Shown piece by piece: positions 1 to 64,000 of a stretch of DNA of 64,000 bases. How positions within the stretch are numbered: the first letter of the stretch is position 1; each line of letters begins with the position of its first letter. Source of the DNA: Labilithrix sp. (lineage in GTDB: Bacteria > Myxococcota_A > Polyangia > Polyangiales > Polyangiaceae); contig JBGAFW010000002.1 of assembly GCA_044227045.1 (NCBI GenBank), forward strand, positions 67,457 to 131,456, written 5' to 3'. The position numbers and the translations under genes were made by a program. The notes under the pieces were generated by a model. It was not told the origin of the DNA, did no database searches, and worked only from the letters and a program-made list of their open reading frames with translations.

Positions 1-392
1 TTCGCCTTCGTTGTGGGCGTCTTCTTCTTCGCCGGCTTCGAGGAAGCGACGAGCTCGGGATGATGCTTCGCGACCAGCGTCTTCGGCGCGGAGTATGCCC
101 ACGATCCGATCATCAGCTCGCGAAGGAGCGCGGCGTCGGCCTTCGCGAGGCGAATCCCGAGCGAGCAGTTCTTCGTCGTCCAGCCGCCGAACGAGAAGAA
201 CACCTCGGGCTGCCCCTCGAGGAGCAGCATGAGCTCTTCGAGCGGTGACACGCGCACCATCGCGGTCGCGTCCTTCTCGAGCATGGTCGCGAAGATCTTC
301 GTGCCGATCCGAAACGACGTGCGATCGAAGTGAGGCTCCTCGTGCGCGTCCGGCATCGAGAGCGCGAGCTTGCGAAACTGCGCGGGTGTCAT
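1..392 (-). CDS. MmcQ/YjbR-family (DUF419) DNA-binding protein; the 3' end is cut off by the window edge
   Basis: The reverse-strand translation from the ATG at 392 reads MTPAQFRKLALSMPDAHEEPHFDRTSFRIGTKIFATM..., a typical MmcQ/YjbR N-terminus. A GGAGG lies 9 nt upstream. The ATG overlaps the stop of the upstream PHP gene (ATGA). No stop codon is reached before position 1, and the ORF track does not list this gene. Confidence 0.55.
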   Translation of the reverse strand, partial: MTPAQFRKLALSMPDAHEEPHFDRTSFRIGTKIFATMLEKDATAMVRVSPLEELMLLLEGQPEVFFSFGGWTTKNCSLGIRLAKADAALLRELMIGSWAYSAPKTLVAKHHPELVASSKPAKKKTPTTKA

Positions 393-2065
393 GACGACTG
401 GCCTCCCGTCTTCGGCTTGCGTGAACGGGCCGCGAGGACGCCCGCGATGGAGAGCGCGAGCGCGATCGCCCACGAGCCGCCGTCGCTCGACGCGCCGCGC
501 GTGACCCGGCACCCGTCATCGTCGTCGTTCGTGCCGGCCGCCGCGTCCACGGCTTGGGGCCCGTTCGGGTCGCTCTTCAGCCAGATGTGGCTCGTGACCG
601 TGCGCGGCTTGTCGTCGACGAGCGCCTCGGCGCGCCAGCGGTCTTCGCCCGACGCAGGCGGCGTCGCGACGATCTCGTGCACGAAGGGGTCGCTCGTGAC
701 CGCCACGGGATCTTCGGGGACGCCGTTCTTGACGAAGCGCACCGTCTGGCCGTTGCCCTTCGTGACGCGCGCGCGGAGCACGATCGATCGGACGCCGATC
801 GTATCGCCGGGGAAGCCGAGCGCGTCCGGGCCAGCGCCGCCTTTGGCTGGCGCCGCCTCGAGCTCCACCATCGCGTCATCGGGGCTATCGAGCTTCACGA
901 CGGTCGCGCCCTTCCTGATCCCGTCGAGGATGCCTTGGACGCTCAGCTCGGTCGCGCGGACGAGCGTCGTCGGGCTGCCGATCTTCGCGGGGAAGAGGCC
1001 GGTGCTGAGGCCGGCGCGGTGATCGTCGCTCCCGCCGAGCGCCGGCACCTTCGCGCCTTTGTCGAGGATGGCGTCCCAGAACGCGATCGCGCGCGCGCTG
1101 AAGAGCGAGGCGCCTGCGGTGATGCCGAGCGTGCCGATCTCGACGCCGCCGATCTTGCTCGGGTCGAGCTCGTGCTTCCACGCGCAGCCGATGCAGAGGT
1201 CGCCGATGTCGAGCACCGGATGGTTGATGCTCATGATCGCGCCCTGCGCTCGGATCGCGTCGGCGGCGCCGGCGATCGTGACGTTGGGCTGGCCGATCTT
1301 GTGATCGACCCACTTCGTCGCGCCGATCGCGTTCGCGTGGCCCTGGTACGTCGTGTACTCGATGCCTGGGATCAGCAGAAAGCCGGGCTCCTTCGCCTGG
1401 ATGTCGTTCATGAAGTCGAGCTGCGTGATCGTGTTGTGATCGGACAGCTCGATGAAGTCGAGGCCACGCTGCTTGGCGAGGGTGATGTTTGCCTCGATCG
1501 TCGCGTCGGCGTCGGTCGACTCGCGATCGTGAACGTGGAAATCACCTGCGTAATACCGCGTCTCCACCTTGCGCGCGGGCGCTGGCTTGTAGGCGCTGCG
1601 CGGGATGGCTTGGAGCGTCGGCGCCGTCCGCAGCTCCACCTCGACGTGATACCGCGCGGGAGACGCGACGACCTTGGCCTTGCCGACGACGACGCGCCAC
1701 TTGCCGGCGACGATCGGCCCGGGCACGTAGGCACGCGTCGCCGCGGTCGCGTTGAGGACGACGTTCTCCGACGTGCCGCCGCCCCAACCGCGATAGCCGT
1801 TCGGATCGTCGAGGCCGAAGTCGAGGATGTTCGCGTCGGACTGGTCGTCGTGGCGAATCTCGATCTCCTGGGTGCCCTCCGGCACGTCGAAGTCGAGGAA
1901 GAAGTGGTCCGGGCCCGTGGCCGGTACGTCCGCGTCGAAGACGATCGGCGCCGCCAGGGCGATGCTCGGATACGCGAGCGCTGCCGCGATGCCCGAGCAA
2001 GCCGCAAATGCGACGAATCGGGCTGAAATACGGCGGGATCGAAGGGGGAGGGCGCGGAAGCTCAC
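389..2065 (-). CDS. Secreted PHP-domain metallo-phosphoesterase with a MYXO-CTERM-like C-terminal sorting tail
   Basis: A signal-peptide-like N-terminus. PHP His/Asp motifs (GDFHVHD..., ELSDHN, INHP, GGSDDH). The C-terminus reads DDDDGC-RVTRGASSDGGSWAIALALSIAGVLAARSRKPK, i.e. Cys, then a hydrophobic stretch, then a basic tail. Confidence 0.75.
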   Translation of the reverse strand: MSFRALPLRSRRISARFVAFAACSGIAAALAYPSIALAAPIVFDADVPATGPDHFFLDFDVPEGTQEIEIRHDDQSDANILDFGLDDPNGYRGWGGGTSENVVLNATAATRAYVPGPIVAGKWRVVVGKAKVVASPARYHVEVELRTAPTLQAIPRSAYKPAPARKVETRYYAGDFHVHDRESTDADATIEANITLAKQRGLDFIELSDHNTITQLDFMNDIQAKEPGFLLIPGIEYTTYQGHANAIGATKWVDHKIGQPNVTIAGAADAIRAQGAIMSINHPVLDIGDLCIGCAWKHELDPSKIGGVEIGTLGITAGASLFSARAIAFWDAILDKGAKVPALGGSDDHRAGLSTGLFPAKIGSPTTLVRATELSVQGILDGIRKGATVVKLDSPDDAMVELEAAPAKGGAGPDALGFPGDTIGVRSIVLRARVTKGNGQTVRFVKNGVPEDPVAVTSDPFVHEIVATPPASGEDRWRAEALVDDKPRTVTSHIWLKSDPNGPQAVDAAAGTNDDDDGCRVTRGASSDGGSWAIALALSIAGVLAARSRKPKTGGQSS

Positions 2066-2176
2066 GCGTTCACTTTAGCTGTCCTGCCGGTCCCCGTGCT
2101 ACGAGAGCGTCGTCGGCGCGCAAAGGCGAACCGGCGCGGCGCCGACAGCCCGCGAACGAATAGGGCGAAGAGACAT

Positions 2177-3352
2177 ATGGAACGCATTCAGAAGATCCTC
2201 GCGCACGGCGGCATCGCGTCACGTCGCGCCGCCGAGCAGCTCATCAAAGCGGGTCGCGTGCGCGTGAACGGGCGCGTCGTGACGGAGCTCGGCACCAAGG
2301 CGGATCCTCGTCGCGACCGTGTCGAGGTCGATGGCAAGCGCGTCGTCGCGGAGGACCCGGTCTATGTCGTGCTCCACAAGCCGCGCGGCGTCGTCTCGAC
2401 GATGAACGATCCGGAAGGTCGTCCGACGGTGCAGGAGCTCCTCTCGAGCATCGGCGCACGCGTGTATCCGGTTGGCCGGCTCGATTTTGCGACGAGCGGC
2501 GTCCTCCTCGCGACGAACGACGGCGAGCTCGCCGACGGTCTCCTTCACCCGCGAAAGACCGTGCCGAAGAAGTACGTGCTCAAGGTGAAGGGCATCATGA
2601 GCCCCGAGGACATCGACGCGTGGCGCAAAGGCATCCGCCTCGAAGACGGCATGACGCTGCCGGCAGAGGCGACGCTCATCCGTCACGAAGGTGACAAGAC
2701 GTGGCTCGAGCTGACGATCCGTGAAGGTCGCAACCAGCAGATCCGCCGCATGGGCGAGGCGACGGGCTTTCCGGTCATGCGCCTCGCGCGCGTGTCGTTC
2801 GCCGAGATCTCGGTCGAAGGTCTCGCGCCCGGCCGCTGGCGGCATCTCACGCGCGACGAGCTCATCGATCTGAAGAAGACGTACGGCGTGCCGCGATCGA
2901 TCCCGTCGGCTGGGTCGATCCCGGAGAACCCTTCACGCGCGGCACGCGCACGCGCGATTCAGCCACGCAGCGCCGCGGAGTCGACCGCGGCGAGCTCTTC
3001 TTCTTCTTCGCCGCGCTTTGGCGGCGGATCGCCGGGACGCCGCTCCTACGACGTCACCGACGATTGGGGCGGAGGCGCAGGCCGCGGCTCCACGCGAAAC
3101 GATCGCGCGGGCTCCAGCGGCTCGAGCACCGGCGATCGTCGAGGCGCGAGCCGGAGCAGCGGTGGACGCAGCGGAAGCAGCGATCGCGGCGCGCCGCGCG
3201 CGAGCCGAGGCGGCGCCGTGGGAGGCAGCGAGGAACGTCCGCGCAGCAGCGTCGGCGGCGGTCGCTTTGGTCAATCACGCACGACCGGAACCGGCGGTGG
3301 GATCGGCTCGCGCGAAGAGGCCCCGCGCGTCAAAGGGCGCCGCGGACGCTAG
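2177..3352 (+). CDS. rluB: 23S rRNA pseudouridine synthase RluB, with a long Arg/Gly/Ser-rich C-terminal tail
   Basis: An S4 domain (IASRRAAEQLIKAGRVRVNG). The RsuA/RluB core (LHKPRGVVSTMNDPEGRPTV, YPVGRLDFATSGVLLATNDGEL, GRNQQIRRM). ATG at 2177, in frame with the longer ORF 2096..3352. Confidence 0.85.
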   Translation: MERIQKILAHGGIASRRAAEQLIKAGRVRVNGRVVTELGTKADPRRDRVEVDGKRVVAEDPVYVVLHKPRGVVSTMNDPEGRPTVQELLSSIGARVYPVGRLDFATSGVLLATNDGELADGLLHPRKTVPKKYVLKVKGIMSPEDIDAWRKGIRLEDGMTLPAEATLIRHEGDKTWLELTIREGRNQQIRRMGEATGFPVMRLARVSFAEISVEGLAPGRWRHLTRDELIDLKKTYGVPRSIPSAGSIPENPSRAARARAIQPRSAAESTAASSSSSSPRFGGGSPGRRSYDVTDDWGGGAGRGSTRNDRAGSSGSSTGDRRGASRSSGGRSGSSDRGAPRASRGGAVGGSEERPRSSVGGGRFGQSRTTGTGGGIGSREEAPRVKGRRGR

Positions 3353-3393
3353 CCTCACGCACGCGCCCGTCACGCACGTCACGCACGCGCCCG

Positions 3394-4287
3394 TCAGTAG
3401 TCGTCGCTCGAGCCGCCGCCACCGAACGTGCCGCCGCCGCCCCCGTAGCCGCCGCCTCCGCCGCCACCACCGCCGCCGCCTCCGCCACCGCGCCCACCAA
3501 AGCGGCCGAAGAGAAGGACCCAGAAGAGGATCTCGCGGAACGTGGGTGAGATGATCGCGAGGATGATCACGCCAAGGATCACCGCGCCGATGATCCCGAT
3601 CTGAATCCACTGCGGAAGCGCGGCGAACCCGGTCTTCGGCGCGTTCGGATCGGGGATCGCTTCGCCGTTTCCTCGCCGCGATCTCGTCTTCGACGATTGG
3701 CCTGCCGAGTCGCTCTTGCCGCCGGGCGTGTTCTCGACGAGCTCTTTCAAGATCGCGTCGGTGCCGCGATCCATCGCCTCGTACGTTCGTCCCTCCTTCA
3801 TCAGGGGGCCGATCACGTCGCGGTTGATGTGGCTCGACTGGACGTCGGTGAGCGCGCCGCCGACGCCTTTGCCGGTCTCGATGCGGAGCTTGCGATCGCC
3901 GAGCGACGCGATGAGGAGCACGCCGTCGTCTGCGCCCTTCGAGCCGACGCCCCACTGGTTGCCTGCCATGTAGCCGACGTCGTCGATCGTCAGCCCGTCC
4001 GGCAGCTTCGGCAGAAGATAGACGACGATCGCGAAGCCCGTCTGCTTGCGCGCGCGGTCGAGCTTGCGGTCGAGCTTCTGCAGCTCCTGCGGCGACAACG
4101 CTCCCGCTTGGTCGACGACGTGGCCGCTCAGCGGCGGCGGATTCCACTTCGCGGGTGCCGTGTCGTCCGCAAAGGCCGACGAAGGCCACGCCGTCGCGAC
4201 GAGCAGGACGACGAACGCGACCATCGCTCCGACGAAATTTCCCCATGTTTTGGAGAGAGACGACGTGGAAGCGGAGCCTCGAAGCAC
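3394..4287 (-). CDS. TPM-domain (YgcG-like) protein with a TM segment and a poly-Gly C-terminal tail
   Basis: Signal peptide, then a TPM fold (GHVVDQAGALSPQELQKLDRKL...GFAIVVYLL...NQWGVGSKGADDGVLLIASLGDRKLRIETGKG), then a TM segment and the run G(14)YGGGGG. Confidence 0.8.
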   Translation of the reverse strand: MLRGSASTSSLSKTWGNFVGAMVAFVVLLVATAWPSSAFADDTAPAKWNPPPLSGHVVDQAGALSPQELQKLDRKLDRARKQTGFAIVVYLLPKLPDGLTIDDVGYMAGNQWGVGSKGADDGVLLIASLGDRKLRIETGKGVGGALTDVQSSHINRDVIGPLMKEGRTYEAMDRGTDAILKELVENTPGGKSDSAGQSSKTRSRRGNGEAIPDPNAPKTGFAALPQWIQIGIIGAVILGVIILAIISPTFREILFWVLLFGRFGGRGGGGGGGGGGGGGGYGGGGGTFGGGGSSDDY

Positions 4288-4368
4288 CGCAGGAATGTAA
4301 TCCCACTCCCGAGGCGCGTCACGCGCTCGCTCACCTTCGAGGTGGATTGTTGCTCTTCGCCACTCCGC

Positions 4369-7300
4369 TCAAGGCGTCGACGTCATCTCGGCCTGCGGTG
4401 ACGCTGTCGCAGCGGCCGGACGGATCTTCGCGAGAGGATCGACGATCGACGCCGGCAGAGACCAGTCGTTCCGGAAGGTGCCCGCCGCGCGAAAGCTCGC
4501 GCCGTTCAGCATCAGCTGACCGCGCGCCGGCGTGATCGATTCGTCCCACACCATGAAGTCGGGGAGCAGCTCGGGCAGCGAGAGGGCGCGCAGCGTGCCG
4601 AGGGTGTCGGCGCCTTCCACCACGACGACGTAGCGATCCTCTCGCGCCGGGTTCGGATGAACGAAGGCGGCGCCGAGCTCCTTTCCGATGATCTTCTCTT
4701 TGCCGATCGTGACGCCGGTGCTGTCGACGTGGATGGGGAAGGGAGCGCCGTTGCTCGTGGCGAGCGCGTCGAGCGCGGCGAGCACCTTGTTCGTGCGCCC
4801 GACGAGGAAGAGCACGCGATCGTGGGCGAGCGGCTCCTTCTTCGCGAGGAACTCCTCGTCGCTCATCACGGGATAGGACATCGGAATGCCGCCGGGTGGG
4901 TTCGCGAAGGCGCGCGCGACCCGCTCGTTGGCGCGCGTCTCGTCCGTGCCGGGCTCTTTGCCGCGCGTTGAATCGTCACCGGCGCCATAGACGAAGAGGA
5001 GCGGCTCGTGAAACGCGTCGCGAAGCGGACCGGCGACGTGACCGCTCTTCACGGGATGGTGCACGGGATGAAACGCGGGGCCCTTCTCCCAAACGCCCGC
5101 GCCGTTTTTGTGGAGGATGACGGGCTCAGCCTCATCGAAGGAGAGGGACGTCCCGTCGGCGCTCACGCTGAGCGTCGCGTGCGGCTCGATCAGCTTGTCG
5201 TCGCGCGTGAGCGTCATCGCGCTCACGCCCGTCGTCGTGAGCGTGATCGCGGACTTGGTCTTCACGCGCGCGTCGACGTCCGCCCAGCCGCCCGTCGCGC
5301 TCGTCGGCTCGCTTAGCTCGTCGATGCGCACCCACGCGCTCGTCCCGTAGCGTGGCTTCATCGTGCGAAAGCGCACGTGCGAAGGATGCGGATCGAGCCG
5401 CTGCGAGAGGAGCCACTTCATCCCCTTCAGATCGGCGTAAGTGACGCCCCACACGTTGTGACCCGCGTCGGGGTGATCGTGCTTGATCGAGTATTTGAGC
5501 TTCTCGTAGCGCTCGATCAAGACGCCGCTGTTCGTCTCGGGGAGATCGCGCGTGCCGTGGATGATCCAGAGCGGGAGGTGCTCGCCGTTCTCCGCCCAAT
5601 ACACGTTCGAGCGCTCTTCGATCGCGAGCTTCTCCCACGGGCGCTTGGGTCGCGGTCCGATGTCGGGCCGGATCATGTAGCTGTGGTAGCCGCACAGCGG
5701 CTCGGCGCTCGAGAAGACGTGCGGGAAATGGAGCGGGATCGACGCGGAGCCGATGCCGCCCATCGACGGACCCGTGATGCTGATCCGCGTGTCGTCGATC
5801 GGGAAGACGCTGCGCGCCCACTGGATCATGTGGAGGACATCGTCCTCGCCGATCTCGCGGTACATCGTGTTGCCGTGGGCGTACGGCGTGATCACGAACG
5901 CGTCTATTACGTTGGGAACCAGTGCCTGGTTCCCAAACCCTCCCGCCGTCGGTGGCGGAACGAGCGGCCGGCGATCTTTCCAGTAGGGCTCCTTCTTCTC
6001 TTCGTCGAGGCCGAAGAGCGCGCGCATCATCGAGATCGGGTAGCTGTTCATCCCGTGAAGGCCAACGACGAGCGGGAGCTTTCGCGTGTCACCTGGCTTG
6101 TAAGAAGGCGGCACGTAGAGCCCAAGCTCGCTCGGCGCGCCATCGAGCGGCGTGACGACGGCGCGGCGCATCATTCCGGTGCGACCTTCGTACGGGTCGA
6201 CGCCCTTCTCGAGGTTGGCCGCGAGCCGATCGATCTCCTTGGCGTCTTCGAGCTGCGCTTCGGCGTCTTGATCGCCGCGCGCGACGAACCGCGCGAGGCG
6301 CTTGACGAGGAAGTGCACCGAGTCGAGCGAGCCCGGCACGAGCCACGGCTCATCGCCTTTGATCTTCGCGAGGGCGCGATCCATCCGCGCGAGCGCCTGC
6401 TCCGACTGCGGGCGCGCGAAGATCGACGACTTGACGACGCGACCGGCGACGTTGGCTTCGAGCGTCGCCGTGCCGCTCCATGGATCGATCGCTGGTAGCG
6501 CGACGACGAGGTCGGTGACGCCCGACGACGTCACCGCCACGGAGCCAGCGCGCACGTCGAACGCCGAGGCCTCGGGGACGCCGGAGAGCTTCACCGAGAC
6601 GGGGAGGGGGACGCCGCGTGGCGCGCCTTCGGGGTAGCGAACGGTGACGAGCGGCCGGTAGCGCGGCGGCGTCGAATGAGCGTCGAACGCGCGATCGACG
6701 ACGAGCCACGACATGCGCGCCGCCAAGGCCTGCGCGTCGGTCGCGCTCGTCCCCGGAAGCGTCAGGTAGGCGCCGATCGGCGGCGCGAGCGACCCATCGA
6801 CGATCTTCGCGCGGAATCGCCAAGCGCCGTCGCGTTGATGGAGCTTGAGGACGATGTCGTGATCGCCCGCCGTCAGATCGAGCGGGACGATGTCGTCGTC
6901 GTCACGCACGGGCCGCGCGTCGTCGCGTGTGTACACGACCGCGCCATCGACGAAGATGCGAATGCCATCGTCGACGCCGAGCATCAGGTAGTGGCGACCG
7001 GCTCGCTCGACGTGAAGGCGTCCCGCGGCGTACGCGATGAGCTCCGATCCGGTCGCGTCTTCGAGCGTCGTCTTGAGGTCAATCGTGCGGCTGCCATCGC
7101 TGCCGGGATCTTGGCTTGCGCCGCCTCCAAGCAGCGGAGGTCCGGCGGACCCGACGATCCACTTCGCGGGTGGCCTCTGCTTCGTCCCGAGATCGCGGGC
7201 GCCTCCGAACGCGGTCCCGAGTGACGCGGCGATCTTCTTCTCGTCGACGCTGAGCCCTGCCGGCAGGCTTGTGAGCGGCTGCGTGGCGGCGGCGCGAAAG

Positions 7301-7623
7301 GGACCGGCGAGGAGCCATGCGCCGAGGACGCCCGCAGCGGATGGAGCGAGGCGCACCTCCGTGACCGGCGCGCGCGCCTCCTCGTCGAGGCGGGCGATCT
7401 CTGCGGCGCGCTTCGATGCGGGAGCGATCGCGGAGGGAGAGACCGTGCTGGGAGACGACGTTTCGACCGGGAGGTCATCGCCGTCCGCGGCGCTGCTCCG
7501 CTCGGGAGAGTCCGTGCCCGCGCCGAGGAGGCTCAGCAGGAGCCCGAGCGCGAGGACTCCTCCGCTGCCGGCCGATGCGCCGAGCAGCGCACCGACAGGG
7601 AGTGGATAGAGCGCGCGGGTCAC
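4369..7623 (-). CDS. Large secreted multidomain alpha/beta-hydrolase (S9 peptidase or esterase-like), 1084 aa
   Basis: GTG start with a signal peptide. A nucleophile elbow (ITGPSMGGIGS). LPLVVGLHGMNSY and WIIHGTRD are hydrolase-like. Co-directional, 6 nt downstream of the cupredoxin gene, and upstream of the TPM gene. Confidence 0.7.
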   Translation of the reverse strand: MTRALYPLPVGALLGASAGSGGVLALGLLLSLLGAGTDSPERSSAADGDDLPVETSSPSTVSPSAIAPASKRAAEIARLDEEARAPVTEVRLAPSAAGVLGAWLLAGPFRAAATQPLTSLPAGLSVDEKKIAASLGTAFGGARDLGTKQRPPAKWIVGSAGPPLLGGGASQDPGSDGSRTIDLKTTLEDATGSELIAYAAGRLHVERAGRHYLMLGVDDGIRIFVDGAVVYTRDDARPVRDDDDIVPLDLTAGDHDIVLKLHQRDGAWRFRAKIVDGSLAPPIGAYLTLPGTSATDAQALAARMSWLVVDRAFDAHSTPPRYRPLVTVRYPEGAPRGVPLPVSVKLSGVPEASAFDVRAGSVAVTSSGVTDLVVALPAIDPWSGTATLEANVAGRVVKSSIFARPQSEQALARMDRALAKIKGDEPWLVPGSLDSVHFLVKRLARFVARGDQDAEAQLEDAKEIDRLAANLEKGVDPYEGRTGMMRRAVVTPLDGAPSELGLYVPPSYKPGDTRKLPLVVGLHGMNSYPISMMRALFGLDEEKKEPYWKDRRPLVPPPTAGGFGNQALVPNVIDAFVITPYAHGNTMYREIGEDDVLHMIQWARSVFPIDDTRISITGPSMGGIGSASIPLHFPHVFSSAEPLCGYHSYMIRPDIGPRPKRPWEKLAIEERSNVYWAENGEHLPLWIIHGTRDLPETNSGVLIERYEKLKYSIKHDHPDAGHNVWGVTYADLKGMKWLLSQRLDPHPSHVRFRTMKPRYGTSAWVRIDELSEPTSATGGWADVDARVKTKSAITLTTTGVSAMTLTRDDKLIEPHATLSVSADGTSLSFDEAEPVILHKNGAGVWEKGPAFHPVHHPVKSGHVAGPLRDAFHEPLLFVYGAGDDSTRGKEPGTDETRANERVARAFANPPGGIPMSYPVMSDEEFLAKKEPLAHDRVLFLVGRTNKVLAALDALATSNGAPFPIHVDSTGVTIGKEKIIGKELGAAFVHPNPAREDRYVVVVEGADTLGTLRALSLPELLPDFMVWDESITPARGQLMLNGASFRAAGTFRNDWSLPASIVDPLAKIRPAAATASPQAEMTSTP

Positions 7624-7629
7624 GTCTTC

Positions 7630-8004
7630 TTATTGAACGGTGATGGTACCGGTCATGCCGGCCGTGCAGTGGGGCTCGCAGTAGTACTTAACGACCTGGG
7701 CCTTGTCGGCCTTCCACTCGAACGTACCGCCGGCCTGCGCCGCGCCGCTCCGAAAGATTCCGTCGCCTTGACCGCACGTCGCGCCGGAGACGACGTTGTG
7801 GGCGCCGCCTGCCCAGGTCCAGCGCACCGTCTGACCCACCTTGACCGTGACGTCCTTCGGCGTGAACGTGTTGCCGTTCGCGCCGCCGACCTGAACGTTC
7901 ACCACCTGCGTATCGTCCGCCGGCGTCGTGTCTTCGCTGCTGCATGCGGGAACGAGCACGAATCCCGCGAGCGCCATTCCGAGTCCAAGCAAGATCTTCT
8001 TCAT
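7630..8004 (-). CDS. Small blue-copper (cupredoxin/plastocyanin-like) lipoprotein
   Basis: An internal start (MKKILLGLGMALAGFVLVPAC, a lipobox) with GGAG upstream. Cu-ligand motifs (YYCEPHCTAGMTG, GAHNVV). The longer ORF 7630..8253 has a non-coding-looking N-terminal extension. Confidence 0.7.
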   Translation of the reverse strand: MKKILLGLGMALAGFVLVPACSSEDTTPADDTQVVNVQVGGANGNTFTPKDVTVKVGQTVRWTWAGGAHNVVSGATCGQGDGIFRSGAAQAGGTFEWKADKAQVVKYYCEPHCTAGMTGTITVQ

Positions 8005-8149
8005 CACGTTCTCCTCGGCAGTCCGCTCAGGCAGTGAGCGATCGGCCAGTCGACGAGCGTTCGCGCGCGCGAGCCAGCCATCGACGACGACTACCGTCTC
8101 GTTGGTGGCCTTGGCAAGGTCTGGACAGGTACGATCGGCCGCGATTGTC

Positions 8150-9187
8150 GTGCGTGGCTCTCTTCTGACGTCGTTCGTGCTCGCCGGTGCCGCGGTCGCC
8201 CTCGGCGCGAGCGTCGTTTTCGAGCGCGAAGCGCAGGCGAGCCCGTCGGCCAAGCTCGTCTATGTGCGTGGGGCGGGGGCCGATTCGTGTCCAGGGGAGG
8301 CCGAGCTGCGAAAGGCCGTGGCGCAGCGCCTTGGCTACGATCCGTTCTTTCCGGTCGCGCAGAAGACCGTGATCGCGCAGGTGCAGCGAGCACCGAGCGG
8401 CTTCACCGGCCGCGTTCAGATCGTCGGCGATGACGGGAACATTCGCGGCGAGAGGGAGCTCGCGACGAAGGGCGACGACTGCAAGGAGCTCGCCCTCGCG
8501 CTGGCGCTCGCGGTGAGCCTCGCGCTCGACGACCTCGACGACGCGCCCGCGAAGCCTCCGGCCAAGCCCGACGAGCCGCCACCACCACCACCGCCGCCGC
8601 CACCACCGCCGCGTGATCCACCGCCGGTCGTCATGGAGCCGAAGGACGACGGCGGATCGCGCGCGCCGGTTCGCGTCGTGGACGGGCCTTCGATGCAGCT
8701 CGCCGCGTCGCTGGGTCCGATCGCGACCTTGGGAACCGCCCCCGACATCGCGGCGGGCGCGAGCTTGGCGATCGCGCTCCGCTGGCCGGCGTCCGCCTTC
8801 GCGCTTCGCGTCGACGTACGGAGCGAGCTTCCGTCGAGCAAATCGCTCGCGCAGGGAGGGAAGGTGTCGACCAACGACGTGGTGGGGACGGTCGCTGCAT
8901 GCCTGCGCGGCAAGATCCCGTTCGGCTGCATCGGCGGAGGCGCAGGCGTCCTCTTCTCGAGGACCGAGAACATCACGAGGCCTGCCAGTGATCGCGCGTC
9001 TCTCATCGTCGGCGTCGCGCGTGGCGGCGCGGACATCGCGCTCGGCTCGCGTCTCTACCTCGAGCCGTTCGCAGAGGTGGGCCTCAACGTCCTCTCCCGT
9101 ACGGTCGAGGTCGACGGCCGGGCCGTCTACGAGACCTCTCCCGTGTGGGCCGCCGTCGGTATCCACCTGGGCGGTCGTTTCCTTTAA
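8150..9187 (+). CDS. Hypothetical secreted protein with a poly-Pro linker; its stop overlaps the ECF sigma start
   Basis: High GC3. A GTG start gives a signal-like N-terminus (RGSLLTSFVLAGAAVALGASV). A P(12) run. The stop TAA overlaps the ATG of the ECF sigma gene (TAATG). The antisense ORF 8027..9166 is Arg-rich junk. Confidence 0.5.
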   Translation: MRGSLLTSFVLAGAAVALGASVVFEREAQASPSAKLVYVRGAGADSCPGEAELRKAVAQRLGYDPFFPVAQKTVIAQVQRAPSGFTGRVQIVGDDGNIRGERELATKGDDCKELALALALAVSLALDDLDDAPAKPPAKPDEPPPPPPPPPPPPRDPPPVVMEPKDDGGSRAPVRVVDGPSMQLAASLGPIATLGTAPDIAAGASLAIALRWPASAFALRVDVRSELPSSKSLAQGGKVSTNDVVGTVAACLRGKIPFGCIGGGAGVLFSRTENITRPASDRASLIVGVARGGADIALGSRLYLEPFAEVGLNVLSRTVEVDGRAVYETSPVWAAVGIHLGGRFL

Positions 9188-9819
9188 TGGATTCCTCCTC
9201 GAGCCGCCAAGGACCCGAGGTGACGGGCGTACCCAGCGCGATGTCGGGGTCTTCGGAAGGAGCGGGCGCGTCCTCGCCTCCTCGATCGGCGATCGTCGAC
9301 TTTCGCGCGGTGTTCGACGAGCACGCCGCGTACATCTCGGCGTCGCTCGGTCGCCTCGGCATCATGCCGAGCGATCGCGACGACTTGGTCGTCGAGGTGT
9401 TCGTACGCGTTCATCGCGAGCTCGCGCGCTTCGACGCGACGCGTCCTATCCGGCCGTGGCTCTTCGCCTTCGCCGCGCGCGTCGCCTCCGAGCATCGCCG
9501 GCTCGCGCGTCATCGCCGCGAGGTGCTTGGCGGAGAAGAAGGACAAGATGCCGGCAGGCTCGAAGGCGCTGGCCATGTGCAGACACCGGACAAAGCGATG
9601 GAGAGCGCACAAGCACGGCAGCTCGTCCATCGCGCGCTCGAGGCGCTCGACGACGACAAGCGCGCGGTGTTCGTCCTGCATGACCTCGATGAGACACCCG
9701 TCCCGGAGATCGCCCGCGTGCTCGGGATTGCCGAGGGCACGGCCTACTCGCGCCTCCGCGCCGCACGCGCGGACTTCACGGCGGCCGTCCGAAGACTTCG
9801 AGGAAAGGAGGTGAGCTGA
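9187..9819 (+). CDS. ECF-family RNA polymerase sigma factor
   Basis: Sigma-70 region 2 (LVVEVFVRVHRELARFDATRPIRPWLFAFA) and region 4 HTH (FVLHDLDETPVPEIARVLGIAEGTAYSRLRAAR). Confidence 0.8.
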   Translation: MDSSSSRQGPEVTGVPSAMSGSSEGAGASSPPRSAIVDFRAVFDEHAAYISASLGRLGIMPSDRDDLVVEVFVRVHRELARFDATRPIRPWLFAFAARVASEHRRLARHRREVLGGEEGQDAGRLEGAGHVQTPDKAMESAQARQLVHRALEALDDDKRAVFVLHDLDETPVPEIARVLGIAEGTAYSRLRAARADFTAAVRRLRGKEVS

Positions 9820-9821
9820 TC

Positions 9822-10646
9822 ATGCCGACCGATCGCGACGATTCGACCACGCATGAAGCGGAGCATCTCGAGGCGTTGCCCGAGGACGTGCTCACCCTCT
9901 TGGGGGAAGAGAAGCGAGCGCCGGTGCCCGAGCTCGCGGAGCCCGACAAGGCCGCGCTCTTCGCGGCGATCTCGACACGCCTCGGCTTCGTTCCGCCCGA
10001 TGGAGGAGGCGAGGGCGGCGGAAGCAGCGGGGGAGAAAGCGGAACGAGCACGGGTCTTGGCGGCGCCGGCACTGGGGTCTCCTCGGGCGGCGGGTTCGTC
10101 CTCGCGGGCGGTAAGGCCGCCGCGGCGTTGATCGCCACGCTCGCGATCGGTGTCGTGGCGGGCGTGGTGATCGATCGCCAGGTCGCCTCCTCGCCTGCGC
10201 CGTCGCCGATGGCCGTGAGCGCGGTGCCTGGGCCGTCACCGGTCGCGATCGAGCCGGCCGCGCCGAAGGTCGAAGACTCGGCGGGCGTTCCCGTCGGCGC
10301 GCTGCCTTCGGCGCCGCGGGTCAACGCGACCCAGGTCGTGCAGGCGCCGAGCGTGAGCCCGACGCCGTCGAGCCGGGGCCTCGCCGCCGAGCGTGCGCTC
10401 CTCGACGTCGCGCGCGGGGCGCTCGCGCGCGGCGAAGCGACCGAGGCGCTTCGGGCCGCGGACCGTCACGCGTCGGAGTACCCAAGCGGGGCGCTCGTCG
10501 AGGAGCGCGAGGCGATCGCGATCAAGGCGCTCGTCGCGCTTGGCCGCAACGACGAGGCGCGACGGCGGTTCAAGGAGATGGAGCGCCGCTTCCCCAACGG
10601 CCTGATGCTCCGCGCTGTGAAGAACGCCGTCGATCAGGCGCCCTGA
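9822..10646 (+). CDS. Putative anti-sigma factor (single-pass membrane, TPR-like C-terminus)
   Basis: Starts 3 nt after the sigma stop. Gly-rich linker, a TM segment (LIATLAIGVVAGVVI), then a C-terminal helical repeat domain. Confidence 0.55.
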   Translation: MPTDRDDSTTHEAEHLEALPEDVLTLLGEEKRAPVPELAEPDKAALFAAISTRLGFVPPDGGGEGGGSSGGESGTSTGLGGAGTGVSSGGGFVLAGGKAAAALIATLAIGVVAGVVIDRQVASSPAPSPMAVSAVPGPSPVAIEPAAPKVEDSAGVPVGALPSAPRVNATQVVQAPSVSPTPSSRGLAAERALLDVARGALARGEATEALRAADRHASEYPSGALVEEREAIAIKALVALGRNDEARRRFKEMERRFPNGLMLRAVKNAVDQAP

Positions 10647-10691
10647 AGCGCGTAACCCAGCGAAACACTTGGTGAGCAGGAACCCAAGCAC

Positions 10692-10828
10692 GCCCTTTCT
10701 GGGCGCCCAGGAAGTCCCTCGGCACGTTTCTGGGCGAGTCCTCGACTCCATTTCTGGCCTCGGCGCCGTTTCTGGGTGCGCAGGAAGTCCTCGGCGCCCT
10801 TTCTGGGCGCCCAGGAAGTCCCTCGTCG
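10692..10828. repeat. Array of about 5 imperfect direct copies of a roughly 30-bp unit; the core is a palindrome (TTTCTGGGCGCCCAGGAAGTCCCTCG)
   Basis: Read directly: 2 full copies, 1 near-full copy and 2 degenerate copies. The core CTGGGCGCCCAG is a perfect palindrome. Intergenic, between the anti-sigma gene and the lipoprotein gene. Confidence 0.65.
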
Positions 10829-10944
10829 CGGATTTCCGGTGGACAGCGCGGCGTTCCGCGTCATGGTCGGACAAAGTCGCGCGCAGGTGCGTTTTTCGAA
10901 ATGGACGGATCGGGTCACCGCCAAGGCAGAGCACGAGGATTCGC

Positions 10945-11580
10945 ATGAACCAACACCTTCGCTCTCTCCTTAACATCACACTTCCCATCGTCGCGGCCTC
11001 CGCGGCGGTCGTCCTGACGGCCTGCTCTGGCCAAACGCTCGATGGAGGCTCGAACGCGAGCGGCAGCTCCAGCGGATCGGACGGCACGACGAGCTCCGGC
11101 GGACAACCGGGCGACGGCACAGCGTCGAAGGGATCGTCCGGGACGGTTGGCAACGGCATCCCGAGCACGCCAGTCGGAGGCGAGATCAAGGGCAAGCCCT
11201 TCTCGCCCAAGTCGGTCGACGTCGAGTTCAGCAAAGCGCAAAACCAGTGGTTCTTCGCGATGCGCAACTACGAGACGGACTGCCGGACGATCACGAACAA
11301 GCCCACGCCGAGCGACGCGCTCCTCGTGAACATCGGCGGCATCGAGCCGGCGGCCGGCGAGTTTCCGATCGCGTACGCCGACGGCCACGGCGCCTCGTTT
11401 CAGGTCGGCGTCTTCGAGTCGGCGCAGAAGGCCGACGTGACGCCCGCGCAAGCCGGCGTGCTTCGCTTCGACACATGGAGCAGCGAGCCTGGCGCGACGA
11501 TCACGGGCGCGATCAAGCTCACGAACGACGACAGCAATGTCGCCGGCACGTTCACCGCCAAAGTCTGCCCGGCACACTGA
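10945..11580 (+). CDS. Hypothetical lipoprotein
   Basis: MNQHLRSLLNITLPIVAASAAVVLTAC gives a signal plus lipobox, then a Gly/Ser-rich linker. The longer track ORF (10669) would run through the repeat array. Confidence 0.6.
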   Translation: MNQHLRSLLNITLPIVAASAAVVLTACSGQTLDGGSNASGSSSGSDGTTSSGGQPGDGTASKGSSGTVGNGIPSTPVGGEIKGKPFSPKSVDVEFSKAQNQWFFAMRNYETDCRTITNKPTPSDALLVNIGGIEPAAGEFPIAYADGHGASFQVGVFESAQKADVTPAQAGVLRFDTWSSEPGATITGAIKLTNDDSNVAGTFTAKVCPAH

Positions 11581-11622
11581 CGCCGCGTCGACGCCGCCAC
11601 GCTGTCTCTGCTCGTTACGGCG

Positions 11623-12090
11623 TCAGTCCGTGAGGCCTTGGGCGAGCGTTCGCGGCTCGTCCTTGAAGAGGATCTCCACCTTCTTCGGATCGAGCACCCG
11701 CGTGACGATGCCTTCGCCGAACTTCTTGTGACGAATGAGGTCACCTTCGGAGAAGATCTGGTCGACGCGGTAGTTCTTGAACTCGCTGACCGCCTTGCCC
11801 AAGACGGCCTTTTCCCACGACTTTTCGCGTTCGGCGGCGGCCGCGGCGGCCTTCGTGACCGTCATGCGCGTCGACTTCGGAGCGCCTCCCGACGACGCAC
11901 GCGTGGTGGTCGCGGCCGGAGCCTTGTCACCGGGCGCGCGGGCGCGGAAGTTGTGATGAGACATGCAGGTCGAGCACTCGACGCGCACGGGGACACCCTT
12001 GACCATCGCGATGATTCGATGATTCAGGACCAGCTTGCACTTCGTGCACCAGCTGTCGACTTCTCCCCCCGTAGAGAGCGGTTTGCTCAT
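11623..12090 (-). CDS. Hypothetical zinc-ribbon protein
   Basis: A CxxC...CxxC ribbon (CTKCKLV...VECSTCMSH), then a C-terminal KOW/Tudor-like segment (FSEGDLIRHKKFGEGIVTRV). High GC3. Confidence 0.5.
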   Translation of the reverse strand: MSKPLSTGGEVDSWCTKCKLVLNHRIIAMVKGVPVRVECSTCMSHHNFRARAPGDKAPAATTTRASSGGAPKSTRMTVTKAAAAAAEREKSWEKAVLGKAVSEFKNYRVDQIFSEGDLIRHKKFGEGIVTRVLDPKKVEILFKDEPRTLAQGLTD

Positions 12091-12190
12091 GGTCGGGCAG
12101 CATACTCCACAGCGGCGATCTCGGGTTTGTCGATTCGCGCTTTTTGAAGACGCGCGGGCTCGAGATCCGTCGCGATCAGGCAGGACGCGA

Positions 12191-12844
12191 TCAGGCGCGA
12201 TCGCGTCGCCGGCTCGAGCGACCTTCGCGGCGGATGTGCACGGCCGTCTTCACTTCGGGTCGCGGGAGCGGGGTAGGGCGCTTCGCGTTCGGCTCGTCCT
12301 CGCGGCCGTTTTTGTTGGGCTCGCGCTCCCGGTCGTCGCTTCCACCACCGCCTTCGCCGCCGCTGCCCTTGTCGTCATCGTCGTCGTCGTCGGAAGCGGC
12401 GCCCTTCTTCGGCGGCTCGCTCTTGCGCTTCTTGTCGGCGCCGTCGTTCGGCGTGAAGCGAATGGTCGTGTTCACTTCGAACTGCACGGTCGTGAGGAGC
12501 TTCTGCACCTCGCCGGCGAAGTTCGTGTGCTCGAGGAAATCTCGGATCTCTTTGGCGACGACGCGGAAGAGGCCGTTCTTCGTCTCGTCGATCTGCGCGA
12601 GCAGGTAGTGCGCGATCTCTTTTGGAAGCTTCATGTCGCCGACGAACTGCTTCAAGTTGTCGGGCGCTTCGGTCGCCTTCTCGACGCCGAGCTCGACGGC
12701 GCGACGAACGATCTCGGGGATGACTCCCTCGAGGCGACGGCGACGGCTCTCCTTCGTCGCTCCCGGAAACGTGCTTCCACGTTCCGTCGGGGGACTGTCC
12801 GGCGGCGCGCTGTCCGGCGGAGTCTCGTCGTCGCTGCTCATCAT
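12191..12844 (-). CDS. Hypothetical acidic protein with a poly-Asp/Gly tail
   Basis: Clean codon usage on the minus strand. Same strand as, and between, the roadblock-like and zinc-ribbon genes. Confidence 0.5.
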   Translation of the reverse strand: MMSSDDETPPDSAPPDSPPTERGSTFPGATKESRRRRLEGVIPEIVRRAVELGVEKATEAPDNLKQFVGDMKLPKEIAHYLLAQIDETKNGLFRVVAKEIRDFLEHTNFAGEVQKLLTTVQFEVNTTIRFTPNDGADKKRKSEPPKKGAASDDDDDDDKGSGGEGGGGSDDREREPNKNGREDEPNAKRPTPLPRPEVKTAVHIRREGRSSRRRDRA

Positions 12845-12916
12845 AGCAGGTTGTAGTCGCCAGCCCGCGTGCCGTCAACGCGGCGCGTTATCAAAGCGCG
12901 ACGGGCCGGCTGCTTT

Positions 12917-13321
12917 TCAGGCTGCTTCCGTAAGGATGCGGCTGACGCCCCGGGCGGCCTCGTCGATGTGGCGCGCGGTGCCCTCGATCGCCTCGATCGC
13001 CTCGGCCTTCCGCTTCTGGCGGGTGCAGAGGAGAACCTGCTGGTTTCCGACGATGACCTCGCGGACGCTCACCTCGGAGCGGAGCGCCTCGACCCGCGAG
13101 GAGACCTGCGAGGTCATGACACCCCACGAGCCGTCTGCGAGGAGGGGCGCATAGGCAGCCAGCTCCTCGCAGACAGGCCAAGAACCGGCCCCAGCGACGA
13201 CGACTCCCGAGGGATCGGCCACCACGATGGCATCGAGGTCACCCCGCGCCCGCGCGGAGCTGAGTTGATAGTGAAGCGCGATGAGCGGATCCGAGCTTCG
13301 GCGGAGACGTCGTTCGTCCAT
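12917..13321 (-). CDS. Possible roadblock/LC7-fold protein
   Basis: DLDAIVVADPSGVVVAGAG ... VREVIVGNQQVLLCTRQ resembles the roadblock pattern. ATG at 13321 is chosen because the upstream part of ORF 12917..13390 has an AT-rich third position. Confidence 0.35.
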   Translation of the reverse strand: MDERRLRRSSDPLIALHYQLSSARARGDLDAIVVADPSGVVVAGAGSWPVCEELAAYAPLLADGSWGVMTSQVSSRVEALRSEVSVREVIVGNQQVLLCTRQKRKAEAIEAIEGTARHIDEAARGVSRILTEAA

Positions 13322-13511
13322 AGGCGAAGTGTTCCAAACCGCTCCGTCTGCGGTCAAAAAACACGTCCATCCACGGGCGCGACCCAACACGATCGCCGCA
13401 CCCCATCGTTCTTCGCAGGACCCTGCCGGCCCGACGGGAACGCGGGCGACGTGGGTCGTTCTCGGTGGTTGGGGTCGGGCTTCGAACGTGCGAGACTAGG
13501 CGTTCAGAACC

Positions 13512-14576
13512 GTGCATCTCGTCGTCCCTCCCGGAGGCTCGTTTCGTGAGGCGCGCCGCATCGAGCTCGACGCGCGCGTGCTCACGATCGGACGAGCAGA
13601 AGCGTGCGATGTCCGGATTGACGTTCCGGGCGTCGACGACGAGCACGCCAAGATCAGCGAGGTCGCGCTGATCGCCGTCGGAAACGACTGCGCGGTGGGC
13701 GACGTCCCGCTCGACGCGGGCTGCCGCCGCCTCGTGATGCCGGGCGACGAGATCCAGATCGGCAGCGTGGTCCTCGGGCTCGACGGCACCGATCCGAGCA
13801 CCGCGCACGACAAGCCACGCGTTCCTGGACCGCGCATTCGCGTCGTCGAAGGTCAGAACTTCGGCGATGAGCTCGTGCTCGAGGCGGAGAACCGCGAGTA
13901 CGTCATCGGACGAAGCCCGAAGGCGGACCTGCGGCTCGAAGATCGCGAGGTCTCCCGCGAGCACATCAAGATCGTCCGGCGCGGGTTCTCCGTCTTTCTG
14001 TTCGACGCGGCGTCCACGCGCGGATCGTGGATTGGACGATCGGCGGTCTACCAAGGGTCACGAGTCGAGTGGCAGCGACCACGCATGCTGAAGCTCGGCG
14101 CGACGGTCCTCTCCCTCGAGCTGCCCGTCGAGGCAAGGCAACGTGCAGCGCCCGTGCAGGTCAGCGCGCCGATGACGCCGCCTCCCCGCGTGCGATCCGA
14201 GCGGCCCGCGATGCCGATCCCCGAGCCGACGCCACAAGGCGCGAGCCCGATCGTCGCCTACCACTACGAGGCCGCGCCGCAGCCGCCGACCCCCTCGCCG
14301 AACATGCCGTCGAGCCCGCCGATCGGAATGCCAGCGCCAGGCGTCGCGCCACCTGCCGCCGCGATGCCGCCGATGCCGTTGCCGATGATGCCCGGGCAGC
14401 CCGAGGTCGCGATTCATCCCTCGGTCCCGCCCGCGCAGATGCCGAACCGCGGATCGCGTACCGCGTGGAAGAAACAAGGCGCGACGATTGGTCGCGGCTC
14501 GGGGATCTTGCTACTCGCGCTCGCCGGCATCGCGATCCTCGGCGTCCTGTTCGTCGTCTTTTCGCTGATGGAGTGA
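13512..14576 (+). CDS. Membrane-anchored protein with two FHA domains
   Basis: Two FHA cores (LTIGRAEACDVRI...DDEHAKI; YVIGRSPKADLRLEDREVSREHIKI). A Pro-rich linker and a C-terminal TM segment (ILLLALAGIAILGVLFVVF). Confidence 0.8.
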   Translation: MHLVVPPGGSFREARRIELDARVLTIGRAEACDVRIDVPGVDDEHAKISEVALIAVGNDCAVGDVPLDAGCRRLVMPGDEIQIGSVVLGLDGTDPSTAHDKPRVPGPRIRVVEGQNFGDELVLEAENREYVIGRSPKADLRLEDREVSREHIKIVRRGFSVFLFDAASTRGSWIGRSAVYQGSRVEWQRPRMLKLGATVLSLELPVEARQRAAPVQVSAPMTPPPRVRSERPAMPIPEPTPQGASPIVAYHYEAAPQPPTPSPNMPSSPPIGMPAPGVAPPAAAMPPMPLPMMPGQPEVAIHPSVPPAQMPNRGSRTAWKKQGATIGRGSGILLLALAGIAILGVLFVVFSLME

Positions 14577-14748
14577 CGTTTTCGGAAGCGAATGGCCACG
14601 TGGTCGCGCGACGATTCGCGCAGACCGCGCGTCTCAATGCGTCTCATCTTCTCCGAAATGCACCAATAGCGCAGACGGCTGTTGTCAGCGGATGGGGAGG
14701 GGGCTACTCACCGTGAGGCCGGAAAACAGCGGCCGGTGAAAAGCCTAC

Positions 14749-15096
14749 GTGAGCGACGAAGACCGAAAGACCCCGAACCCGGGACGTAAAGTGATGTTTG
14801 GCAACAACGAAGTCGTCGAGATCGAGACGTCCCAGTATCGCGCCATCGCGCGCGTCCGAAATATCCAAGGGGATCGCATTCATGTGGCCGTCGAGAGCGG
14901 GTATCTCCCGTGGATCGACGACCCGGTGAACGTGCGCAGCGCCAACGCGCCGAACAGCGCCGGCTTTGGTGCCCGCATCGTCCACGCGAGCGGGTCGACC
15001 GCGCTCATCGAGATCCTCGATGAGGTCGAGTCGCCCGCCGTCACGAGCACCGCGCGGATGCCCGCGATGCGCGACACGAAGCCGGATCTGTCGTAG
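14749..15096 (+). CDS. Small hypothetical protein (weakly PilZ-like)
   Basis: Looks more like coding sequence than the antisense ORF 14704..14985. No firm motif. Confidence 0.3.
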   Translation: MSDEDRKTPNPGRKVMFGNNEVVEIETSQYRAIARVRNIQGDRIHVAVESGYLPWIDDPVNVRSANAPNSAGFGARIVHASGSTALIEILDEVESPAVTSTARMPAMRDTKPDLS

Positions 15097-15106
15097 GGCG
15101 CGCGCC

Positions 15107-16312
15107 TTAGGTCGTCGGCAGCACGAGGCTCGGGTGCTGGTTGGCGCCGAACGGGCTGGTCGTCGGGCGCGTGACCGTGCCGAGGAGCGACCAGAACCCG
15201 GGGATGCCGGGCGTGTTCGCCGACAGAGACACGGCGCCCTGCGCGGTCTTGCCGGTCGTACCCTGCTTGACGTACTTGCCGATGAGCGTCGCCGACAGGT
15301 TCGGCTGGTGGTCCGAGCCCGGAAGGCTGCGCGCGAAGTCGCCGATGATCGCCACCACGACGTTGCGGGTCGTATCTTGGACCATGCGCGTGAGGAACGT
15401 GTTCAGCGGCGCGAGGATCGACTGCGTCATCTTGTTTCGGACGGTCGTTCCTTGCGTGTCGCCGTGCGTGTCCCAGCCCGCGTCGAACGCCGCGACGACG
15501 TTCGTGCCGGCGCGAACCATGAGCTCGGCGGCCGCCATCTTCGACTTGAAGTCCCGCACCGCGGTCGCGTTGCCGAGCGCGTAGGCCGTCTTCAGATCGT
15601 CGAGGGAGATTTGCTTCACCGGTTGCTTGAGCGTGTCGACCGCGGCGGTGTAGCCGTTCGCGAGCGAGTCGAGCGACTCCGGGCTGCCCGCGAGCACGTT
15701 CGCGCTCATCGTCTGCGCGCCCGTGACGCCCGCCAGGGCGATCGTGCGGTCCGGAACGCGCGGGTTGGCGACGCCGCCGCCGAGCGCGTCGATCGTCTTC
15801 TGCATGTCGGTGATCGACTGGAAGGAGACGCCCCCGACGGCAGCCTTCGGCGCTTCGGCGATCAGGTTGCCGCCGACGACGGCGGCCTTGATCGACGCCG
15901 TGCCGCCGATCGCGTTCGCGAGCGCCAGGCCGGCGTTGACGTTGTTCATCGTCCAGAGCGACTGGCGCGCTCCAGGGTGGTTCGAGATGCCGTGACGGAC
16001 GCCCACCGTCGCCATGTGGTTCTTGGCGAACGCGCTCATCGAATTCGCGAACGTGTTGTCGACCGCGAGGCCGTTGCCGAGGACGGTGTGGTTGCCGGCG
16101 GTCACGCCGAACTTGCCGACGAGGGAGTCTGCGCTGCCGAAGAGCGCGTTGTACCCACCGACGAGGTGAAGAATGACGAGCGACGTCGGCTCGGCGGTCG
16201 CGGCCTTTGCCTCGCCGATCCAGCCGGCGCCCGGGATGCGCGATCCCACCGCGGCGCCGACGCCGATGCCGAGGCTCTTGAGAAACCCACGTCGTGAAAA
16301 TCCTGTGCTCAT
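15107..16312 (-). CDS. DUF1501-family protein with a twin-arginine (Tat) signal
   Basis: MSTGFSRRGFLKSLGIGVG is a Tat motif. The DUF1501 signature is present (FDAGWDTHGD). The start is an internal ATG of ORF 15107..16570. Confidence 0.8.
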   Translation of the reverse strand: MSTGFSRRGFLKSLGIGVGAAVGSRIPGAGWIGEAKAATAEPTSLVILHLVGGYNALFGSADSLVGKFGVTAGNHTVLGNGLAVDNTFANSMSAFAKNHMATVGVRHGISNHPGARQSLWTMNNVNAGLALANAIGGTASIKAAVVGGNLIAEAPKAAVGGVSFQSITDMQKTIDALGGGVANPRVPDRTIALAGVTGAQTMSANVLAGSPESLDSLANGYTAAVDTLKQPVKQISLDDLKTAYALGNATAVRDFKSKMAAAELMVRAGTNVVAAFDAGWDTHGDTQGTTVRNKMTQSILAPLNTFLTRMVQDTTRNVVVAIIGDFARSLPGSDHQPNLSATLIGKYVKQGTTGKTAQGAVSLSANTPGIPGFWSLLGTVTRPTTSPFGANQHPSLVLPTT

Positions 16313-16332
16313 GGCTTGGCTTCTCTCTGTTC

Positions 16333-17010
16333 TCAGTAGGTCAGGAATCCGGCGGAGGAGAGGACCGACGCGCATGCGTAGGCCCACTTGCGTCGGGGCT
16401 GCGGCTCGGTCGCCGTGCCCGTCGTCGCGACGTCGACGCACGCTTGCACTTCTTGCGGCGCGGGCGTCTTGCTCCAGAACTTGCGCGCCATCGCGGCGCA
16501 TTGGGTCGCGGCGGACGCCGCGTCGGGCGCGGCGGCAAACTCCGGCGCCGTCTGCGTGTACGTGAGGCACCCGTCGAACGCGATGCCGTACGCCGTTTGG
16601 AGCGCGACGGCGTTTGCCTGCGGCTCGTCGTACCAGCGCGCGGGCACCTGGCCGAACGTCGGACCCGCGCCTTGGAGCGACGCGGGCGCCGCGCCGAGCA
16701 CGCGTGCATACTCGGTCTGCAGCGCCGAGAAGGGCTTCACGCGACCGCGATCGACGCCGAGCTTCGCGACGACGCGCGTGCTGTGGAGCGGGATGTTGTC
16801 GAAGCCTGCGTACTCCTTCGAGGTGCAGAGCGCCGGGTCGGTCGGATCGGTCGGCGCGTTGGGATCGCCTTGCGCGTTCGGATCGTTCGGATCGTTGCCG
16901 GGATTGTTGCGGCGACCGGTGAGGTTTTCGGGATCGTCACCGCATGCCGCGATGAGAAGAGCGCCGAGGCCGAGATAGAACAGGATGGTGAGCTTGTTCG
17001 TGTTCATCAT
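16333..17010 (-). CDS. Hypothetical lipoprotein (Asn/Pro/Asp-rich linker)
   Basis: MMNTNKLTILFYLGLGALLIAAC gives a lipobox. Lies between the CxxCH-protein gene and the DUF1501 gene on the same strand. Confidence 0.6.
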   Translation of the reverse strand: MMNTNKLTILFYLGLGALLIAACGDDPENLTGRRNNPGNDPNDPNAQGDPNAPTDPTDPALCTSKEYAGFDNIPLHSTRVVAKLGVDRGRVKPFSALQTEYARVLGAAPASLQGAGPTFGQVPARWYDEPQANAVALQTAYGIAFDGCLTYTQTAPEFAAAPDAASAATQCAAMARKFWSKTPAPQEVQACVDVATTGTATEPQPRRKWAYACASVLSSAGFLTY

Positions 17011-17042
17011 GTTGGCTGTCTTTCGTTCGTTCGCGCTCGTGC

Positions 17043-18011
17043 CTACTGGCAGAACGAAGCGTCCTTCGCGATGGCGGATAGGGCAGCCTGAATGGTGCCG
17101 GTCTGGGTGAACGCATCGACGCACTTGTCGAACACTTGTCCTTCGCAGGTGCTCTCCGGCCGTCCGTAGAGGAACTCGAAGCCGAGCCGGCACGCGTTGA
17201 AGCGGAAGTTCTCCGACGCGACGAGCGCTTCGACGAGGTCCTTGTCGTTCGCGATTGTCTTGCCGCTGAGGATCGTCTGCGGACCTTCGGTCGGCGGGAG
17301 GTAGGTGATGTTGTCACCGGTGCCCTTGCGCTTCGAGAGGACCTTCGACACGAGGTCGAGCGCGAACCAGCCGTTGTAGTGGCAGCCCGCGCACGCCGGC
17401 GCCTTGCGGCCGTCGGCGCTGAGGTCGACGCCTTCGACGTTCGTCGTCGCGGTGAGCTTGAGCCCCGTCGTGTTCTGGAGCATGCGGTAGCCCGCCGAGA
17501 TGCGGTAACCGTCCTTCTCGTTGCCCGCGTACCGCTTCATCCACGCGGCGCTGCGGAAGTAGCCGAGGCCGTTCGGGTCGGGCGTGACCGCGTCGGCGAC
17601 GCTGTACTGGCCGACGAACATGTCCTTCCAGGGCTTCGTGCCGTCCGTCAGGATGAACTTCGCGAGCGTGTACGACGCGTCGTCGGCGATCTCTTCGCCG
17701 GGCTCGGGGTTGAACTGCGAGTTCACGAAGCGCGCGAAGCGATCGATGAACTGCGGATCCTTCAGGATCGTGTCGACCGCGTCTTGTGGGTTCGCCGACG
17801 CCATGAGCTCGGGCGTCGCGCTCTTGCCGAGCAACGCCACGGACACGCGCGTCGCGCAACGCTCACGCTTCTCGGTCGCTTCGGCTTCGCCGTCCGCGCG
17901 TGCGTGCTGGGGCTTCGCCAAACCGATCGAGAGCGCCAGCGCGCCGACTGCCAGCGGGGCAACGGCCTTTGCGACTCTCTTCAGGGATGTCGTCCATGTC
18001 CGCATGATCAT
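17043..18011 (-). CDS. Secreted protein with a single CxxCH (c-type haem-binding) motif
   Basis: GGAG, then ATG, then MIMRTWTTSLKRVAKAVAPLAVGALALSIGLA (signal). The motif is KAPACAGCHYNGWF. First gene of the three-gene operon that ends with DUF1501. Confidence 0.55.
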   Translation of the reverse strand: MIMRTWTTSLKRVAKAVAPLAVGALALSIGLAKPQHARADGEAEATEKRERCATRVSVALLGKSATPELMASANPQDAVDTILKDPQFIDRFARFVNSQFNPEPGEEIADDASYTLAKFILTDGTKPWKDMFVGQYSVADAVTPDPNGLGYFRSAAWMKRYAGNEKDGYRISAGYRMLQNTTGLKLTATTNVEGVDLSADGRKAPACAGCHYNGWFALDLVSKVLSKRKGTGDNITYLPPTEGPQTILSGKTIANDKDLVEALVASENFRFNACRLGFEFLYGRPESTCEGQVFDKCVDAFTQTGTIQAALSAIAKDASFCQ

Positions 18012-18415
18012 CGAGCTCCTGTCTTTCCGTCCGTCTGCCGCATTGCAGCGCGCGTTCCTGAAATCGATCGCGGCCGAATCGGCAATTCCTTCGTGATTTC
18101 GCCGGTCATTCCGCGATCCAGAGACCTCGTTTCGGAACGAGACGTTCGTTGTCGCGAACGTTTCGTTCGCGACGCCATGCCCATCCGGAACGTTCTGGGC
18201 GTCTTCTCCGACCGCGCCGTGCATCACGCGCGAACGAAGTGCAGGAAGATGGCCGCGCGCGCATCGAGGGATCCTGCACGCAACGTTGCGCAACTCGCGC
18301 ACGGCGCTGCGCGTACTGATTCAGGCCACGCCGCGCGTCCGTGCGAGCGCTGTGGATCGCCCGCGAGCGTTGCTCACGCGCGTCGTCTCATGCACGTGCG
18401 TGCATCGAAGACAGG

Positions 18416-19867
18416 TCAGCGGTGGCTACGTGCCTTGAGCTTCTGAAAGTAACGTCGGCCGATGCCGGACGCGGCGGCCGCCTTCGCGACGTCGCCGCCG
18501 TGGCGTTGAAGGAGGCGCGCGACGAAGCGAGCCTCGAACTCCTCGAGGATGCGGTCGCGCGCTTGCGGGTACGGCACGTCCATGTCGACGAAGCGATCGA
18601 TCGCGTCGGGCAGCGGTGGAGGCTGCGAGGGTGAGCCGCCGAGGCCTGGCGGCGCGAACGGCGTGCTCGGCGTGCCCGACGGATAGCCCATGCTCATCGC
18701 CGGCGGGGGAACGCTCGCCGGCGCGGAGAACGAGGGCTGCAACGACGCCAGCTCGCCGAGCGCGAGCTGTCGCGCGATCGTGTTGCGAAGCTCGCGCACG
18801 TTGCCGGGCCACGCGAAGTCTTCCCATTTCTGGAGGAGCTCGCGCGGGATCGCGTTTGGGTCGCCGCCCATCTCGCGCCAGAAGTGCATCGCGAGCGCGG
18901 TGATGTCGCCCTTGCGTTGGCGGAGCGGCGGGAGCTCCACGCGCGCGACCGCGAGGCGGTGAAACAGGTCGTCACGGAAGCGACCGACCTGCACCTCGCG
19001 ATCGAGATCCCGTCGCGTCGCGGCGAGGACGCGCACGTCGACCCGCATCCACTTGTCGCCGCCGATGCGGCGTACCTCGAAGCGCTCGATCGCGCGAAGG
19101 AGCTTCGGCTGGAGCGAGAGATCGAGATCGCCGATCTCGTCGATCAGGAGCGTGCCGCCTTGCGCCTGCTCGAACACACCTCGGCGTGCCTGCATCGCGC
19201 CAGTGAAGGCGCCGCGCTCGTGCCCGAAGAGCTCCGCCTCGACGAGGCTCGGCGGCACCGCGGTGCAGTCGAACACGACGAACGGACCTTGCGCGCGCGG
19301 TCCCATCTCGTGGAGCGACTCGGCGAGCGCTTCCTTGCCGGTGCCCGTCTCGCCTTCGATGACGACCGGCACGGTGGTCTGCGCGAGGCGCTCGAGCAGC
19401 GGGTAGAGGCGGCGCATCTCACGGCTCGCGCCGACGACGCGACCGAACGACACGGCGGGAGAGAGCGGCGGCTCGGCCGCTTCGTAGGCGTCGTCGACGT
19501 CGACGCGAAACATCGTCGACCCGATCCGGAGAAACTCACCGCCTTGAAGATCGGCGAGCACCACCTTGACGCGATCGACCCAGGTCCCGTTCGTCGAGCC
19601 GAGATCGCTCACGCGGAGCGCGTCGCCGATCACCTCGAGGGCGACGTGGCGGCGTGAGACCTCGGGGTCGCTCAGCCGGATCTCGCACGCGGGGCTCGTC
19701 CCGACGAGCGCGCGGACGGCGAGGGAAGAGTCGAGTCGGTACGATCGCCCGCGCTCGGGCCCTTCGGTGACGACGAGCGTGAACGCGGTGGGTCCCCCAG
19801 ATCCAGCCTCTTCCGCGTCGCGTCGCTGGACGACGGTCGCGAGGAGATCGCGGTCGCTGTCCCTCAT
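18416..19867 (-). CDS. Sigma-54-dependent transcriptional activator with an N-terminal FHA domain (enhancer-binding protein)
   Basis: FHA (LVGTSPACEIRLSDPEVSRRHVAL). AAA+ sigma54 domain (VVIEGETGTGKEALAESLHEMGPR, ELFGHERGAFTGA, GAFT loop, GNVRELRN). C-terminal HTH. The start is an internal ATG (MRDSDRDL). Confidence 0.85.
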   Translation of the reverse strand: MRDSDRDLLATVVQRRDAEEAGSGGPTAFTLVVTEGPERGRSYRLDSSLAVRALVGTSPACEIRLSDPEVSRRHVALEVIGDALRVSDLGSTNGTWVDRVKVVLADLQGGEFLRIGSTMFRVDVDDAYEAAEPPLSPAVSFGRVVGASREMRRLYPLLERLAQTTVPVVIEGETGTGKEALAESLHEMGPRAQGPFVVFDCTAVPPSLVEAELFGHERGAFTGAMQARRGVFEQAQGGTLLIDEIGDLDLSLQPKLLRAIERFEVRRIGGDKWMRVDVRVLAATRRDLDREVQVGRFRDDLFHRLAVARVELPPLRQRKGDITALAMHFWREMGGDPNAIPRELLQKWEDFAWPGNVRELRNTIARQLALGELASLQPSFSAPASVPPPAMSMGYPSGTPSTPFAPPGLGGSPSQPPPLPDAIDRFVDMDVPYPQARDRILEEFEARFVARLLQRHGGDVAKAAAASGIGRRYFQKLKARSHR

Positions 19868-19919
19868 GCGTCCAGCATAGCCGGTTTCGTGCGTCTCGAT
19901 CGCCGCGAGTGGCGCCGTG

Positions 19920-21566
19920 TTAATCGAAGCGGCGAAATCCAGAGCTCGAGCTGGTCTGCGGCGCGGTTCGTTGCCCCTTGCTACCGTCGTTGCTGCGCGG
20001 TGGTCGAACGGCGGGACGACCGACGTGCACGACGACGGGCGTGAGGCCCACGAGCACCTTCTGATCGGCGTCGGGCACCACCTGCTGCGTCGCCGTGACG
20101 TAGCCTTGGCGGCGAAGCTCGAGGACGAACGGCTCCTGTCCGCGCAAGACGAGCAGATCGATGGGCGTTTCGCCGCGTTCCTGGTTGTTGACGAGCACGC
20201 GCGCGCCCGGCGGCTTCGTCTCGACGTGAACGAACACCTCGTCTGCGCCGGCGTCGGGGCGTGCGCCCGGGGTAGCGAGTGACGAGGGCGCGGGCAGCGC
20301 CGGCAGAGGACCATCCGCCGTCGCCTCCCTCGAAGACCGCGCTTGGCGTAGCGCCATCCCGACGCCGAAGACGATCACCGCGAGGACTCCGAGCGACGCG
20401 ATCGCCACGACGCGCCAGCGTCGCGCGTGGACGACGGCGAGACGTGGATCGGTCTGCACGATCGTCGCCGCCTCCGGCGCGACCGGGACGTCGACGTTCT
20501 CGTCGGTCTCACCCGCAGGCACGTGCGAGAGCCCTTCACCGGCGCTGACCTTACGAAGGAGGTCCTCCTTCTCGGTGATCCGATCCGGAAAGAGCCTTCG
20601 CATGCGCTCGGCGAGCGCCTCGACCGGTGAGGTGAGCTCGCGGGTCACCTCGAGCAGCTCGAGACGCATCTCGGCGGCGGTCGCATGGCGATCGTCGGGG
20701 CTCTTCGCGAGCGCCTTCATCACGATCGCTTCGAGCTTCGCGGGGTACTTCGCCGCCAGCTCGCGGGAGGAGATCGCGCGTGAAGGAGGGACGATCGGCT
20801 CGCGGCACACCGCCTCGATCGACTTCGCCGCGCTCGCGCGCTTGAAGAGGCGCCGTCCGGTCGACAGCTCGTAGAGCACGATCCCGAGCGAGAACAGATC
20901 GCTCCTTCGATCGAGCGGCTTGCCGAGGCCTTGCTCGGGCGACATGTACTCGAACTTGCCTTTGACCTCGCCGGGCTCGGTGCGCGCGTCGCGTCGATCC
21001 ACGAGGGCGACGCCGAAGTCGACGAGCTTCACGTGACCGTCGTAGGCGACGAGGAGGTTCTGCGGAGACACGTCGCGATGGACGAGGTTCTGCGGTTGCC
21101 CATCGTCATCGGTGAGCTCGTGCGCGGCGTGGAGGCCCGCGCATGCCTCGGCGATGATGTGCGCGGCGAGCCGTGGGTCGAGCGGATCGCCGGAGGCCGT
21201 GCTGCGCTTGAGAAGGCTCGAGGCGTTCTCTCCCGCGACGTACTCCATCACGAGGAACGCTTCCTTCGTGTTCGCCTCCGCGTCGACGTGCTCGCCGAGC
21301 TCCTGCACGTGGACGACGTTCGGATGGCGAAGCGACGCGACGATACGTGCCTCGTCGAGGAACATCTTCACGAACGAGGTGTTCGCGGCGTACGACCGGA
21401 GGATGCGCTTGATGACGACCGCGCGCTTGAAGTCCGCCGGCCCCGAGAGCCGAGCGAGGAGGATCTCCGCCATGCCGCCAGCGGCGAGCTGACCGAGCAC
21501 TTCGTAGCGTCCGATCCTCTTTGGCGCTGCCGTCGTCGCGGCTTCTGTCGTCGTGGGGCTCGTCAC
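19920..21566 (-). CDS. Membrane Ser/Thr protein kinase with an extracytoplasmic PEGA domain
   Basis: Hanks kinase motifs (GGMAEILLAR, VVIK, HRDVSPQNLLV, DFGVA, SPEQ). A TM segment (VVAIASLGVLAVIVFGVGMAL). C-terminal PEGA (VETKPPGARVLVNNQERGETP). Confidence 0.85.
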   Translation of the reverse strand: MTSPTTTEAATTAAPKRIGRYEVLGQLAAGGMAEILLARLSGPADFKRAVVIKRILRSYAANTSFVKMFLDEARIVASLRHPNVVHVQELGEHVDAEANTKEAFLVMEYVAGENASSLLKRSTASGDPLDPRLAAHIIAEACAGLHAAHELTDDDGQPQNLVHRDVSPQNLLVAYDGHVKLVDFGVALVDRRDARTEPGEVKGKFEYMSPEQGLGKPLDRRSDLFSLGIVLYELSTGRRLFKRASAAKSIEAVCREPIVPPSRAISSRELAAKYPAKLEAIVMKALAKSPDDRHATAAEMRLELLEVTRELTSPVEALAERMRRLFPDRITEKEDLLRKVSAGEGLSHVPAGETDENVDVPVAPEAATIVQTDPRLAVVHARRWRVVAIASLGVLAVIVFGVGMALRQARSSREATADGPLPALPAPSSLATPGARPDAGADEVFVHVETKPPGARVLVNNQERGETPIDLLVLRGQEPFVLELRRQGYVTATQQVVPDADQKVLVGLTPVVVHVGRPAVRPPRSNDGSKGQRTAPQTSSSSGFRRFD

Positions 21567-21593
21567 GAGAACGAGCCAGAGCCTAGCACCAAG

Positions 21594-22415
21594 TCACTCG
21601 CAGCCCGGCATACCCTGACCTTTGCCGATCGCGCACGGCAAGCAGATCTCGGTGATCCCGCATCCGCCGCGCATGACCTGCTTGGTGCCGCGGAGCATCG
21701 AGGCGAAGCAGACGTCGAGGCAAACGCCCGGGACGCCGAGGACGTCGCACTTGACCGGCGCGCCGTCGACCATCGCCGCCGGGGCGCACACCTTCTGGCT
21801 CGGGCATGCGTCGCGCTGCATGTTTTCGCGCTGATCTTCGGGGATCGCGTCGAGCTTCGAGCAGACGCCGGCGCCGTGGCAGCACGACTCGGCGCTCGAC
21901 CCGTCGACTCCGCCGACGCAGTCCTTCTCGTGCACGCCGGTCTCGTCGCAGACGTGCGTGTCGGTGCCGTCGAGCGGGTTGATGCAGGGCGCGCAGCGCT
22001 CGTTTTCGTCGCAGACGTCCTTCTGGAGCTCGTTCTCGTGCGCCTTGATGTCCTTCAGGAGGAGGCTGACGCATGCGCCCGGCTTCTGCTCCATGAAGAA
22101 GGTGCACGCCTTCAGCTTCGTGCCGTTCGCGCTGAGCACCTTGTCCGGGACGCAGACCTCATCGCCTTCGCACGCCGGGAGCTGGGAGGCCGCGATCGGG
22201 ACCTTGGCGTTGTTGTAGCAATGCCCTTTGCCGTCGCCGCATGCCTTGAGCGATCCGAGGTCAGCCTTCACGTGCGGTGACTCGCACGTGCGCGTCTCCT
22301 TCTTCGCGCGGACCGGGAGCGTGACGGTGGCGTACGTGGTCTCGCCGACCGAGCATGCCACGCCGAGCAAGGAGAGCGCTGCGGTGACGATCAAGAGCTT
22401 CGAGAGGGAGTGCAT
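21594..22415 (-). CDS. Cys-rich secreted protein, paralog A (unknown family, about 16 conserved Cys)
   Basis: Signal peptide (MHSLSKLLIVTAALSLLGVAC). Conserved blocks shared with paralog B: ACGDGKGHC, VCVPD, ANG, CAPCI, GVHEK.C, KC.P.AMV.G.PV.CD, GVC.D.CF..ML, GCG.TE.C.PC. Confidence 0.65.
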   Translation of the reverse strand: MHSLSKLLIVTAALSLLGVACSVGETTYATVTLPVRAKKETRTCESPHVKADLGSLKACGDGKGHCYNNAKVPIAASQLPACEGDEVCVPDKVLSANGTKLKACTFFMEQKPGACVSLLLKDIKAHENELQKDVCDENERCAPCINPLDGTDTHVCDETGVHEKDCVGGVDGSSAESCCHGAGVCSKLDAIPEDQRENMQRDACPSQKVCAPAAMVDGAPVKCDVLGVPGVCLDVCFASMLRGTKQVMRGGCGITEICLPCAIGKGQGMPGCE

Positions 22416-22449
22416 GGTCGTTCTCGCGAGGAGTTCTCGTGAAGGGCGC

Positions 22450-23406
22450 TCAGGGGGTCGCGGCGCAGCCGGGGACGCCCTGATCGGCGACGAGCTTGCA
22501 CGGGATGCAGAGCTCCGTCTCACCGCAGCCTTCGCCGTCGAGGATGCCGATGCCACCCGCGATGCTCAGCATCTTGTTGAAGCATTTGTCCATGCACACG
22601 CCCGCGCCGAGAATGCCCGCGTCGCACGTGACGGGCTTGCCTTCGACCATCGCCTTCGGGACGCACTTGTTCGCGTCCGCGCACGTGTCTTGAACGGCCT
22701 TGTCGCGCTGCGCCTCGGGGACGCCGCTCTCGCTGATGCAGATGCCGTTGCTCTTTCCCTTCGTCGTGCAGCACCCGGGCGCGGCGGTGGCTGCGCCGGT
22801 CGATCCGCCGGCAGGGGCCGCGGCGCACGGCTTCTCGTGGACGCCGATCGGCTGGCAGAACGGCGTCGGCGCGTTGTTGTTCGTCGGATCGATGCAGGGT
22901 GCACAGACTTGTCCGGCGGAGCAGGTGTCTTGCTTGAGGGCGCCGGCCGCGCGCTTCTCGCCTGCGGGCAGGAGGCTCATCGTGACGCATGCGCCCGGTC
23001 CGATGATCGACTTGCAGCTCGTCAGCGGGCTCCCGTTGGCGGCGAGGATCTCGTCGGGGACGCACACCTCGTTGGCGTTCGCGCACGCGACGAGCTGATC
23101 GGCCATCGGCGTCTTCGTCTTGTCGAAGCAGTGACCTTTGCCGTTGCCACACGCCGTGAGCTTGCTCACGTCCGCTTTGACGAAGTCGTTCGTTCCGCAC
23201 GTCGCGCCCGCGCCGCCCGAGGGCGAGGCGGAGGAAGACGAGGGCGACACGCCCGCGGCTCCGGCGTCGGCTGCCGTCTGCTCGCCTTCCTGGGTCGTGA
23301 TGTACGTGGGGCTCGCGAGCGTGCAGGCCTGGGTTCCGATCAGGGCGAACAGAGCGCCACCGAACGCGAGAGTCGCCATCACCCGAGCACTGCTTGTCGT
23401 CGACAT
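22450..23406 (-). CDS. Cys-rich secreted protein, paralog B (tandem duplicate of A)
   Basis: AGAGGA RBS, then ATG. Signal peptide MSTTSSARVMATLAFGGALFALIGTQAC. Colinear with paralog A (same Cys framework). Confidence 0.65.
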   Translation of the reverse strand: MSTTSSARVMATLAFGGALFALIGTQACTLASPTYITTQEGEQTAADAGAAGVSPSSSSASPSGGAGATCGTNDFVKADVSKLTACGNGKGHCFDKTKTPMADQLVACANANEVCVPDEILAANGSPLTSCKSIIGPGACVTMSLLPAGEKRAAGALKQDTCSAGQVCAPCIDPTNNNAPTPFCQPIGVHEKPCAAAPAGGSTGAATAAPGCCTTKGKSNGICISESGVPEAQRDKAVQDTCADANKCVPKAMVEGKPVTCDAGILGAGVCMDKCFNKMLSIAGGIGILDGEGCGETELCIPCKLVADQGVPGCAATP

Positions 23407-23662
23407 TTCGATCCTCTTTGTCTTTCGAGTGGCTGATCGACCTGACCAACCGTTCCGAGCGATGGAGGTAAGTGCGAGCTTCGTACCGCTCCCGACACGG
23501 CGCCCGCACGGGTCCTTGTTTGAGTAAATTGTCTCGTTAAAACGATGGCTTACGCTCTTTTGGGGACACGTCGAGCGACCATGAGAAGGCCACGCGCGCA
23601 AAGGACGTCCTGATCGCGTTGATCGGCACAGAGAGATCCGACCTGCTAGAACGAGCGTCTCG

Positions 23663-24511
23663 ATGGCTCGCCTCCATCGCGTCTTTTCGCAGCTTGGATG
23701 GCTGCTCGTGGTCGCGCTGACGCTTCACCCAACGTCAGCGTTTGCGGCTCCGACTGCGCCTGCGCCGCGATCTGGATCGACGATGGACCGGGACCACGCG
23801 CCGGCGCCCGCGCCGGCGTCGACGAGCGATCCGAGCCGTGATCGCGCCCTCGACTTGTTCGAGCAGAGCATGCGATCGTACCGCGAGGGACGTTTCCAAG
23901 AGGCCGTCGACAAGCTGATCGAAGCAAGGAAGCTGAAGAGCGAGCCAGTCCTCCTCTACAACCTCGCGCGAGCGTACGAGGCGCTCGGGCAGTCGAAGGA
24001 GGCGGCCGACGCGTACGCGCAGTATCTGAACGAAGAGCCCAACGCGCCCGATCGCAAGGCGATCGAAGGCCGGATCACGACGCTTCGCGCGCAAGCCGCG
24101 CAAGCCGCCGAGCTCGCCGCTCGCCAGTCGTCGCCACCCAGCGGCGAGGACGGATCGAAGGAGAAGGACACCAAAGACAAGGACGTCGTGGCGGAGCCGC
24201 GCGAGTCGACGACGTCGGTGGTGCCGTGGGTCGTCGTCGGCGCAGGCGCGCTCACGATCGGCGCGGGCTTCGTCATCTACGGCTTGGCGCAAGGCAAGCA
24301 CGACGACGCCACGCAGGATCCCGTGCAGCTCTCGGCGGCGGGAAAACAAGACTCCGCCGAGGGCCTCGCGACCGCCGCGACGGCGACGATCTTGGCAGGC
24401 GCCGTCGTGACCGTCATCGGCGCTGCGTGGGTCGTCGTCCGGATGACGTCGTCGTCTTCCTCCACGAGGGCGTCGGCGCGCTTCGACCCTCCCTTGCGCT
24501 GGACGTTCTGA
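23663..24511 (+). CDS. Secreted/membrane TPR-repeat protein (paralog of the 34675 and 44343 proteins)
   Basis: Signal peptide. A TPR-like block (LLYNLARAYEALGQSKEAADAYAQYL). A TM segment near the C-terminus (VVPWVVVGAGALTIGAGFVIYGL). Confidence 0.6.
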   Translation: MARLHRVFSQLGWLLVVALTLHPTSAFAAPTAPAPRSGSTMDRDHAPAPAPASTSDPSRDRALDLFEQSMRSYREGRFQEAVDKLIEARKLKSEPVLLYNLARAYEALGQSKEAADAYAQYLNEEPNAPDRKAIEGRITTLRAQAAQAAELAARQSSPPSGEDGSKEKDTKDKDVVAEPRESTTSVVPWVVVGAGALTIGAGFVIYGLAQGKHDDATQDPVQLSAAGKQDSAEGLATAATATILAGAVVTVIGAAWVVVRMTSSSSSTRASARFDPPLRWTF

Positions 24512-24513
24512 CG

Positions 24514-25701
24514 ATGCGCGCCTCGACGTTCCTCCGCCCTGCGCGATCGCTTGCTTTGGCGATCGCGGCGGCGATCGTGCTCGTGCGTGGCGTGGCGTGC
24601 ACCGTCGACGATCTCTCGCTCGAGGGAAAACAGTGCCCGTGCACGACGGGGTACACCTGCGATCTCGCGACCAACACGTGCGTGGTCGGGCTCGACGCGA
24701 ACGCGCTGCCGACGAAGGACGGCGATACCACGACCGACGCGCCGGTGGGCGGGTTCGTCGTCCAGCGCTTCGTCGCGACGTGGCGCACCTCGAAGAGCAT
24801 CCGCTGGGACTTCGACGTCTCCGGCGACGCGAGCGAGTTCGCCGAATACCAGCTCATCGTCGGCGCGACCGAAGACGCCGTCCGGCGACAAGACTCGTCG
24901 ACCGGGCTCTTCGACCGCCGCATCAACCCCGAGCTCGGCAGCTTCGGCGGGCGGGACCCGGTCGCGCCCGGCGCGGTCGCTCGCGCCTGGACGGTCACCG
25001 ACAAGCATCCCGTCGGCAAGACGGTGTTCGCGCGGCTCATCGTGCGCGACAAGCAAGGCCGCGAGAACGCGAGCAACGTCATCTCCGCCGACACGCGGCT
25101 CGAGAGCCGTGCGCTCGTGCTCTTCGGCGATCAGCTCCTCGACGGATCGGCTCCGACGCCGGTGGATCTGAAGCGCGTCGCGAACGACTGCTTCAACGCG
25201 AGCGCGGGCTGCCTCCAGATCGGGAAGGTGACCTGTCCGGCCGTCGACGCAGGGCCCGACGCGGCCGCGGACGCCGCGACGTCGTGCGGCTTCGAGATCG
25301 GTCTTCAGAGCTTCGAGAAAGACGTCACCGCCAACACGCTCACGCAGGCGGACTTCGAGGGCGCGTTCGTCGAGATCGGCGTCCGCGGTGGACCTGCCGC
25401 CTCACCCAAGCCGCAGTCGGATTTGATCTTGTCGATCGGCGCGCCGGCCTGCCGGATCGGCGGCCAGAAGTGTCGCTTCCGCTGGTCGAACGGCTGGTCG
25501 TTTCGCCCCGGCCCGAAGGAGTTCCGGCTCGTTCAGGTGCCGCTCGGCTCGCTCTTGCTCGACACCCCGGGCGGACCTGGTCAGCCGCTCAAATACGAGG
25601 ACTTCGCGGCGAACGCGCTCCGCGTCGAGGCGATCACGATCGACGGGACCTGGGCGGTCGGCGCCAACATCGGCCTCGACCAGGCCACCATTCGCTGGTG
25701 A
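24514..25701 (+). CDS. Hypothetical secreted lipoprotein
   Basis: ATG 3 nt after the upstream stop. MRASTFLRPARSLALAIAAAIVLVRGVAC, then a Cys-rich N-terminus. The longer track ORF 24226 has an Arg-rich, non-coding-looking extension. Confidence 0.5.
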   Translation: MRASTFLRPARSLALAIAAAIVLVRGVACTVDDLSLEGKQCPCTTGYTCDLATNTCVVGLDANALPTKDGDTTTDAPVGGFVVQRFVATWRTSKSIRWDFDVSGDASEFAEYQLIVGATEDAVRRQDSSTGLFDRRINPELGSFGGRDPVAPGAVARAWTVTDKHPVGKTVFARLIVRDKQGRENASNVISADTRLESRALVLFGDQLLDGSAPTPVDLKRVANDCFNASAGCLQIGKVTCPAVDAGPDAAADAATSCGFEIGLQSFEKDVTANTLTQADFEGAFVEIGVRGGPAASPKPQSDLILSIGAPACRIGGQKCRFRWSNGWSFRPGPKEFRLVQVPLGSLLLDTPGGPGQPLKYEDFAANALRVEAITIDGTWAVGANIGLDQATIRW

Positions 25702-25770
25702 AAACCGCCGCCCGGCTCCCGTTTGCTGCCGCGGTTGTGCTCTTCGGGGCGCCGTGGCAAAAGAATCACC

Positions 25771-27087
25771 ATGTGCACGTGCCATAGCGAGCTGTACACC
25801 AAACGTCGTCGCGCGTTCCTCGAAGCCATTCACGCCAAGGGCGATGACGGCGTCGCGGTCTTCGCGTCTGCCCCGGTCTTCACGCGCAACAACGACGTCG
25901 AGCACGAGTACAGGCAAGACTCCGATCTCTTCTACCTGACGGGCTTCGCCGAGCCGGGCACCGTGCTCGTGCTCGACGCGAAGGACAAGAAGTCGACGAT
26001 GTTCGTCCGCCCGCGCGATCCGGAGCGCGAGACGTGGGACGGACCGCGCGCAGGCGTGGACGGGGTGAAGGAGCATTTCGGCGCAGACGAGGCGTTCACG
26101 ATCGACAAGGTCGCCGAGGAGCTGCCGAAGCTCTTCCAGAACAAGAAGCGTCTCTATTACCGCCTCGGCCTGAACCGCCAGATGGACGACAAGATCCTCG
26201 AAGGGATCGATCGCGCGCGCGCCCGCGCGAAGCTCGGCTACTCGTGGCCGGTCGAGATCGTCGACCCCGGCACCATCCTCCACGAGATGCGCCTGTTCAA
26301 GAACAACGAAGACCTGAGCACGATGCGCAAGGCCGCCGACATCACCGCCGAGGCCCACCTCCGCGCGATGAAGGCCGCGAAGCCCGGCATGCACGAGTTC
26401 CAGGTCGAGGCGATGCTCCTCGAGACGTTCCGCATGCACGGCTCGGAGCGCCCCGCGTACGGGAGCATCGTCGGCTCCGGCAACAACGCGACGATCCTCC
26501 ACTACCGCCTCAACAACCGAAAAATGGAGGACGGCGACCTCCTCCTCATCGATGCGGGCTGCGAGTACGACTACTACGCGAGCGACGTGACGCGCACCTT
26601 CCCGATCAACGGGAAGTTCTCGAAGGAGCAGCAGGCGATCTACGAGCTCGTCCTCGACGCGCAAGAGGCAGGCATCGACAAGACGCGCAAGGGCAGCTCG
26701 CTCGAGCAGATCCATGCGACGTGCGTCGACGTCATCACGCGCGGCCTCGTGAAGCTCGGGTTGCTCACCGGTGACGTCGAGCAGCTGATCAAGGACGAGG
26801 CCTACAAGCCGTTCTTCATGCACAAGACGAGTCACTGGCTCGGCATGGACGTCCACGACGTCGGCAACTACTACGTCGGCGGCAAGGCCCGCGCGCTCGA
26901 GCCCGGCATGGTGCTCACGGTGGAGCCCGGCATCTACATCTCGAAGGACTACGACAAGGTCGCGCCCGAGTGGCGTGGCATCGGCGTCCGCATCGAAGAC
27001 GACATCCTCGTCACCGAGGGCGATCCGGACAACCTCACGCGATCGATCCCGAAGAAGGTCAGCGAGCTCACGAGCGCGATGGCCTGA
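25771..27087 (+). CDS. pepP: Xaa-Pro aminopeptidase (M24B)
   Basis: Pita-bread fold motifs (DAGCEYDYYASDVTRTFPING, HGTSHWLGMDVHDVG, EPGIYI, GIRIEDD). Confidence 0.85.
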   Translation: MCTCHSELYTKRRRAFLEAIHAKGDDGVAVFASAPVFTRNNDVEHEYRQDSDLFYLTGFAEPGTVLVLDAKDKKSTMFVRPRDPERETWDGPRAGVDGVKEHFGADEAFTIDKVAEELPKLFQNKKRLYYRLGLNRQMDDKILEGIDRARARAKLGYSWPVEIVDPGTILHEMRLFKNNEDLSTMRKAADITAEAHLRAMKAAKPGMHEFQVEAMLLETFRMHGSERPAYGSIVGSGNNATILHYRLNNRKMEDGDLLLIDAGCEYDYYASDVTRTFPINGKFSKEQQAIYELVLDAQEAGIDKTRKGSSLEQIHATCVDVITRGLVKLGLLTGDVEQLIKDEAYKPFFMHKTSHWLGMDVHDVGNYYVGGKARALEPGMVLTVEPGIYISKDYDKVAPEWRGIGVRIEDDILVTEGDPDNLTRSIPKKVSELTSAMA

Positions 27088-27139
27088 TCGCCGCGGCAGC
27101 AAAGTGGCTCGGCGCCTCCATTGGCGCTAGCGTGGACGT

Positions 27140-28126
27140 GTGGCGCAGACTCTCTCCGAGCTGAAGAGCGCGTTCATGACGCACCTCGAGTCGGAGAAGC
27201 ACGCGTCACCGAACACGGTGCTCGCGTACGGCCGCGACCTCGACGCGATGCTCTCGTTCCTCGAGGAGCGCACGAAGGACCGCCCGGGGCCGCGCCGCGG
27301 CCGATCGCAGCTCGACGTGTACGTGCTCCGCGGGTGGCTCGGCGATCTCGCGCGCACCTGCAAGCCCACGAGCGTCGCGCGGAAGATCGCGAGCGTGCGC
27401 GCCTTCTGCCGATGGATGAAGCAGAAGGGGCACGCCGAGACGAACCCCGCCGCCGAGCTCGCGCTGCCGAAATCGCGACGCGAGCTGCCGATGTTCTTGT
27501 CGGCCGAGGACGCCGCGCTCGTCATCGAGGCGCCCGACGCCGACAACACAGGCGCGCTCCGCGCCGAAGAGGCCGTCGCGCTTCGTGATCGCGCGCTGCT
27601 CGAGCTGCTCTATGCCGGCGGTCTTCGTGTCTCGGAGGCCTGCGGTCTCGACCTCGGCAGCCTGTCGCTCTCGGAGCGGACGGTCCGCGTGATGGGCAAG
27701 GGACGCAAGGAGCGCATCGTCCCGATCGGATCGAAGTGCGAAGAGGCGCTGAAGGCCTACCTCGCCGTGCGCGCCGACCTCACGCATGCGCGCACGCTCT
27801 TCCTCGACAAGCACGCCGTCTTCGTGTCGACGCGTGGCCGCCGGCTCGGGCCGCGCGCCGCGCAGCTCATCGTTCGCCGCTACGGCCTCCTCGGCGCAGG
27901 CCGCGCCGACCTGCATCCGCATGCGCTTCGCCACACGTGCGCGACGCATCTCCTCGACGGCGGCGCCGACCTCCGCGCGATCCAGGAGATGCTCGGCCAC
28001 TCCTCGCTCTCGACGACCCAGCGCTACACCCACGTCTCGGTCGCGCACCTGCTCTCGGTCTACGACGCCGCCCACCCGCTCGCGCGCACGCGCGGAAAAC
28101 AAGAAGAGAAAAACAAGAAGCGCTAG
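27140..28126 (+). CDS. xerC: Tyrosine site-specific recombinase, XerC/XerD family
   Basis: N-terminal SAM-like domain. Catalytic R...HxxR...Y (HPHALRHTCATHLL, LGHSSLSTTQRYTHV). The genomic context is housekeeping, not phage. Confidence 0.8.
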   Translation: MAQTLSELKSAFMTHLESEKHASPNTVLAYGRDLDAMLSFLEERTKDRPGPRRGRSQLDVYVLRGWLGDLARTCKPTSVARKIASVRAFCRWMKQKGHAETNPAAELALPKSRRELPMFLSAEDAALVIEAPDADNTGALRAEEAVALRDRALLELLYAGGLRVSEACGLDLGSLSLSERTVRVMGKGRKERIVPIGSKCEEALKAYLAVRADLTHARTLFLDKHAVFVSTRGRRLGPRAAQLIVRRYGLLGAGRADLHPHALRHTCATHLLDGGADLRAIQEMLGHSSLSTTQRYTHVSVAHLLSVYDAAHPLARTRGKQEEKNKKR

Positions 28127-28647
28127 GGCTGGCTGCGCGGCTCGTCGGTGACGACAGGCTCGTCCTTGCGCGGCTCGGGCTCGGGCTCAGCTTCCGCTTT
28201 CACGTCCTTGCCGGCGGCGCGGCGGCGATCGCGGCGGAGGGCGATGCCGTACGAGGCGAAGCCCATCACGCTCGCGATCGCGAGGCCGACGGGGATCGTC
28301 CCGAGGCACCAATCGAGCACGAGCGAGCCGGCTTGATCGATCGCGTGCTCGCGATCGAGCACGACCCATTCACCGGTCCTCAGGCGGTGAGACACCTGGA
28401 CCTCGGCGATCGTGATGAACGGGAGGAACAGCATGTTCGAGATGCGCGTCCCGAGCCAGGCGAAGAGGCGGTTCTTCTTGAAGAGCGTGGCGAGGCCGAT
28501 CCCAAGCCAGCCATGGATGCCGACGGCGGGCGTGCATCCCGCAAACGCCCCGATCGCGACAGCCCAACCGATCTCACGAGGGGAAGCCCGTTCGCTCTTG
28601 GCGAGCTTCCAGAGCAGTTTGATCTTCTCCCACAGGCGACGAAGCAA
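28123..28647 (-). CDS. DUF2062-family membrane protein
   Basis: AVAIGAFAGCTPAVGIHGWLGIGLATLFKKNRLFAWLGTRISN is the typical DUF2062 core. Confidence 0.6.
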   Translation of the reverse strand: MLRRLWEKIKLLWKLAKSERASPREIGWAVAIGAFAGCTPAVGIHGWLGIGLATLFKKNRLFAWLGTRISNMLFLPFITIAEVQVSHRLRTGEWVVLDREHAIDQAGSLVLDWCLGTIPVGLAIASVMGFASYGIALRRDRRRAAGKDVKAEAEPEPEPRKDEPVVTDEPRSQP

Positions 28648-28808
28648 GCCCCTCGAAGACTAGCAGCTTCGTCCGCAGAATCGCGCCGCACGAGGGAGGA
28701 CAGGCCTCGATGACGCTAGGAGCGTGAGAGAGAAGGATTGATGGTAAAGAGCGAAGCAAGCTCGCGCTGATAGCGGCTCTTTAGTAGATCTTTCCCCGGG
28801 TCCTCACG

Positions 28809-31286
28809 ATGCTACGCGCGGCCATGCGCCTCTTACTTGCCCTCGGTGGCGCCGCCGTCGCGGCTCTGCTCGTAGCGCTTCTCGAAGCGCGGGCAGTGTC
28901 TGCGGCTGCGTCCGACGCGGGGCAACAGATCCTTCCGCCATTCGGCGCGCTTCTCACGAGCGAGCTTGGCATCCTCTCGCCGGTCACGCTCCTCATCGGA
29001 GGCGCGATCGGTGTCCTCACGATCTTGCTCCAGCCAAGCGGCGCGGTGAGCCCGTTTCGATCGCTTGGCGCGCTCCGCGAGGGAGATCTCCTCATGAGGC
29101 TGCGCGTCGCGGCCGCCGCGCCGATCGCGATCTTCGCGGCGTTCGGTTGGTGCGTGACGTGCGCCCACGTCGCGCGCAGCGCGATGGCGACGGGCAAGCC
29201 GGCCGAGGCGGGGCTCTCGGTGGGCATCGGCGCCGTCGGCGCGCTCATCGCGGCGGTGGCGGTGGGGCTCGCGTCGTTGCCGCTCGTACGGCGGATCATC
29301 GTCGTCGGGAGCGAGTCGATCCCGCAGCTGCTCGATCCGGCGCTCACCGGGAGCGTCGCGCTGATCATCGTCGTGATCCTCTTCGGCATCGGCATCCTGA
29401 TCGGTGACACGAGCGGCTCCGAAGGTGGTCTCCTCGGTATCTTTGGTGTGCTCAAGCGACCCGAGCTCGATCTGCGACCGCTCGCGAACGCCAGCCTCCT
29501 CGCCCTCGGCGCCTACGTCGCGCCGATCGCGCTCGCGCGGAAGGCGCCGCCTACGCCAGAGCCGCCGCAGGCCGACAAGGCGCCGGATCTTCGCGCCCCG
29601 GGCTTCGCGGCCCTGGCGATCGGGCTTCACCTCCTCTTGGCGGTGCTGTGCGGCTACGCGTCGTCGCACATCGCCGAGCCGATCACGGTCGTTCGTGGGA
29701 TCGAGAAGAGCGCGCCGCTCGGCAAGACGTCGCTCGCGCTCCTTCGCAAGCTGACCGATCACGACAAGGACGGGTACTCGGCGAGCTTCGCCGGCGGGGA
29801 CTGCAACGACAACGACAAGAAGATCAACCCGAACGCGCTCGACATCCCCGGCAACGGGATCGATGAGGACTGCTCGGGCGCCGACACGCCGCTCGAGATC
29901 ACGCCGCCGGTGAACCCGGTCATCGCGGATGCGGGGCCTCCGTCGACGCGTCCGAAGAAGACGTTCAACGTCATCTTGATCACGGTCGACACCCTCCGTC
30001 CGGACCTCGGCTTCATGGGCTACAAGCAGCAAGGCACGTCGCCAAACCTCGACAAGGTGGCCGAGAAGGCGACTGTGTTCGAGCACGCGTATTCGATGGC
30101 GTCGTACACGGGCAAGGCGGTGGGGCCGATGCTCATCGGGAAGTACCCGAGCGAGACGCTCACCGACTTCAGCCACTTCAACACGTACGCCGAGGGCAAC
30201 ACGTTCGTCGCCGAGCGCGCGAAGGAGGCGGGCATCCGCACGTTCGCTGGGATGTGCCACTGGTACTTCCGAAACCCGACGGGCCTTCGCCAAGGCTTCG
30301 ACGTCTGGGACACCTCCGCGATCCCTCCGGGGATGGGCGACAACGACAACGCGATCACGAGCGATCGCATGTCGGAGCTCGCGCTGAAGCTCCTCTCTCG
30401 TCCGGAGAACGTCGGCGAGACGACCACCGGCCTTCCGTCGAACGATCAAGGAAGCGACGCGGGCTCACCATCGCCCGCGCCGTCACTCTCCGCGAGCGCA
30501 GCGCCGAGCGGCGCCGACGCGGGCAAGCCGGAGGGAGCAAACGGCGAGAAGAACAAAGACGGCGAGGACAAGCCGCATCGCTTCTTCGCGTGGTTTCACT
30601 TCTTCGACCCGCACGCGCAGTACGTCCCGCATCCCGGCGCCCCGGAATTTGCGGGCGGAAATGGGCCTTCGCGACCGATCTACGATCAAGAGGTCTGGTA
30701 CACGGACAAGCACATCGGCAAGGTCCTCGACTACATCGCGTCGCAGCCGTGGGGTGAAGACACGGCGATCGTGATGACGGCCGATCACGGCGAGGCGTTC
30801 TACGAGCACGGCATGCTGTGGCATGGCTCGGAGATCTGGGAGGAGCTCATTCACGTTCCGCTCTTCGTCTATGTCCCAGGCGCCGAGCCGCGACGGGTGT
30901 CGCAGAAGCGATCGCACATCGACATCGTCCCGACGATCATGGAGCTGCTCGGTGTCCCGCTCCCCGAAGAGGCGAACGAGCTCCGCGGCAAGAGCCTCCT
31001 CACCGACGTGTACCTGCCGAAGGGCACCGAGCCCGAAGAGCGCGACGTCTACGTCGACATGCCGCAAGGTCCGTTCAACGATCCGAAGCGCGCCGTCATC
31101 TGGGGACCGACGCCAGGGATGAAGCTCATTCACTCGGGCGGATATCGCTACCAGCTCTTCGATCTCGCGGCCGACCCCGACGAGAAGAAGGACCTCTCGA
31201 GCGACAAAGAGAAGCTCCAGTCGGCGATCGCGAAGATGAGCTCGATCCGCGGTCGCCTGAAGGAGATCGAGGTCAAGCCGAAGTAG
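28809..31286 (+). CDS. Membrane-anchored sulfatase / alkaline-phosphatase-superfamily protein (LtaS/MdoB-like), with a MopE-like Cys/Asp metal-binding motif
   Basis: Multi-TM N-terminus. DGYSASFAGGDCNDNDKKINPNALDIPGNGIDEDCSG is MopE-like. The AP-superfamily core follows (VILITVDTLRPD, TADHGEAFYEHG). Confidence 0.75.
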   Translation: MLRAAMRLLLALGGAAVAALLVALLEARAVSAAASDAGQQILPPFGALLTSELGILSPVTLLIGGAIGVLTILLQPSGAVSPFRSLGALREGDLLMRLRVAAAAPIAIFAAFGWCVTCAHVARSAMATGKPAEAGLSVGIGAVGALIAAVAVGLASLPLVRRIIVVGSESIPQLLDPALTGSVALIIVVILFGIGILIGDTSGSEGGLLGIFGVLKRPELDLRPLANASLLALGAYVAPIALARKAPPTPEPPQADKAPDLRAPGFAALAIGLHLLLAVLCGYASSHIAEPITVVRGIEKSAPLGKTSLALLRKLTDHDKDGYSASFAGGDCNDNDKKINPNALDIPGNGIDEDCSGADTPLEITPPVNPVIADAGPPSTRPKKTFNVILITVDTLRPDLGFMGYKQQGTSPNLDKVAEKATVFEHAYSMASYTGKAVGPMLIGKYPSETLTDFSHFNTYAEGNTFVAERAKEAGIRTFAGMCHWYFRNPTGLRQGFDVWDTSAIPPGMGDNDNAITSDRMSELALKLLSRPENVGETTTGLPSNDQGSDAGSPSPAPSLSASAAPSGADAGKPEGANGEKNKDGEDKPHRFFAWFHFFDPHAQYVPHPGAPEFAGGNGPSRPIYDQEVWYTDKHIGKVLDYIASQPWGEDTAIVMTADHGEAFYEHGMLWHGSEIWEELIHVPLFVYVPGAEPRRVSQKRSHIDIVPTIMELLGVPLPEEANELRGKSLLTDVYLPKGTEPEERDVYVDMPQGPFNDPKRAVIWGPTPGMKLIHSGGYRYQLFDLAADPDEKKDLSSDKEKLQSAIAKMSSIRGRLKEIEVKPK

Positions 31287-31295
31287 CGCGCGCCG

Positions 31296-32054
31296 TCACG
31301 CGCGATGGATCCGCGCGAGCGCAGCGACGTCGTGGAGCGACTCGAGCACGAGATCCGGGCCGGCGGCGAGGACGCGGTCACGCTCGGCGATGCCGGGCAC
31401 AGCGATGGTGAAGCAGCCGGCGGCGCGTCCGGCGAGGACGTCTTGCGGTCCGTCGCCGACCATCCACGTCTTCGCGGCGTTCGCGCCGAGCTCCGCGATG
31501 AGCGCGTGAAGGCCGTCGGGCGAAGGCTTCATCGGTCCGTCACCGCCCGCACGAACGAGACGTCCAGGAAAGAGTGACGTGAGCGACAAGCCCTCGAGGA
31601 CGAGCAACGTGAGCATGCGCGGCTTGTTCGTGATGATCCCCTTTGGGACCTCGATCGCGATCGCCTCGGCCGCTCCAGGCATCAACGTCGTGTGGACGCA
31701 CGGCCTCGCCGCGTAGGCGCGCTCGAAGATCGACCTCGTGTGGTCGACGAGCGCGTGGTCGTCGCTCTCCGCGAGAGGTCGCGAGGCGACGCCGTGAGAA
31801 TGCTCTCTCGAATCGGGGGCGGCCAAGGCTCGCGCGACCAGCGCGCGGGCGCCGTCTCCGATCATCGGAAGGATGGCCTCGAGGGCCAAGGTCTTCCGAC
31901 CCATCTCGGCAAGCGCGGCGTTCAGCGCCTCGGCGATGTCACGCCGTGAGTCCACGAGCGTTCCATCGAGATCGAAGAGCAGCGCCTCACATGACGGGAC
32001 TCGGACGCCCCCTCGAGAGACCCCATCGGATGGGGAAGGGGCATCGACACCCAA
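31296..32054 (-). CDS. HAD-family hydrolase (phosphoglycolate-phosphatase-like)
   Basis: Motif I (LLFDLDGTLVDS), motif III (K), motif IV (MVGDGPQDVLAGRAAG). Confidence 0.7.
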   Translation of the reverse strand: MGVDAPSPSDGVSRGGVRVPSCEALLFDLDGTLVDSRRDIAEALNAALAEMGRKTLALEAILPMIGDGARALVARALAAPDSREHSHGVASRPLAESDDHALVDHTRSIFERAYAARPCVHTTLMPGAAEAIAIEVPKGIITNKPRMLTLLVLEGLSLTSLFPGRLVRAGGDGPMKPSPDGLHALIAELGANAAKTWMVGDGPQDVLAGRAAGCFTIAVPGIAERDRVLAAGPDLVLESLHDVAALARIHRA

Positions 32055-32092
32055 TGTGGGATCGACGGTTTCGGGAATGGGGCGGTCCTGGC

Positions 32093-32719
32093 TCAGGCCG
32101 CCGTAGAATACGTGTCGAGCTCGCGCTTTTCGAGCAGTGTTCGAAGGCGCGTACGTGCTCGGTGAAGGCGCGACCGCACAGCGCTCTCTGTGATCGAGAG
32201 GCGATCGGCGATCTCCTGAAGGCCGAGGTCCATGTGGTAGTGGGCGATGACGACGTCGCGGTAGTCCTCGGGGAGCTCGCCGAGCGCATCGCGCACCTTT
32301 TCGTCACGCTCGCGCGCCGTCACACCAAGGTCGGCGTCGACGTCGGTGTCGTTCATCGCCGGGAGCATCGCGAGCTCCTCCCAATCGAGCCCCTCGATGA
32401 AGCGGGCGCGATGACGACGGCGTGACCGCATGAGCATGAGGGCTTCGTTCGCAGTGACGCGGAAGAGCCAGGTCGAAAAGCTCGCTTCGGCGCGGAAAGA
32501 CCCGAGACGCCGGACGATTTGCATCATCGTAGCTTGGAGGAGGTCGCGGCGATCTTCGTCACTCACCGGGTAGCGCAGGAGCTGTCGCTCGACGTGCGGC
32601 TTGATCGTCTTCAGCACATGATCGAGGGCCGTGCTGTCACCGGAGACCGCTGCATCGAGGATGTCACGCTGGATTACGAAGGCCATTCGAACGAGTCCTT
32701 TCGAGGTGAGAGGCTCCAT
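32093..32719 (-). CDS. ECF-family sigma factor (start uncertain: 32719 or 32686)
   Basis: Region 2 (LLQATMMQIVRRLGSFRAEASFSTWLFRVTANEAL) and region 4 (DYRDVVIAHYHMDLGLQEIADRLSITESAVRSRLHRAR). Confidence 0.7.
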   Translation of the reverse strand: MEPLTSKGLVRMAFVIQRDILDAAVSGDSTALDHVLKTIKPHVERQLLRYPVSDEDRRDLLQATMMQIVRRLGSFRAEASFSTWLFRVTANEALMLMRSRRRHRARFIEGLDWEELAMLPAMNDTDVDADLGVTARERDEKVRDALGELPEDYRDVVIAHYHMDLGLQEIADRLSITESAVRSRLHRARTRLRTLLEKRELDTYSTAA

Positions 32720-33076
32720 TGCGATGGTCATGCCGTCGACCCAAGGGCGGGTCATGGACGGACGGGCTGCCAAATCCCCCAATGATTTTCGCGGCCGTCT
32801 CCACGCCTGCGGTTGTTTGGGCCTGTAGGGATTCCGACAGCTGAAGCCGGTCCCAACAGACAGGTCGATGTGCGTTCCGACAAATCGACCGCACCGGTTT
32901 TTTTTTGGTCGGACGCCTTCCGCGGAGCCACGCGATGCTTAGGGCACGAGAGCGCTGCGGGCGCACGAGGTGCCACCTCGATGATGGATGTGCGCCGGCC
33001 GCGGTAGAACCTTCTCGTTTTCTCTCGGTTTTCTTGCTTGGAGGCGGCCCTCCACCAACGCTACGCTTTGGCTCTG

Positions 33077-34678
33077 ATGGCGGCGAAGCTCGCGCGATCG
33101 CAGCGGACTGCTACGCGGGGATCCATCCCCGACGTGGGACGGTCGACGCTCAAGGTCGGTGACCTGCTCGCCAGCAAGTACCGCGTCGAGCGCGTGCTCG
33201 GCGAAGGCGGCATGGGCGTGGTTGTCGAAGCCTATCACGAGCTTCTCGATCAACGCGTCGCGGTCAAGCTCCTCTACCAAGACATCGCCGACCGTGAAGC
33301 GCAGTCGCGCCTCCTGCTCGAAGCGCGCTCCGCGGCGAAGCTCCAGAGCGATCACGTCGCGCGCGTCATCGACGTCGACGTCGGGCCGGACGGATTGCCC
33401 TTCATTGTCATGGAGCTGCTCGAGGGCTCTGATCTCTGCCAGATCGCCGATGCGCGCGGTGCGCTGCCTCGATGGTTGGTTGTAGATTACATGCTTCAGG
33501 CGCTCGAGGGGCTCGCGCACGCGCATGGTCGCCAGATCATCCATCGCGATCTGAAGCCGTCGAATCTCTTCCTCACCAACCGCCCGGACGGAACGCAGAT
33601 CATCAAGATCCTCGACTTCGGGATCTCGAAGTCTTCGGGTGATCCGGGAGATCGAAGGCAAGCGCAGCTCACCGGCGGGCGCAGCGTCCTCGGCTCGCCG
33701 CCGTACATGTCACCGGAGCAGGTACGAAGCCCGAAGAGCGTCGATCACCGCACGGACATCTGGTCGCTCGGGATCTGCATGTACGAGCTCCTTACGAACT
33801 CGATGCCGTTCGGCGGCGACGAGCTCCAAGAGACGTTCGCGCAGATCCTCGAGAAGGAGCCCACGCCCATTCGTGCGCTCGTCACGGGCGTCCCGGAAGG
33901 CCTCGAGCAGGTCGTGATGAAGTGCCTCGCCAAGAACCGCGAGAATCGCTTCAGCGACGTGGGCGAGCTCGCCAAGGCGATCGTTCCGTACGGCTCGGGC
34001 ACGTGGATTCAATCGGCCGATCGCGTGCAAGCGACGCTCGCGCGTGCGCTGATGGAAGACCTCACGAGCGGCACGCGTCTCCGCGGACCGTCCGCGCCCT
34101 CGTCCGATCGCATCCCGATCCCGTCGTCGCGTCGCCTCGACTCGATGCAGCCCGAGCTCACCGGCACAGCGAGCACCGTCGCGCGCCGCTTTACCGTCTT
34201 CGAGTCGAAGAAGCGCTGGATCCTCGGCGTCGCGGCCGTCTCGGCGCTCGCAGGTCTCGGGCTCATCGGCGTCGGCGTCATGAAGTCCCAAGCGGTCGCG
34301 CCGGGCGCCGAGCTCGATCCGAGCGCGTCGGGTCGCCCGAGCGAGCCGCCGGCCGCCGCGGTCGATCCGTCGACCGTCACGACCGTCACGCCTACGCCCA
34401 CGGCTCCGAGCCAGCCGGCGATGGTCTCCGTCGAGAACGATCTGCCTTCGATGCCCACGAACGCGACCGGCACGGTGATCGGCGCGTCGTCCCCAGGCAC
34501 GAACACGCCCGCCGCCGCGACAGGCTCGGCGAAGCGCGGAGGCGCGGCTCCCACGCTCCGTGCTCCGCCGCCTCCCACGACGAAGAAGCCAAGCAGCAGC
34601 GGAGCGACACCGTCTGCCGCGGGTGGCTCGAAGCCTGGCTTGCCACCAGGTCTTCCGCAAAATCGCTCGGGTCAATGA
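33077..34678 (+). CDS. Ser/Thr protein kinase
   Basis: GEGGMGVVVEA, VAVKLL, IIHRDLKPSNLFL, DFGISK, SPEQ. Pro/Thr/Ala-rich C-terminus. The ATG at 33077 (MAAKLARSQ) is the first in-frame ATG. Confidence 0.8.
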   Translation: MAAKLARSQRTATRGSIPDVGRSTLKVGDLLASKYRVERVLGEGGMGVVVEAYHELLDQRVAVKLLYQDIADREAQSRLLLEARSAAKLQSDHVARVIDVDVGPDGLPFIVMELLEGSDLCQIADARGALPRWLVVDYMLQALEGLAHAHGRQIIHRDLKPSNLFLTNRPDGTQIIKILDFGISKSSGDPGDRRQAQLTGGRSVLGSPPYMSPEQVRSPKSVDHRTDIWSLGICMYELLTNSMPFGGDELQETFAQILEKEPTPIRALVTGVPEGLEQVVMKCLAKNRENRFSDVGELAKAIVPYGSGTWIQSADRVQATLARALMEDLTSGTRLRGPSAPSSDRIPIPSSRRLDSMQPELTGTASTVARRFTVFESKKRWILGVAAVSALAGLGLIGVGVMKSQAVAPGAELDPSASGRPSEPPAAAVDPSTVTTVTPTPTAPSQPAMVSVENDLPSMPTNATGTVIGASSPGTNTPAAATGSAKRGGAAPTLRAPPPPTTKKPSSSGATPSAAGGSKPGLPPGLPQNRSGQ

Positions 34679-35709
34679 GATCTCTCGCGCGGACGCTCAC
34701 CCTCGCCGCTGTCTCCTCGTCTCTGATCCTCGGTAGCGGCGTCGTACACGCGCAGGACAAGGATCAAGACGCCGAGCGCCTCTTTCGTGAGGGGCAGAAG
34801 CTCATGGAAGAGCGGCGCTACGGCGACGCGTGCCCGAAGTTCGAGGCGGCGTACCGGAAGGATCAGCAGCTCGGCACGTTGCTGAACCTCGCCTACTGCC
34901 ACAAAGAGCAAGGCGCGACGTGGCAGGCGTGGCTCGAGTTCAAGGACGCCGAGATGAAGGCGACCGAGCTACGCCGGAGCGACCGCAAGGAGTTCGCGCG
35001 CCAGAGGATGACGGAGCTCGAGAAGGAGAAGGCGCTCACGCGTATGGTGATCGAGCCCACGACGAAGGTGGAGCTCACCGAGGTGCTCGTCGAAGACCGC
35101 CGCATCCCCGAGGCGGAGAAGAGCGTCCCGTTTGCGGTCGAGCCAGGTCGAGAGCGCAAGGTCACGTTCCGCGCGAAGGGCAAGAAGGACAAGGTCCACT
35201 TCGTCAGCGTGTCGAAGAGCGACAAGCCGATGAAGGTCGCCGTCCCGGACATGGTCGACGAAGAGAAGGCGCCGCCTCCTCCTGCTGTGGTTGATCCGCC
35301 GCCGCCGCCGCCGCCGACCCATCAAGACGTGCGTCCCGTCGAGCCGCCGAAAGAGAAGAGCGACGGCTCGACCCAACGGGTCCTCGCCTATGGCCTCGGC
35401 GGGCTCGCGGTGGTGGGCATCGCGGTCGGGACGGTCGAGGGCCTCGCCGTCATCAACAACCCTTGCTCGAATCAGACACCCGAAGAGAAGGCAGGCACGA
35501 AGCCGTCGCCTTGCACACCCGACGAGAAGTCGAAGGGCGACACCGCATCGCTCGTCGCGACGATCTCGTTCGCGGCTGGCGGCGCCGCGCTCGTGGGCGC
35601 CCTCATCTTGTATTTCACCGCTCCGAGCAGCGACGCGAAGACGGGCAAGGGCTTTCACGTCACGCCAGAGATGGGTGTCGGTTGGGCCGGATTTCGCGGC
35701 GCGTTCTGA
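34675..35709 (+). CDS. Kinase-coupled signal-TPR-beta-domain-TM protein (paralog of the 23663 and 44343 proteins)
   Basis: Its ATG overlaps the kinase stop (ATGA). Signal peptide MRSLARTLTLAAVSSSLILGSGVVHA. TPR-like block (LLNLAYCHKEQGATWQAWLEF). A P(8) run. C-terminal TM segment. Confidence 0.65.
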   Translation: MRSLARTLTLAAVSSSLILGSGVVHAQDKDQDAERLFREGQKLMEERRYGDACPKFEAAYRKDQQLGTLLNLAYCHKEQGATWQAWLEFKDAEMKATELRRSDRKEFARQRMTELEKEKALTRMVIEPTTKVELTEVLVEDRRIPEAEKSVPFAVEPGRERKVTFRAKGKKDKVHFVSVSKSDKPMKVAVPDMVDEEKAPPPPAVVDPPPPPPPTHQDVRPVEPPKEKSDGSTQRVLAYGLGGLAVVGIAVGTVEGLAVINNPCSNQTPEEKAGTKPSPCTPDEKSKGDTASLVATISFAAGGAALVGALILYFTAPSSDAKTGKGFHVTPEMGVGWAGFRGAF

Positions 35710-35855
35710 TCGGTCGTATGCGCGGGGTTTGGGGCGGAGCCCCAACGTGAAGCATACGACGCGTGAGCGAGTCTTCGAGCGAAGGGGGATCCGTTTGCGC
35801 GGAGCGCAAATCGGTCGTATGCGCGGGGTTTGGGGCGGAGCCCCAATGTGAAGAA
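35690..35855. repeat. Intergenic hairpin-repeat element, locus 1 (about 1.5 tandem units), abutting the hisZ start
   Basis: The units contain TTTGCGC-GGAG-CGCAAA and GTCGTATGC-GCGGGGTTTGGGGC-GGAG-CCCCAA-YGTGAAGCATACGAC. The same family recurs at 51456..51666. Confidence 0.7.
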
Positions 35856-35856
35856 C

Positions 35857-37077
35857 ATGCTCGAACATCCGCTGCCGCCCGGAATGCGCGACCTCCTGCC
35901 CGAAGAGGCCAAGGAGCGACGGGATCTCTCACGCGCGATCCTCGAACGCTTCGCGCTTCACGGCTACCGGCTCGTCACGCCGCCCGCCTTCGAGCTCGCG
36001 AGCGTGCTCGAGCGTGGCCTTGGCGCGTCGTCGGTCACCGACGACGTCATTCGCTTCATCGAGCCCGAGTCGGGCGAGGTCGTCGTGCTTCGGCCCGACA
36101 TGACGCCTCAGATCGCGCGCATGGTCGCGACGCGCCTCTTCGATCGCCCGCCGCCGTTTCGGCTCGCCTACGAAGGCACCGTCATCCGCCGGCGCGCGTC
36201 GCGCGCGAAGAAGCAGAAGCAGATCCCGCAGGTCGGCGTCGAGCTCTGCGGCGTCGCGGGCGCGGAGGGAGACCTCGAGCTGCTCCGCCTCGCCGCCGAG
36301 GTCTTGCGTGACGCCGGCCTCGACGCCTTCATCCTCGACATCGGAGACGCCGGGATCGTCCGCGGGTTGCTCGAAGGCGTCGCGCCCGATCACGCGATGA
36401 GCATCTCGGCGGCGCTCGCGAAGAAGGACGAGGCATCGCTCGAAGAGCTGTGCCGCTCGCTCGACGAAGCGCTGGCCCATCGCGTGATGGCGCTGTCGCG
36501 CCTTCATGGCGGTCGCGACGCGCTCACGAGCGCGATCGAGCTGCTCTCGGGGACGAACGCCGAGCCGCCCGCGCGAAGGCTGCTCGCGCTCTTCGACGCG
36601 GCGACCGCGAGCGGTCTTGGCGACGTGCTCACGGCCGACCCCGGCGAGGTGCGCGGCCTGTCGTATTACACGGGCACGATCTTCTCCATCTACGCCGAAG
36701 GATCGGGCGATCCGCTCGGAGGTGGAGGTCGCTACGACGATCTGCTCGCGCGCTACGGCTCGCCGCAGCCCGCGATCGGCCTCGGGCTCGATCTCGACGC
36801 GCTCGCTCGCGCGATCCGCGCCGCGAAGGAGGCTCGCACGCGCTCGCAAGCGCCGCCGGAGACGCCTGCGAGCGTCGTCGTGGTCGGACCGAGCAGCGAT
36901 CCACGACTGGGCGAGCTGCGCAAGCGCGGCGTCATGGCGATCGCGATCGAAGACGCCGAAAAAGCGAAGGCTCACGCGAAGGCATGGGGTTTTGGCGTCG
37001 TGTGGACAGATTCTTCGACGTGGTCGTCGACCGACGAGGTCGTGGCCATGCTAAGAACGCCGCGTTCCAGACCGTGA
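35857..37077 (+). CDS. hisZ: ATP phosphoribosyltransferase regulatory subunit HisZ (HisRS paralog)
   Basis: Class-II aaRS core with the HisZ-type LRPDMTPQIAR motif and GGRYDDL. Directly upstream of purA, which is the classical arrangement. Confidence 0.75.
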   Translation: MLEHPLPPGMRDLLPEEAKERRDLSRAILERFALHGYRLVTPPAFELASVLERGLGASSVTDDVIRFIEPESGEVVVLRPDMTPQIARMVATRLFDRPPPFRLAYEGTVIRRRASRAKKQKQIPQVGVELCGVAGAEGDLELLRLAAEVLRDAGLDAFILDIGDAGIVRGLLEGVAPDHAMSISAALAKKDEASLEELCRSLDEALAHRVMALSRLHGGRDALTSAIELLSGTNAEPPARRLLALFDAATASGLGDVLTADPGEVRGLSYYTGTIFSIYAEGSGDPLGGGGRYDDLLARYGSPQPAIGLGLDLDALARAIRAAKEARTRSQAPPETPASVVVVGPSSDPRLGELRKRGVMAIAIEDAEKAKAHAKAWGFGVVWTDSSTWSSTDEVVAMLRTPRSRP

Positions 37078-37096
37078 CCCATCCAGGAGAAGACAG

Positions 37097-38380
37097 ATGC
37101 CGGCCGTCGTGATCGTAGGTGCGCAGTGGGGTGACGAAGGCAAAGGCAAGATCGTCGACATCTTCACCGAGCACGCCGACATGGTCGTTCGCTACGGTGG
37201 CGGGCCGAACGCGGGCCACACGCTCGTCGTCGGTGACGAGAAGATCGTCGTCCGTCTCGTCCCGAGCGGCGTGCTTCGTCGCGATGTCTCGTGCGTCCTC
37301 GGCCAAGGCATGGTCATCGATCCGAGGAGCCTCGTCTCCGAGCTCGACGACCTCGAGAAGCGCGGCGTGAACGCCAAAGAGCGCCTCATCGTGTCCGATC
37401 GCGCACACGCGATCTTGCCGTATCACGTCACGATCGACGGCCTGCGCGAGCAGGGCAAAGGGGCGATCGGCACGACGAAGCGCGGCGTTGGCCCGTGCTA
37501 CGAGGACAAGGTCGCGCGCCGTGGCATCACGCTCGGCACGTTCCGCGATCCGAAGAGGCTCCGCGAGCTCGTCACCCGCGCGCTCGAAGGTTGGGCGCCC
37601 GTCATGACGGCCCTCGGCGCGGACAAGGCCGCGTCCAGCGTCGACGAGGTGATGGCTGCGCTCGAGCCCACCCGCGCGCGGATCGTGTCGATGCTCGCGG
37701 CGACGCAGCCGATCGTGGCGCGCGCGATCGAAGCAAAGAAGAAGGTCGTCCTCGAGGGCGCGCAGGGCACGCTGCTCGACGTCGATCACGGCACCTATCC
37801 GTTCGTCACGTCGTCGACGCCCACGTCGGGCGGTGCATGTGTCGGCGCCGGCGTCGGGCCGAGCCGCATCGACGCCGTGATCGGCCTCGTGAAGGCGTAC
37901 ACGACGCGCGTCGGCGGCGGTCCGTTCCCGACGGAGCTCCACGACGAGATCGGAGAGCGCATTCGCAAGATCGGCGCCGAGTTCGGCTCGGTGACCGGAC
38001 GGCCACGACGCACCGGTTGGCTCGATCTCCCTGCGCTGCGCTACGCCGTGTCCGTCAACGGCCTCGACGGCCTCGCGCTGACGAAGCTCGACGTCTTGAC
38101 GGGGCTCGACGAGGTGAAGGCCTGCGTGGCGTACGACACGCCGTCCGGCCGCACGACCGACTTCCCGATCGACGATCTCCACACCGCGACGCCCGTCTAC
38201 AAAAGCTTCCCTGGATGGAAAGAGGAGCTCGGGAAGGCGCGCGCCATGGAAGAGCTCCCGAGCGCGGCGCGCACGTTCCTCCGCTTCATCGAGGAAGAAG
38301 CGGGCTGCCCGCTCAACCTCGTCAGCATCGGATCGCGACGCGACGAGACGATCGTCCTGCGCGATCCGTTTCCGTCCTGA
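37097..38380 (+). CDS. purA: Adenylosuccinate synthetase
   Basis: GAQWGDEGKGK P-loop, GGGPNAGHT, GTTKRGVGP, TGRPRRTGWLD. Confidence 0.95.
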   Translation: MPAVVIVGAQWGDEGKGKIVDIFTEHADMVVRYGGGPNAGHTLVVGDEKIVVRLVPSGVLRRDVSCVLGQGMVIDPRSLVSELDDLEKRGVNAKERLIVSDRAHAILPYHVTIDGLREQGKGAIGTTKRGVGPCYEDKVARRGITLGTFRDPKRLRELVTRALEGWAPVMTALGADKAASSVDEVMAALEPTRARIVSMLAATQPIVARAIEAKKKVVLEGAQGTLLDVDHGTYPFVTSSTPTSGGACVGAGVGPSRIDAVIGLVKAYTTRVGGGPFPTELHDEIGERIRKIGAEFGSVTGRPRRTGWLDLPALRYAVSVNGLDGLALTKLDVLTGLDEVKACVAYDTPSGRTTDFPIDDLHTATPVYKSFPGWKEELGKARAMEELPSAARTFLRFIEEEAGCPLNLVSIGSRRDETIVLRDPFPS

Positions 38381-38457
38381 GCGCCTCGCGCCGGAGCTCC
38401 GGAACACAGAGGCTGCCTCGAGCGCTGATTTGAGCTAGCTTTCCCGCTGCTGCCTCG

Positions 38458-39408
38458 ATGGACGCCTTCGCGCTCGCGGTCATTTTCTTCCTTCAACCGG
38501 CGCCGAGCCAAGGCGCGTACGGCACCGCACGTCCGACGGAATGCGGAATGAGCGAAGGCTTTCGAGCAGCGAACGCGTGGGAGCGCGCGAAGGAGCCAAA
38601 CCTGCGTCGCTACTGCGATCTCCTGGCGAGCGGGACGGCGAAGCTCGTCGGATCCGGGTCGGCGATCCTCGTGAAGGAGGTCCCGCAGATCGCGGACGAG
38701 GCGGACAAGCTCCTGCCTGGTCGCGCGGCGCCGAGCGTGCTGAAGGGCCGCGCGTTCCTCCGGCTGAACAAGGCCGACGACGCGCTCGCGGCGCTCAACG
38801 AAGCGAAGCGTCGCGACGAGCGCGCGCTCGACGATCCGGTCGCGCTGCTCGCGTGGGCGAGGGCCAACGCGCGAACGAACCATCTCGCGGAGGCGGCCCA
38901 AGCGTACCGCGCCGCGCTCCCGCGCACGTCGGCGCTCACCGCGCCGCTTCGCTCGGCCGCGTCGTTCGAGGCGGGGATGACGGTGATGGCGCAAGGCCCA
39001 GCCGGGATCGACGACTCGATCGCGATGTTTCGGCAGGCGCGTCGTGACGCGCAAGACGCGATGCAGGTCGCGTCCGTCGCCGGGCTCGCGCTCGCGCTCG
39101 ATCGATCGGGTCAGCGCGACGAAGCCAAGGCGATCCTCGCCGAGCGCGTGCGCGCAGACGCCAAGCCTCTCCTCGCCGACGCGCGCGTCGTCGAGTCGCT
39201 CGCCGACGCCGGCGTTCCGCACGAGAGCGACGCGCTCCTCGCGATCGCGCTCGAAGCGGTCGACGCCGCGGCGGCGCGGGAGGCATGGCGCCGCTACCTC
39301 GAAGGCGCCGGCGGCAAAGGCCCATGGGCCGATCACGCGCGCGAGCACGCGGGCGCCGCGCCGGCGAAGAAGACGCCCCCACGACCGCCGGCAGGAGGCG
39401 CGCGATGA
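38458..39408 (+). CDS. TPR-like repeat protein (N-terminal signal possible)
   Basis: Ala/Leu-rich helical repeats. Its N-terminus shares WERAKEPNLRRYCDLL with the next gene's WERAKDPEMAEAYELH. Confidence 0.55.
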   Translation: MDAFALAVIFFLQPAPSQGAYGTARPTECGMSEGFRAANAWERAKEPNLRRYCDLLASGTAKLVGSGSAILVKEVPQIADEADKLLPGRAAPSVLKGRAFLRLNKADDALAALNEAKRRDERALDDPVALLAWARANARTNHLAEAAQAYRAALPRTSALTAPLRSAASFEAGMTVMAQGPAGIDDSIAMFRQARRDAQDAMQVASVAGLALALDRSGQRDEAKAILAERVRADAKPLLADARVVESLADAGVPHESDALLAIALEAVDAAAAREAWRRYLEGAGGKGPWADHAREHAGAAPAKKTPPRPPAGGAR

Positions 39409-40421
39409 AGCGCTGGAGGCTCGGCGTCACGCTGATGGCCGCGGTCGTCGCGATCGCGACGCACGCGAGCGCCGACACGCCGCCGTCGGTGTGGGAGCGC
39501 GCGAAGGATCCCGAGATGGCCGAGGCCTACGAGCTTCACGAGGCCGTCCAGAAGCGCCTCGTCTCGACCGGCAGCCGCGATCTCGACGAGAGCGAGCTCC
39601 TTCGCGTGCTCGCGATGCTCGAGCGCGCGCAGGCGGAGCACAGCAAGAGCCCGCTCCTCCGCTTCGATCTTGCGTACGTGTACGAAGGCCTGAAAAACCA
39701 CGCGCGGGCAGGGGCGATCTACAAAGCGACGATCGCGGAGTTCCCCGATCACCCCGCGGTCGAGCGCGCGTGGCTGCGGCTCGCGTTCGCGTGCGGTCAC
39801 ACGGGCGATCACGCCTGCGAGCGCAACGCGTACATGCAGGTCCTTCGGATCGAGACCGAAGAGGTCTACCGCGCGACGCCGACGTTGAACCTCGCCGAGA
39901 CCCAGATGCACCTCGGTGATCTCAAGGACGCGATCGACGGCTACCGCGAGGCGCTTCGCATCGCAGGGCGCGTCGATCCGACACGCACCACCGCGCCGCT
40001 CGCGACGTGGGGGCTCGCCGTCGCGCTCGATCGCTCGGGCGATCGCGTCGCGGCCGAAAAAGAAGCGCGTTTCGCGATCGAGATCGAGCGATCGATGGGG
40101 ATGAGCCCGCAGCGTGGCAACGGGCTTCTTCGAAGCGCGGACGTCTTCTTCGTGCCGGCGTACGAGGTGAATTGGTACGAAGGGCTCGGCGCGATCGCGA
40201 GCGCACGCGCGGCGACGTCGTCACGCGATGCGCTCATGTTCTGGCGCTCGGCCGAGCGATCCTTCTCGGAGTACGTTCGCCAGGCAGAAGGCAAGAACGA
40301 CCGCTGGCTCCCGATCGCGAAGGCGCGCCTCGCGCAAGTGAAGGCGGAGCGCGAGCGCGCGGAGAAGGCGACGCCCCGCGAGCCGCCGCCGGAGCTCACG
40401 CCGGACGCCATTCGACTGTGA
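39405..40421 (+). CDS. Secreted TPR-repeat protein (tandem paralog of 38458..39408)
   Basis: Its ATG overlaps the upstream stop (ATGA). Signal peptide MKRWRLGVTLMAAVVAIATHASA. Confidence 0.65.
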   Translation: MKRWRLGVTLMAAVVAIATHASADTPPSVWERAKDPEMAEAYELHEAVQKRLVSTGSRDLDESELLRVLAMLERAQAEHSKSPLLRFDLAYVYEGLKNHARAGAIYKATIAEFPDHPAVERAWLRLAFACGHTGDHACERNAYMQVLRIETEEVYRATPTLNLAETQMHLGDLKDAIDGYREALRIAGRVDPTRTTAPLATWGLAVALDRSGDRVAAEKEARFAIEIERSMGMSPQRGNGLLRSADVFFVPAYEVNWYEGLGAIASARAATSSRDALMFWRSAERSFSEYVRQAEGKNDRWLPIAKARLAQVKAERERAEKATPREPPPELTPDAIRL

Positions 40422-41410
40422 CCGTCTCGAAGCGCGAAGCCGCCCGGCGCGCGAGGAGCGCCTCGGTGAAGAAGGCGCTCGACGCGGTTCGAGCGCGCGA
40501 AGACCTGCGTGCGCGACGGAAGAACGACCCGGTGGAGTTCGTCCATCGTTACGCGTCGCTGCACGATCGCGAGCTCGTCGCGCTCGTCGCGGCGAACCTC
40601 GCCTTCGGAAACGTGAAGGCGATCCGAACGAAGGTCAGCGAGCTGCTCGATCGGATGGAGCGTGTGTCGAAGAGCCCTGCGCGCGCCGCCGACGACGCGC
40701 GCGGCCTCCTGCGTGCGCTCGACGGGTGGAAGCACCGCGTGTTCCTCGGCGAGGACGTCGCAAAGCTCCTCGTCGGCGCGCGCACGCTGCAGCGAGACGA
40801 GGGCTCGCTCGGGCAAGCCTTCGCCAAGGAGCTCGCGAAGGCGGATCGGACGCTCGCGTCGAAGGAGGGAGACGACGCGGGCGGCGAAGCGCTGAAGGAG
40901 GCGCTCGCGAGCTTCTGCGATCGCATCCGCGTGGCAGGAGGCCTTCCGCTGCCCGGAGAGTCGAAGACGGGCCGGCGCGGTCCGGTGAACCTCCTCTCGA
41001 ACGCGAGGGCAGGGGGCGGCGCGAAGCGACTTCTCCTCTTCTTGCGTTGGATGGTGCGGCCCGAAGACGGGATCGACCTCGGGCTGTGGTCGGCGTGGGT
41101 GCCCGCGCGCCGGCTGCTGATGCCGGTCGACGTTCACATCCACAAGCTCTCGCGAAACCTCGGCTTCACGAAGCGCACCGACGTCTCGTGGAAGACCGCG
41201 GTGGAGATCACGACCGCTCTGGCGAACCTGGGGGGACCCGAAGCGCGCGAAGACCCCACCCGCTACGATTTTTCCCTCTGCCACATGGGCATGGTTCAGC
41301 GCTGTCCGTCGCGGAAGGACCCCGTTCGGTGCGAGGGCTGCGGTGTTCGCCCGGTCTGCATTCGCTGGGTCCAAAGAGCTATTAAGGAGGGAACAGCAAG
41401 AACGTCGTGA
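40418..41410 (+). CDS. TIGR02757/DUF2400-family conserved hypothetical protein (start uncertain: 40418 or 40466)
   Basis: The C-terminal region (LLLFLRWMVRPEDGIDLGLWSAWVPARRLLMPVDVHIHKLSRNLGF...DPTRYDFSLCHMGM) matches the DUF2400 pattern. A GTG overlaps the upstream stop (GTGA). Confidence 0.5.
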   Translation: MTVSKREAARRARSASVKKALDAVRAREDLRARRKNDPVEFVHRYASLHDRELVALVAANLAFGNVKAIRTKVSELLDRMERVSKSPARAADDARGLLRALDGWKHRVFLGEDVAKLLVGARTLQRDEGSLGQAFAKELAKADRTLASKEGDDAGGEALKEALASFCDRIRVAGGLPLPGESKTGRRGPVNLLSNARAGGGAKRLLLFLRWMVRPEDGIDLGLWSAWVPARRLLMPVDVHIHKLSRNLGFTKRTDVSWKTAVEITTALANLGGPEAREDPTRYDFSLCHMGMVQRCPSRKDPVRCEGCGVRPVCIRWVQRAIKEGTARTS

Positions 41411-41475
41411 CTTTACAGGCCACTTGATGAGATCCTACAGCCTGTCGCGTCTACGCGTTTCCTACGTTCGTGCTC

Positions 41476-42600
41476 ATGGCCGCAAAGAAACAATTTCCGC
41501 TCGATGCCCTACGAACCGACGGCTGGTTCGAGCGCATCGGTGAGGGCATCGGAAGCTTTCAGGCGCTCTGCGAGATCGTGGGCGAGCGCTTCTTTGCGTT
41601 CTCCATCATCGTCGGCGCGCGCATCACGGCCCTCACGATCGATCGCCGGAGCCCCGATCAGACGCTCGTCGACTTCGTCGTCGGCTCGGCGGAGGCGGAA
41701 GGCGATTTGGAGCCGCAGCGCCTCACCCTCGCGGACTTTCGCCGGCGTCTCGTCGGCGCGTTGCTCGTCGAAGAGGAGAAGCAGGCGCCTGCTCCCGAGC
41801 GCGACACGGACATCGAGGCGATCCAGCTCTTCGTAGGCGTTCGCTACCTCCTCCTCGCGCCGCTCTACGGCTACTCGCTCGTCACGCTCTCGCTCGAAGG
41901 CTCGCAGCCCGAGATCACCGTCCTCCACGACGGCGTCGAAGAGAAGCACGAGCTCGACGCGTTTCGGCTGCGCGTTCGCGCGCACGTCCGCGAGGAGCTC
42001 GATCGCGTCACCACCGGCGCTCGTTCGGCGATCGATCTCTCGAAGGTCGCCGACGCCGAGGCGTGCGCGCTTCGCAAGGAGTGGCCGAAGGTCATCGCGC
42101 TGCTCGGCACCTGGCCGGCGCCGCTCGCGATCTTCCTCCGAACGCCCGAAGGGCAAATGCTCGCGCCCGAAGCGCGCGCCCTGATCGCGAAAGGCCTCGG
42201 CCTCCTCGGCTCCGCGTGCGTCCACGTCGGAGAGATCGAGCAGGCGGAAGAAGTCTTCCGCATCGGCATCCAGTACGCCCAAGAAGGCATGGCCGCCGCC
42301 GAGCTTTTCCGCCGTCTCGGCGAGGCGCTCCTCTTGAACGACCGGCCTGGCGAGGCGATCGGCCCGCTCCGTCGCGCGCTGGCCTTTGGTGGACTACCGC
42401 AAGAGGTGTATCCACCTCTCGCACGTGCGTTCATCCAGCGTGGCCGCTACGTCGCGGCCTTCGCCTGCCTGAAAGACGCCCTCGCCGCGGGCGCCGCCGA
42501 GAAGGATCTCGCCGAAGACATTCGCGAAGTCGAGACGAAGCTCGGTCCTGCGCTGACGGCGTGGAAGGCGAAGCTTCTCACCGTCGACAAAGCCAGCTAG
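41476..42600 (+). CDS. Hypothetical protein with C-terminal TPR-like repeats
   Basis: Coding-like codon usage. No catalytic motif recognised. Confidence 0.5.
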   Translation: MAAKKQFPLDALRTDGWFERIGEGIGSFQALCEIVGERFFAFSIIVGARITALTIDRRSPDQTLVDFVVGSAEAEGDLEPQRLTLADFRRRLVGALLVEEEKQAPAPERDTDIEAIQLFVGVRYLLLAPLYGYSLVTLSLEGSQPEITVLHDGVEEKHELDAFRLRVRAHVREELDRVTTGARSAIDLSKVADAEACALRKEWPKVIALLGTWPAPLAIFLRTPEGQMLAPEARALIAKGLGLLGSACVHVGEIEQAEEVFRIGIQYAQEGMAAAELFRRLGEALLLNDRPGEAIGPLRRALAFGGLPQEVYPPLARAFIQRGRYVAAFACLKDALAAGAAEKDLAEDIREVETKLGPALTAWKAKLLTVDKAS

Positions 42601-42805
42601 CCGACGCGCAAGAGCGCGGACGTGAGCGCACACGGATTCTGGATGTGCGTCGAACCACCCGCGCTTCAAGCGAGAAGCGCGCGTGCGCGCGTGTAGGGCG
42701 CGTCGAGGCAAGGTGAGCGTCGCCACGCGAGAAGCGCGGACGCCGAATCGCTTCGAGATCTCGAGGATTCCCGTCGAAGAGGCGGGCGCAAACTGATACG
42801 TTGGG

Positions 42806-44320
42806 ATGATGGACGTCGACTGCGGTTCCGCTCGAGATCGACTCGGGCGGACACTCGGCGGAAAATATCACCTGAAGGAGGTCCTGGGCGCAGGCGGGAC
42901 CGCCGTCGTGTATCGCGCAGAGTCCATCACCGGCGAGCGCGTCGCGATCAAGGTGCTCCACGATCACCTGAGTCGGAGCGAGGAGGTTTGTCGTCGCTTC
43001 GTTCGTGAAGGCCAGCTCGGCAACGCGCTCGATCATCCGGGCACGGTGCGCGTGCTCGACTACGGCGGCACCGAAGAAGGTTGCCCGTACCTCGTGCTCG
43101 AGCTTCTCGAAGGCGAGTCGCTCGAAGAACGGCGCGTTCGCAGCGGCGGTCGCCTCGAGATGTGGGAGACGCTCGACTTCTGCGATCAGCTCCTCGCGGT
43201 GCTCGAGATCGCGCACGCCAAGAGCATCGTCCATCGCGACATCAAGCCGTCGAACCTCTTCGTGACGAAGACCGGCGTGCTCAAGGTGCTCGACTTCGGC
43301 ATCGCGCGATTCACCGACGACACCTCTTCGGCGACCTCGACGAAGACCGGAACGATGGTCGGGACCCCGGCGTTCATGCCGCCAGAGCAGGCGCTCTCGC
43401 GGCCTCGTGACGTCGACGCGCGCACGGATATCTGGTCCGTCGGCGCGACGCTCTTCACGCTTCTCTCCGGTGAGCACGTGCACATCGCCGAGACGAGCAG
43501 CGAGCATCTCGTCAAGGCCGCCACGCTCCACGCGCGATCGCTCGCGCGCGCGCTGCCCGGCGTCCCTGCCAACGTCGAAGCGCTCGTGGCGCGCTGTCTC
43601 GCGTTCGACAAGAACGAGCGCTGGTCGTCGGCCACGACGATGCGCGTCGAGCTCACGTTCGTCCGCGAAGACCCAGGTCGTCGCATCGGCACCTCGACGT
43701 CACCTCCGCCGGAGCGTTACCCGAGCAACCCGAACATGCCGACGATCATCGGCTCGATGCGCGCGCATCAAGAGGCCGGGACGATCTCTGCGACTGGCAG
43801 CGACCCGCCGGTATCCTCGCGCGGCGCGCGTGCGATCCGAAGCGATCGTCCGAGCGATCACAGCGACGTGAACATGTCGCTCAACTCGATGACGGGCGCC
43901 TACGAGTCGCGTCCGCGTCGCAAATGGCTTCTCCCATTCGCGATCACGTCCACGGTGATGCTCGGGATCATGAGCGTCGCCGTGTTGATGCTCGCCATCC
44001 GGACCACGAACCCGTCCCAGGCCGCCACGGTCGCCGCCGCGAACAGCAACAGCGGCAACACCGGCGCGCCCGCGAACACCGACGTCGTGCCCGCGAACGC
44101 CGACGTCCCGCCCGCGATCGAGCTGCCCGCTGACCCGACCGAGACGGCGCCGAAGACGGCGCAGTCTTCTGTAGCGGCTTCACGACCTGCTTCGACAACC
44201 ACGTCGATAACGCCGATGTCTTCCGCGCGGCCCACGACGACGATCACCGTCACGACGTCACCGAAGAAGCCTGCGCCCGCGAAGGGCCCGTTCAACAAAG
44301 ACCTATATCGCCCGTTCTGA
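42806..44320 (+). CDS. Ser/Thr protein kinase with a C-terminal TM anchor
   Basis: GAGGTAVVYRA, VAIKVL, IVHRDIKPSNLFV, DFGIARF, PPEQ. TM segment (FAITSTVMLGIMSVAVLMLAI). Confidence 0.85.
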   Translation: MMDVDCGSARDRLGRTLGGKYHLKEVLGAGGTAVVYRAESITGERVAIKVLHDHLSRSEEVCRRFVREGQLGNALDHPGTVRVLDYGGTEEGCPYLVLELLEGESLEERRVRSGGRLEMWETLDFCDQLLAVLEIAHAKSIVHRDIKPSNLFVTKTGVLKVLDFGIARFTDDTSSATSTKTGTMVGTPAFMPPEQALSRPRDVDARTDIWSVGATLFTLLSGEHVHIAETSSEHLVKAATLHARSLARALPGVPANVEALVARCLAFDKNERWSSATTMRVELTFVREDPGRRIGTSTSPPPERYPSNPNMPTIIGSMRAHQEAGTISATGSDPPVSSRGARAIRSDRPSDHSDVNMSLNSMTGAYESRPRRKWLLPFAITSTVMLGIMSVAVLMLAIRTTNPSQAATVAAANSNSGNTGAPANTDVVPANADVPPAIELPADPTETAPKTAQSSVAASRPASTTTSITPMSSARPTTTITVTTSPKKPAPAKGPFNKDLYRPF

Positions 44321-44342
44321 CCAGCGGCTGTAGAATGGCTCC

Positions 44343-45326
44343 ATGAGCAAGCGAGTCATCTTCGCGTCCCTCACGATGGGAGCGATGCTCGCGTGGCAGT
44401 CGACGGCGCTCGCAGGCGATCCGGCGGTCGCTCGAGAGCAGCTGAAGATCGGCTACGGCCTCGCGCAGGAAGGCAAATGCGAAGACGCGCTCCCTCACTT
44501 CATCGAGAGCCTTCGCCTCGATCCGAAGGCGATCACGCTCATCAACCTCGCCGACTGCGAAGAGAAGGTCGGCAAGCTCGCTGACGCGCTCGCGCACTGG
44601 GCCGATGCGCGTGCGCGTGCGTCGGCCGAAGGCGCTCGGCCGATCGAAGAAGAGGCGACGAAGCGCGCGGCGGCGCTCGACCCGCGCCTGCCACGCCTCA
44701 CGATCACGCTCGCGCCCGCCGTCCCGAAGGACGCGACGGTCGAACGCGACGGCATCGCGCTCGGGGCTCCGTCGCTCAACATCCCGCTTCCGGTCGACCC
44801 TGGCGCGCACACGCTCGTCGTGAAGGCGAAGGGCCGTGCCGAGAAGACGACGTCGCTCACGATCGCCGAGGGTGAGTCGAAGCGCGTCGAGCTCGACGTG
44901 GGGCCGGCGTCGACCACGGACGTCCCGCCGGCGAAGCCGCCACCCAGCGGCGCCGTCGACCGTCGAGAGCCCGAGAAATCCTCGCTGAGCCCGCTCGTCT
45001 ACATCGGCTTTGGGACGGCGGCGGTGGGCGTCGCCGTCGGTACCGCCACCGGCATCATCGCGCTCGGCAAGGGCAACGACGCCGAGAAGACGTGTCCGAA
45101 TCAGCAATGCGCTTCCCAGGAGGCGCTCGACAAGACGAACGACAACGTCGATTCGGGTCGCACCGTCGGGTGGATCTCGACGATCTCGTTCGGCGTCGCG
45201 GCGGTGGGCGCGGGCGTCGGCATCTACGGCCTCCTCTTCGCGCGTGAGAAGCCCGAGACGTCGACCTCCACCAGCGTCGGTCTCTCGTTCGCGCCGAATG
45301 GAGCGGTCCTTCGAGGGCGCTTCTGA
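44343..45326 (+). CDS. Kinase-coupled signal-TPR-beta-domain-TM protein (paralog of 34675)
   Basis: Signal peptide. TPR-like block (LINLADCEEKVGKLADALAHWADARA). Beta-rich middle. TM near the C-terminus (ISTISFGVAAVGAGVGIYGLLF). Confidence 0.65.
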   Translation: MSKRVIFASLTMGAMLAWQSTALAGDPAVAREQLKIGYGLAQEGKCEDALPHFIESLRLDPKAITLINLADCEEKVGKLADALAHWADARARASAEGARPIEEEATKRAAALDPRLPRLTITLAPAVPKDATVERDGIALGAPSLNIPLPVDPGAHTLVVKAKGRAEKTTSLTIAEGESKRVELDVGPASTTDVPPAKPPPSGAVDRREPEKSSLSPLVYIGFGTAAVGVAVGTATGIIALGKGNDAEKTCPNQQCASQEALDKTNDNVDSGRTVGWISTISFGVAAVGAGVGIYGLLFAREKPETSTSTSVGLSFAPNGAVLRGRF

Positions 45327-46342
45327 TGTCGCCTTCGCCCTCGCGGTCACCCGAGCCGCCCAGCAAAGCTCATCGGACGGTCGGCGCGATCGCCATGACG
45401 ATCGGCGCGCTCGCCGCCTGCAACGCGATCGCGGGGCTCGACGACGACTATGTCCTGGCCGACTCGGGCATCCCGCTTCCGAGCGACAAGGATGGATCGT
45501 CCGGCGGCTCCGAGACGTCCTCGGGGAGCGATGGGTCATCGAGCGGCGACGACGGCAGCGTCGACGGCGGCAAAGACGCGGCGAAGCCACCGGCCGACGC
45601 GAGCGCGCCGCTCGACTGCACGAACCCGCCCGGGCTCGAGCATGGCGACGTCCTCTTCTGCGACAACTTCGAAGACACGACGGGCACGCCGGCGAACAAC
45701 TTCGGCTGGACGAGCACGCTCCAGACCGGCGGCGCGCCGACCGTCGAGGCTGCGATCGGTCGCAACGGAACGCGAGGCCTCCGCGCGAAGGCGACGACGT
45801 CGAGCACGACGAGCGTGTCGACGGGCCTCAAGAAGTCCATCCCGCTCGACTTCCCGCTGAGCTCCACCTACTGGCTAAGCTTCTACTTCTCGGTGAAGAG
45901 CGTCGGGATCGACTACAGCGCGATCGGCGCGATCCAGCTCGCGACCGGCGGCCGTACGAACGCGAGCGAGCACGGCGTGGGCGTCTACAACAACGCGGTG
46001 TCGGTGCAGTGCCCGAACGACGGCGGCCCGCCCTGCTACAACGAGAACGATCAGATTCCCGGTCACAAGCACGACGCGTTTCGCGCCGTGCACGTCGAGA
46101 CCGATCGCTGGTACTACGCCGAGGTGTTCGTGACGCGTAACGCGAACGGCGCCGAATACGCCGGCAAGGTCGTCGTCGACGGGCAGACGATCAAGACGCA
46201 CACGACGTCGGCGCTGCTCGACGGTGGGCCCACCGGCAGCCCCGTCGACTTCATCGTCGGCGTCTTCTATTCGGGCACGACGAACCCGCAGTCGACCGAG
46301 GTCATCATCGATGACGTCGTCGTGCGCCAGCAGCGACCCTGA
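45326..46342 (+). CDS. Secreted lipoprotein, concanavalin/lectin-like
   Basis: Its ATG overlaps the upstream stop (TGATG). Lipobox (AIAMTIGALAAC). Gly/Ser/Asp linker, then a beta-rich domain. Confidence 0.55.
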   Translation: MSPSPSRSPEPPSKAHRTVGAIAMTIGALAACNAIAGLDDDYVLADSGIPLPSDKDGSSGGSETSSGSDGSSSGDDGSVDGGKDAAKPPADASAPLDCTNPPGLEHGDVLFCDNFEDTTGTPANNFGWTSTLQTGGAPTVEAAIGRNGTRGLRAKATTSSTTSVSTGLKKSIPLDFPLSSTYWLSFYFSVKSVGIDYSAIGAIQLATGGRTNASEHGVGVYNNAVSVQCPNDGGPPCYNENDQIPGHKHDAFRAVHVETDRWYYAEVFVTRNANGAEYAGKVVVDGQTIKTHTTSALLDGGPTGSPVDFIVGVFYSGTTNPQSTEVIIDDVVVRQQRP

Positions 46343-46354
46343 CCTCGGTGGCTG

Positions 46355-46930
46355 CTAGGAGCCGTACTTCGCGACGAGACCTTTGGCGCGCTCGACGAAC
46401 GCCGCCATGTGGAAGCGCTCGAAGTCAGCCCACGTCGTGAGCGTCTTCGTGTCCTCGACACGATCGACGAAGACCTTGCCGTCGAGGTGATCGAGCTCGT
46501 GCTGGAAGGTGCCGGCGGTGATGCCTTTGACCTCGAAGTCGAGGTCCTTGCCGTGACGATCCCACGCGCGCACGCGGACGTGCGTGAAGCGCCGCACCTC
46601 GCCGCGGAGATTCGGCACGCTGAGGCACCCTTCGTAGCTCATGAACGTCTCGTCCCCGATCGGCGTCACGACGGGGTTCACGAGGATCGTCAGCGGGTAG
46701 TTCGGCTTGTACGGGTACCGAGGGTTCTTGTTGATCTCGATCGCGGCGATCCGGACGGGGGAGTAGACCTGGTTCGCCGCGAGCCCCGCGCCGTTCGCGT
46801 CGTGCATCGTCTCGACGAGGTCGTCGATGAAGCGCTGCATCGGCTCGCCGAGGAGCTCCTCGCGCGTCACCTCACGCGCGATCTCACGAAGGACAGGGTG
46901 CCCGATTGTCGCAATCTTGAGGATGGCCAT
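46355..46930 (-). CDS. def: Peptide deformylase
   Basis: Motifs GAGLAANQV, EGCLSVP, QHELDHLDG. Confidence 0.9.
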   Translation of the reverse strand: MAILKIATIGHPVLREIAREVTREELLGEPMQRFIDDLVETMHDANGAGLAANQVYSPVRIAAIEINKNPRYPYKPNYPLTILVNPVVTPIGDETFMSYEGCLSVPNLRGEVRRFTHVRVRAWDRHGKDLDFEVKGITAGTFQHELDHLDGKVFVDRVEDTKTLTTWADFERFHMAAFVERAKGLVAKYGS

Positions 46931-47037
46931 CAGCGTCCACCCCAACGTAGCGCATCTGACGGGCGGAGAGCGGGCCCCGGATTCGCGCCTATAAGGGCAT
47001 AAGCGCTGCAATTTCGGGCCGATTCGCCGCGTGGTCG

Positions 47038-47067
47038 TTGACTTCTCACCTCGGTCGGCACTACAAA
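47038..47067 (+). promoter_or_regulatory. Candidate sigma70-type promoter for nuoA (TTGACT-N18-TACAAA)
   Basis: Read directly, about 70 nt upstream of the nuoA ATG in the def/nuoA divergent region. Speculative. Confidence 0.25.
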
Positions 47068-47138
47068 TCGGCAGCGTTTTTCCATGGAAAGCCTGGGATC
47101 TTCCTCAGCTCCTCCAGGGTGATCGCGACCGTAGACAG

Positions 47139-47501
47139 ATGATCCAAACCTATCTGCCGATGTTCTTGATGATCGCCACCGCGATCATCCTGGCTGCGCT
47201 CTTCTTCACCGGCGCGACGTTTCTTGGCGGAAAGCTCGAGAAGACGTCCGAGAAGATGAAGCCGTTCGAGTGCGGCTCCGAGAGCTCCGGAGGAAATCAC
47301 CTCAAGCTCTCCGTGAAGTTCTACCTCACGGCGATCCTCTTCGTCGTCTTCGACATCGAAGCGGTGTTCATCTACCCGTGGGCCATCCAGTTCAAGAATC
47401 TCGGCTGGTTGGGGCTCGGGTCCATGTTCGGGTTCCTCGCGGTGGTCATCGTCGCGCTCGTCTACGTCGTGAAGAAGGGAGCGCTCGAATGGGAGACATG
47501 A
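47139..47501 (+). CDS. nuoA: NADH-quinone oxidoreductase subunit A
   Basis: MIQTYLPMFLMIATAIILAALFF...PFECGSE...FDIEAVFIYPWA is the NuoA/ND3 signature. Confidence 0.9.
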   Translation: MIQTYLPMFLMIATAIILAALFFTGATFLGGKLEKTSEKMKPFECGSESSGGNHLKLSVKFYLTAILFVVFDIEAVFIYPWAIQFKNLGWLGLGSMFGFLAVVIVALVYVVKKGALEWET

Positions 47502-48085
47502 ACAAGCAGATCACGATCGAGGGAGGCGCCAGCGGCACCTCCGGGTTCGCGACGACGAAGCTCGACGCGCTCCTCGCGTGGGCACGCAAGTGGTCGCTCT
47601 TCAAGTACCCGTTCGTCACCGCGTGCTGCGGGATGGAGTTCATGGCGCTCACGAGCCCCCGCTTCGACGGCTCGGCGCGCTTCGGCGCAGAGGCCCCGCG
47701 CTTCTCGCCACGCCAGAGCGATCTGCTCTGGGTCGTCGGGACGATCTCGCAGCGCCAGGCGCCCGTGCTCAAGCGCATCTACGAGCAGATGATGGAGCCG
47801 AAGTGGGTCCTCGCGTTCGGAACGTGCGCGAGCTGCGGCGGCTTCTACGACAACTACACGACGGTGCCCGGCATCGACAAAATCATCCCGTGCGACGTCT
47901 ACGTCCCCGGATGCCCGCCGCGTCCCGAGGCGGTGCTCGATGGGCTCATGCTTCTTCAAGACAAGATCACGCACAACGCCTCGGGCGATCGCCGCCCGGG
48001 CATCGTGAAGCCACGCGAAGATCCGGTTCGCGAGCTCGTGCAGCTTGGCAAGAAGCCGTCGCGTAGGCAGACCGAGGAATCCTGA
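47498..48085 (+). CDS. nuoB: NADH-quinone oxidoreductase subunit B (20 kDa, N2 cluster)
   Basis: CCGMEFMA, GTCASCGGFYDNY, PGCPPRPEA. GGGAGA RBS. The ATG overlaps the nuoA stop (the alternative ATG at 47489 is also in frame). Confidence 0.9.
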   Translation: MNKQITIEGGASGTSGFATTKLDALLAWARKWSLFKYPFVTACCGMEFMALTSPRFDGSARFGAEAPRFSPRQSDLLWVVGTISQRQAPVLKRIYEQMMEPKWVLAFGTCASCGGFYDNYTTVPGIDKIIPCDVYVPGCPPRPEAVLDGLMLLQDKITHNASGDRRPGIVKPREDPVRELVQLGKKPSRRQTEES

Positions 48086-48086
48086 G

Positions 48087-48749
48087 ATGAGCATTCGCGC
48101 GCTCGAGACACTGAAAGAGAAATTCGGCGAGGCCATCCTCGAGACGCACTCCGAGTACGGCGATGACACCGCTGTGGTCGAGGCGTCTCGCTGGAAGGAG
48201 ATCTGCCGCTTCCTCCGCGACGACTCGCGGATGGCGTTCGACATGCCGGTCGACCTCTGCGGCGTCGACTACCCGGAGCGCACGCCGCGCTTCGAGGTCG
48301 TCCTTCACCTCTACTCGGTGAGCAAGCGCCAGCGCCTTCGTTTGAAGGCACGCGTCGGCGACGCCGAGGGTGAGTCGGCCGAGATCGACACCGTCTGTGA
48401 CGTGTGGGTCGGCGTGAACTGGTACGAGCGCGAGACCTACGATCTGATGGGGATCAGCTTCAAAGGTCACCCCGATCTCCGCCGCATCCTCATGTACCCC
48501 GAGTTCGAAGGGCACCCGCTCCGCAAGGACTACCCCGCGAACAAGGCGCAGCCGCTCGTCCCGTACCGCACGGAGGAGGAGGCCGGCCTTCCGCTCGGCA
48601 AGCTCGACCCGTTCCACGCGGACGAGGGCATGTCGTTCGGTCGCAAGCAATACGAAGGTCGCGAGCTCCACGAGACGCTCGCCGGCCAATCCGCGAAGAC
48701 CAGCACGTCTTCGTGGAATGGGCGAAGCCCCAAGGAAGGTGACAACTAA
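48087..48749 (+). CDS. nuoC: NADH-quinone oxidoreductase subunit C (30 kDa)
   Basis: NuoC core (DLCGVDYPE, VNWYERETYDLMGISFKGHPDLRRIL). Confidence 0.9.
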   Translation: MSIRALETLKEKFGEAILETHSEYGDDTAVVEASRWKEICRFLRDDSRMAFDMPVDLCGVDYPERTPRFEVVLHLYSVSKRQRLRLKARVGDAEGESAEIDTVCDVWVGVNWYERETYDLMGISFKGHPDLRRILMYPEFEGHPLRKDYPANKAQPLVPYRTEEEAGLPLGKLDPFHADEGMSFGRKQYEGRELHETLAGQSAKTSTSSWNGRSPKEGDN

Positions 48750-49963
48750 TGGAGCCCATCGATCTCGATCTCGACGACGACGAGCTCGAGCTCCCTGCGG
48801 AGCCGATGCATCTCAACATGGGCCCGTCGCACCCCGCGATGCACGGCACCGTGCGTATCGTCCTCGAGCTCTCCGGCGAGACGATCGTGAAGAGCGACGT
48901 GCAGATCGGCTACTTGCATCGCGGCTTCGAGAAGATGTGCGAGCGCGGGACCTGGGCGCAGGTCTTCCCGTACGTCGATCGCTTGAACTACGTCTCGCCG
49001 ATGCTCAACAACGTGGGCTACGCGCTCGCGGTCGAGAAGCTCTGCGAGATCGAGGTGCCCGAGCGCTGCAAGTGGTACCGCATGATCTTGGGCGAGCTCG
49101 CCCGCATCTCCGATCACCTCACGTGCAACGGCGCGATGGCGATGGAGCTCGGCGCGTTCACGCCGTTCCTCTGGTACATCAAGGCGCGCGAGATGGTGTG
49201 GGACATCCTCGAAGAGGAGACCGGCGCCCGCCTCACGCACTCGTTCGGACGCATCGGCGGCATGGCCAACCCGCCCACGCCCGCGCTGAAGGAGATGTGC
49301 CGCGAAGCCATCCCGGCGATCTTGAAGCTCGTCGAAGAAGGCGAGGGGATGCTCCTCAAGAACCGCATCTTCATCGACCGCCTCGAGAACATCGGGAACA
49401 TCTCGCAAGAAGACGCGATCGCGCTCTCGTGGACGGGCCCGTGCCTTCGCTCCACCGGCTGCGCCTACGACGTCCGCAAGGCGCACCCGTACCTCAAGTA
49501 CGACGAAGTCGACTTCGACGTCCCGGTCGGCACGAAGGGCGACAACCTCGATCGCTTCCTCTGCCGCCTCGCGGAGCTCCGTCAGAGCTGCAAGATCATC
49601 TTGCAGTGCTGCGAGCGCATGGCCGACGAAGGCCCGGTGAACGTCGATGACCCGCGCGTCATCTACCCGCCGAAGCAGGACGTCTACACGACGATCGAAG
49701 CCACGATCCAGCACTTCAAGCTCGTGATGGAGGGCGCGAAGGTCCCGAAGGGCGAGGTCTACTCCTACACCGAGGGCGGTAACGGCGAGCTCGGCTTCTA
49801 TCTCGTGTCGGATGGCACGGGGACGCCCGCGCGCGTGCGTATCCGCCCGCCGTGCTTCCCGATTACGTCGGGGCTCTCGATGCTGATCAACGGCGCCATG
49901 CTGAGCGACATCGTCCCCACGTTCGGGTCGCTCAACATGATCGGCGGCGAGTGCGATCACTGA
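48749..49963 (+). CDS. nuoD: NADH-quinone oxidoreductase subunit D (49 kDa)
   Basis: MHLNMGPSHPAMHGTVRI, GYLHRGFEKMCE, and the C-terminal RIRPPCF. Start by TAATG overlap. Confidence 0.95.
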   Translation: MEPIDLDLDDDELELPAEPMHLNMGPSHPAMHGTVRIVLELSGETIVKSDVQIGYLHRGFEKMCERGTWAQVFPYVDRLNYVSPMLNNVGYALAVEKLCEIEVPERCKWYRMILGELARISDHLTCNGAMAMELGAFTPFLWYIKAREMVWDILEEETGARLTHSFGRIGGMANPPTPALKEMCREAIPAILKLVEEGEGMLLKNRIFIDRLENIGNISQEDAIALSWTGPCLRSTGCAYDVRKAHPYLKYDEVDFDVPVGTKGDNLDRFLCRLAELRQSCKIILQCCERMADEGPVNVDDPRVIYPPKQDVYTTIEATIQHFKLVMEGAKVPKGEVYSYTEGGNGELGFYLVSDGTGTPARVRIRPPCFPITSGLSMLINGAMLSDIVPTFGSLNMIGGECDH

Positions 49964-50033
49964 GGCGATCCTCTCGCTTCTCGATCTCTCACTCCTCGTG
50001 TGACACCCGACGGTGACGCGGTACGCTGGGCGG

Positions 50034-51395
50034 ATGGCTCTTCCGCCCGGTCCGCGCACGCCGATGATCTGGCAGACGGTACGGTTCGTCATGCAACCGA
50101 GGTCGTACGCGTCCTCGATGCGCCAACACTTCGGCGACGCCGTCAGCTTTCACACGGCGCTCGGCAAGGGCATGGCTGTCTTCGAGGCTTCGCTCGCGCG
50201 AGAGGTCTTCGCCGCGCCTCCCGACACGTTCGAGACGATCGAGTCGGTGGGGGCGATCTTCGGTGAGCGCGCGGTCATCGCGACGTCCGGCGTGCTCCAC
50301 AAGAAGCAGCGAAAGATCCTGAATCCTCCGTTCCACGGGGCGCGGATCAAGGCGCTGCTCGGCACGATCCAGCGCGTCGTGAAGCGGCACGTCGACGCGC
50401 TCACAAAACCGCTCCGCGTCGGCGACGTCGTCAAGATGACGGACATCACGCAAGCGATGACGCTCGACGTGATCCTCGAGACCGTGTTCGGCTCGAACGC
50501 CGACGACGGTCGCCTCGATCGAGGTCGCGAGGTGCTCATCGGCATCACCCACGGCTTCAACCCCGCGATCATCACGACGAAGCGGCTTCACAAGCCGTGG
50601 TTCCCGCCGTGGCGCAAATACCTCGGGGTGCGCGCGGAGTTCGACGCGTGGGTGATGTCGCTCGTCGACGAGCGACGCAAGCAGGGTGACCTGGGCGAGG
50701 ACCTGCTCGGCCTCTTCTTGTCGACGCGCTACGACGACGGCGCCCCGATGAGCGACGCGGAGATCAAGGACCACCTCATCACGCTGCTCCTCGCGGGGCA
50801 CGAGACGAGCGCGATCGCGATCGCATGGGCGGTCTACTGGATGCTTCGCGAGCCGTCCGTCCTCACGCGTGTGCGCAAGGAGGTCGCCGCGCTCGGGCCC
50901 GCATGCACGGCCGAGCAGCTCGCGCGCCTCCCGTATCTGCAGGCGGTCGCCTCGGAGTCGCTTCGGATCGAGCCGGTCGTCACGGACGTCGTCCGCCGCT
51001 GCCGATCTCCGCTCACGATCCGCGACTGGACGGTGCCTGCGGGCGATCACATCGCGGTGATGATCGGATCGATCTTGAACGACGAGCGCGTCTTCCCAAA
51101 ACCGAACGAGTTCAAGCCCGAGAGATTTCTCGATCGCAGCTACCACGCAGGCGAGTTCCTTCCGTTCGGCGGCGGCCAGCGCCGTTGCCTCGGTGCGGCG
51201 TTCGCCGAGGCCGAGCTCGCGATCGCGATCGCCACGATCGCGTGCGACCTCGAGCTCGAGCTCGCCGAGCCGAGCTACGTCGAGCGATCGGTCCGCCGCA
51301 ACATCACGATGGGTCCCTCGCATGGCGTCCGCGTGCGTGTGCTCGGCGCTCGCCCAGCCGTCCACGAGACGACACGCATCGCCGCCGCATCCTGA
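50034..51395 (+). CDS. Cytochrome P450
   Basis: I-helix AGHETS. ESLR (ExxR). Haem loop FGGGQRRCLGAAFA. Begins 70 nt after nuoD on the same strand. Confidence 0.85.
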   Translation: MALPPGPRTPMIWQTVRFVMQPRSYASSMRQHFGDAVSFHTALGKGMAVFEASLAREVFAAPPDTFETIESVGAIFGERAVIATSGVLHKKQRKILNPPFHGARIKALLGTIQRVVKRHVDALTKPLRVGDVVKMTDITQAMTLDVILETVFGSNADDGRLDRGREVLIGITHGFNPAIITTKRLHKPWFPPWRKYLGVRAEFDAWVMSLVDERRKQGDLGEDLLGLFLSTRYDDGAPMSDAEIKDHLITLLLAGHETSAIAIAWAVYWMLREPSVLTRVRKEVAALGPACTAEQLARLPYLQAVASESLRIEPVVTDVVRRCRSPLTIRDWTVPAGDHIAVMIGSILNDERVFPKPNEFKPERFLDRSYHAGEFLPFGGGQRRCLGAAFAEAELAIAIATIACDLELELAEPSYVERSVRRNITMGPSHGVRVRVLGARPAVHETTRIAAAS

Positions 51396-51455
51396 ATCGG
51401 AGCGACCCGGCCGTTCGGTCCAACCCGTCGGATCCACCTCGCGCGTCCGCCGAGG

Positions 51456-51666
51456 AAGCATGCGACCCCTGAGCGAGTCTTCGAGCGAAGGGGGATCCGT
51501 TTGCGCGGAGCGCAAATCGGTCGCATGCGCGGGGTTTGGGGCGGAGCCCCATGTTGAGCGTGAAGCATGCGACCCCTGAGCGAGTCTTCGAGCGAAGGGG
51601 GATCCGTTTGCGCGGAGCGCAAATCGGTCGCATGCGCGGGGTTTGGGGCAGAGCCCCAACGTGAAG
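51456..51666. repeat. Intergenic hairpin-repeat element, locus 2 (about 2 tandem units of roughly 105 bp)
   Basis: Same family as locus 1. The outer stem is GTCGCATGC/GCATGCGAC here versus GTCGTATGC/GCATACGAC at locus 1, a compensatory change. The GGAG-looped hairpins are conserved. Confidence 0.7.
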
Positions 51667-51761
51667 AGCTTGCCCGACGCGCGAGAGGCGACTACACACG
51701 GCAGCACGAACCGGTAACGGGGAGCTGGTAGAAACGCCGCGCCTGCAAAACGCGGAGAGTC

Positions 51762-52406
51762 GTGTCCGAGAATCGTCGCGAGACGGAGTCCGAGTGGTTG
51801 GTATACCGAGTCGATGGGCCACCGATGGGGCCTATGACGACGTCGGCTGTGGCGGAGGCCATCCTGACGGGCAGGCTGCCGCCCGACGTGTGGATCGCCG
51901 CGCCGACCGCGATGCGGTGGCTCCGCGCGATCGACGTCCCGGTGATCGCATCGCTCGCGTTCGCCGAGCCGACGCGCCGTCCACGTGAGTCGGGCATGCA
52001 ACGCGTGCCCGCGCCGCCTGGCGTCGGGATCCCACCGCTCAAGCCGCCACCGCCGCCGCCGCGCAAGCTCGACGCGACGGTGAAGAGCGCCGGCACGCCC
52101 GCCGAGCCACCAAGCCTTGGGTCGCCGCCCACGCCCGTCACCGTCGACAGCAAAGACGCGCTCTTTGGCCCCGTCACCGATCGCGACTCCGAGCCTGCGC
52201 CGACGGTCCGATCGACGAACCCGCGCGGACCTGACGGCTTTCCGATCCCGACACCCACGCCGACCCCGACGCCCACGCCCACGCCGCCTCGGCCGATCTA
52301 CCGTGGCGGAGAGACGCTCGAGTCACCCGGTCAGGACCGCGGCCGCGAGGAGGGCGAAGGTGGAAGCAGCGGAGAGGTGCCGCGGAAGAAGATGCTCGCG
52401 TCGTGA
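51762..52406 (+). CDS. Hypothetical protein with an N-terminal GYF-like (DUF4339-like) domain and a Pro-rich tail carrying (TP)6
   Basis: EWLVYRVDGPPMGPMTTSAVAEAILTGRLPPDVWIAAPTAMRWLRAIDV. GTG start. Confidence 0.45.
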   Translation: MSENRRETESEWLVYRVDGPPMGPMTTSAVAEAILTGRLPPDVWIAAPTAMRWLRAIDVPVIASLAFAEPTRRPRESGMQRVPAPPGVGIPPLKPPPPPPRKLDATVKSAGTPAEPPSLGSPPTPVTVDSKDALFGPVTDRDSEPAPTVRSTNPRGPDGFPIPTPTPTPTPTPTPPRPIYRGGETLESPGQDRGREEGEGGSSGEVPRKKMLAS

Positions 52407-52437
52407 GGGCGATCGCACAGAAGCGCGCAGTCGTGAC

Positions 52438-53241
52438 TCAGTGAAAGGCGCTGCACACGACGCTGAGGACGAGCAGGCCCACGATCACGCCGACCGACCC
52501 GACGCGGCGAACGAACGGTGATGGCGTAGGCAGCCGCTTTCCGGTGAGCACCGAGAAGAGCATCGGCGACGCCGCGAGGACGTGAACGCCGTTCAAGACC
52601 GAGAAGAAGCCGCGCAGCTCGCCGTCCACGTGCACGATGCCGAGCGTCACGATGACGAACATGAGCGCGGAAGTCGCGACCGTGACGAGCGCGCCCCACA
52701 GCGCGACGCGGTAGAGGCCAAGAAACCCGATCAGGTACGCGACGCCGGAGAAGGCCATCAAGAGGCCCAAGCCCGCCGAGTCGCCACGACCGACGAGCGC
52801 GACGACGGCGAAGAGCAAAAACGTCTGCGCGTCGGCGAGCGCGAACACCATCAAGAGCAGCAGCGAGCTACGAAACGCAGCGGGCGCGTACGCGTCGGTC
52901 TCCGTCGCCTCGGCGAGCCCGTCCCTGCCGATCGCGAGCAGCGCGACACCGCACGTGCACGCGAGCTCGACGCCGCCCGTTCGCTCGCGACCGTTTCCAA
53001 CGACGGTGAGCACGACGCCGAGCGCGAGGTTCGACCACCACACCGCGCGCGCGAGGAGCTGCGGCCCGAGCTTCGTGACATGGACCGTGAACGCGGCGAC
53101 GACCAAGAGCGAGAGCGGAACGCCGAGGATCCACCAATCCGACGGGGCGGTCTGCGCGAGCGCGGCGAGCGCGCCAAGGCTGAGCGCGCTCGCGACGAGG
53201 CGTCGAGCGAGCCGCGCAGGGTTCATGAGCACCGTGCTCAT
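52438..53241 (-). CDS. Integral membrane protein (about 8 TM), hypothetical
   Basis: Internal ATG (MSTVLMNPARL), coupled by ATGA to the upstream zinc-ribbon gene. Multiple hydrophobic helices. Confidence 0.55.
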   Translation of the reverse strand: MSTVLMNPARLARRLVASALSLGALAALAQTAPSDWWILGVPLSLLVVAAFTVHVTKLGPQLLARAVWWSNLALGVVLTVVGNGRERTGGVELACTCGVALLAIGRDGLAEATETDAYAPAAFRSSLLLLMVFALADAQTFLLFAVVALVGRGDSAGLGLLMAFSGVAYLIGFLGLYRVALWGALVTVATSALMFVIVTLGIVHVDGELRGFFSVLNGVHVLAASPMLFSVLTGKRLPTPSPFVRRVGSVGVIVGLLVLSVVCSAFH

Positions 53242-53555
53242 CGAAACGGACCGTCCTTCGCGTTCGTCGTGTCGATCAACTTGATGCCTCGCGCTGGATC
53301 CGGGGTGAGGCCGCGGAAGCCATCGGCCCAGAGCTCCGAGTAGCCGCACCCATCGCAGAGGAAGAGGTCGAAGTGACCTTGCGGGCGGACGCGGCCCCAC
53401 TGCGCGCCGAGGACGCTCTTCGCGGCGGCTGGATCTGGCTGGTGCGGGACGACCGGAAGCTCGCGGCCGTCCGCGCTCTCACCCGGCACGCGGTACTTCT
53501 CGATCACCCAGATTCGCTTCGACGCACACTTCGGACAGCGGAGGAGGTTCTTCAT
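53238..53555 (-). CDS. Small zinc-ribbon protein
   Basis: MKNLLRCPKCAS...LFLCDGCGYSELW gives two CxxC pairs. The stop overlaps the downstream start (ATGA). Confidence 0.45.
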   Translation of the reverse strand: MKNLLRCPKCASKRIWVIEKYRVPGESADGRELPVVPHQPDPAAAKSVLGAQWGRVRPQGHFDLFLCDGCGYSELWADGFRGLTPDPARGIKLIDTTNAKDGPFR

Positions 53556-53829
53556 GACGATCCAGTCACGCTTCAGAGTAACGCACGTGGCGGATTGTTC
53601 CTGCACCTGCGCTCCTCTTTCGAACGCGCGAGATGGCCGGCATGTGCGCGAGCGTTGGTTGCGCCGCGATCCAAGCGCTCCCGGCGCGCAGATCCGGTGA
53701 GCATGTGAGCCTTGCGCAAGTCGCGCACGATCCGGACGACCTGGGTGGAACATTGTCTTCCCATGGTGAAACCGGTGCTCGTCCGACGGATCGCGCTTTG
53801 CACGGAGGGAGCGCGAAGGGAACGGTTGT

Positions 53830-54717
53830 ATGGTGCACAGAATTCTTCCATTCGCTGCGCTGCTGGTGGTCGCCGGTTGTGGCGTGAGCACTTCCGGAGG
53901 AATCGAGCCGCTCAGCGGAGACGACCCGACGGGCCAAACGCCCGCGAGCGGCGCGCCGAAGACCCCGGCGAGCAGCAGCTCGAACGGAAAGGCGCCAACT
54001 CCCATTCAAGACGTCCCGGCCTCGGAGATCCCGAGCGCGCCGCCTGCGAGCAACACCCCTGCGCAGCCGATGCCCACCGGCGAGCCTGCGACGGCGATCT
54101 CGCCATTTCATCCGAGCGGCAGTCTCACGTACCAGAGGCCGATCATCTGGACGATCAGCGCCTTCGACGAGATGACGCCCATCCATTACACGACGGACGG
54201 CAGCGCACCCGACTCGAGCTCGCAGACGGGGATCGGGAAGGTGACGCTCCAGAACCTCGCCGAAGGCACCCGCATTCGATGGGTGGCGGCGACGGGCTCG
54301 ACGATTCACGAGATGACGGTCCACGTCAACTCGTCGCTCGCGACCGAGACCCATCACATCGTCGAGAACGTTCGCTTCACCGCGTCCGGCGGACCCATCG
54401 TCCACGTGAAGCCCGGCGCGACCGTCGCGGGAAAGGCCGGCGCCGCGGTGTGGAACGGCCAGAGCAACTGCCCGACGTGCATCGATCAGATCACGCTTGG
54501 GATCTCCTCGGCGGCGACCTGCCTCGTGAGCGTTCAGCCCAACACGTTTCCTGGAAGCGCGGGCTCCGACGTGAGCTTCAGCATCAAGGCGCCGACCGCG
54601 CCAGGCGTCTACAAGATGCGGACCGGGTTCACGCAACAATACAAATGCGCGGACGCGATCGGCCAAGCGCTCCACGACACCGAGGTCGGTACGATCATCG
54701 TCGACGCGAACCCGTAA
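53830..54717 (+). CDS. Lipoprotein with a chitobiase/hexosaminidase-C-like beta domain
   Basis: Lipobox (LLVVAGCG). IHYTTDGSAPDSSS resembles a CHB_HEX_C-like motif. The antisense ORF 53566..55101 is Arg-rich junk. Confidence 0.6.
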   Translation: MVHRILPFAALLVVAGCGVSTSGGIEPLSGDDPTGQTPASGAPKTPASSSSNGKAPTPIQDVPASEIPSAPPASNTPAQPMPTGEPATAISPFHPSGSLTYQRPIIWTISAFDEMTPIHYTTDGSAPDSSSQTGIGKVTLQNLAEGTRIRWVAATGSTIHEMTVHVNSSLATETHHIVENVRFTASGGPIVHVKPGATVAGKAGAAVWNGQSNCPTCIDQITLGISSAATCLVSVQPNTFPGSAGSDVSFSIKAPTAPGVYKMRTGFTQQYKCADAIGQALHDTEVGTIIVDANP

Positions 54718-54734
54718 CGGCGTCCTGGCCGACG

Positions 54735-56102
54735 TCACACGAGCCGCGAGATCGGGCGCTTCGCGATGACGATGAAGCGCCAGAGGAGCGCGATCGCGAC
54801 GAGCGCGAGCCCCGCGAGGAGACCAATCCAGAGGCCCTTCGCGCCGAAGCCGGCGTAGAAGCCGAGCCAGATCGCGAGAGGGAAGCCGACGAGCCAGTGC
54901 GCGGCGACATTGGCGACGAACGAGAAGCGCACGTCGGCCGCGCCCCGAAGCGCGCCCGCCGCGACGCCCTGGACGCCGTCGAAGAGCTGGAAGGCCGCGG
55001 CGACGACGAGCAGGCTCGCGCCGAGCTCGATCACGGCGGCGTCTTCGGTGAAGGCCGCGACGAGCGGACGACGGAGAGCGAGGAAGGCGACCGCGCTGCA
55101 TGACATGAAGAGCGCCCCGAGGGCGATGCCGATGAGGCCGGGCGCGCGCGGCGATCGCCGCTCACCGATCGCATGGCCCACGCGAACGGCGGTCGCGCCG
55201 CTGATGCCGAGCGCGCCCATGAACGTGAAGCTCGCGAGGCCGATGGCGATCTGATGCGCGCTCACGGCGACGCGGCCGAGGCGTCCGGCGAGGACCGCGA
55301 CGAACGCGAAGACGCCGATCTCGGCGAGCAGCTGAAGGCCGATCGGCATGCCGATGCGAAGCACCTTGCGGATGGGCAGCTCGCTCCCTTCGGGCACCTC
55401 GGCGTTCGCGCCCTCTCCGTGGCCCGAGACGGGCCGCATCTTCCAGACGGAGGCGAGCACCCAGAGCGCGAGGACCCACGTCGAGATCGTGTTCGCGAGC
55501 CCGGCGCCGAACGCGCCGAGGCGCGGAAAGCCGACCGCCGGCAAATGGATCGCGACGAGCGCCTCGTCGCCCCGCACGAGGAGGTTGCACACGATGATGT
55601 TCACGACGTTCGCGACGCCCGAGGCGACGAGCGACGGCATCGTGCGCTCGTGCGCCTGGAGGAACGACTTGGCGCTGAGGAAGATGCAGAATGCAAGCAT
55701 CCCGGGGAGGTTCGGATAGACGAAGGCGCGCGCCGGCTCGATGAGCTCGGGCTCGACGCCGATGAGGCCGAGCGTGTACGTGGCGGCGATCGCGAGGACG
55801 GCGCATGGGACCCAGACGAGGAACGACGCGGCGAGCGTCGCGCGAAGCGAACGCCAGGCGTCGAGGCGATCGCTCGCGCCGACGGCCTGGGAGGCGAGCG
55901 GCTCGAGCGCCGAGGCCACGCCGATGCCCACGGCGATCGCCGCGAAGTTGATCGATCGACCGACGCTCGCGCCACCCAGATCGGTGGCCGAGGCATGACC
56001 GAGCACCGCGACGTCGACGAGGCCGATCGCCGTAAGCCCGAACTGCGCCATCGCGATCGGCGTCGCGAGGCGGGCGATCGTCCACGCTTCGCTCTTGAGC
56101 AC
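54735..56102 (-). CDS. MATE-family multidrug/oligosaccharide efflux transporter
   Basis: 12-TM MATE pattern (ARLATPIAMAQFGLTAIGLVDVAVLGH). A GTG start at 56102 gives 455 aa; the track ORF extends a further 162 aa upstream, which is implausible. Confidence 0.75.
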   Translation of the reverse strand: MLKSEAWTIARLATPIAMAQFGLTAIGLVDVAVLGHASATDLGGASVGRSINFAAIAVGIGVASALEPLASQAVGASDRLDAWRSLRATLAASFLVWVPCAVLAIAATYTLGLIGVEPELIEPARAFVYPNLPGMLAFCIFLSAKSFLQAHERTMPSLVASGVANVVNIIVCNLLVRGDEALVAIHLPAVGFPRLGAFGAGLANTISTWVLALWVLASVWKMRPVSGHGEGANAEVPEGSELPIRKVLRIGMPIGLQLLAEIGVFAFVAVLAGRLGRVAVSAHQIAIGLASFTFMGALGISGATAVRVGHAIGERRSPRAPGLIGIALGALFMSCSAVAFLALRRPLVAAFTEDAAVIELGASLLVVAAAFQLFDGVQGVAAGALRGAADVRFSFVANVAAHWLVGFPLAIWLGFYAGFGAKGLWIGLLAGLALVAIALLWRFIVIAKRPISRLV

Positions 56103-56569
56103 AGCGGCTGGGTTTAAGGTCGCCGCGGGAGTGGGCCCGGACGAGATAGGGGAGGACAACGGCCGTACATCGTAGCACTTGGGTCGATCCTCCGGCTCGG
56201 CCTGGACAGCGGAGCGACCAATTCGAGAAAGCGAACGGAGACGCGGTGTTCCCCTTACGATGTAAATCGGTGCTTGATAGCGACGATCTTCGCCCCACGC
56301 TGAACGCCGAACCGCGCGTGCCGTTTGGCTCCTTAGCAAGTGATCGCGCTCGTCATACCGCTGCAGCAGGAAGCCACGAGGGGAGTCCGCGCCCCGAGCA
56401 AAACGCCAAATTCGCCAGGAAAAATGTGGGTCGCGTCCGCGTCGCGCCTTGACGAGAACGCGAATTCGGCGCCTCATCGAAGAGGGCTTTCGCTTGGTGT
56501 CCGGCCAGGAGACACGGCGATCCATTTGATCGCTTCTGGTCGCGAGGCTAGTGGAGGGGAGACGAAGTA

Positions 56570-57184
56570 ATGCCGCCGAAGCCACCAACGAACAAGACGA
56601 AGACAGAGCCGGGTCTCGGCAGCGGCGGAGGAATGCCCCGCATGGACAGCGCCGAGATGAAGCGCGTTCGGGAGAGCTTTCGCAGCCACCCGGACGAGCC
56701 GGTCCCCGAGTCGCGCGACGCGTCGCGGCCCCGCCTTCGTGACAGCGTTCGCCGTGAGGATCCGGACGACGCTCCGATCCAGACGAAGGAGTCGGTCTCG
56801 CCGAACCCGCCGCGCGCGTCGCTGACGCCCGGGCAGGCGCCGCGATCCAACCCGCCGCGGAAGACGGCTTCGTGGGAGCCCGAGGCTCCGACGGGCACGC
56901 GCCGCAAGGCGCGGAGCGGTCGCCCGCCCGTGACGGTGGACGAGGTCGGCATCGGCGCCGTCAAGCTCGCGCGCAAGTCCGTTCGTGAGAGCGCCCCGAA
57001 GCTCGTCGCGTCGCGCGGAATGATCGCCAAGGCGCCGATCGACACGCGCGCTGCGTTCGTCCTCTCGCTCGTCGACGGACGAAACACGATGGGCGCGATC
57101 GTCGACATGTCCGGGATGCTCGAAGACGAGGTCAAGGCGATCCTCGAACGCCTCGCGCGTCTCGGCCTGATCAGCCTTCCGTAG
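56570..57184 (+). CDS. Hypothetical basic/Pro-rich protein with a conserved C-terminal domain
   Basis: Strong RBS (GGAGGGGAGACGAAGTAATG). C-terminus AAFVLSLVDGRNTMGAIVDMSGMLEDEVKAILERLARLGLISL. Confidence 0.55.
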   Translation: MPPKPPTNKTKTEPGLGSGGGMPRMDSAEMKRVRESFRSHPDEPVPESRDASRPRLRDSVRREDPDDAPIQTKESVSPNPPRASLTPGQAPRSNPPRKTASWEPEAPTGTRRKARSGRPPVTVDEVGIGAVKLARKSVRESAPKLVASRGMIAKAPIDTRAAFVLSLVDGRNTMGAIVDMSGMLEDEVKAILERLARLGLISLP

Positions 57185-57309
57185 GGACAGCCAGGATCCG
57201 GCTCGAAACGGCGCTGCGGCCGCCGGGATCCCCAGCAAAATCTTCGCCGGTCACGGAACAAGCTTCCAACCGCCAGGGATTCGTCGTAAATCCGGGCCCA
57301 GCGGAAGCT

Positions 57310-58911
57310 ATGCCCACCTTCAAGCTCGACGGAAAAGACATCCCCTTCGAAAAAGGGGACTCCATCATCAAGGCCGCGGCACGTCAGGGAATCGAAATCC
57401 CTCACTACTGCTGGCACCCAGGGCTCTCGGCGCCTGCGAACTGTCGCATGTGCCTCGTCGAGATCAAGCCCGCGGCGAACCAGCGCGCGATGATGCTCGA
57501 CATCCTCCAGTGGGATCCGGCGCTCGGCGACTACCGCCCGCAGCAGAAGCCGAAGCTTCAGCCTGCCTGCCAGTACCCCGCGACGGAAGGCCAAGAGGTC
57601 CTCGCCGACACGAGCAAGCACGTCGCCGAGGCGCGCTCCACCGTGCAGGAGCTGCTCCTCCTCAATCACCCGGTGGACTGCCCGATCTGCGACCAGGCCG
57701 GGGAGTGCAAGCTCCAAGACTACTGGCTCGAGCACCAGCACGCGCCGAAGCGCATGCGCGACGAGCCCATTCACAAGCCGAAGGCCGTCGTGTTCGGCCC
57801 CACGATCGTCTACGACGCCGAGCGCTGCGTCATGTGCACGCGCTGCATCCGCTTCATGGAAGAGGTCGCGAAGGATCCCGTCCTTGATATGCGCGAGCGC
57901 GGCAACCTGAACGAGATCTTCGTCGCGCCGGGTCGCCAGCTCGAAGGCCACTACACCTTCATGACCGAGCACGTGTGCCCGGTCGGCGCGCTCACGACGA
58001 AGGATTTCCGCTTCAAGGCGCGCGTGTGGTTCCTCCGCACCGCGAAGAGCATCTGCCAAGGCTGCGCGACGGGCTGCAACGCGCACCTCGACTTCGATCC
58101 GCGCTGGAACAAGGCGTATCGCTACCGCCCGCGCGACAACGAGGCGGTGAACAAGTACTGGATGTGCGACGAGGGCATGCTCTCGTACCGCGCCGCGCAC
58201 GTCGGCCGCGTCACGAACGCGAAGGTGAAGAGCAAGAAGGCGAGCGTCGACAGCGCCCTCGCCGAGATCACGAAGCGTTTCGGTGACACGCCGAAGGACT
58301 CGATCGCGTTCGTCCTCTCCGCGCAGCACTCGCTCGAGGACAACTGGGCGCTCCGCGAGCTCGCGCGTCTCGCCGGCTCGAAGACGATCTACGTCACCGG
58401 CGCAGGCCCCGGCTACAAGGACGACATCCTCATCGACGAGGACAAGAACCCGAACACCGCGGGCGTCGTCGAGCTCGTCCCCACGCTGCGTCCGTTCCCG
58501 CAGCTCATCGAAGACATCCGCCAGGGCAAGGTCGCGCACGTGATCGCGCTCGGCGGCGTCACGCCGCGAAACGACCCCGAGGACGCGACCGCGCTCGGCA
58601 TGGTCAGCGCGCTCGTGACCGTCGCGTCGCACGAAGGCGCGCTCACCGAGGCCGCGCACATCACGCTGCCGGCGACGTCGTGGGCCGAAGCCTCGGGGAC
58701 GTACGTCAACCGCCAGAATCTCCGCCAGCTCTCCGACAAGGCGATCGAGCCGCAAGGCTCGTCGAAGCCCGCGTGGGAGCAGCTCCGCGCGATCGCGATC
58801 GCGCTCGGCCTCGAGCCCACGTGGACGAAGCTGAAGGACGTCCGCTCGAACCTCATGGCCGCGGCGGCAGCGCCGTCGCAACCCACCCTCGAAGCACAGG
58901 TGACGCAATGA
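57310..58911 (+). CDS. nuoG: NADH-quinone oxidoreductase subunit G (short form, 533 aa)
   Basis: 2Fe-2S (CWHPGLSAPANCRMCLVE). 4Fe-4S His/Cys (HPVDCPICDQAGECKLQD, CVMCTRCIRF). Truncated molybdopterin-like domain. Confidence 0.85.
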   Translation: MPTFKLDGKDIPFEKGDSIIKAAARQGIEIPHYCWHPGLSAPANCRMCLVEIKPAANQRAMMLDILQWDPALGDYRPQQKPKLQPACQYPATEGQEVLADTSKHVAEARSTVQELLLLNHPVDCPICDQAGECKLQDYWLEHQHAPKRMRDEPIHKPKAVVFGPTIVYDAERCVMCTRCIRFMEEVAKDPVLDMRERGNLNEIFVAPGRQLEGHYTFMTEHVCPVGALTTKDFRFKARVWFLRTAKSICQGCATGCNAHLDFDPRWNKAYRYRPRDNEAVNKYWMCDEGMLSYRAAHVGRVTNAKVKSKKASVDSALAEITKRFGDTPKDSIAFVLSAQHSLEDNWALRELARLAGSKTIYVTGAGPGYKDDILIDEDKNPNTAGVVELVPTLRPFPQLIEDIRQGKVAHVIALGGVTPRNDPEDATALGMVSALVTVASHEGALTEAAHITLPATSWAEASGTYVNRQNLRQLSDKAIEPQGSSKPAWEQLRAIAIALGLEPTWTKLKDVRSNLMAAAAAPSQPTLEAQVTQ

Positions 58912-60332
58912 GCTTCGGAATGTCGGTCGTCTGGACCGCCGTAAAAATCCTCGTGATGGTCGGCTTCGTCGTGAACATCGGCGCGCTCCTCACGTGGTAC
59001 GACCGTCGCGGCGGCGCGATGATGCAAGATCGCGTCGGCCCGAACCGCGCAGGCTTCAAGCTGTTCGGGATCGAGATCCGGGTCGCCGGTCTCCTCCACA
59101 CCGCTGCCGACGGCCTCAAGTTCTTCACCAAGAAGGACTTCATGCCGCCGAAGGCAGACAAGCTCCTCTTCAGCCTCGCGCCGATGCTCGCGCTGGCGCC
59201 CGTCATCGCGCTCACAGCGGTCATTCCGTTTGGCGATGTCATCAGCCCCGAGTCGATCGTGCGCACGGTCTGCAAGAACGGCGCGCAGTACGCCGCGATG
59301 ACGAACGGCGCCTGCCCGCAAGGCTTCTCGCCCGAGACGGTGTGGCCGGCGGTCTCTCGCTACGGCCTCGCGAGCGCCGGCGGCTCCATCCCGCTCCAGA
59401 TCGCGCCGCTCAACGTCGGCATCCTCTACGTCTTCGCGATGGCCGGTCAGGGCATCGTAGGCGCCGCGATCGCAGGCTGGTCGAGCGACAACAAGTTCTC
59501 GCTCATGGGCGCCCTTCGCGCCGCGAGCCAGATGGTCAGCTACGAGGTCACGATGGGCCTCACGCTCATCGGCGCGATGATGATCTACGGCTCGGTTCGC
59601 CTCGAGGACATGGTGATGTGGCAGGGCGAGAACACGTGGGGCATCTACGTGCAGCCCGTCGCGTTCTTCTTGTTCTTCGCGTCCGCGATCGCCGAGACGA
59701 AGCGCATCCCGTTCGACCTCCCCGAGGCCGAGAGCGAGCTCGTCAGCGGGTACTTCACCGAGTACTCCGGCATGAAGTTCGGAATGTTCTACTTCGCCGA
59801 GTACATGGAAGTGGCGACGAGCTCGATGCTCCTCGTCACGATCTTCCTTGGCGGTTGGAACATGCCGTTCCTCCACCGTGACGGCCTCACGATCGCGTTC
59901 GGCGAGTCCGTGCTCCTCCACACGCGCCTGCCGCACATCTGGGTGACGATCATCGGCGTCCTCTCGTTCTTCGGGAAGACGATCCTCATCTGCTGGCTGC
60001 AAGCGTTCGTTCGCTGGAGCCTCCCGCGATTCCGCTACGACCAGCTCATGAAGCTCGGCTGGACCGTCCTCCTGCCGGCCTCGCTCGCGAACATCTTCGC
60101 GACGGGCATCGTGTGGCTGGCGCTCCAGTCTGCGGGCGACTCGACGGCGAACGGCCTCAAGGTCGCAGCCGACGTCACGCAAGGCATCACCGCCGCGACC
60201 CTCACGGGCCTCATCATCTGGGCGGTCATCGGCTTCGCACGAACACCTCCACACAACGAGTCGATCGTCGGCTCGAGCGCGAAGCTCGCGGCCGCAGCCG
60301 GCGGCACCAAAGAAGCGCCGATCACGGCGTAG
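58908..60332 (+). CDS. nuoH: NADH-quinone oxidoreductase subunit H, with insertions and a C-terminal extension (474 aa)
   Basis: VGPNRAG, GWSSDNKFSLMGALRAASQMVSYEV, IPFDLPEAESELVSGYFTEYSGMKFG, LPRFRYDQLMKLGW. The ATG overlaps the nuoG stop (ATGA). Confidence 0.9.
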   Translation: MSFGMSVVWTAVKILVMVGFVVNIGALLTWYDRRGGAMMQDRVGPNRAGFKLFGIEIRVAGLLHTAADGLKFFTKKDFMPPKADKLLFSLAPMLALAPVIALTAVIPFGDVISPESIVRTVCKNGAQYAAMTNGACPQGFSPETVWPAVSRYGLASAGGSIPLQIAPLNVGILYVFAMAGQGIVGAAIAGWSSDNKFSLMGALRAASQMVSYEVTMGLTLIGAMMIYGSVRLEDMVMWQGENTWGIYVQPVAFFLFFASAIAETKRIPFDLPEAESELVSGYFTEYSGMKFGMFYFAEYMEVATSSMLLVTIFLGGWNMPFLHRDGLTIAFGESVLLHTRLPHIWVTIIGVLSFFGKTILICWLQAFVRWSLPRFRYDQLMKLGWTVLLPASLANIFATGIVWLALQSAGDSTANGLKVAADVTQGITAATLTGLIIWAVIGFARTPPHNESIVGSSAKLAAAAGGTKEAPITA

Positions 60333-60357
60333 CCTTCGTAGGCTCAGAAGACAGGCG

Positions 60358-61398
60358 TCAGAAGACGTCAGTCTTGTCGTTCCGCGCGTTCGCGGTCCGC
60401 GGCGCATCCATCGCGACGCGGATCTCGCGAACCTGCTCGGGCGTGACCTCGACGGTGAGGCTCTTGCGCGCGCCGTTCGGCGCCGTGAGGACGAGCACGT
60501 GCCGTCCAGCGATGACCGGTCGATGGAAGACATGGCCGGGGCCGATCGGGACGCCGTTGTCGAAGATGGCGTCGCATTTCGGCAGGCACACCACCGTGAG
60601 CGCTCCCATGCGATTCGGCGCGGCCAGCGGCGCGCCGCTCATGTTCGCGCTCGCGTTCGGGTCGTCCTCGTCGGTGGGCGGAGCGACCATCGCAGGTCGT
60701 CGTCGACGGATCGCGGCGGTCGTGGTCGGCGGCGGGGAGGGGTGCGTGTCCGCCAGCGAGGCGCCGATCACGACGCCGTGCGGTGAGGGAGCCGACGGTT
60801 CGTTGTCGATCGACGCCGTCGCCGCGGGCGTGACGACCGGCAGGGCCGGCGCAGGCGTCGTGAACGGGATCGTCGAGGCATGCTCCGCCGGCGCAAAGGC
60901 GAGCTGATCGATCCCGAGGATCGTCGCCCCAAGGAGCGTCGCGGCGGCGGCACCTGCGAGCGCGACCTTCCACGCCTCGCGGCGTTCGAGCCGATGAAGG
61001 ACGCCCGTTGTCAGCGCGGTCGACTCCTGCCGCTTCACGCGCCGCTCGTCTCCGTCACCGGTGCGTTGAAGCTCTGCGAGGCGTGCGGCGATGGCTTGCT
61101 CCTCGGCCTTCGCCGCCTCGAGGTCGGCGCGCGCGCGGGCGATCGCAGCGCGAAGCGCGTCCGCACGTCGAGCGAGCGCATCGAGCTCGGCGTTGACGTG
61201 CTGACCGGAGGCTGCGGTGGTTGCGGAGGCTGCGGCGCTTGCGGAGGTTGCGGCGGCTGCGGTGCCTGCGGGGGCTGCGGCGCTTGTTGCGGCTGGGGCT
61301 GCGGCGCTTGTTGCGGCTGCGGTGCCTGCGGGGGCTGTGGTGTTTGTTGGGGCGAACGTGGTCTCGAGCTCGTGTTGCCGCCCGTCGTCGCTGCTCAT
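60358..61398 (-). CDS. PEGA-domain protein with Ala/Thr-rich repeats, a coiled-coil and a TM segment; antisense between nuoH and nuoI (start could be 61497)
   Basis: C-terminal PEGA ([43 protein letters not shown]). TM segment ([18 protein letters not shown]). Contains the 60-bp tandem DNA repeat. Confidence 0.55.
61207..61350. repeat. Imperfect tandem repeat of about 60 bp (2 copies) with nested GCGGCTGCGG-type 9-12 bp sub-repeats, inside the PEGA gene
   Basis: GGCTGCGGTGCCTGCGGGGGCTG recurs at 61255 and 61315. It encodes the [15 protein letters not shown] low-complexity segment. Confidence 0.5.
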
Positions 61399-61527
61399 GA
61401 GGTCATCGTATCCGTTCCTCGTTCGCGGGCGAGCGGCCACCTCGGCCGCGAAAAGCCCGCCCGCTGGCCGTGCCCGCGATCCATTGTGGAATTCCACGTG
61501 ATTTCTGGGTATGGTCGCCCCAAACCG

Positions 61528-62187
61528 ATGCCGCGAGCCTTTCCAAAGAAGCCTGCCTCACCGACCAACGCGAAGGTGGTCGAGTACGTCGAGAAGACCG
61601 CGACCGTGCAGTCTTACCTCCCGGAGATCTTCAAAGGTCTCGGCACGACGATGCGCCACTTCTTCAAGAACACGCGCGACATGGTTCGAGGCATCCGCCC
61701 CGACCCGGTGACGGAGCGATGGGAAGACGGCGTCACGACGATCAGCTACCCGGAGCAGAAGCGACCCTACCCAGAGCGCTTCCGCGGCGTTCACCGCCTC
61801 ACGCTTCGCGAAGACAACAGCCCGCGTTGCGTCGCGTGCCTCTGCTGCTCCACGGCATGCCCCGCGCAGTGCATCTTCATCGAGGCGGGCGAGTACCCCG
61901 AAGGCGACAAGCGTCGCGGCTACGAGCGCTTCCCGGTGAAGTTCGTCATCGACGAGCTGCGCTGCATCTTCTGCGGCTTCTGCGTGGAGGCGTGCCCGTG
62001 CGATGCCATCCGTATGGACACGGGCATCCACGCCGTGCCGTACGACTCGCGCGACCAGTTCATCTACGGCAAAGACATCCTCACCGGCATGACCGCGCGC
62101 GACGGCTCGAAGGAGACCGCGAATCCGCGTCACGAGCCGGGCGATCCGACGCACCCTGGTCTCACGCGCGACCATATCCATCACTGA
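61528..62187 (+). CDS. nuoI: NADH-quinone oxidoreductase subunit I (2x[4Fe-4S])
   Basis: [12 protein letters not shown] and [12 protein letters not shown]. Internal ATG (MPRAFPKKP); the upstream part of track ORF 60880 is antisense to the PEGA gene. Confidence 0.9.
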
Positions 62188-62223
62188 CTTGCGCTTTGGC
62201 CCGAGTCGCGCTGCGATCGGGTC

Positions 62224-62937
62224 ATGACGAGCGCCGATCTCACGGGACGTATTGGCGGCTACAAGGGCGTGGCGATCCGTTGTCCGGGTTGCGGCGAGCC
62301 GATGCGCCAACACAACCTCGAGGAGGCGAAGGCGGAGGTCGACGTCTGCGACGCGTGCGGCGGCATGTGGGTCGACTGGTTCGACGGCGAGGTCCGCGTG
62401 ATCGCGACGGAGACCTTGCGCACGAGCGATCCCGGCCCAGCGCCTGCAGCAGCCACCACAGCCACCACGGCCACGACCACGACCACGACCACGACCACCG
62501 TCGCCGCGCCTTCGTCGAAGGACGAAGGCCGCCCGTCCCGCAACGAGGCCGTCGCGATCGGCGCGTGTCCACGCTGTCATGCGCGCCAGCTCGTCGCGGA
62601 GCGCTACGAGGTGAAAGCGGAGGTCGCGAGCGCCCGCATCGAAGACCGGACTTCGATCGTCGCAGGAAAGACGGGCGCCGAGCTCCTCCGATGCGAGGAC
62701 TGCATGGGCTCGTTCGTCTCGCGATCGAGCGCGGAGGTCCTCTCGTGGCTCTCGTCGCACCATGACGAGCCGCCGCCGCAAAGCCAGGCGCGCCCCGACG
62801 CGACGAAGGCGCTCAAGCCCGTACCGTGGGATCGCTTCGTGGCCCTCATGAAAGGCCTGCTAGGCCTTCGCAAAGAGGGCGCAGCGAAGGCTGAAGCGAA
62901 GCCCGAAGCGAAGAAGCCCGCAGCCAAGCCAACGTGA
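62224..62937 (+). CDS. Double zinc-ribbon (zf-TFIIB-like) protein with a poly-Thr run and a Lys/Ala/Pro tail
   Basis: CPGCGEPM...CDACGGMWVDWFD and CPRCHARQL...CEDCMGSFV. The run TTATTATTTTTTTTT comes from (ACS)n at about 62452-62500. Confidence 0.6.
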   Translation: MTSADLTGRIGGYKGVAIRCPGCGEPMRQHNLEEAKAEVDVCDACGGMWVDWFDGEVRVIATETLRTSDPGPAPAAATTATTATTTTTTTTTVAAPSSKDEGRPSRNEAVAIGACPRCHARQLVAERYEVKAEVASARIEDRTSIVAGKTGAELLRCEDCMGSFVSRSSAEVLSWLSSHHDEPPPQSQARPDATKALKPVPWDRFVALMKGLLGLRKEGAAKAEAKPEAKKPAAKPT

Positions 62938-63093
62938 CCCGCACTCAACGTGACCCGCACCGCGATGCCCGAAGCGAAGCCAACGTGACCCGCACTGCGA
63001 TGCCCGAAGCGAAGCCAACGTGACCCGCACCGCGATGCCCGAAGCGAAGCCAACGTGACCCGCACCGCGATGCCCGAAGCGAAGCCAACGTGC
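62927..63093. repeat. Perfect 35-bp tandem repeat, about 4.5 copies (GATGCCCGAAGCGAAGCCAACGTGACCCGCACYGC)
   Basis: The period of 35 was verified at 62964, 62999, 63034 and 63069. Each unit carries ATGCCCGAAGCGAAGCCAACGTGA (M-P-E-A-K-P-T-stop). The last unit has TGA changed to TGC and reads through into the VOC gene. Confidence 0.85.
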
Positions 63094-63096
63094 GCG

Positions 63097-63498
63097 ATGC
63101 ACGTCGTCCTCTACGTCCGCGACCAAGCGGCGAGCCGCGACTTCTATGCGGCGGTGCTCGAACGAACGCCGCGCCTCGACGTGCCAGGAATGACGGAGAT
63201 CGAGATCGCGCCAGGAGCCGTCCTCGCGCTGATGCCAGAGTCTGGCATCACACGTCTACTCGGAGGTGCGATCGACCCATCGAAGCTCGAGGCGCCAGGC
63301 CGCGCCGAGCTCTATCTCCTCGTCGACGACCCGCAGTCGCATCACGCGAGGGCGCTCGCGTATGGCGCACGTGAGCTATCGCCGTTCGAAGCGCGCGACT
63401 GGGGCCATAACGCGGCCTACAGCCTCGACGCCGACGGGTACGTCCTCGCGTTCGCAGAGCCGCGCGCTCAATCGAAGGGGTTGTCAGGAATGCGGTAG
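63097..63498 (+). CDS. VOC-family (glyoxalase/bleomycin-resistance fold) protein
   Basis: MHVVLYVRDQAASRDFYAAVL...EIEIAPGAVLALM...YVLAFAE. Alternative upstream starts inside the repeat array (ATG at 63055 or 63076) are in frame. Confidence 0.65.
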   Translation: MHVVLYVRDQAASRDFYAAVLERTPRLDVPGMTEIEIAPGAVLALMPESGITRLLGGAIDPSKLEAPGRAELYLLVDDPQSHHARALAYGARELSPFEARDWGHNAAYSLDADGYVLAFAEPRAQSKGLSGMR

Positions 63499-63983
63499 AG
63501 CATCGGCGGCACGAAGTGCTTGTCCGGCCGAAGGACCGCGCGTCGAAACACGTACACGATCCCGTAGCTCCGCTCGAAGTGCCTGAGCAGCTCGTCGTCG
63601 GTGCGAAGGAGCCTGGTGAACACCCCCGCCACGACGCCCTGCTCGAACACGACGCGAAACGCACGCTCGAACGCCTTCAGCCCCATCCGTGTAAACTGCA
63701 CGTAAACGCGCCGCCGGTCCCAGTCGTCGCCGAAACGCCGCACGAACCCAAGCTCCGCGAGCCGCCTCGCCATCTTCGAAATCGTCGAAGGATGAAGCCC
63801 CAAGTGCTTCCGCAGCTGCCGCAGCGTGCACTGCTTCCCTTCGAGCGAAATGGCGTAGAGAAAATCGAACCGCGCCGGCGTCATCTCATCGACGAGCACC
63901 TGAAGCGCGTGCCGAATCCTCCGGCTCCCTAAACGCGCCTCCACGGCGTCGTCCCGAAAGACCTTCCGCCCAAGAGCGACCAT
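63468..63983 (-). CDS. MarR-family transcriptional regulator
   Basis: Winged HTH (LEGKQCTLRQLRKHLGLHPSTISKMARRLAELGFVRR). Confidence 0.8.
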   Translation of the reverse strand: MVALGRKVFRDDAVEARLGSRRIRHALQVLVDEMTPARFDFLYAISLEGKQCTLRQLRKHLGLHPSTISKMARRLAELGFVRRFGDDWDRRRVYVQFTRMGLKAFERAFRVVFEQGVVAGVFTRLLRTDDELLRHFERSYGIVYVFRRAVLRPDKHFVPPMLYRIPDNPFD

Positions 63984-64000
63984 GGCGAGGTGACAGTGCT

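Follow-up and report, generated by a model that had tools for sequence, protein, structure and literature searches.

Among the repeats described for bacterial genomes, the REP/BIME elements of Enterobacteria and Pseudomonas are short, imperfect, GC-rich palindromes that are located outside genes, occur in composite arrays, are polymorphic between strains and break assemblies, and in the REPs of E. coli a stem placed 4 nt after a stop codon can affect the expression of the upstream gene. The BOX (Streptococcus pneumoniae), ERIC and Correia/NEMIS elements are modular, with an internal module that is tandemly repeated in a variable number; these elements have a stable predicted structure and are intergenic, near gene starts, where expression can be changed. 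Precedents also exist for single hairpins. GCGNAGC is a documented hyperstable DNA mini-hairpin, found at the origins of single-stranded DNA (ssDNA) phages, and GCGGAGC is the single-strand promoter hairpin of phage N4, used by the virion RNA polymerase (PMC13037366). GNA loops and the complementary heptamer are present in Palindrome I of the Streptomyces telomere (PMC5449611).

The window analyzed here, a stretch of 64,000 nt from a Labilithrix-like myxobacterium, has two loci, array 1 and array 2, which share these properties of the REP/BIME and of the BOX, ERIC and Correia/NEMIS elements, including, in array 1, a first stem that begins 4 nt past a stop codon. Both loci probably consist of arrayed copies of a composite palindromic repeat of the REP/BIME or BOX type, which is lineage-specific and non-coding, is known here from these two loci and would spread at the DNA level; in the best explanation of the data the neighbouring genes are affected only incidentally. 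Of the candidates named in the initial annotation, a REP/BIME-like element is the closest. Unlike REPs, neither array contains GTAG or CTAC and there is no conserved GTAG/GTGG head, the units and the RGA-loop hairpins are all direct on the plus strand, with none alternating, and the unit is composite, 105 nt long, and includes a nested hairpin. REP/BIME elements are recognized by a cognate RAYT gene (a Y1 HUH transposase) with REPs on its sides and by tens to hundreds of copies per genome, whereas the count here is two loci in 64 kb. With MITEs, the polymorphism between close strains is shared, but terminal inverted repeats and a target-site duplication are not, and these two features, as well as any sequence similarity, also separate the present repeat from the BOX, ERIC and Correia/NEMIS elements, which belong to another phylum and GC content. 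The repeat families of the Myxococcota are barely described. A 20-mer of hairpin A has no match in the GTDB species-representative genomes except for one chance-like Streptomyces contig, and literature searches with sequence strings found no paper describing the repeat or the hairpin module discussed below.

Layout and predicted folding of the arrays

Array 1 (35711-35856, plus strand) sits between a gene for a 344-aa hypothetical protein (34675-35709, plus strand) and hisZ (ATP phosphoribosyltransferase regulatory subunit, 35857-37077, plus strand), and the TGA stop codon of the upstream gene (35707-35709) is 4 nt ahead of the first stem. Array 2 (51455-51668, plus strand) is found between a cytochrome P450 gene (50034-51395, plus strand) and a gene for a 193-aa hypothetical protein. 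Both arrays are confined to the DNA between a stop and a start codon, and both are oriented like their flanking genes. The repeats that the initial annotation had placed at 35690-35855 and 51456-51666 are real, but 35690-35709 is the 3' end of the upstream coding sequence, and the spans are those given here.

The repeat unit consists of a nested hairpin, B, followed by a linker and a 7-bp hairpin, A, and has a length of 101-107 nt (about 105 nt). In array 1 the order is B, linker, A and a truncated B'. Its full copy of hairpin B (35713-35760) has a 9-bp outer stem, formed by GTCGTATGC (35713-35721) and GCATACGAC (35752-35760), which encloses CGGGGT and the inner hairpin TTGGGGC-GGA-GCCCCAA (35729-35745). 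The linker, GCGTGAGCGAGTCTTCGAGCGAAGGGGGATCCG (35761-35793), occurs in three copies in the two arrays, identical except for the first 3 nt, and is followed by hairpin A, TTTGCGC-GGA-GCGCAAA, with its GCGGAGC core (35794-35810). The terminal B' (35814-35853) has the 5' arm, the inner hairpin (35830-35846) and GTGAAG, without the 3' outer arm. The junctions of array 1 are TGAT/CGGTCG on the left side and GAAGAA/CATGCTCG on the right side. Array 2 is longer, with a remnant of the 3' arm of B, linker, A (51500-51516), B (51520-51573), linker, A (51607-51623) and a truncated B' (51627-51668); all these features are on the plus strand. The full B copy of array 2 is a C/G variant in the outer stem; it contains an insertion of 6 nt, and in its inner hairpin the outermost pair is opened by an A>T change. 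The B' of this array has an AGA loop (51650-51652) and ends with GTGAAGAG. The same truncated B' (ending with CCCCAAYGTGAAGAR) closes both arrays, which indicates that the element has a defined end. The outer ends of the arrays, B and B', are in direct orientation and each is internally palindromic; terminal inverted repeats were not found. Hairpins A and B are present as initially described, except that the last copy at each locus has no 3' outer arm. The GGAG proposed as the loop of both hairpins is also present, but the loop itself is a GGA triloop closed by a C-G pair, the last G being the first base of the stem, and one copy has AGA. The centre is GCGGAGC in six of the seven hairpins of the window and GCAGAGC in one.

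In total the repeat material at the two loci within the 64 kb comprises four 5' halves of B and three copies of A. The 119-nt repeat family has identities of 84-92% among its members and periods of 101 and 107 nt, which are not divisible by 3. The two hairpin 17-mers occur three and four times, on the plus strand. In shuffled sequences, where as many as 3 mismatches were tolerated, the corresponding figures are 0.59 and 0.16, and none of the shuffles attained the real count. Seven of the eight RGA-triloop hairpins of the window with a perfect stem of at least 6 bp are within the arrays, all on the plus strand. The predicted RNA fold of hairpin B has an energy of -28.7 kcal/mol (z -4.7) in array 1 and -32.7 kcal/mol (z -3.7) in array 2, and that of hairpin A is -11.9 kcal/mol (z -2.8), such that the folding check suggested for the unit gives stable predicted structures for both hairpins. 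The predictions are alike with DNA parameters (hairpin B of array 1: -16.7 kcal/mol, z -4.3) and on either strand, the minus strand being equal to or better than the plus strand. The repeat statistics and the folding agree with a structured intergenic repeat family at both loci, as had been proposed.

Within 143 nt, array 1 and array 2 are separated by 8 substitutions and an indel of 6 nt. The T-to-C and A-to-G difference in the outer stem that was noted initially is a true compensatory pair, although a single one: T35717/A35756 (also T35818) in array 1 corresponds to C51524/G51569 (also C51631 and G51462) in array 2. The variant is common to all arms within a locus, and the difference therefore counts as one or two events. 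As a signature of selection on structure the pair is suggestive (p about 0.03, as a rough estimate, under independent neutral substitutions), but it is one pair, and DNA-level correction templated by the palindrome accounts for it equally well.

Replacement of the hisZ leader and the age of the arrays

Four further assemblies share this gene order but have, upstream of hisZ, a 45-nt spacer that is unrelated to the array. In one Logan contig (SRR28480388) the flanking sequences are 100% identical to those of the window over 2525 and 1947 nt, with the 45-nt spacer in the place of the array, and the same spacer is found in JGI 3300006092, in SRR1027651 and in DRR438487, the last being from a relative with about 95% identity. 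These assemblies are independent and come from the same or sister strains, and the array-less site in all four of them indicates that the hisZ array is a recent replacement. No copy of the repeat is found in the syntenic region of Labilithrix luteola or in that of a relative whose HisZ is 72% identical. As judged from these alignments, array 1 is derived and strain-specific, having taken the place of the ancestral 45-nt spacer; the array allele of this presence/absence polymorphism between close strains is from one NCBI assembly. When the filled and empty hisZ sites are compared, the event is seen as a replacement of 45 nt with a 2-nt microhomology (AT) on the left side, and no target-site duplication is found. 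Array 1 differs from array 2 while its flanks are unchanged, which suggests that the donor was another copy and implies that at least one further copy exists.

Array 2 has a different history. Its 3' end and junction are present in four independent assemblies from other sequencing runs (L125, L126, L127 and L128), and on this comparison of sequences, which covers the 3' junction, array 2 is old and natural, being conserved in relatives that are about 95% identical. The assemblies of these relatives break inside array 2, as they do at repeats. Exact-protein look-ups in the relatives with the P450, NuoD (nuoD) and the 214-aa ORF gave no match, the start codons or the contig breaks being different.

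At hisZ the replacement has changed the annotated protein. The homology to the repeat ends at 35853 and the ATG is at 35857, in agreement with the initial observation that the final hairpin ends 3 nt before this codon, which is the ancestral start, used in the array-less relatives. The repeat itself supplies a GGAG (35837-35840) and a GTG (35848-35850) on the plus strand, and this GTG is in frame with hisZ. The HisZ annotated by NCBI (on a contig of 285,127 nt) starts at the GTG of the repeat and begins with MKNMLEHP, having 409 aa, as compared with 406 aa when counted from the ATG (MLEHP). The GGAG/GTG start is a consequence of the insertion and does not speak for a designed switch. The repeat that has newly overwritten the hisZ leader brings along a ribosome-binding motif and a start codon, a case from nature in which translation starts may be rewired, and gene callers misled, by selfish hairpin repeats. 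The hisZ alleles with and without the array provide a natural pair for testing the effects of the array on its neighbours.

The hairpin module of B in other genomes

The inner part of hairpin B belongs to a pattern, defined here as the CGGGGT-hairpin module, in which C-GGGG-T is followed by a 7-bp stem (NN-GGGGC / GCCCC-N'N') with a purine-rich loop of 3 nt (AGA, GGA or AGC). Three of the four inner hairpins of B fit this rule exactly, and in the copy at 51537-51551 the outermost pair is the one opened by the A>T change. The two free pairs of the module covary: 99 instances in viral contigs have 82 double-change cells, as compared with 26.4 +/- 5.5 in shuffled data (0/500). The module is often preceded by a second GGGGT with a variable hairpin, at a fixed spacing of 1 nt. 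The metagenome contigs that contain it have a GC content of 38-65% and represent many habitats. Among 23 Microviridae-like contigs, 22 have it on the coding (virion) strand, and in two divergent Rep groups it is located 25-41 nt ahead of the gene for the rolling-circle Rep; it also occurs inside IS3 and IS21 elements, just after istB and the IS3 orfB, and in palindromes and plasmids of Streptomyces. Its orientation relative to the genes varies between these contexts. Two simpler roles were considered. A regulator of one gene family, as a reading of the 22-mer, is rejected because the downstream genes are unrelated, and the module as the terminal inverted repeat of an IS is unsupported, since in one element (L040) the core lies within the IS and is separated from the inverted repeat by about 105 nt; in two others (L019 and L057) inverted repeats could not be defined.

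On a Streptomyces plasmid, GCGCGGGGTTTGGGGCGGAGCCCCA, which is identical to hairpin B over 25 nt, is present at 6 places and within long imperfect palindromes, and the exact 20-mer of hairpin A is found inside another nested palindrome of a Streptomyces chromosome; however, the surrounding arms differ and there is no common 105-nt unit. To our knowledge there is no formal description of these intergenic repeats, and literature searches with sequence strings did not reveal one. The similarity to the d(GCGNAGC) mini-hairpins is in the C-G-closed GGA triloop, with a potential sheared G:A pair; the GCGGAGC of the arrays is the heptamer named for the N4 promoters, and it is complementary to the heptamer at the centre of Streptomyces Palindrome I. 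These hairpins are likened by sequence, and they differ from the present ones in that only the central heptamer is common, the stems and the context being unrelated and the arrays being chromosomal and from a myxobacterium. A tentative suggestion, which we consider possible but doubtful, is that the inner hairpin of B is an instance of an undescribed, widespread module, namely a portable ssDNA signal built on the GNA/GCGGAGC mini-hairpin that may have been moved between phyla by mobile elements and captured by chromosomal repeats. Such a signal could be a candidate priming site or origin for the complementary strand, or a recombination hairpin.

Alternative explanations and the proposed mechanism

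It is very improbable that the hisZ array is an artefact of the assembly or binning of the NCBI genome, with locus 2 being the only real one. The restriction of the array allele to the NCBI contig, when all Logan and JGI contigs over the junction have the spacer, would fit with this, but the array has a clean junction at each end, no more than a few bases away from the neighbouring genes, a chimeric contig would not bring back precisely these genes to the left and to the right, and its units are distinguished from those of locus 2 by 8 positions, which means that array 1 is not a collapsed copy of array 2. Artificial editing of the window was likewise rejected, as the repeat of locus 2 is present in independent Logan assemblies and the 409-aa HisZ of NCBI starts within the array. 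The initial annotation had also considered a riboregulator or attenuator for hisZ-purA, that is, a dedicated cis-regulatory RNA or translational gate in which the last hairpin sequesters the Shine-Dalgarno sequence or the start codon. The GGAG of this hairpin is indeed 7 nt before the in-frame GTG and 16 nt before the ATG, and the 5' arm of the terminal copy can pair with the start region of hisZ (-18.7 kcal/mol, with a z of only -0.4). Nevertheless, the four assemblies that share the gene order, with near-identical genes, lack the element at this site, as do L. luteola and the more distant relative, such that the association with hisZ is not kept, as would be expected for a leader RNA, and the same element follows the unrelated P450 gene. 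The evolution of the array as a gate is therefore largely refuted by the empty-site alleles and can hardly be maintained. Searches of Rfam with the whole window at gathering thresholds, with the array 2 locus at E<=10 and with 18 metagenome loci returned nothing relevant, and consensus scans of both loci found neither a sigma-70 promoter nor an intrinsic terminator, the latter result being weak evidence for a myxobacterium; these results leave the regulatory reading further unsupported.

A transcribed element acting in trans or as a sponge, for example an sRNA family, a decoy of the CsrA/RsmA type or a stabilizer derived from a 3'-UTR and selected at the RNA level, is also unlikely. Each array has several hairpins with GGA in the loop, as in the sponge RNAs of the CsrB/RsmZ type, all on the strand of the flanking genes, a shared direction that would suit a role at the RNA level; the predicted RNA folds are stable, and the single compensatory pair has a possible U-G intermediate. 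The GGA is, however, held in a tight C-G-closed triloop, whereas CsrA sites favour larger loops, such as those of CsrB/RsmZ. In addition, the promoter-like and terminator-like sites of an sRNA gene were not found in the scans, the predicted folds of the minus strand are at least as good as those of the plus strand, a GCGGAGC core is characteristic of DNA mini-hairpins, and the hisZ copy is a very recent arrival. A related proposal, that the copies are kept because they function as an ssDNA signal of the host or of a mobile element (for priming or initiation of replication, as a landing site for a protein or as a recombination site), is regarded as rather unlikely. It agrees with the match of GCGGAGC to the hairpins of ssDNA origins and N4 promoters, and with the position of the inner module on the virion strand near Rep and in IS3/IS21. 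The changing orientation of the module relative to the genes does not favour it, the GC skew of the window is not strong enough to tell the leading strand from the lagging one, and the hisZ copy is dispensable in the sister strains.

For the preferred reading, a repeat that spreads at the DNA level, the following mechanism can be envisaged. Hairpins A and B both have GCGGAGC as their core, which as a GNA-triloop mini-hairpin is of unusual stability in single-stranded DNA, and from this we infer that the element acts mainly on DNA, with the hairpins being formed on single-stranded DNA during replication. There they would promote slippage, template switching and illegitimate recombination. The unit may be multiplied locally through tandem duplication, and new intergenic sites would be reached by recombination or template switching and not by cut-and-paste transposition. 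Hairpin-templated correction, selection for a foldable hairpin or a combination of the two may keep the complementary arms matched. At hisZ, such an event would have removed the native leader, with the GGAG and GTG acting as a new initiation site in the last hairpin. The links to GCGGAGC and to the covarying module point to a testable DNA-level logic for some of the elements that are classified as REP-like. As a secondary effect, an mRNA in which the array is transcribed together with its neighbours would acquire very stable stem-loops, which may form a 3' barrier right after the stop codon of the upstream gene.

Architecture, folding and covariation of the hairpin repeat

A single repeat family is identified at two places in the window, both by direct reading and by a repeat finder, the latter aligning copies that are 84-92% identical across 119 nt; units recur every 101 nt at the first locus and every 107 nt at the second, so that the period is no multiple of three. 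Each unit is built of hairpin B, a 33-nt linker and hairpin A (TTTGCGC-GGA-GCGCAAA), and in hairpin B an outer stem of 9 bp (GTCGYATGC / GCATRCGAC) surrounds GCGC-GGGG-T and a 7-bp inner hairpin (TTGGGGC-GGA-GCCCCAA). Array 1 (35711-35856, + strand) follows a 344-aa hypothetical gene, itself the partner of a Ser/Thr kinase gene, precedes hisZ-purA and has the order B, linker, A and truncated B'. Array 2 (51455-51668, + strand) follows a cytochrome P450 gene, precedes a hypothetical gene of 193 aa and has the order 3'-arm remnant, linker, A, B, linker, A and truncated B'. Because both arrays stop in the same truncated B' (...CCCCAAYGTGAAGAR), this terminus looks like a defined element end.

The two hairpin 17-mers are much more frequent than in shuffled sequences, and seven of the eight perfect-stem (≥6 bp) RGA-triloop hairpins of the 64 kb lie inside the arrays, all on the + strand. 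The RNA folding calculation that the initial annotation had proposed bears out its structured repeat at two loci: hairpin B folds with -28.7 and -32.7 kcal/mol (z -4.7 and -3.7) and hairpin A with -11.9 kcal/mol (z -2.8), and these folds are equally significant with DNA parameters and on the opposite strand. Two details are corrected, as its interval for locus 1 starts 20 nt early, in the upstream coding sequence (stop codon at 35707-09), and the loops that it took for GGAG tetraloops are GGA triloops.

The outer-stem pair is T35717-A35756 at locus 1 and C51524-G51569 at locus 2, and the remaining arms carry the variant of their own locus (T35818 at locus 1; C51631 and G51462 at locus 2). Since every arm within a locus has the same variant, the covariation is one pair, fixed ahead of the tandem duplications. 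Beyond this pair, the copies are distinguished by two substitutions directly past the 3' arm, one loop substitution, one internal-loop substitution, one 6-nt insertion and an uncompensated A>T, also present in ~95%-identical relatives, which opens the outermost inner-stem pair. The pairing-preserving exchange, read initially as a signature of selection on structure, is real, but as a single pair (p ~0.03, a rough estimate of the chance that two independent substitutions restore one pair among ~7) it is suggestive of such selection and not proof. The arms pair just as well between neighbouring units, and in quasi-palindromes hairpin-templated correction yields the same covariation pattern without RNA selection.

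Replacement at hisZ and the age of the two arrays

There is direct evidence for a recent gain of the repeat at hisZ. The Logan contig L001 (SRR28480388) matches the window at 100% identity over 33186-35710 and 35856-37802; in place of the window's 145-nt array, 45 nt (AAAGACAGAGCGTCGAAATCTCGACGGAACGGATAGCCGCCCAAG) separate its TGAT from CATG. Three further assemblies share this spacer apart from one A/G difference, namely L130 (JGI metagenome), L131 (SRR1027651) and L132 (DRR438487, ~95% identical). Because it is found in all four, the 45-nt spacer is ancestral at hisZ, and array 1 is a very recent, strain-specific replacement. When the filled and empty sites are compared, no target-site duplication is found at array 1; the microhomology at the left junction is only AT, and at the right junction AAGCATGC is common to GAAG-CATGCGAC of the element and CAAG-CATGCTCG of the native sequence.

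Array 1 has removed the native hisZ leader, and in this strain hisZ has an ambiguous start (35848-35859), either a GTG supplied by the repeat (409 aa) or an ATG. The annotated start codon comes from the repeat, as the NCBI call of 409 aa begins at GTG 35848, 7 nt past the GGAG of the repeat, whereas HisZ of all array-less relatives begins at the ATG (406-407 aa). The hisZ leader that carries the array and the one that lacks it provide a natural allele pair. HisZ shares ~70% identity with Labilithrix MAG proteins and 62% with the L. luteola protein. Two gene pairs (33038-35709 and 42806-45326) each consist of a Ser/Thr kinase gene and, after it, a gene for a ~330-344-aa hypothetical membrane-anchored protein, and the same kinase and hypothetical pair precedes hisZ in L. 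luteola.

Array 2 is older than array 1, and no artefact, judging from its presence in other assemblies: contigs of SRR28480385, SRR28480381, DRR438487 and SRR30350723 enter its 3' end and stop within it, and its terminal copy is slightly different in ~95%-identical relatives. The SRR28480388 contig L123 ends exactly at 51665 because of an AG microindel just beyond the array; this AG/AGAG microindel, after the terminal GTGAAG, varies among strains (window 51665-51668 versus L127/L128). Over 143 nt the two arrays are separated by 8 substitutions and a 6-nt indel, whereas the flanks of array 1 are unchanged, which implies that the donor of array 1 was another copy and not array 2, and that the family is larger than the two loci seen.

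Classification and a possible single-stranded DNA mechanism

The repeat is real and represents a newly seen REP/BOX-like family of intergenic hairpin repeats, from a myxobacterial lineage that has been little studied. The REP/BIME-like candidate class of the initial annotation holds to this extent, but REP/BIME elements have a GTAG head and alternating orientation, both missing in the Labilithrix arrays, and MITEs differ by terminal inverted repeats and a target-site duplication, neither of which is present. Rfam has no match for the repeat (window searched; locus 2 also at E<=10), and a scan of 185,579 GTDB species genomes with the hairpin A 20-mer gives one Streptomyces contig as the sole match.

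A regulatory interpretation is not supported. The proposed hisZ-purA riboregulator is at odds with the four assemblies that have the 45-nt spacer instead and with the lack of an Rfam match. The terminator or attenuator reading is not supported by the scan, which finds no terminator with a T-tail at either locus, nor is there a fixed tie to hisZ, as the repeat is absent there in the array-less assemblies and present at the P450 locus. A consensus scan finds no sigma-70-like promoter at either locus.

A tight triloop is typical for DNA hairpins and not for stable RNA hairpins, and for this reason the balance tilts toward a mechanism that may act at the level of single-stranded DNA. GCGGAGC is the centre of both hairpin A and hairpin B. 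GCGNAGC and GCGNNAGC are mini-hairpin DNAs of exceptional heat and nuclease stability, which occur at complementary-strand origins of ssDNA phages and at RSF1010 ssiA, and in the single-strand promoters of phage N4 the hairpin is GCGGAGC itself (PMC13037366). GNA loops are also found in Streptomyces telomere palindromes, of which Palindrome I carries the complementary heptamer (PMC5449611). It is possible that hairpins formed during replication would favour slippage, generating arrays, template switching, generating the replacement insertion, and coordinated change in both arms.

The CGGGGT-hairpin module and other repeats

The inner hairpin of B links the repeat to a widespread, covarying, mobile-element-associated module (CGGGGT followed by a 7-bp hairpin) that is based on the DNA mini-hairpin. 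The hairpin B 21-mer GGGGTTTGGGGCRGAGCCCCA matches at least 120 metagenome contigs. Among the matches listed, these are from termite gut, human gut, marine, peat and soil sources, have 38-65% GC and have flanks unrelated to the ~105-nt unit; in this comparison the full 105-nt unit is seen only in the window's lineage. Again among the matches listed, the preceding base is C in 92%, and a perfect 6-11-bp hairpin, often itself preceded by GGGGT, ends exactly 1 nt upstream in 30 of 117 (random-position rate 1.5%), with 24 different arms. The relaxed pattern CGGGGT-NN-GGGGC-NNN-GCCCC gives at least 120 loci in viral contigs; among the matches listed, NN covaries with the two post-stem bases (82 double-change cells versus 26.4 +/- 5.5 shuffled, 0/500), 95.8% of the covariation cells are paired, and the commonest loops are AGA, GGA and AGC. 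A literature search by sequence strings found no description of the module.

The genes downstream of the module are otherwise unrelated. Of 23 Microviridae-like contigs encoding a REP_ORF2-G2P rolling-circle initiator, 22 carry the module on the coding strand, and in two Rep groups (29% mutual identity) it lies 25-41 nt before the Rep start. The viral contigs with the module upstream of Rep (PF23343), on the coding strand, are L138, L150, L176, L180, L185, L188, L197, L233, L237 and L249, L166/L177, and L142 and L221. Small viral contigs, some Microviridae-like, have module-to-Rep distances of 25-41 nt or ~210-224 nt. In ten metagenome contigs with the 22-nt core the module follows the stop codon of istB (IS21; L004, L018, L019, L029, L073) or orfB (IS3; L040, L046, L051, L052, L057) at a distance of 1-40 nt, always in opposite orientation, so that the transposase strand always reads TGGGGCYCTGCCCCAAACCCC; in L051 it overlaps the orfB stop codon, and in L040 it is inside the IS. 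Six sites on a Streptomyces plasmid, within long palindromes, match hairpin B exactly over 25 nt.

Several further contexts were observed. Dense imperfect palindromes (CCAGCCTCGCCGGCGTTTGAGGCGC...GCGCCTCAAACGCCGGCGAGGCTGG) surround the hairpin B 25 nt in the Streptomyces sp. NBC_00239 plasmid (L133, 1300-1620), and in Streptomyces sp. NPDC048269 (L002, 1830-1900) the exact hairpin A 20-mer (GTTTGCGCGGAGCGCAAATC) is in a different nested GC-rich palindrome (GGGCTGG...CCAGCCC). Contig L007 has inverted 83-nt copies (807-889 and 2800-2882, 93% complementary) of a hairpin followed by C and GGGGTTTGGGGCAGAGCCCCA, with a bacterial sugar transferase gene between them, and in L033 an ISAs1 transposase begins 45 nt after the core. 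In the tailed-phage contigs L135, L145, L147, L169 and L196 the variant CGGGGTCCGGGGCAGCGCCCCGG lies in the short interval that separates the terminase large subunit gene from the portal gene, ~17 nt upstream of the portal ATG on the gene strand. The metagenome contigs L020, L039, L042, L062, L065, L101-L103, L111, L118 and L120 have ~150 nt of conserved flank on the two sides of the 21-mer (...GCTGTAAGCTCCCCnAGC[core]GCCGAAATCGAATTTGGTGCATTTTAGCC...), and this subgroup looks like a high-copy dispersed repeat.

Within the window, 62911-63120 is a second intergenic tandem array that stops right at a start codon; its five 35-nt units (CAACGTGACCCGCACCGCGATGCCCGAAGCGAAGC) extend from a gene end (...AKPT*) to the ATG of the next gene, and the unit has the appearance of a repeatedly duplicated gene-end/gene-start junction. 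At 61184-61357 and 3431-3508 / 8567-8623, GC-rich sequences that repeat every 9 nt (GCTGCGGNG... and CCGCCGCCN...) are probably coding low-complexity Gly/Pro/Ala-rich stretches.

Follow-up and report, generated by a model that had tools for sequence, protein, structure and literature searches.

A conserved kinase, TPR adaptor and tethered lipoprotein gene set in Labilithrix sp., a candidate cell-envelope signalling module

Three adjacent genes on the forward strand of the window, the 64 kb stretch of DNA analysed here from the soil myxobacterium Labilithrix sp., encode a membrane Ser/Thr kinase, an exported TPR protein (gene 2) and a lipoprotein with a jelly-roll domain on a long tether. The set is real and previously undescribed; its function we infer, and with it the physical contacts between the products, the class of ligand and the direction of signalling. 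The reading that we favour, with somewhat less than even confidence, is that the trio forms a three-protein cell-envelope signalling module restricted to Labilithrix-type Polyangia, in which the lipoprotein is plausibly a detachable envelope sensor for the kinase.

Gene organization and promoter-like elements

The three forward-strand ORFs of the preliminary description (kinase, gene 2 and lipoprotein) are all present in the ORF list of the window. The kinase ORF, first placed at 42806–44320, is genuine, but its conserved start is the second ATG, at 42809, as all orthologs begin with MDVDCGSARD. The features of the locus, and those of the related module at 33–35 kb (module 1), are as follows.

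42773–42802, forward strand: promoter-like elements of the kinase gene, conserved across loci; putative promoter
42809–44320, forward strand: membrane-bound Ser/Thr kinase of the Hanks type, 503 aa counted from the ATG at 42809 (Pkinase, 7e-44)
44294–44317, forward strand: C-terminal kinase peptide N-K-D-L-Y-R-P-F-COOH ([RN][KR]D[LV]YRPF in nine sequences)
44331–44336, forward strand: -10-like TAGAAT, 6 nt ahead of the ATG of gene 2; candidate promoter element
44343–45326, forward strand: gene 2, exported putative adaptor (AF2 model, TPR profile, Foldseek)
45324–45328, forward strand: TGATG, gene-2 stop and lipoprotein start with one base in common (sequence; 9 of 11 loci)
45326–46342, forward strand: lipoprotein, 338 aa (ORF, lipobox, fold model)
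45410–45421, forward strand: LAAC lipobox (aa 29–32), preceded by a hydrophobic stretch
45419–45460, forward strand: conserved mature N-terminus C-N-A-I-A-G-L-D-D-D-Y-V-L-A
45461–45616, forward strand: Gly/Ser/Asp tether (aa about 46–97), disordered in the model
45617–46339, forward strand: ConA-like beta-jelly-roll domain with conserved Cys98/Cys112
32093–32782, reverse strand: ECF sigma gene of module 1, divergent
33038–34678: kinase gene of module 1
34675–35709: gene-2 paralog of module 1

The lipoprotein ATG shares a single base with the gene-2 stop (TGA 45324–45326, ATG 45326–45328), as had been noted, and this junction is kept in 9 of the 11 related loci examined. Gene 2 contains a GAGGG Shine-Dalgarno-like run at its 3' end, ahead of the lipoprotein gene, and together with the conserved overlap this run supports the tight coupling of these two products. 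Overlapping codons and tight translational coupling had been extended to all three genes, and this part does not hold. Between the stop of the kinase gene and the start of gene 2 lie 22 nt (17–59 nt in relatives), and this spacer carries the conserved -10-like TAGAAT, an element of the very kind, an independent promoter between the genes, that had been named as counting against coupling of all three.

In every locus where gene 2 follows a kinase gene, the TAGAAT box stands 6–8 nt upstream of the gene-2 start codon, whatever the spacer length, and it occurs once in each 9–15 kb locus and only twice in the 64 kb window. Because it is conserved just ahead of the gene-2 ATG, it is a candidate internal promoter from which gene 2 and the lipoprotein gene are probably transcribed as a leaderless mRNA of their own; the three genes therefore need not be co-expressed. 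In the favoured reading, gene 2 and the lipoprotein form the obligatory core, with the kinase gene as a constantly adjacent partner, separately promoted. Upstream of the kinase gene, GTCGAA (42773–42778) is followed after an 18-nt spacer by the extended -10-like TGATACGTT (42794–42802), which ends 6 nt ahead of the ATG at 42809. The pattern TGnTA(C/G)GTT is found 6–7 nt before the conserved kinase start in nine loci, and the gene upstream of the kinase gene likewise has a TACGTT box 7 nt ahead of its own ATG. A sigma-70 consensus scan gave no promoter at the locus because it requires a good -35, and the -10-like boxes are visible only by comparing loci.

No terminator-like sites lie between the three genes; those of the region are all within ORFs and equal chance in total count, and were rejected. 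No RNA families were identified by Rfam in 42000–47200. The module is flanked by genes for a 376-aa TPR protein and def, with no sigma factor gene beside it, and so differs from ECF43-like pairs, in which a sigma gene adjoins the Ser/Thr kinase gene.

The three proteins and a proposed mechanism

The kinase matches Pkinase (PF00069) over aa 21–278, scoring 150.6 bits where the gathering threshold is 31.7 (E 7e-44). It carries VAIK (aa 46), HRD (aa 143) and DFG (aa 163) motifs, with PPE instead of APE, and is apparently an active Hanks-type Ser/Thr kinase. The cytoplasmic kinase domain is followed by a single transmembrane segment (aa 374–402, ORF numbering), beyond which a Pro/Thr/Ala/Ser tail of approximately 100 aa extends into the periplasm; no recognisable domain was found in this tail. 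Orthologs share 63–67% identity, and across them the tail is hypervariable yet invariant at its C-terminus: [RN][KR]D[LV]YRPF ends all nine sequences compared, that of the differently located locus L025 among them, and the kinase of locus L027 ends in the variant GDIYKPF. Because this hypervariable, probably disordered tail is its sole extracytoplasmic part, the kinase would be unable to sense a ligand alone.

The gene-2 product contains a signal peptide, TPR helices (aa 27–115) and a PEGA/transthyretin-like beta sandwich (aa 118–184); these are followed by a Pro-rich linker and a C-terminal transmembrane helical hairpin (aa 217–302) with a CPxxxC tip, and the protein ends in ...LRGRF. The pLDDT of the AF2 model is 80 overall and exceeds 92 across the TPR helices and the sandwich. 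Searched as a single sequence against Pfam, the protein reaches 22 bits for TPR_12, below the gathering threshold of 30.1; at the level of the family profile there is a match to consensus TPR proteins (E 1e-10), which places the family among TPR proteins. The modelled TPR domain superposes on CTPR3 and others by Foldseek, and its nearest structures are peptide-binding modules (CTPR3/Hsp90 peptide, CHIP, RPAP3, PcrH). For the sandwich, Foldseek matches are 6hif_Y and transthyretin/carboxypeptidase-regulatory-like domains; some orthologs have precomputed PF08308 matches, and the protein of the window has none, only CarboxypepD_reg at 0.047. More than 254 homologs of gene 2 were found. The proposed paralogy with the 33–35 kb module is borne out (25% identity, E 4e-14, to the gene at 34675–35709), and that module indeed lacks a lipoprotein gene, the third gene being added here.

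The lipoprotein begins with a bacterial lipoprotein signal, composed of R17, an h-region at aa 18–31 and L-A-A-C at aa 29–32, which follows the pattern [LVI][ASTVI][GAS]C. The LAAC lipobox and the Gly/Ser/Asp linker of the preliminary description are both present. Among 148 representatives of the family, the lipobox Cys is found in 145, a lipobox-like pattern in 131 and the Cys98/Cys112 pair in 147; the conservation of these cysteines is in keeping with export and a disulfide bond. At position +2 the window protein has Asn, and across the representatives this residue is mostly N/S/T and never Lys or Asp. In M. xanthus, a +2 Lys is the mark for inner-membrane retention (PMC3222651). Going by sequence, the lipoprotein, with its predicted lipidation, would reside in the outer membrane. 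C-N-A-I-x-G-L-D-x-D-Y is the best-conserved stretch among the very divergent family members, and extra tandem paralogs that do not overlap gene 2 are without it. Within 221 kb of related loci the motif is confined to the lipoprotein family, and a general sorting signal of the organism is unsupported as its explanation, since the motif is absent from the other ORFs of these loci and of the window.

The concanavalin-like fold that had been suspected was recovered by structure prediction, the beta domain being superposable on two-sheet jelly rolls of the Concanavalin A-like lectin/glucanase fold. The lipoprotein had been suggested as a sensor bound to peptidoglycan or polysaccharide; no peptidoglycan-binding domain was found in it, nor a legume lectin or LamG profile match with its metal and sugar-binding loops. 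It has no NCBIfam or Pfam matches, and a PDB sequence search with its profile returned nothing, even at E 10. A profile search of the protein database built on a 30-sequence alignment gave 7 matches, candidates probably having been swamped by low-complexity linker words.

Between the lipoprotein and its one close relative, dN/dS over the beta domain is 0.066 (3 nonsynonymous and 14 synonymous changes), a purifying selection which indicates that the lipoprotein is functional. It is also the most diverged gene of the locus in every case, with 25–39% identity where NuoD has 92–94% and Def 77–82%, and is tandemly amplified in loci L007, L014 and L027, as expected of a specificity-determining head. 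A diversity-generating retroelement was rejected as the source of variability: the sole reverse transcriptase seen is of the group II intron type, in one relative, and the window region has none.

The two short conserved motifs, D-L-Y-R-P-F at the kinase C-terminus and C-N-A-I-x-G-L-D-x-D-Y at the lipoprotein N-terminus, suggest peptide docking on the TPR protein. In the proposed mechanism, gene 2 would encode a membrane-anchored periplasmic adaptor that combines a peptide-binding-type TPR domain, a PEGA-like sandwich and a transmembrane hairpin, and the TGATG overlap would keep the lipoprotein in fixed proportion to it. The flexible tether of about 50 residues would carry a fast-diverging concanavalin-like jelly-roll head, which would bind an envelope, matrix or prey glycan. 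The TPR groove would hold the lipoprotein N-terminal peptide and/or the kinase C-terminal peptide, and ligand-dependent changes in the complex would alter kinase activity and the phosphorylation of cytoplasmic targets. A specific and previously undescribed input route, to which we give a small chance, is that the disordered periplasmic tail serves as a 'fishing line' whose invariant DLYRPF end is captured by the adaptor, which uses the conserved lipoprotein N-terminus to hold interchangeable, rapidly diversifying lectin-like heads.

Conservation of the trio and alternative readings

Genome and metagenome scans, with an 8-sequence lipoprotein alignment, yielded at least 6 and at least 7 loci respectively, in one context, with 187 and 575 further pattern matches. 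The trio is kept in all Labilithrix-like loci, and the neighbourhood of DUF2400, the 376-aa protein, def and nuo is syntenic across loci. Most trio loci are orthologous, so that most of this synteny is inheritance rather than independent evidence. Locus L025 keeps the trio with different flanks (FtsJ/MFS/Rce1 on one side and UbiA on the other), and L027 has it at 24% lipoprotein identity. The kinase link was to be abandoned if lipoprotein homologs were never kinase-linked elsewhere; in these two loci, homologs of 24–31% identity are preceded by gene 2 and a kinase gene, and the link survives. Several findings speak against the module reading. Locus L024 has gene 2 and the lipoprotein gene with no kinase gene in the 5 kb upstream examined, the 'Myxococcales bacterium 68-20' lineage has a group II intron upstream of gene 2, the distant lipoprotein family member P0263 adjoins neither gene 2 nor a kinase gene, and the module 1 kinase is without the C-terminal DLYRPF motif.

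The L024 pair, the intron and the separate -10-like box before gene 2 favour an alternative in which gene 2 and the lipoprotein are a self-contained envelope pair (structural, transport or assembly) and the adjacent kinase is inherited synteny; with the whole neighbourhood syntenic, linkage by descent is expected. We consider this unlikely, as L025 keeps the trio though both flanks differ, the window has two pairings of a kinase with a gene-2 paralog, one of them with the ATGA overlap at 34675–34678, and the kinase, though without a sensor domain, retains at its periplasmic C-terminus an invariant peptide in need of a partner. An arms race offers another account of the lipoprotein, as a variable recognition or decoy protein (kin, prey or phage-receptor-like) to which kinase and gene 2 are incidental. 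Its constant rank as the most diverged gene, its low identity beside NuoD and Def, and its tandem paralogs all accord with this; the strong purifying selection on the beta domain does not, no evidence of surface exposure was found, and much of the apparent divergence could stem from old tandem paralogs having been lost differentially. We regard this account as highly improbable.

The lipoprotein may instead be an enzyme, a tethered jelly-roll polysaccharide lyase or hydrolase whose substrate would be an acidic exopolysaccharide or a glycan of the prey. Gene 2 would supply the membrane partner or chaperone of this enzyme, and the kinase would be at most a regulator; this reading, too, appears improbable. 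Basic and aromatic residues of the types used by lyases recur among the 148 representatives: position R150 is basic in 97 and R271 in 118, and Y197 is present in 110, Y221 in 96 and H/Y263 in 121. Fold-level similarity extends to PL20 (TrGL, 2zzj), PL7, PL36 (Aly36B), PL14 (vAL-1) and CAZy X122/Cip1, at 9–16% identity and with no profile-level similarity. Unlike those lyases, the lipoprotein has a long-tether lipid anchor and gene pairing with a TPR protein and a kinase, and searches at the sequence level link it to no PL, GH or PDB family. The PL7 catalytic motifs are R..E.R, Q-I-H and Y-F-K-A-G-x-Y-x-Q. Alginate_lyase2 (PL7) was not matched by any of 30 family members, and RGLRA, IGAIQL and GVxxY were rejected as PL7 catalytic motifs on family-wide conservation (148 representatives); a PL7-like Q-I-H is absent, Gln204 occurring in 42 of the 148 and never with a conserved His after it. 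Sequence divergence as extreme as that of the lipoprotein would also be unusual in an enzyme whose substrate is fixed. The ConA-like jelly-roll fold is common to lectins, lyases and hydrolases, so that the predicted structure, although it confirms the fold, cannot tell binding from catalysis, and X122 domains of the same fold showed no detectable activity (PMC10916295).

Relation to known systems and significance

The favoured module reading resembles RcsF with IgaA/RcsCD, NlpE with CpxA and QseG with QseE in that a lipid-anchored periplasmic protein feeds an inner-membrane kinase; those kinases, like ours, have little or no ligand-binding domain, and the lipoprotein genes are often beside the kinase gene. 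RcsF acts through the inner-membrane intermediary IgaA, the counterpart of the role proposed for gene 2. QseG and QseE are an accessory lipoprotein and envelope kinase pair of enterobacteria (PMC6075780). The enterobacterial systems employ histidine kinases, whereas ours is of the Hanks type, with a TPR-PEGA-hairpin intermediary and a ConA-like head unrelated in sequence and fold to RcsF, NlpE or QseG, to which no NCBIfam or Pfam match links the lipoprotein; the likeness is one of functional analogy only.

The PASTA kinases PknB, Stk1 and PrkC are likewise single-pass membrane Hanks kinases and are believed to monitor glycans of the cell envelope. Among NCBIfam models, our kinase matches NF033483 best, at 247 bits against a cutoff of 450 and covering the kinase and juxtamembrane part only. 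With no Pfam match to PASTA repeats and a low-complexity tail as ectodomain, it falls outside the PASTA kinases, and any glycan-binding module here would, unlike theirs, come in trans. The N-terminal domain of gene 2 has the fold and size of the three-TPR modules of Hop (TPR1/2A), CHIP, RPAP3 and PcrH (a type III secretion chaperone), which bind short, often C-terminal peptides, matching the two conserved short peptides of our module; unlike these modules, it lies in the periplasm and continues into a PEGA-like sandwich and a membrane hairpin. Module 1 has the same gene order, with the kinase ahead of a TPR/beta/TM-hairpin paralog whose C-terminus reads ...RGxF. It differs in the overlap of these two genes and in its divergent ECF sigma gene, and its proteins have only 25–34% identity to those described here. 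Literature searches for Hanks kinases with a PEGA/TPR/lipoprotein partner turned up nothing relevant.

Neither Pfam nor NCBIfam contains the two protein families defined here, those of the TPR-PEGA-hairpin adaptor and of the tethered jelly-roll lipoprotein, and the locus comparison provides evidence for leaderless promoters in this bacterial group. Myxobacteria encode hundreds of Ser/Thr kinases, most without a known input signal and many without a recognisable sensor domain. Should the module prove to be no more than an enzyme with neighbouring genes, the finding would be ordinary. A conserved kinase/adaptor/lipoprotein set would offer a concrete, testable route for kinase input in trans, and if the fishing-line route is true, ligand specificity could evolve and duplicate in tandem while the kinase is left untouched.

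Gene layout and upstream elements

The kinase module is located in a window with a G+C content of 64–70% and is composed of the following features:

41463–41468, + strand: TACGTT box, 7 nt before the ATG of the ~376-aa protein gene
41476–42600, + strand: ~376-aa protein gene, just upstream of the kinase; conserved start at the ATG at 41476
42797–42802, + strand: TACGTT box upstream of the kinase ATG
42806–44320, + strand: kinase ORF as listed; conserved start at 42809
44331–44336, + strand: TAGAAT box upstream of the gene 2 ATG
44343–45326, + strand: gene 2, encoding the proposed adaptor
45326–46342, + strand: lipoprotein gene

The three co-oriented ORFs of the preliminary description, including the third gene, are present with two corrections. 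The ORFs exist within the span of 42806–46342 assigned to them, though the kinase start is moved to 42809 because all orthologs begin with MDVDCGSARD. Overlapping stop and start codons had been described for the module. This is true of the gene 2/lipoprotein junction, where the gene 2 TGA (45324–45326) and the lipoprotein ATG (45326–45328) have one base in common, but not of the kinase/gene 2 junction, where 22 nt separate the kinase stop from the gene 2 ATG. Given this spacer and the TAGAAT box between the two genes, the earlier proposal that all three products are translationally coupled is not upheld.

The kinase/gene 2 spacer ranges from 17 to 59 nt across loci, and TAGAAT is always positioned 6–8 nt before the gene 2 ATG. 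This hexamer occurs once per 9–15 kb locus (the spacer copy) and twice in the 64 kb window, spacer copy included. Locus comparison also identified a conserved TGnTA(C/G)GTT that ends 6 nt before the kinase ATG, with GTCGAA 18 nt further upstream. The TAGAAT and TACGTT boxes resemble -10 elements spaced as for leaderless transcripts, and two transcription units are predicted from the sequence, one consisting of the kinase alone and the other of gene 2 and the lipoprotein gene, with read-through between them possible. No terminator-like sites were found between the three genes, and the trio region has no match to Rfam families.

Such TAnnnT boxes (TACGTT, TAGAAT) are found 6–8 nt upstream of the conserved ATG starts of several genes, a pattern which suggests that leaderless mRNAs may be common in this organism. 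Visual inspection of these spacers in the window and in most loci reveals no obvious Shine-Dalgarno sequence separating the box from the ATG; in L025, a divergent locus, GAGGG is present there.

Predicted properties of the three proteins

The kinase ORF matches Pkinase (E 7e-44), contains the VAIK, HRD and DFG motifs and features a single transmembrane segment at aa 374–402. Its ectodomain is a Pro/Thr/Ala/Ser tail of ~100 residues, with no domain, that differs completely between orthologs. The C-terminus reads [RN][KR]D[LV]YRPF in 9/9 sequences compared, that of L025 among them, and GDIYKPF in the divergent locus L027. An invariant carboxy-terminal peptide caps the hypervariable linker of the kinase. 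The other kinase in the window, belonging to module 1 (32093–35709), exhibits 34% identity to this protein, ends in ...QNRSGQ and is without the DLYRPF motif. In module 1 the kinase stop overlaps the start of the gene 2 paralog in ATGA at 34675–34678. A divergent sigma-factor-like ORF at 32093–32782 appears by eye to be ECF-type from its translation, and together with the kinase it resembles sigma/kinase pairs.

Gene 2 and the gene at 34675–35709 are paralogs (25% identity, E 4e-14). The predicted model of the gene 2 product (pLDDT 80) contains:

N-terminal: signal helix
aa 27–115: TPR helices
aa 118–184: beta sandwich
after the sandwich: disordered Pro-rich linker
aa 217–302: long helical hairpin with both hydrophobic segments
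after the long hairpin: short C-terminal hairpin

The gene 2 family profile matches consensus TPR proteins (E 1e-10), and the closest structural matches are small TPR modules that bind peptides, along with transthyretin/carboxypeptidase-regulatory-like sandwiches. Some orthologs match PEGA (PF08308), and the C-terminus is ...LRG[RST]F. A CPxxxC pair (aa 251–256) is located at the tip of the predicted transmembrane hairpin, and both Cys residues are retained in all or almost all of 37 homologs. By simple topology rules this tip would face the cytoplasm, and the pair may serve in metal binding, redox chemistry or contact with the kinase.

The lipoprotein begins with a basic n-region and a hydrophobic stretch, followed by an L-A-A-C lipobox and a Gly/Ser/Asp-rich segment; both the lipobox and the linker first described can be read in the sequence. 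The protein has no match in Pfam or NCBIfam, and 30 diverse relatives provided no such match other than two weak Laminin_G_3 hits. When 1.84 billion representatives were searched in full with an HMM, 244 clusters were retrieved, all of 250–340 aa, and the family is real, uniform and unnamed. The AlphaFold2 model shows disorder to ~aa 93 followed by a beta sandwich (pLDDT 70–90). Fold comparison of this model identified PL20 glucuronan lyase (14.4), PL7 alginate lyase (13.9), the X122 domain (13.7), ulvan lyase (13.6), the V. cholerae sialidase lectin domain (13.6) and legume lectins (about 11), all at 9–16% sequence identity, and the concanavalin-like domain proposed earlier is correct at the fold level. 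No activity was found for X122, and the X122-type fold is common to hydrolases, lyases and lectins (PMC10916295); the fold therefore does not tell binding from cutting.

Conservation was counted over 148 representatives: Cys98 and Cys112 (147/148), Asp329 and Gly312 (146/148), the lipobox Cys (145/148), Gly217 and Phe115 (144/148) and Trp262 (133/148). Gln204, which is PL7-like in appearance, is kept in only 42/148, and membership in PL7 was ruled out for this reason. The basic and aromatic positions R150, Y197, Y221, H/Y263 and R271 show moderate conservation and could form the lining of a sugar site.

The mature lipoprotein starts with C-N-A-I-[SA]-G-L-D-x-D-Y-x-L-A. No other stretch is as well conserved in the very divergent members, and within the window and 221 kb of related loci the motif is confined to this family. 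Back-translated peptide patterns (mainly ACN[AS][IL][SA]GLD) matched 187 GTDB-genome and 575 metagenome stretches, of which 6 and 7, respectively, were confirmed by tblastn as relatives of the window lipoprotein. The remaining matches represent highly diverged members of the family or else other proteins in which the N-terminal motif recurs.

Synteny, divergence and duplication

The nearest relatives are MAGs labelled Labilithrix. Every Labilithrix-like locus has the order TPR, TPR, DUF2400, ~376-aa protein, kinase, gene 2, lipoprotein, def and nuoA-D, with def on the opposite strand. Identities to the window proteins form a steep gradient across the locus: 95–97% for the ~376-aa protein, 92–94% for NuoD, 77–82% for Def, 63–67% for the kinase, 52–62% for gene 2 and 25–39% for the lipoprotein, whose gene diverges more than any other in whichever pair of loci is compared. 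The ~376-aa protein has an N-terminal part of unrecognised type and weak C-terminal TPR matches, and its conservation is unusually strong for an unannotated protein.

Tandem lipoprotein arrays of two to four paralogs occur in three related loci:

L007, 3025–8918: three to four copies and a second gene 2
L014, 5046–7942
L027, 1931–3648

These paralogs exhibit 24–28% identity to the window lipoprotein, and the CNAIxGLDxDY N-terminus is kept only by the copy overlapping gene 2. The gene is nevertheless constrained, since the beta domain differs from that of a very close relative, L026 (dS about 0.1), by 3 nonsynonymous and 14 synonymous changes (dN/dS 0.066). The wide divergence is due to change in episodes, to old tandem paralogs having been lost differentially, or to the two combined.

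Divergent family members were looked up because most of the Labilithrix-like synteny is inherited. P0257 (25% identity) lies in a trio between FtsJ/MFS/Rce1 and UbiA genes, a different context (L025), and P0277 (24% identity) follows a kinase and gene 2 with the TGATG overlap, together with a second paralog (L027). P0161 in L024 is paired with gene 2, and the kinase is absent from the 5 kb upstream. P0263 (23% identity) is without gene 2 and is flanked by acyl-CoA dehydrogenase and ABC ATPase genes. Gene 2 and the lipoprotein gene thus form the most tightly linked unit; the kinase neighbours them very often without being obligatory. The recurrence of the trio in L025 and L027 agrees with the earlier assignment of the lipoprotein to a kinase module. 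The trio is restricted to one myxobacterial lineage.

A SpoIIE/PP2C-type phosphatase-like gene at 7066–7950 (- strand) of L024 is convergent and directly downstream of the pair, and may represent a different link to Ser/Thr phospho-signalling. In L018, which belongs to the 'Myxococcales bacterium 68-20' lineage, the place directly upstream of gene 2 that the kinase occupies in other loci is taken by an inserted 636-aa reverse transcriptase/maturase (1245–3155), which contains a YADD motif and by eye is of the group II intron type.

A putative envelope signalling module

The best-supported reading of the observed gene structure, folds, motifs, synteny and selection is that the trio is a three-part envelope signalling module, with putative contacts, ligand class and effect on the kinase. 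The kinase by itself would be incapable of ligand sensing. The adaptor would span the membrane and carry a TPR of the peptide-binding type, and the lipoprotein, produced in concert with it, would present a head of glycan type at the end of a flexible tether. Docking on the TPR would most obviously involve the two short invariant peptides, at the kinase C-terminus and the lipoprotein N-terminus, and ligand specificity would be set by the fast-changing, duplicating head. A sensor role for the lipoprotein is plausible. Its +2 residue is Asn, which argues against an inner-membrane location as predicted by the +2 Lys rule of M. xanthus (PMC3222651).

The lipoprotein is unlikely to be a tethered polysaccharide lyase. 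Similarly improbable is a gene 2/lipoprotein pair unrelated to the kinase, where the locus with the pair and no nearby kinase is weighed with the trio found in a different context. The prospect that the lipoprotein is a variable recognition protein is fainter still, with tandem copies and wide divergence on one side and the low dN/dS on the other.

As a three-part signalling module, the trio has counterparts in working mode. RcsCD and CpxA take accessory-lipoprotein inputs. This type of input to a kinase is also described for QseG/QseE (PMC6075780). The trio is likened to RcsCD, CpxA and QseE in this respect, but it features a Hanks kinase and unrelated folds, and is therefore an analogue of such systems and not a member. 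Kinase input through an accessory lipoprotein is already known; here it would be built from two unnamed protein families.

Follow-up and report, generated by a model that had tools for sequence, protein, structure and literature searches.

What kind of respiratory enzyme is specified by a locus that runs nuoA-B-C-D, a cytochrome P450 gene, a stretch of some 6 kb whose genes are unrelated to nuo, then nuoG-H, one gene on the opposite strand and finally nuoI, and is this a new complex I or a familiar one that has been broken up? Such is the order in the 64-kb stretch of Labilithrix sp. DNA that we analysed (the window), where the Pfam identities of the genes and their directly read coordinates (Table 1) bear out the layout described in the initial annotation. 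Our answer, which we hold with considerable confidence, is that we see one half, nuoABCDGHI, of the complex I gene set that myxobacteria typically keep in two clusters, here with its operon broken by variable cargo and its genes most likely divided among three expression units.

The two interruptions are substantial, with 7346 nt between nuoD and nuoG and 1195 nt between nuoH and nuoI. The tight coupling claimed for nuoA-D holds for nuoA/nuoB (an ATGA overlap) and for nuoC/nuoD (TAATG), but not for nuoB/nuoC, which are separated by 1 nt and do not overlap. The ATGA coupling of nuoG to nuoH was read directly (nuoG ends at 58911 and nuoH starts at 58908), and the opposite-strand gene of 1041 nt is indeed found between nuoH and nuoI. 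A 435-aa ORF at 60880-62187 was set aside as an artefact, in which antisense sequence is fused to nuoI.

Table 1. Features of the nuo locus and of the genes inserted into it (positions in the window)
Feature	Position	Strand	Evidence and remarks
Promoter-like element TTGACT-N18-TACAAA	47038..47067	+	Upstream of nuoA; read directly; putative function
nuoA, 120 aa	47139..47501	+	Pfam Oxidored_q4 E=8e-32; ATG read at 47139
nuoB, 195 aa	47498..48085	+	Pfam Oxidored_q6 E=7e-25; ATGA overlap with nuoA
nuoC, 220 aa	48087..48749	+	Pfam Complex1_30kDa E=2e-45; start 1 nt past nuoB stop
nuoD, 404 aa	48749..49963	+	Pfam Complex1_49kDa E=2e-99; TAATG overlap with nuoC
Cytochrome P450, 453 aa, cargo	50034..51395	+	Pfam p450 E=3.5e-71; ATG, 70 nt past nuoD
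Palindromic repeat, two tandem copies	51455..51658		97 nt, 107-nt period, 99% identical; just past P450
Pro-rich protein, cargo	51762..52406	+	GYF_2 E=0.014 at N-terminus, sub-threshold
Multi-pass membrane protein, 267 aa, cargo	52438..53241	-	Coding GC3 0.83
Small Cys-rich zinc-ribbon-like protein, cargo	53238..53555	-	Weak Zn-ribbon matches E 0.02-0.05; start mapped
Predicted lipoprotein, cargo	53830..54717	+	Lipobox LVVAGC; weak CHB_HEX_C_1 match E=9e-6
MATE efflux transporter, cargo	54735..56168	-	Pfam MatE E=4.7e-48
Basic protein, weak winged-helix C-terminus	56570..57184	+	HTH_47 E=0.022 only
Promoter-like motif TTCCAA-N12-CGTCGTAAAT	57264..57291	+	18 nt upstream of nuoG ATG
nuoG, short form, 533 aa	57310..58911	+	Pfam Fer2_4, NADH-G_4Fe-4S_3, Fer4_Nqo3, Molybdop_Fe4S4, Molybdopterin
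nuoH, long form, 474 aa	58908..60332	+	Pfam NADHdh E=3.7e-101; ATGA overlap with nuoG
Opposite-strand gene, 346 aa	60358..61398	-	Coiled-coil region rich in Ala; TM segment; beta-rich domain at C-terminus
TATGGT, -10-like hexamer	61511..61516	+	11 nt upstream of nuoI ATG; weak evidence, putative function
nuoI, 219 aa	61528..62187	+	Pfam Fer4 dicluster families
Zn_ribbon_TFIIB-domain protein	62224..62937	+	Pfam PF13453 E=1.5e-11; 36 nt past nuoI

That nuoE and nuoF are missing from the window was confirmed in three ways: tblastn with the E. coli subunits (E<=1e-4) found none of nuoE, F, J, K, L, M or N in the 64 kb, Pfam scans found no Nuo families among the 30 upstream ORFs, and a search of the window for NuoE/NuoF signature motifs gave a sole match, at ~17470, which is a chance one. 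Likewise, no homologue of E, F, J, K, L, M or N lies within 10 kb on either side of the cluster in 80 relatives, these being Polyangiaceae/Labilithrix nuo loci found via NuoG (and given L-numbers here), all 80 of which carry A-B-C-D-G-H-I, in the same order wherever the contig extends far enough. A 2008 paper (PMC2330069) described two clusters apart from each other, nuoEFJKLMN and nuoIHGDBA, as the myxobacterial arrangement, with synteny among Myxococcus, Stigmatella and Anaeromyxobacter, and split nuo clusters are common in bacteria (PMC12361115, PMC4758237). By extrapolation from those three genera, which belong to another class of the phylum, we infer that nuoEFJKLMN lie elsewhere in the present genome.

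Is the whole arrangement then ancestral, as the initial annotation had offered for one explanation, adding that relatives with an identical layout would settle the matter in that sense? Synteny largely supports this for the lack of nuoEF, in which the 80 relatives are all alike, so that their absence from the locus is ancestral and nothing special. The interruptions, however, are not shared by most: of 70 relatives, 46 have nuoD and nuoG less than 150 nt apart and 18 have them separated by 1 kb or more, and of 68 relatives, 63 have nuoH and nuoI less than 150 nt apart and three have a gap of 1 kb or more. Since both gene pairs are adjacent in most relatives, and since the inserted cargo varies by genome, the scattering of the nuo genes is derived, not ancestral. 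Indeed, cargo at the nuoD-nuoG junction differs across Labilithrix-clade genomes, the L. luteola type strain included, with serine dehydratase, Ham1 and DUF3618 proteins among the relatives and MatE, a periplasmic binding protein and kinases in the type strain (CP012333). The locus is a lineage-specific, insertion-interrupted copy of a known split nuo cluster, and because it is the usual myxobacterial nuoABCD-GHI half-set, split at two junctions by insertions, it is an ordinary one and no new kind of respiratory enzyme.

A more radical proposal would be a complex I that has no NuoE or NuoF at all and draws on another donor (a flavodoxin, ferredoxin or F420-type module), much as in the Campylobacterota, for which a NuoE/NuoF-less variant is mentioned in PMC12361115. 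The absence of nuoE/F from the window and from the 10-kb flanks of the 80 relatives would agree with this, as would a truncated NuoG of 533 aa whose score does not reach the cut-off of the NuoG equivalog, and yet we think it very unlikely. Where myxobacteria share this nuoIHG(C)DBA cluster, they have nuoEF beside nuoJ-N in a second one (PMC2330069), the genes inserted between nuoD and nuoG here are not conserved, and NuoG has every ligand of the canonical N1b-N4-N5 wire. The Campylobacterota are alike in having nuoG in a cluster without nuoE/F. In that group the place of E/F is taken by a pair of dedicated genes, with J-N next in the same operon, whereas our locus has nothing conserved between nuoD and nuoG and lacks J-N too. 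Conserved substitute genes between nuoD and nuoG were not found among the relatives: the 46 short gaps mean that, unlike in the Campylobacterota, no such genes occupy the E/F position, and the cargo of the remaining relatives is not conserved. Nothing favours the alternative electron-input module that had been suggested, with the NuoG ligands kept and no room for substitutes where nuoD and nuoG adjoin. Even less credible, in our view, is the idea that the Polyangiaceae are without any nuoEF, with the short-NuoG cluster docking some other input module and the small, clade-conserved proteins on its flanks (wHTH-like ahead of nuoG, Zn-ribbon past nuoI) serving as new accessory subunits.

The P450 gene does start 70 nt past nuoD, as had been noted, and coordinates and terminator scan agree that there is no hairpin in the interval; judging by this spacing it is probably co-transcribed with nuoA-D (an in-frame GTG at 50013 lies upstream of its ATG). 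Its product covers positions 1-448 of the 462 in the PF00067 profile and has the haem-thiolate motif (FGGGQRRCLG, consensus FxxGxRxCxG), but its closest solved structures, CYP51, CYP170A1 and CYP120, are reached at just E~1e-32, and against the NCBIfam models of characterised families it stays below every cut-off. Could this enzyme be a functional partner of nuoA-D whose co-expression has been selected, and which might either modify a quinone or detoxify some inhibitor of complex I, whether produced by the myxobacterium itself or by competitors? The gene is on the same strand as nuoD, with no terminator-like hairpin before it and strong hairpin repeats after it, and one relative, L004, also has a P450 between nuoD and nuoG. 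In addition, substitutions in myxobacterial NuoD have been proposed to give resistance to the producers' own quinone-site inhibitors (PMC4758237), and the NuoD of the window has DRLNY against the DRLDY of solved structures. We nevertheless consider a partnership unlikely, given that a P450 occupies this junction in one of about 16 Labilithrix-clade relatives and in none of the 64 other loci, and that other genomes have unrelated cargo at the same site. Even in L004 the P450 is ~1 kb away from nuoD and 54% identical to ours, compared with 92% for NuoD and 81% for NuoG. A P450 found in only one other genome, and at 54% identity, leaves a functional link to respiration unsupported.

The palindromic repeats past the P450 fold into long hairpins (-117 kcal/mol, z=-2.2) and have a further copy at 35692-35854, with no copy in the relatives' loci. 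Homologues of the Pro-rich protein are encoded after nuoD in L001 and L002 (48-58%), whereas those of the multi-pass membrane protein (44%; no Pfam match) and of the small Cys-rich protein (56%), whose genes overlap by 4 nt, are found in L004. The GYF and zinc-ribbon labels given to two of these genes stand as tentative ones, the matches behind them being sub-threshold (E=0.014-0.05). Two inserted genes are more widely shared: the MATE gene is common to most Labilithrix-clade relatives, lying between nuoD and nuoG in L001, L003, L005, L007, L008, L011 and L014 as well as in L. luteola, and the basic protein is kept just upstream of nuoG in the clade (34-67% in 11 relatives by tblastn). As for the opposite-strand gene, it has coding GC3 (0.81, and 0.86 in its C-terminal part), no significant Pfam or NCBIfam match and a homologue in L004 (47%) on the same strand and also between nuoH and nuoI. 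The PEGA label that it had been given is not borne out, with no PF08308 match even at E<=10 and a BLASTP E of 0.35 in comparison with the PEGA domain that a kinase encoded in the window carries.

Are the seven nuo genes in working order? On the evidence of coding GC3 and intact cofactor ligands, they look functional. NuoB has the four Cys ligands of cluster N2, a tandem CC followed by a single C and by C-P (TACCGMEF, GTCASCGG and VPGCPP, read in the translation), and exceeds the cut-off of its NCBIfam subfamily (198.5 bits against 116), as does NuoD that of the equivalog NF004739 (467.7 against 360). Alignment with solved structures shows that NuoD keeps the His and Tyr of the quinone site (PAMHG aligning with PAAHG and DRLNYVS with DRLDYVS), the counterparts of the head-group residues H38 and Y87 in Thermus. 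The translation of NuoI contains two CxxCxxCxxxCP motifs (clusters N6a and N6b), and its N-terminus, MPRAFPKKP, is kept in relatives. The Cys/His ligand motifs for N1b, N4, N5 and N7 are all present in NuoG. Among solved structures this protein best matches the 75-kDa subunit (E=6e-61), but it lacks ~190 aa of the Mo-pterin-like domain. NuoH, in turn, has 387 residues over the 296 positions of the NADHdh profile and ~87 residues more than E. coli NuoH in alignment. NuoG (345.7 bits against 470 for TIGR01973), NuoH and NuoI (for example, 96.4 against 135) fall below their NCBIfam equivalog cut-offs, which marks them as atypical subunits, NuoG being short and NuoH long.

These low scores, together with the antisense genes that interrupt the operon, could suggest a decaying, non-functional nuo copy in a cell whose working complex I comes from another, complete operon. 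We give this next to no chance, since the seven ORFs are intact, have a GC3 of 0.85-0.93 with a strong coding signal, and are 72-93% identical to their closest Labilithrix-clade relatives (L001-L004). Moreover, all cofactor ligands, the A/B, C/D and G/H translational couplings and the upstream motifs are conserved, and the short NuoG and long NuoH are features of the whole clade, hence not local damage.

How might a broken operon be expressed? Scanning the region with a generic sigma-70 model gave no promoter, and the promoter function of the upstream elements listed in Table 1 is putative, read from sequence and its conservation. Upstream of nuoA, the TTGACT...ACTACAAA block is kept in L001, L002, L005, L007 and L014, with a looser match in L003 and L008. 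Each of the 17 Labilithrix-clade sequences (the window and 16 loci) has a single TTCCAA-N12-CGTCGTAAAT motif, immediately before nuoG, and 1.33 Mb read on both strands holds just one degenerate match besides; the motif fits a separate nuoGH promoter. Before nuoI, TAnnnT aligns at the same position in L002, L003, L004, L008, L011 and L021, and tblastn places a Zn_ribbon_TFIIB gene right after nuoI in L001-L004, L007-L009, L021, L022, L044 and L048 as well.

As half of a two-cluster enzyme, the locus encodes NuoA and NuoH (the quinone-site membrane subunits), the Q-module (NuoB, C, D and I) and NuoG; in characterised myxobacteria the other half, nuoEFJKLMN, is elsewhere on the chromosome and both contribute to the assembled enzyme. 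In the Labilithrix lineage an originally contiguous seven-gene operon appears to have been broken between nuoD and nuoG, and in the present genome and a few relatives also between nuoH and nuoI, through the insertion of unrelated, species-variable cargo (here the P450, the MATE pump and membrane, lipo-, Zn-ribbon and coiled-coil membrane proteins). With insertions at both junctions, the nuo genes most likely form three expression units: nuoABCD, with probable read-through into the P450 as far as the palindromic repeats, where the unit would end; nuoGH, with its own conserved promoter-like motif; and nuoI, probably with the downstream Zn-ribbon gene.

How does this compare with known systems? 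Bdellovibrio and the cyanobacterial NDH-1 also build one enzyme from nuo/ndh genes spread over several loci (PMC4758237, PMC12361115), although break points and subunit sets differ, and the cyanobacterial NDH-1 is truly without NuoEFG. In Rhodobacter capsulatus, according to PMC4758237 (citing Dupuis et al. 1998), non-nuo ORFs are interspersed in the nuo operon and do not abolish complex I; that operon is a single transcription unit with the full set of 14 nuo genes on the same strand, whereas our cluster is partial and some of its inserted genes are antisense. In Myxococcus xanthus, Stigmatella aurantiaca and Anaeromyxobacter dehalogenans (Thomas et al. 2008, PMC2330069) the subunit set and its order, from nuoA through B, C, D, G and H to nuoI, are as here, and nuoE/F and nuoJ-N likewise lie outside the nuoIHG(C)DBA cluster; the difference is that ours is interrupted by 7.3 kb at D-G and 1.2 kb at H-I, opposite-strand genes included. 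Labilithrix luteola DSM 27648 (CP012333.1, 9.63-9.65 Mb) has different cargo, with Ser/Thr kinases and a periplasmic binding protein but no P450; its MatE gene is on the same strand, and its nuoH and nuoI are adjacent. It too has nuoB-C-D, then ~8 kb of unrelated genes, among them MatE and, immediately ahead of nuoG, the gene for a small conserved protein, then nuoG-H-I, and it shares the nuoG-upstream motif.

The complex I genes of this locus were correctly recognised in the initial annotation: each nuo call has a Pfam match, as have the P450 and the MATE gene, and the description of an interrupted locus is accurate. Coordinates, which were read directly from the sequence, are collected in the table below. 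The window has a G+C content of 68% and belongs to a Labilithrix-like organism of the Polyangiaceae (Myxococcota); its NuoG is 85% identical to that of Labilithrix MAGs and 76% identical to that of Labilithrix luteola.

Features of the complex I locus and of the sequence around it
Feature	Position	Strand	Remark
Signalling genes	within 13500-21593, 33008-34678 and 42797-44320		
Ser/Thr kinase with PEGA domain	19920-21593		
XerC/D-type tyrosine recombinase	27131-28126		
Palindromic element, upstream copies	35692-35854		1.5 copies
TTGACT-N18-TACAAA	47038-47067		5' of nuoA
nuoA	47139-47501		
nuoB	47498-48085		ATGA overlap with nuoA
nuoC	48087-48749		
nuoD	48749-49963		TAATG overlap with nuoC
P450	50034-51395		
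Palindromic element, tandem pair	51455-51658		
Membrane-protein and Cys-rich protein genes	52438-53555	-	4-nt overlap
Basic protein	56570-57184		
nuoG upstream motif	57264-57291		directly 5' of nuoG
nuoG	57310-58911		
nuoH	58908-60332		ATGA overlap with nuoG
Antisense gene	60358-61398	-	
435-aa ORF	60880-62187	+	
12-nt palindrome	61486-61497		30 nt 5' of nuoI
nuoI	61528-62187		
Zn_ribbon_TFIIB-domain protein	62224-62937		PF13453, E=1.5e-11

The absence of nuoE and nuoF from the window was also borne out, since tblastn with the E. coli subunits found none of nuoE, F, J, K, L, M or N anywhere in it, and no Nuo family came up in Pfam scans covering 30 ORFs within its first 46 kb, where the matches are to kinases, housekeeping enzymes, a sigma-54 activator and the like. 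Signalling genes of the usual myxobacterial sort abound in this upstream region (among them three Ser/Thr kinases, an FHA protein and an FHA-sigma54 activator), which also holds a XerC/D-type tyrosine recombinase. A NuoG scan, taking one genome per species, yielded 80 related loci, all from Polyangiaceae, Labilithrix or Polyangiales. Every one that is long enough has the order nuoA-B-C-D-G-H-I when the window proteins are mapped onto it, and E. coli NuoE, F, J, K, L, M and N have zero matches in the 80 loci, whose flanks extend as far as 10 kb from nuoG on each side; the whole clade, and not this genome alone, therefore lacks nuoEF and nuoJ-N at this locus. Such an absence might suggest an enzyme lacking NuoEF, of the kind found in Campylobacterota. 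However, this is unlikely: myxobacteria with the same cluster carry nuoEF elsewhere (PMC2330069), the E/F position holds no conserved replacement genes, and the electron wire of NuoG is intact.

The locus is broken up at two junctions, where the window has spacers of 7346 nt (nuoD-nuoG) and 1195 nt (nuoH-nuoI). Based on tblastn coordinates, the nuoD-nuoG gap is below 150 nt in 46 of 70 relatives, 150-1000 nt in 6 and at least 1 kb in 18 (1.4-7.7 kb), and the nuoH-nuoI gap is below 150 nt in 63 of 68, 150-1000 nt in two and at least 1 kb in only three (loci L004, L011 and L021). The proposal of an ancestral scattered arrangement holds for the clade-wide lack of nuoEF and fails for the scattering itself, as nuoD-nuoG and nuoH-nuoI are each adjacent in most relatives. 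Within the Labilithrix clade, the nuoD-nuoG junction is interrupted in all loci with a measurable interval, including that of L. luteola (CP012333). Large inserts (1.4-7.7 kb) occur outside this clade too, in the Polyangiaceae loci L044, L048, L050, L051, L055, L057, L059, L060 and L018, which suggests that insertion at this junction has recurred among Polyangiaceae (1 kb or more in 18 of 70 genomes).

The inserted genes vary from relative to relative. Common cargo includes a MATE gene and, just 5' of nuoG, a small basic protein; L011 adds a serine dehydratase and L008 a Ham1-family gene, and in L021 a DUF3618 protein stands between nuoH and nuoI. Only L004, whose NuoD and NuoG are 92% and 81% identical to those of the window, shares the P450 (54%), the membrane-protein gene (44%), the Zn-ribbon gene (56%) and the nuoH-nuoI antisense gene (47%). 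As L004 has both the membrane-protein gene and this Zn-ribbon gene, which overlaps it and encodes a small Cys-rich protein, the pair travels as a unit. By sequence comparison, the pattern reads as one of passenger genes piling up at permissive intergenic sites, and the break-up is derived, through lineage-specific insertion of cargo; it is not an ancestral scattering, and the inserted genes do not form a functional module. As for the flanking genes, the basic protein of about 200 aa has a C-terminus that weakly resembles a winged helix (HTH_47, E=0.022) and no assignable family; 11 relatives from the Labilithrix clade carry it immediately 5' of nuoG, at 34-67% identity, and L. luteola has a 219-aa protein with weak HTH matches in the corresponding position (L082, its type-strain locus, 9138-9797). 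A gene for a Zn_ribbon_TFIIB-domain protein follows nuoI by 0-50 nt in L001-L004, L007-L009, L021, L022, L044 and L048, at 25-50% identity, and is possibly co-transcribed with nuoI.

The P450 starts 70 nt 3' of nuoD with no hairpin between them, and 3' of it lie two palindromic repeats, 99% identical to each other and able to fold into long hairpins, so that co-transcription with nuoA-D, on a transcript ending at the repeats, is plausible. A functional link between the P450 and complex I is, however, unsupported, as the P450 is not conserved at this junction among relatives. Among solved structures it comes closest to CYP51, CYP170A1 and CYP120 (about E=1e-32), its NCBIfam scores are all far below cut-offs, and it falls outside every characterised family. 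The palindromic element (97 nt, with a 107-nt period) has 1.5 more copies about 16 kb upstream, 88-96% identical, does not occur in any of the 81 relatives' loci, and looks like a genome-specific REP/MITE-like repeat. We also considered these repeats as the agent of insertion, an idea that finds no support given the zero copies in relatives' loci.

The enzyme itself looks canonical by sequence. NuoB has the tandem-Cys N2 ligands, NuoI both 4Fe-4S motifs and NuoG the N1b, N5, N4 and N7 ligands, while alignment to solved structures indicates that NuoD retains the His and Tyr of the quinone site and has DRLNY in place of their DRLDY; this matches the D86N change reported in antibiotic-producing Myxococcales (PMC4758237). 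The nuo genes have GC3 values of 0.85-0.93. Decay of the nuo genes, as might be imagined for so interrupted a locus, is contradicted by intact ORFs and ligands, by the translational couplings that have been kept and by conserved upstream motifs. There are atypical features: NuoG (533 aa, named '2Fe-2S iron-sulfur cluster-binding protein' by NCBI) is missing about 190 residues of the molybdopterin-like domain; NuoH (474 aa) has about 87 residues beyond aligned E. coli NuoH, in an insertion with two Cys, plus a C-terminal extension; and NuoG, NuoH and NuoI do not reach NCBIfam equivalog cut-offs. These atypical features are common to all relatives, and we therefore regard them as clade traits.

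Since opposite-strand genes stand between them, the three nuo blocks would need to be transcribed separately, and we infer promoter function for several upstream motifs from their conservation. TTGACT-N18-TACAAA, 5' of nuoA, is conserved in the Labilithrix clade. Directly before nuoG lies TTCCAA-N12-CGTCGTAAAT, readable as -35 and -10 elements with 17 nt between them, which occurs once in the window and once in each of 16 Labilithrix-clade loci, always before nuoG and identically placed in L001-L014 and L082. Elsewhere in the 1.33 Mb of related sequence searched on both strands it has one degenerate match only; it is missing in loci with adjacent nuoD and nuoG, does not recur before nuoA or nuoI, and is a candidate for a dedicated nuoGH promoter. 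A weaker case is the TAnnnT hexamer 9-12 nt 5' of the nuoI ATG in genomes with the spacer, a putative nuoI promoter element that reads TATGGT in the window (about 61.52 kb). A generic scan gave no sigma-70 promoter and 13 terminator-like sites, close to the 8.5 +- 3.4 expected from shuffled sequence, and is uninformative here. The perfect 12-nt palindrome GTGGAATTCCAC was considered as an operator common to the three nuo units and rejected, as it is single in the window, has near-matches at chance level and is not conserved in L004.

The antisense gene is genuine, with coding GC3 and a same-position homologue in L004. Its earlier designation as PEGA is rejected, as it could not be demonstrated by Pfam search or by BLASTP against the window's own PEGA domain, which belongs to an upstream Ser/Thr kinase. 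The 435-aa ORF that might pass for a long NuoI is rejected, as relatives' NuoI start at a conserved MPRAFPKKP; its 5' part is a shadow of the antisense gene fused to nuoI, and gene callers could report an over-long NuoI here.

The bioenergetic importance of all this is small. The locus is nevertheless a natural example of how a translationally coupled complex I operon tolerates a split into at least three units, each with a putative promoter of its own, and it carries a caution for annotation, namely that operon-based detection of complex I would call these genomes incomplete. What is new comes down to the lineage-specific break-up and the promoter-like motif conserved before nuoG. On myxobacterial cluster types, Labilithrix, Sorangium, Polyangium and M. 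xanthus have no mention in the supplements of PMC12361115, nor Myxococcus in Spero et al. 2015. Split nuo clusters are common across bacterial clades (PMC12361115; PMC4758237), and the split arrangement was published for myxobacteria in 2008 (PMC2330069), an arrangement that would explain the missing N-module. In the cultured type strain L. luteola (CP012333), nuoBCD are separated from nuoGHI by MatE, two kinase genes, a gene for a periplasmic binding protein and three unknown genes. The present locus is an insertion-riddled member of the split arrangement known from myxobacteria, whose clusters show synteny, according to Thomas et al. (PMC2330069), between Anaeromyxobacter, Myxococcus xanthus and Stigmatella aurantiaca.
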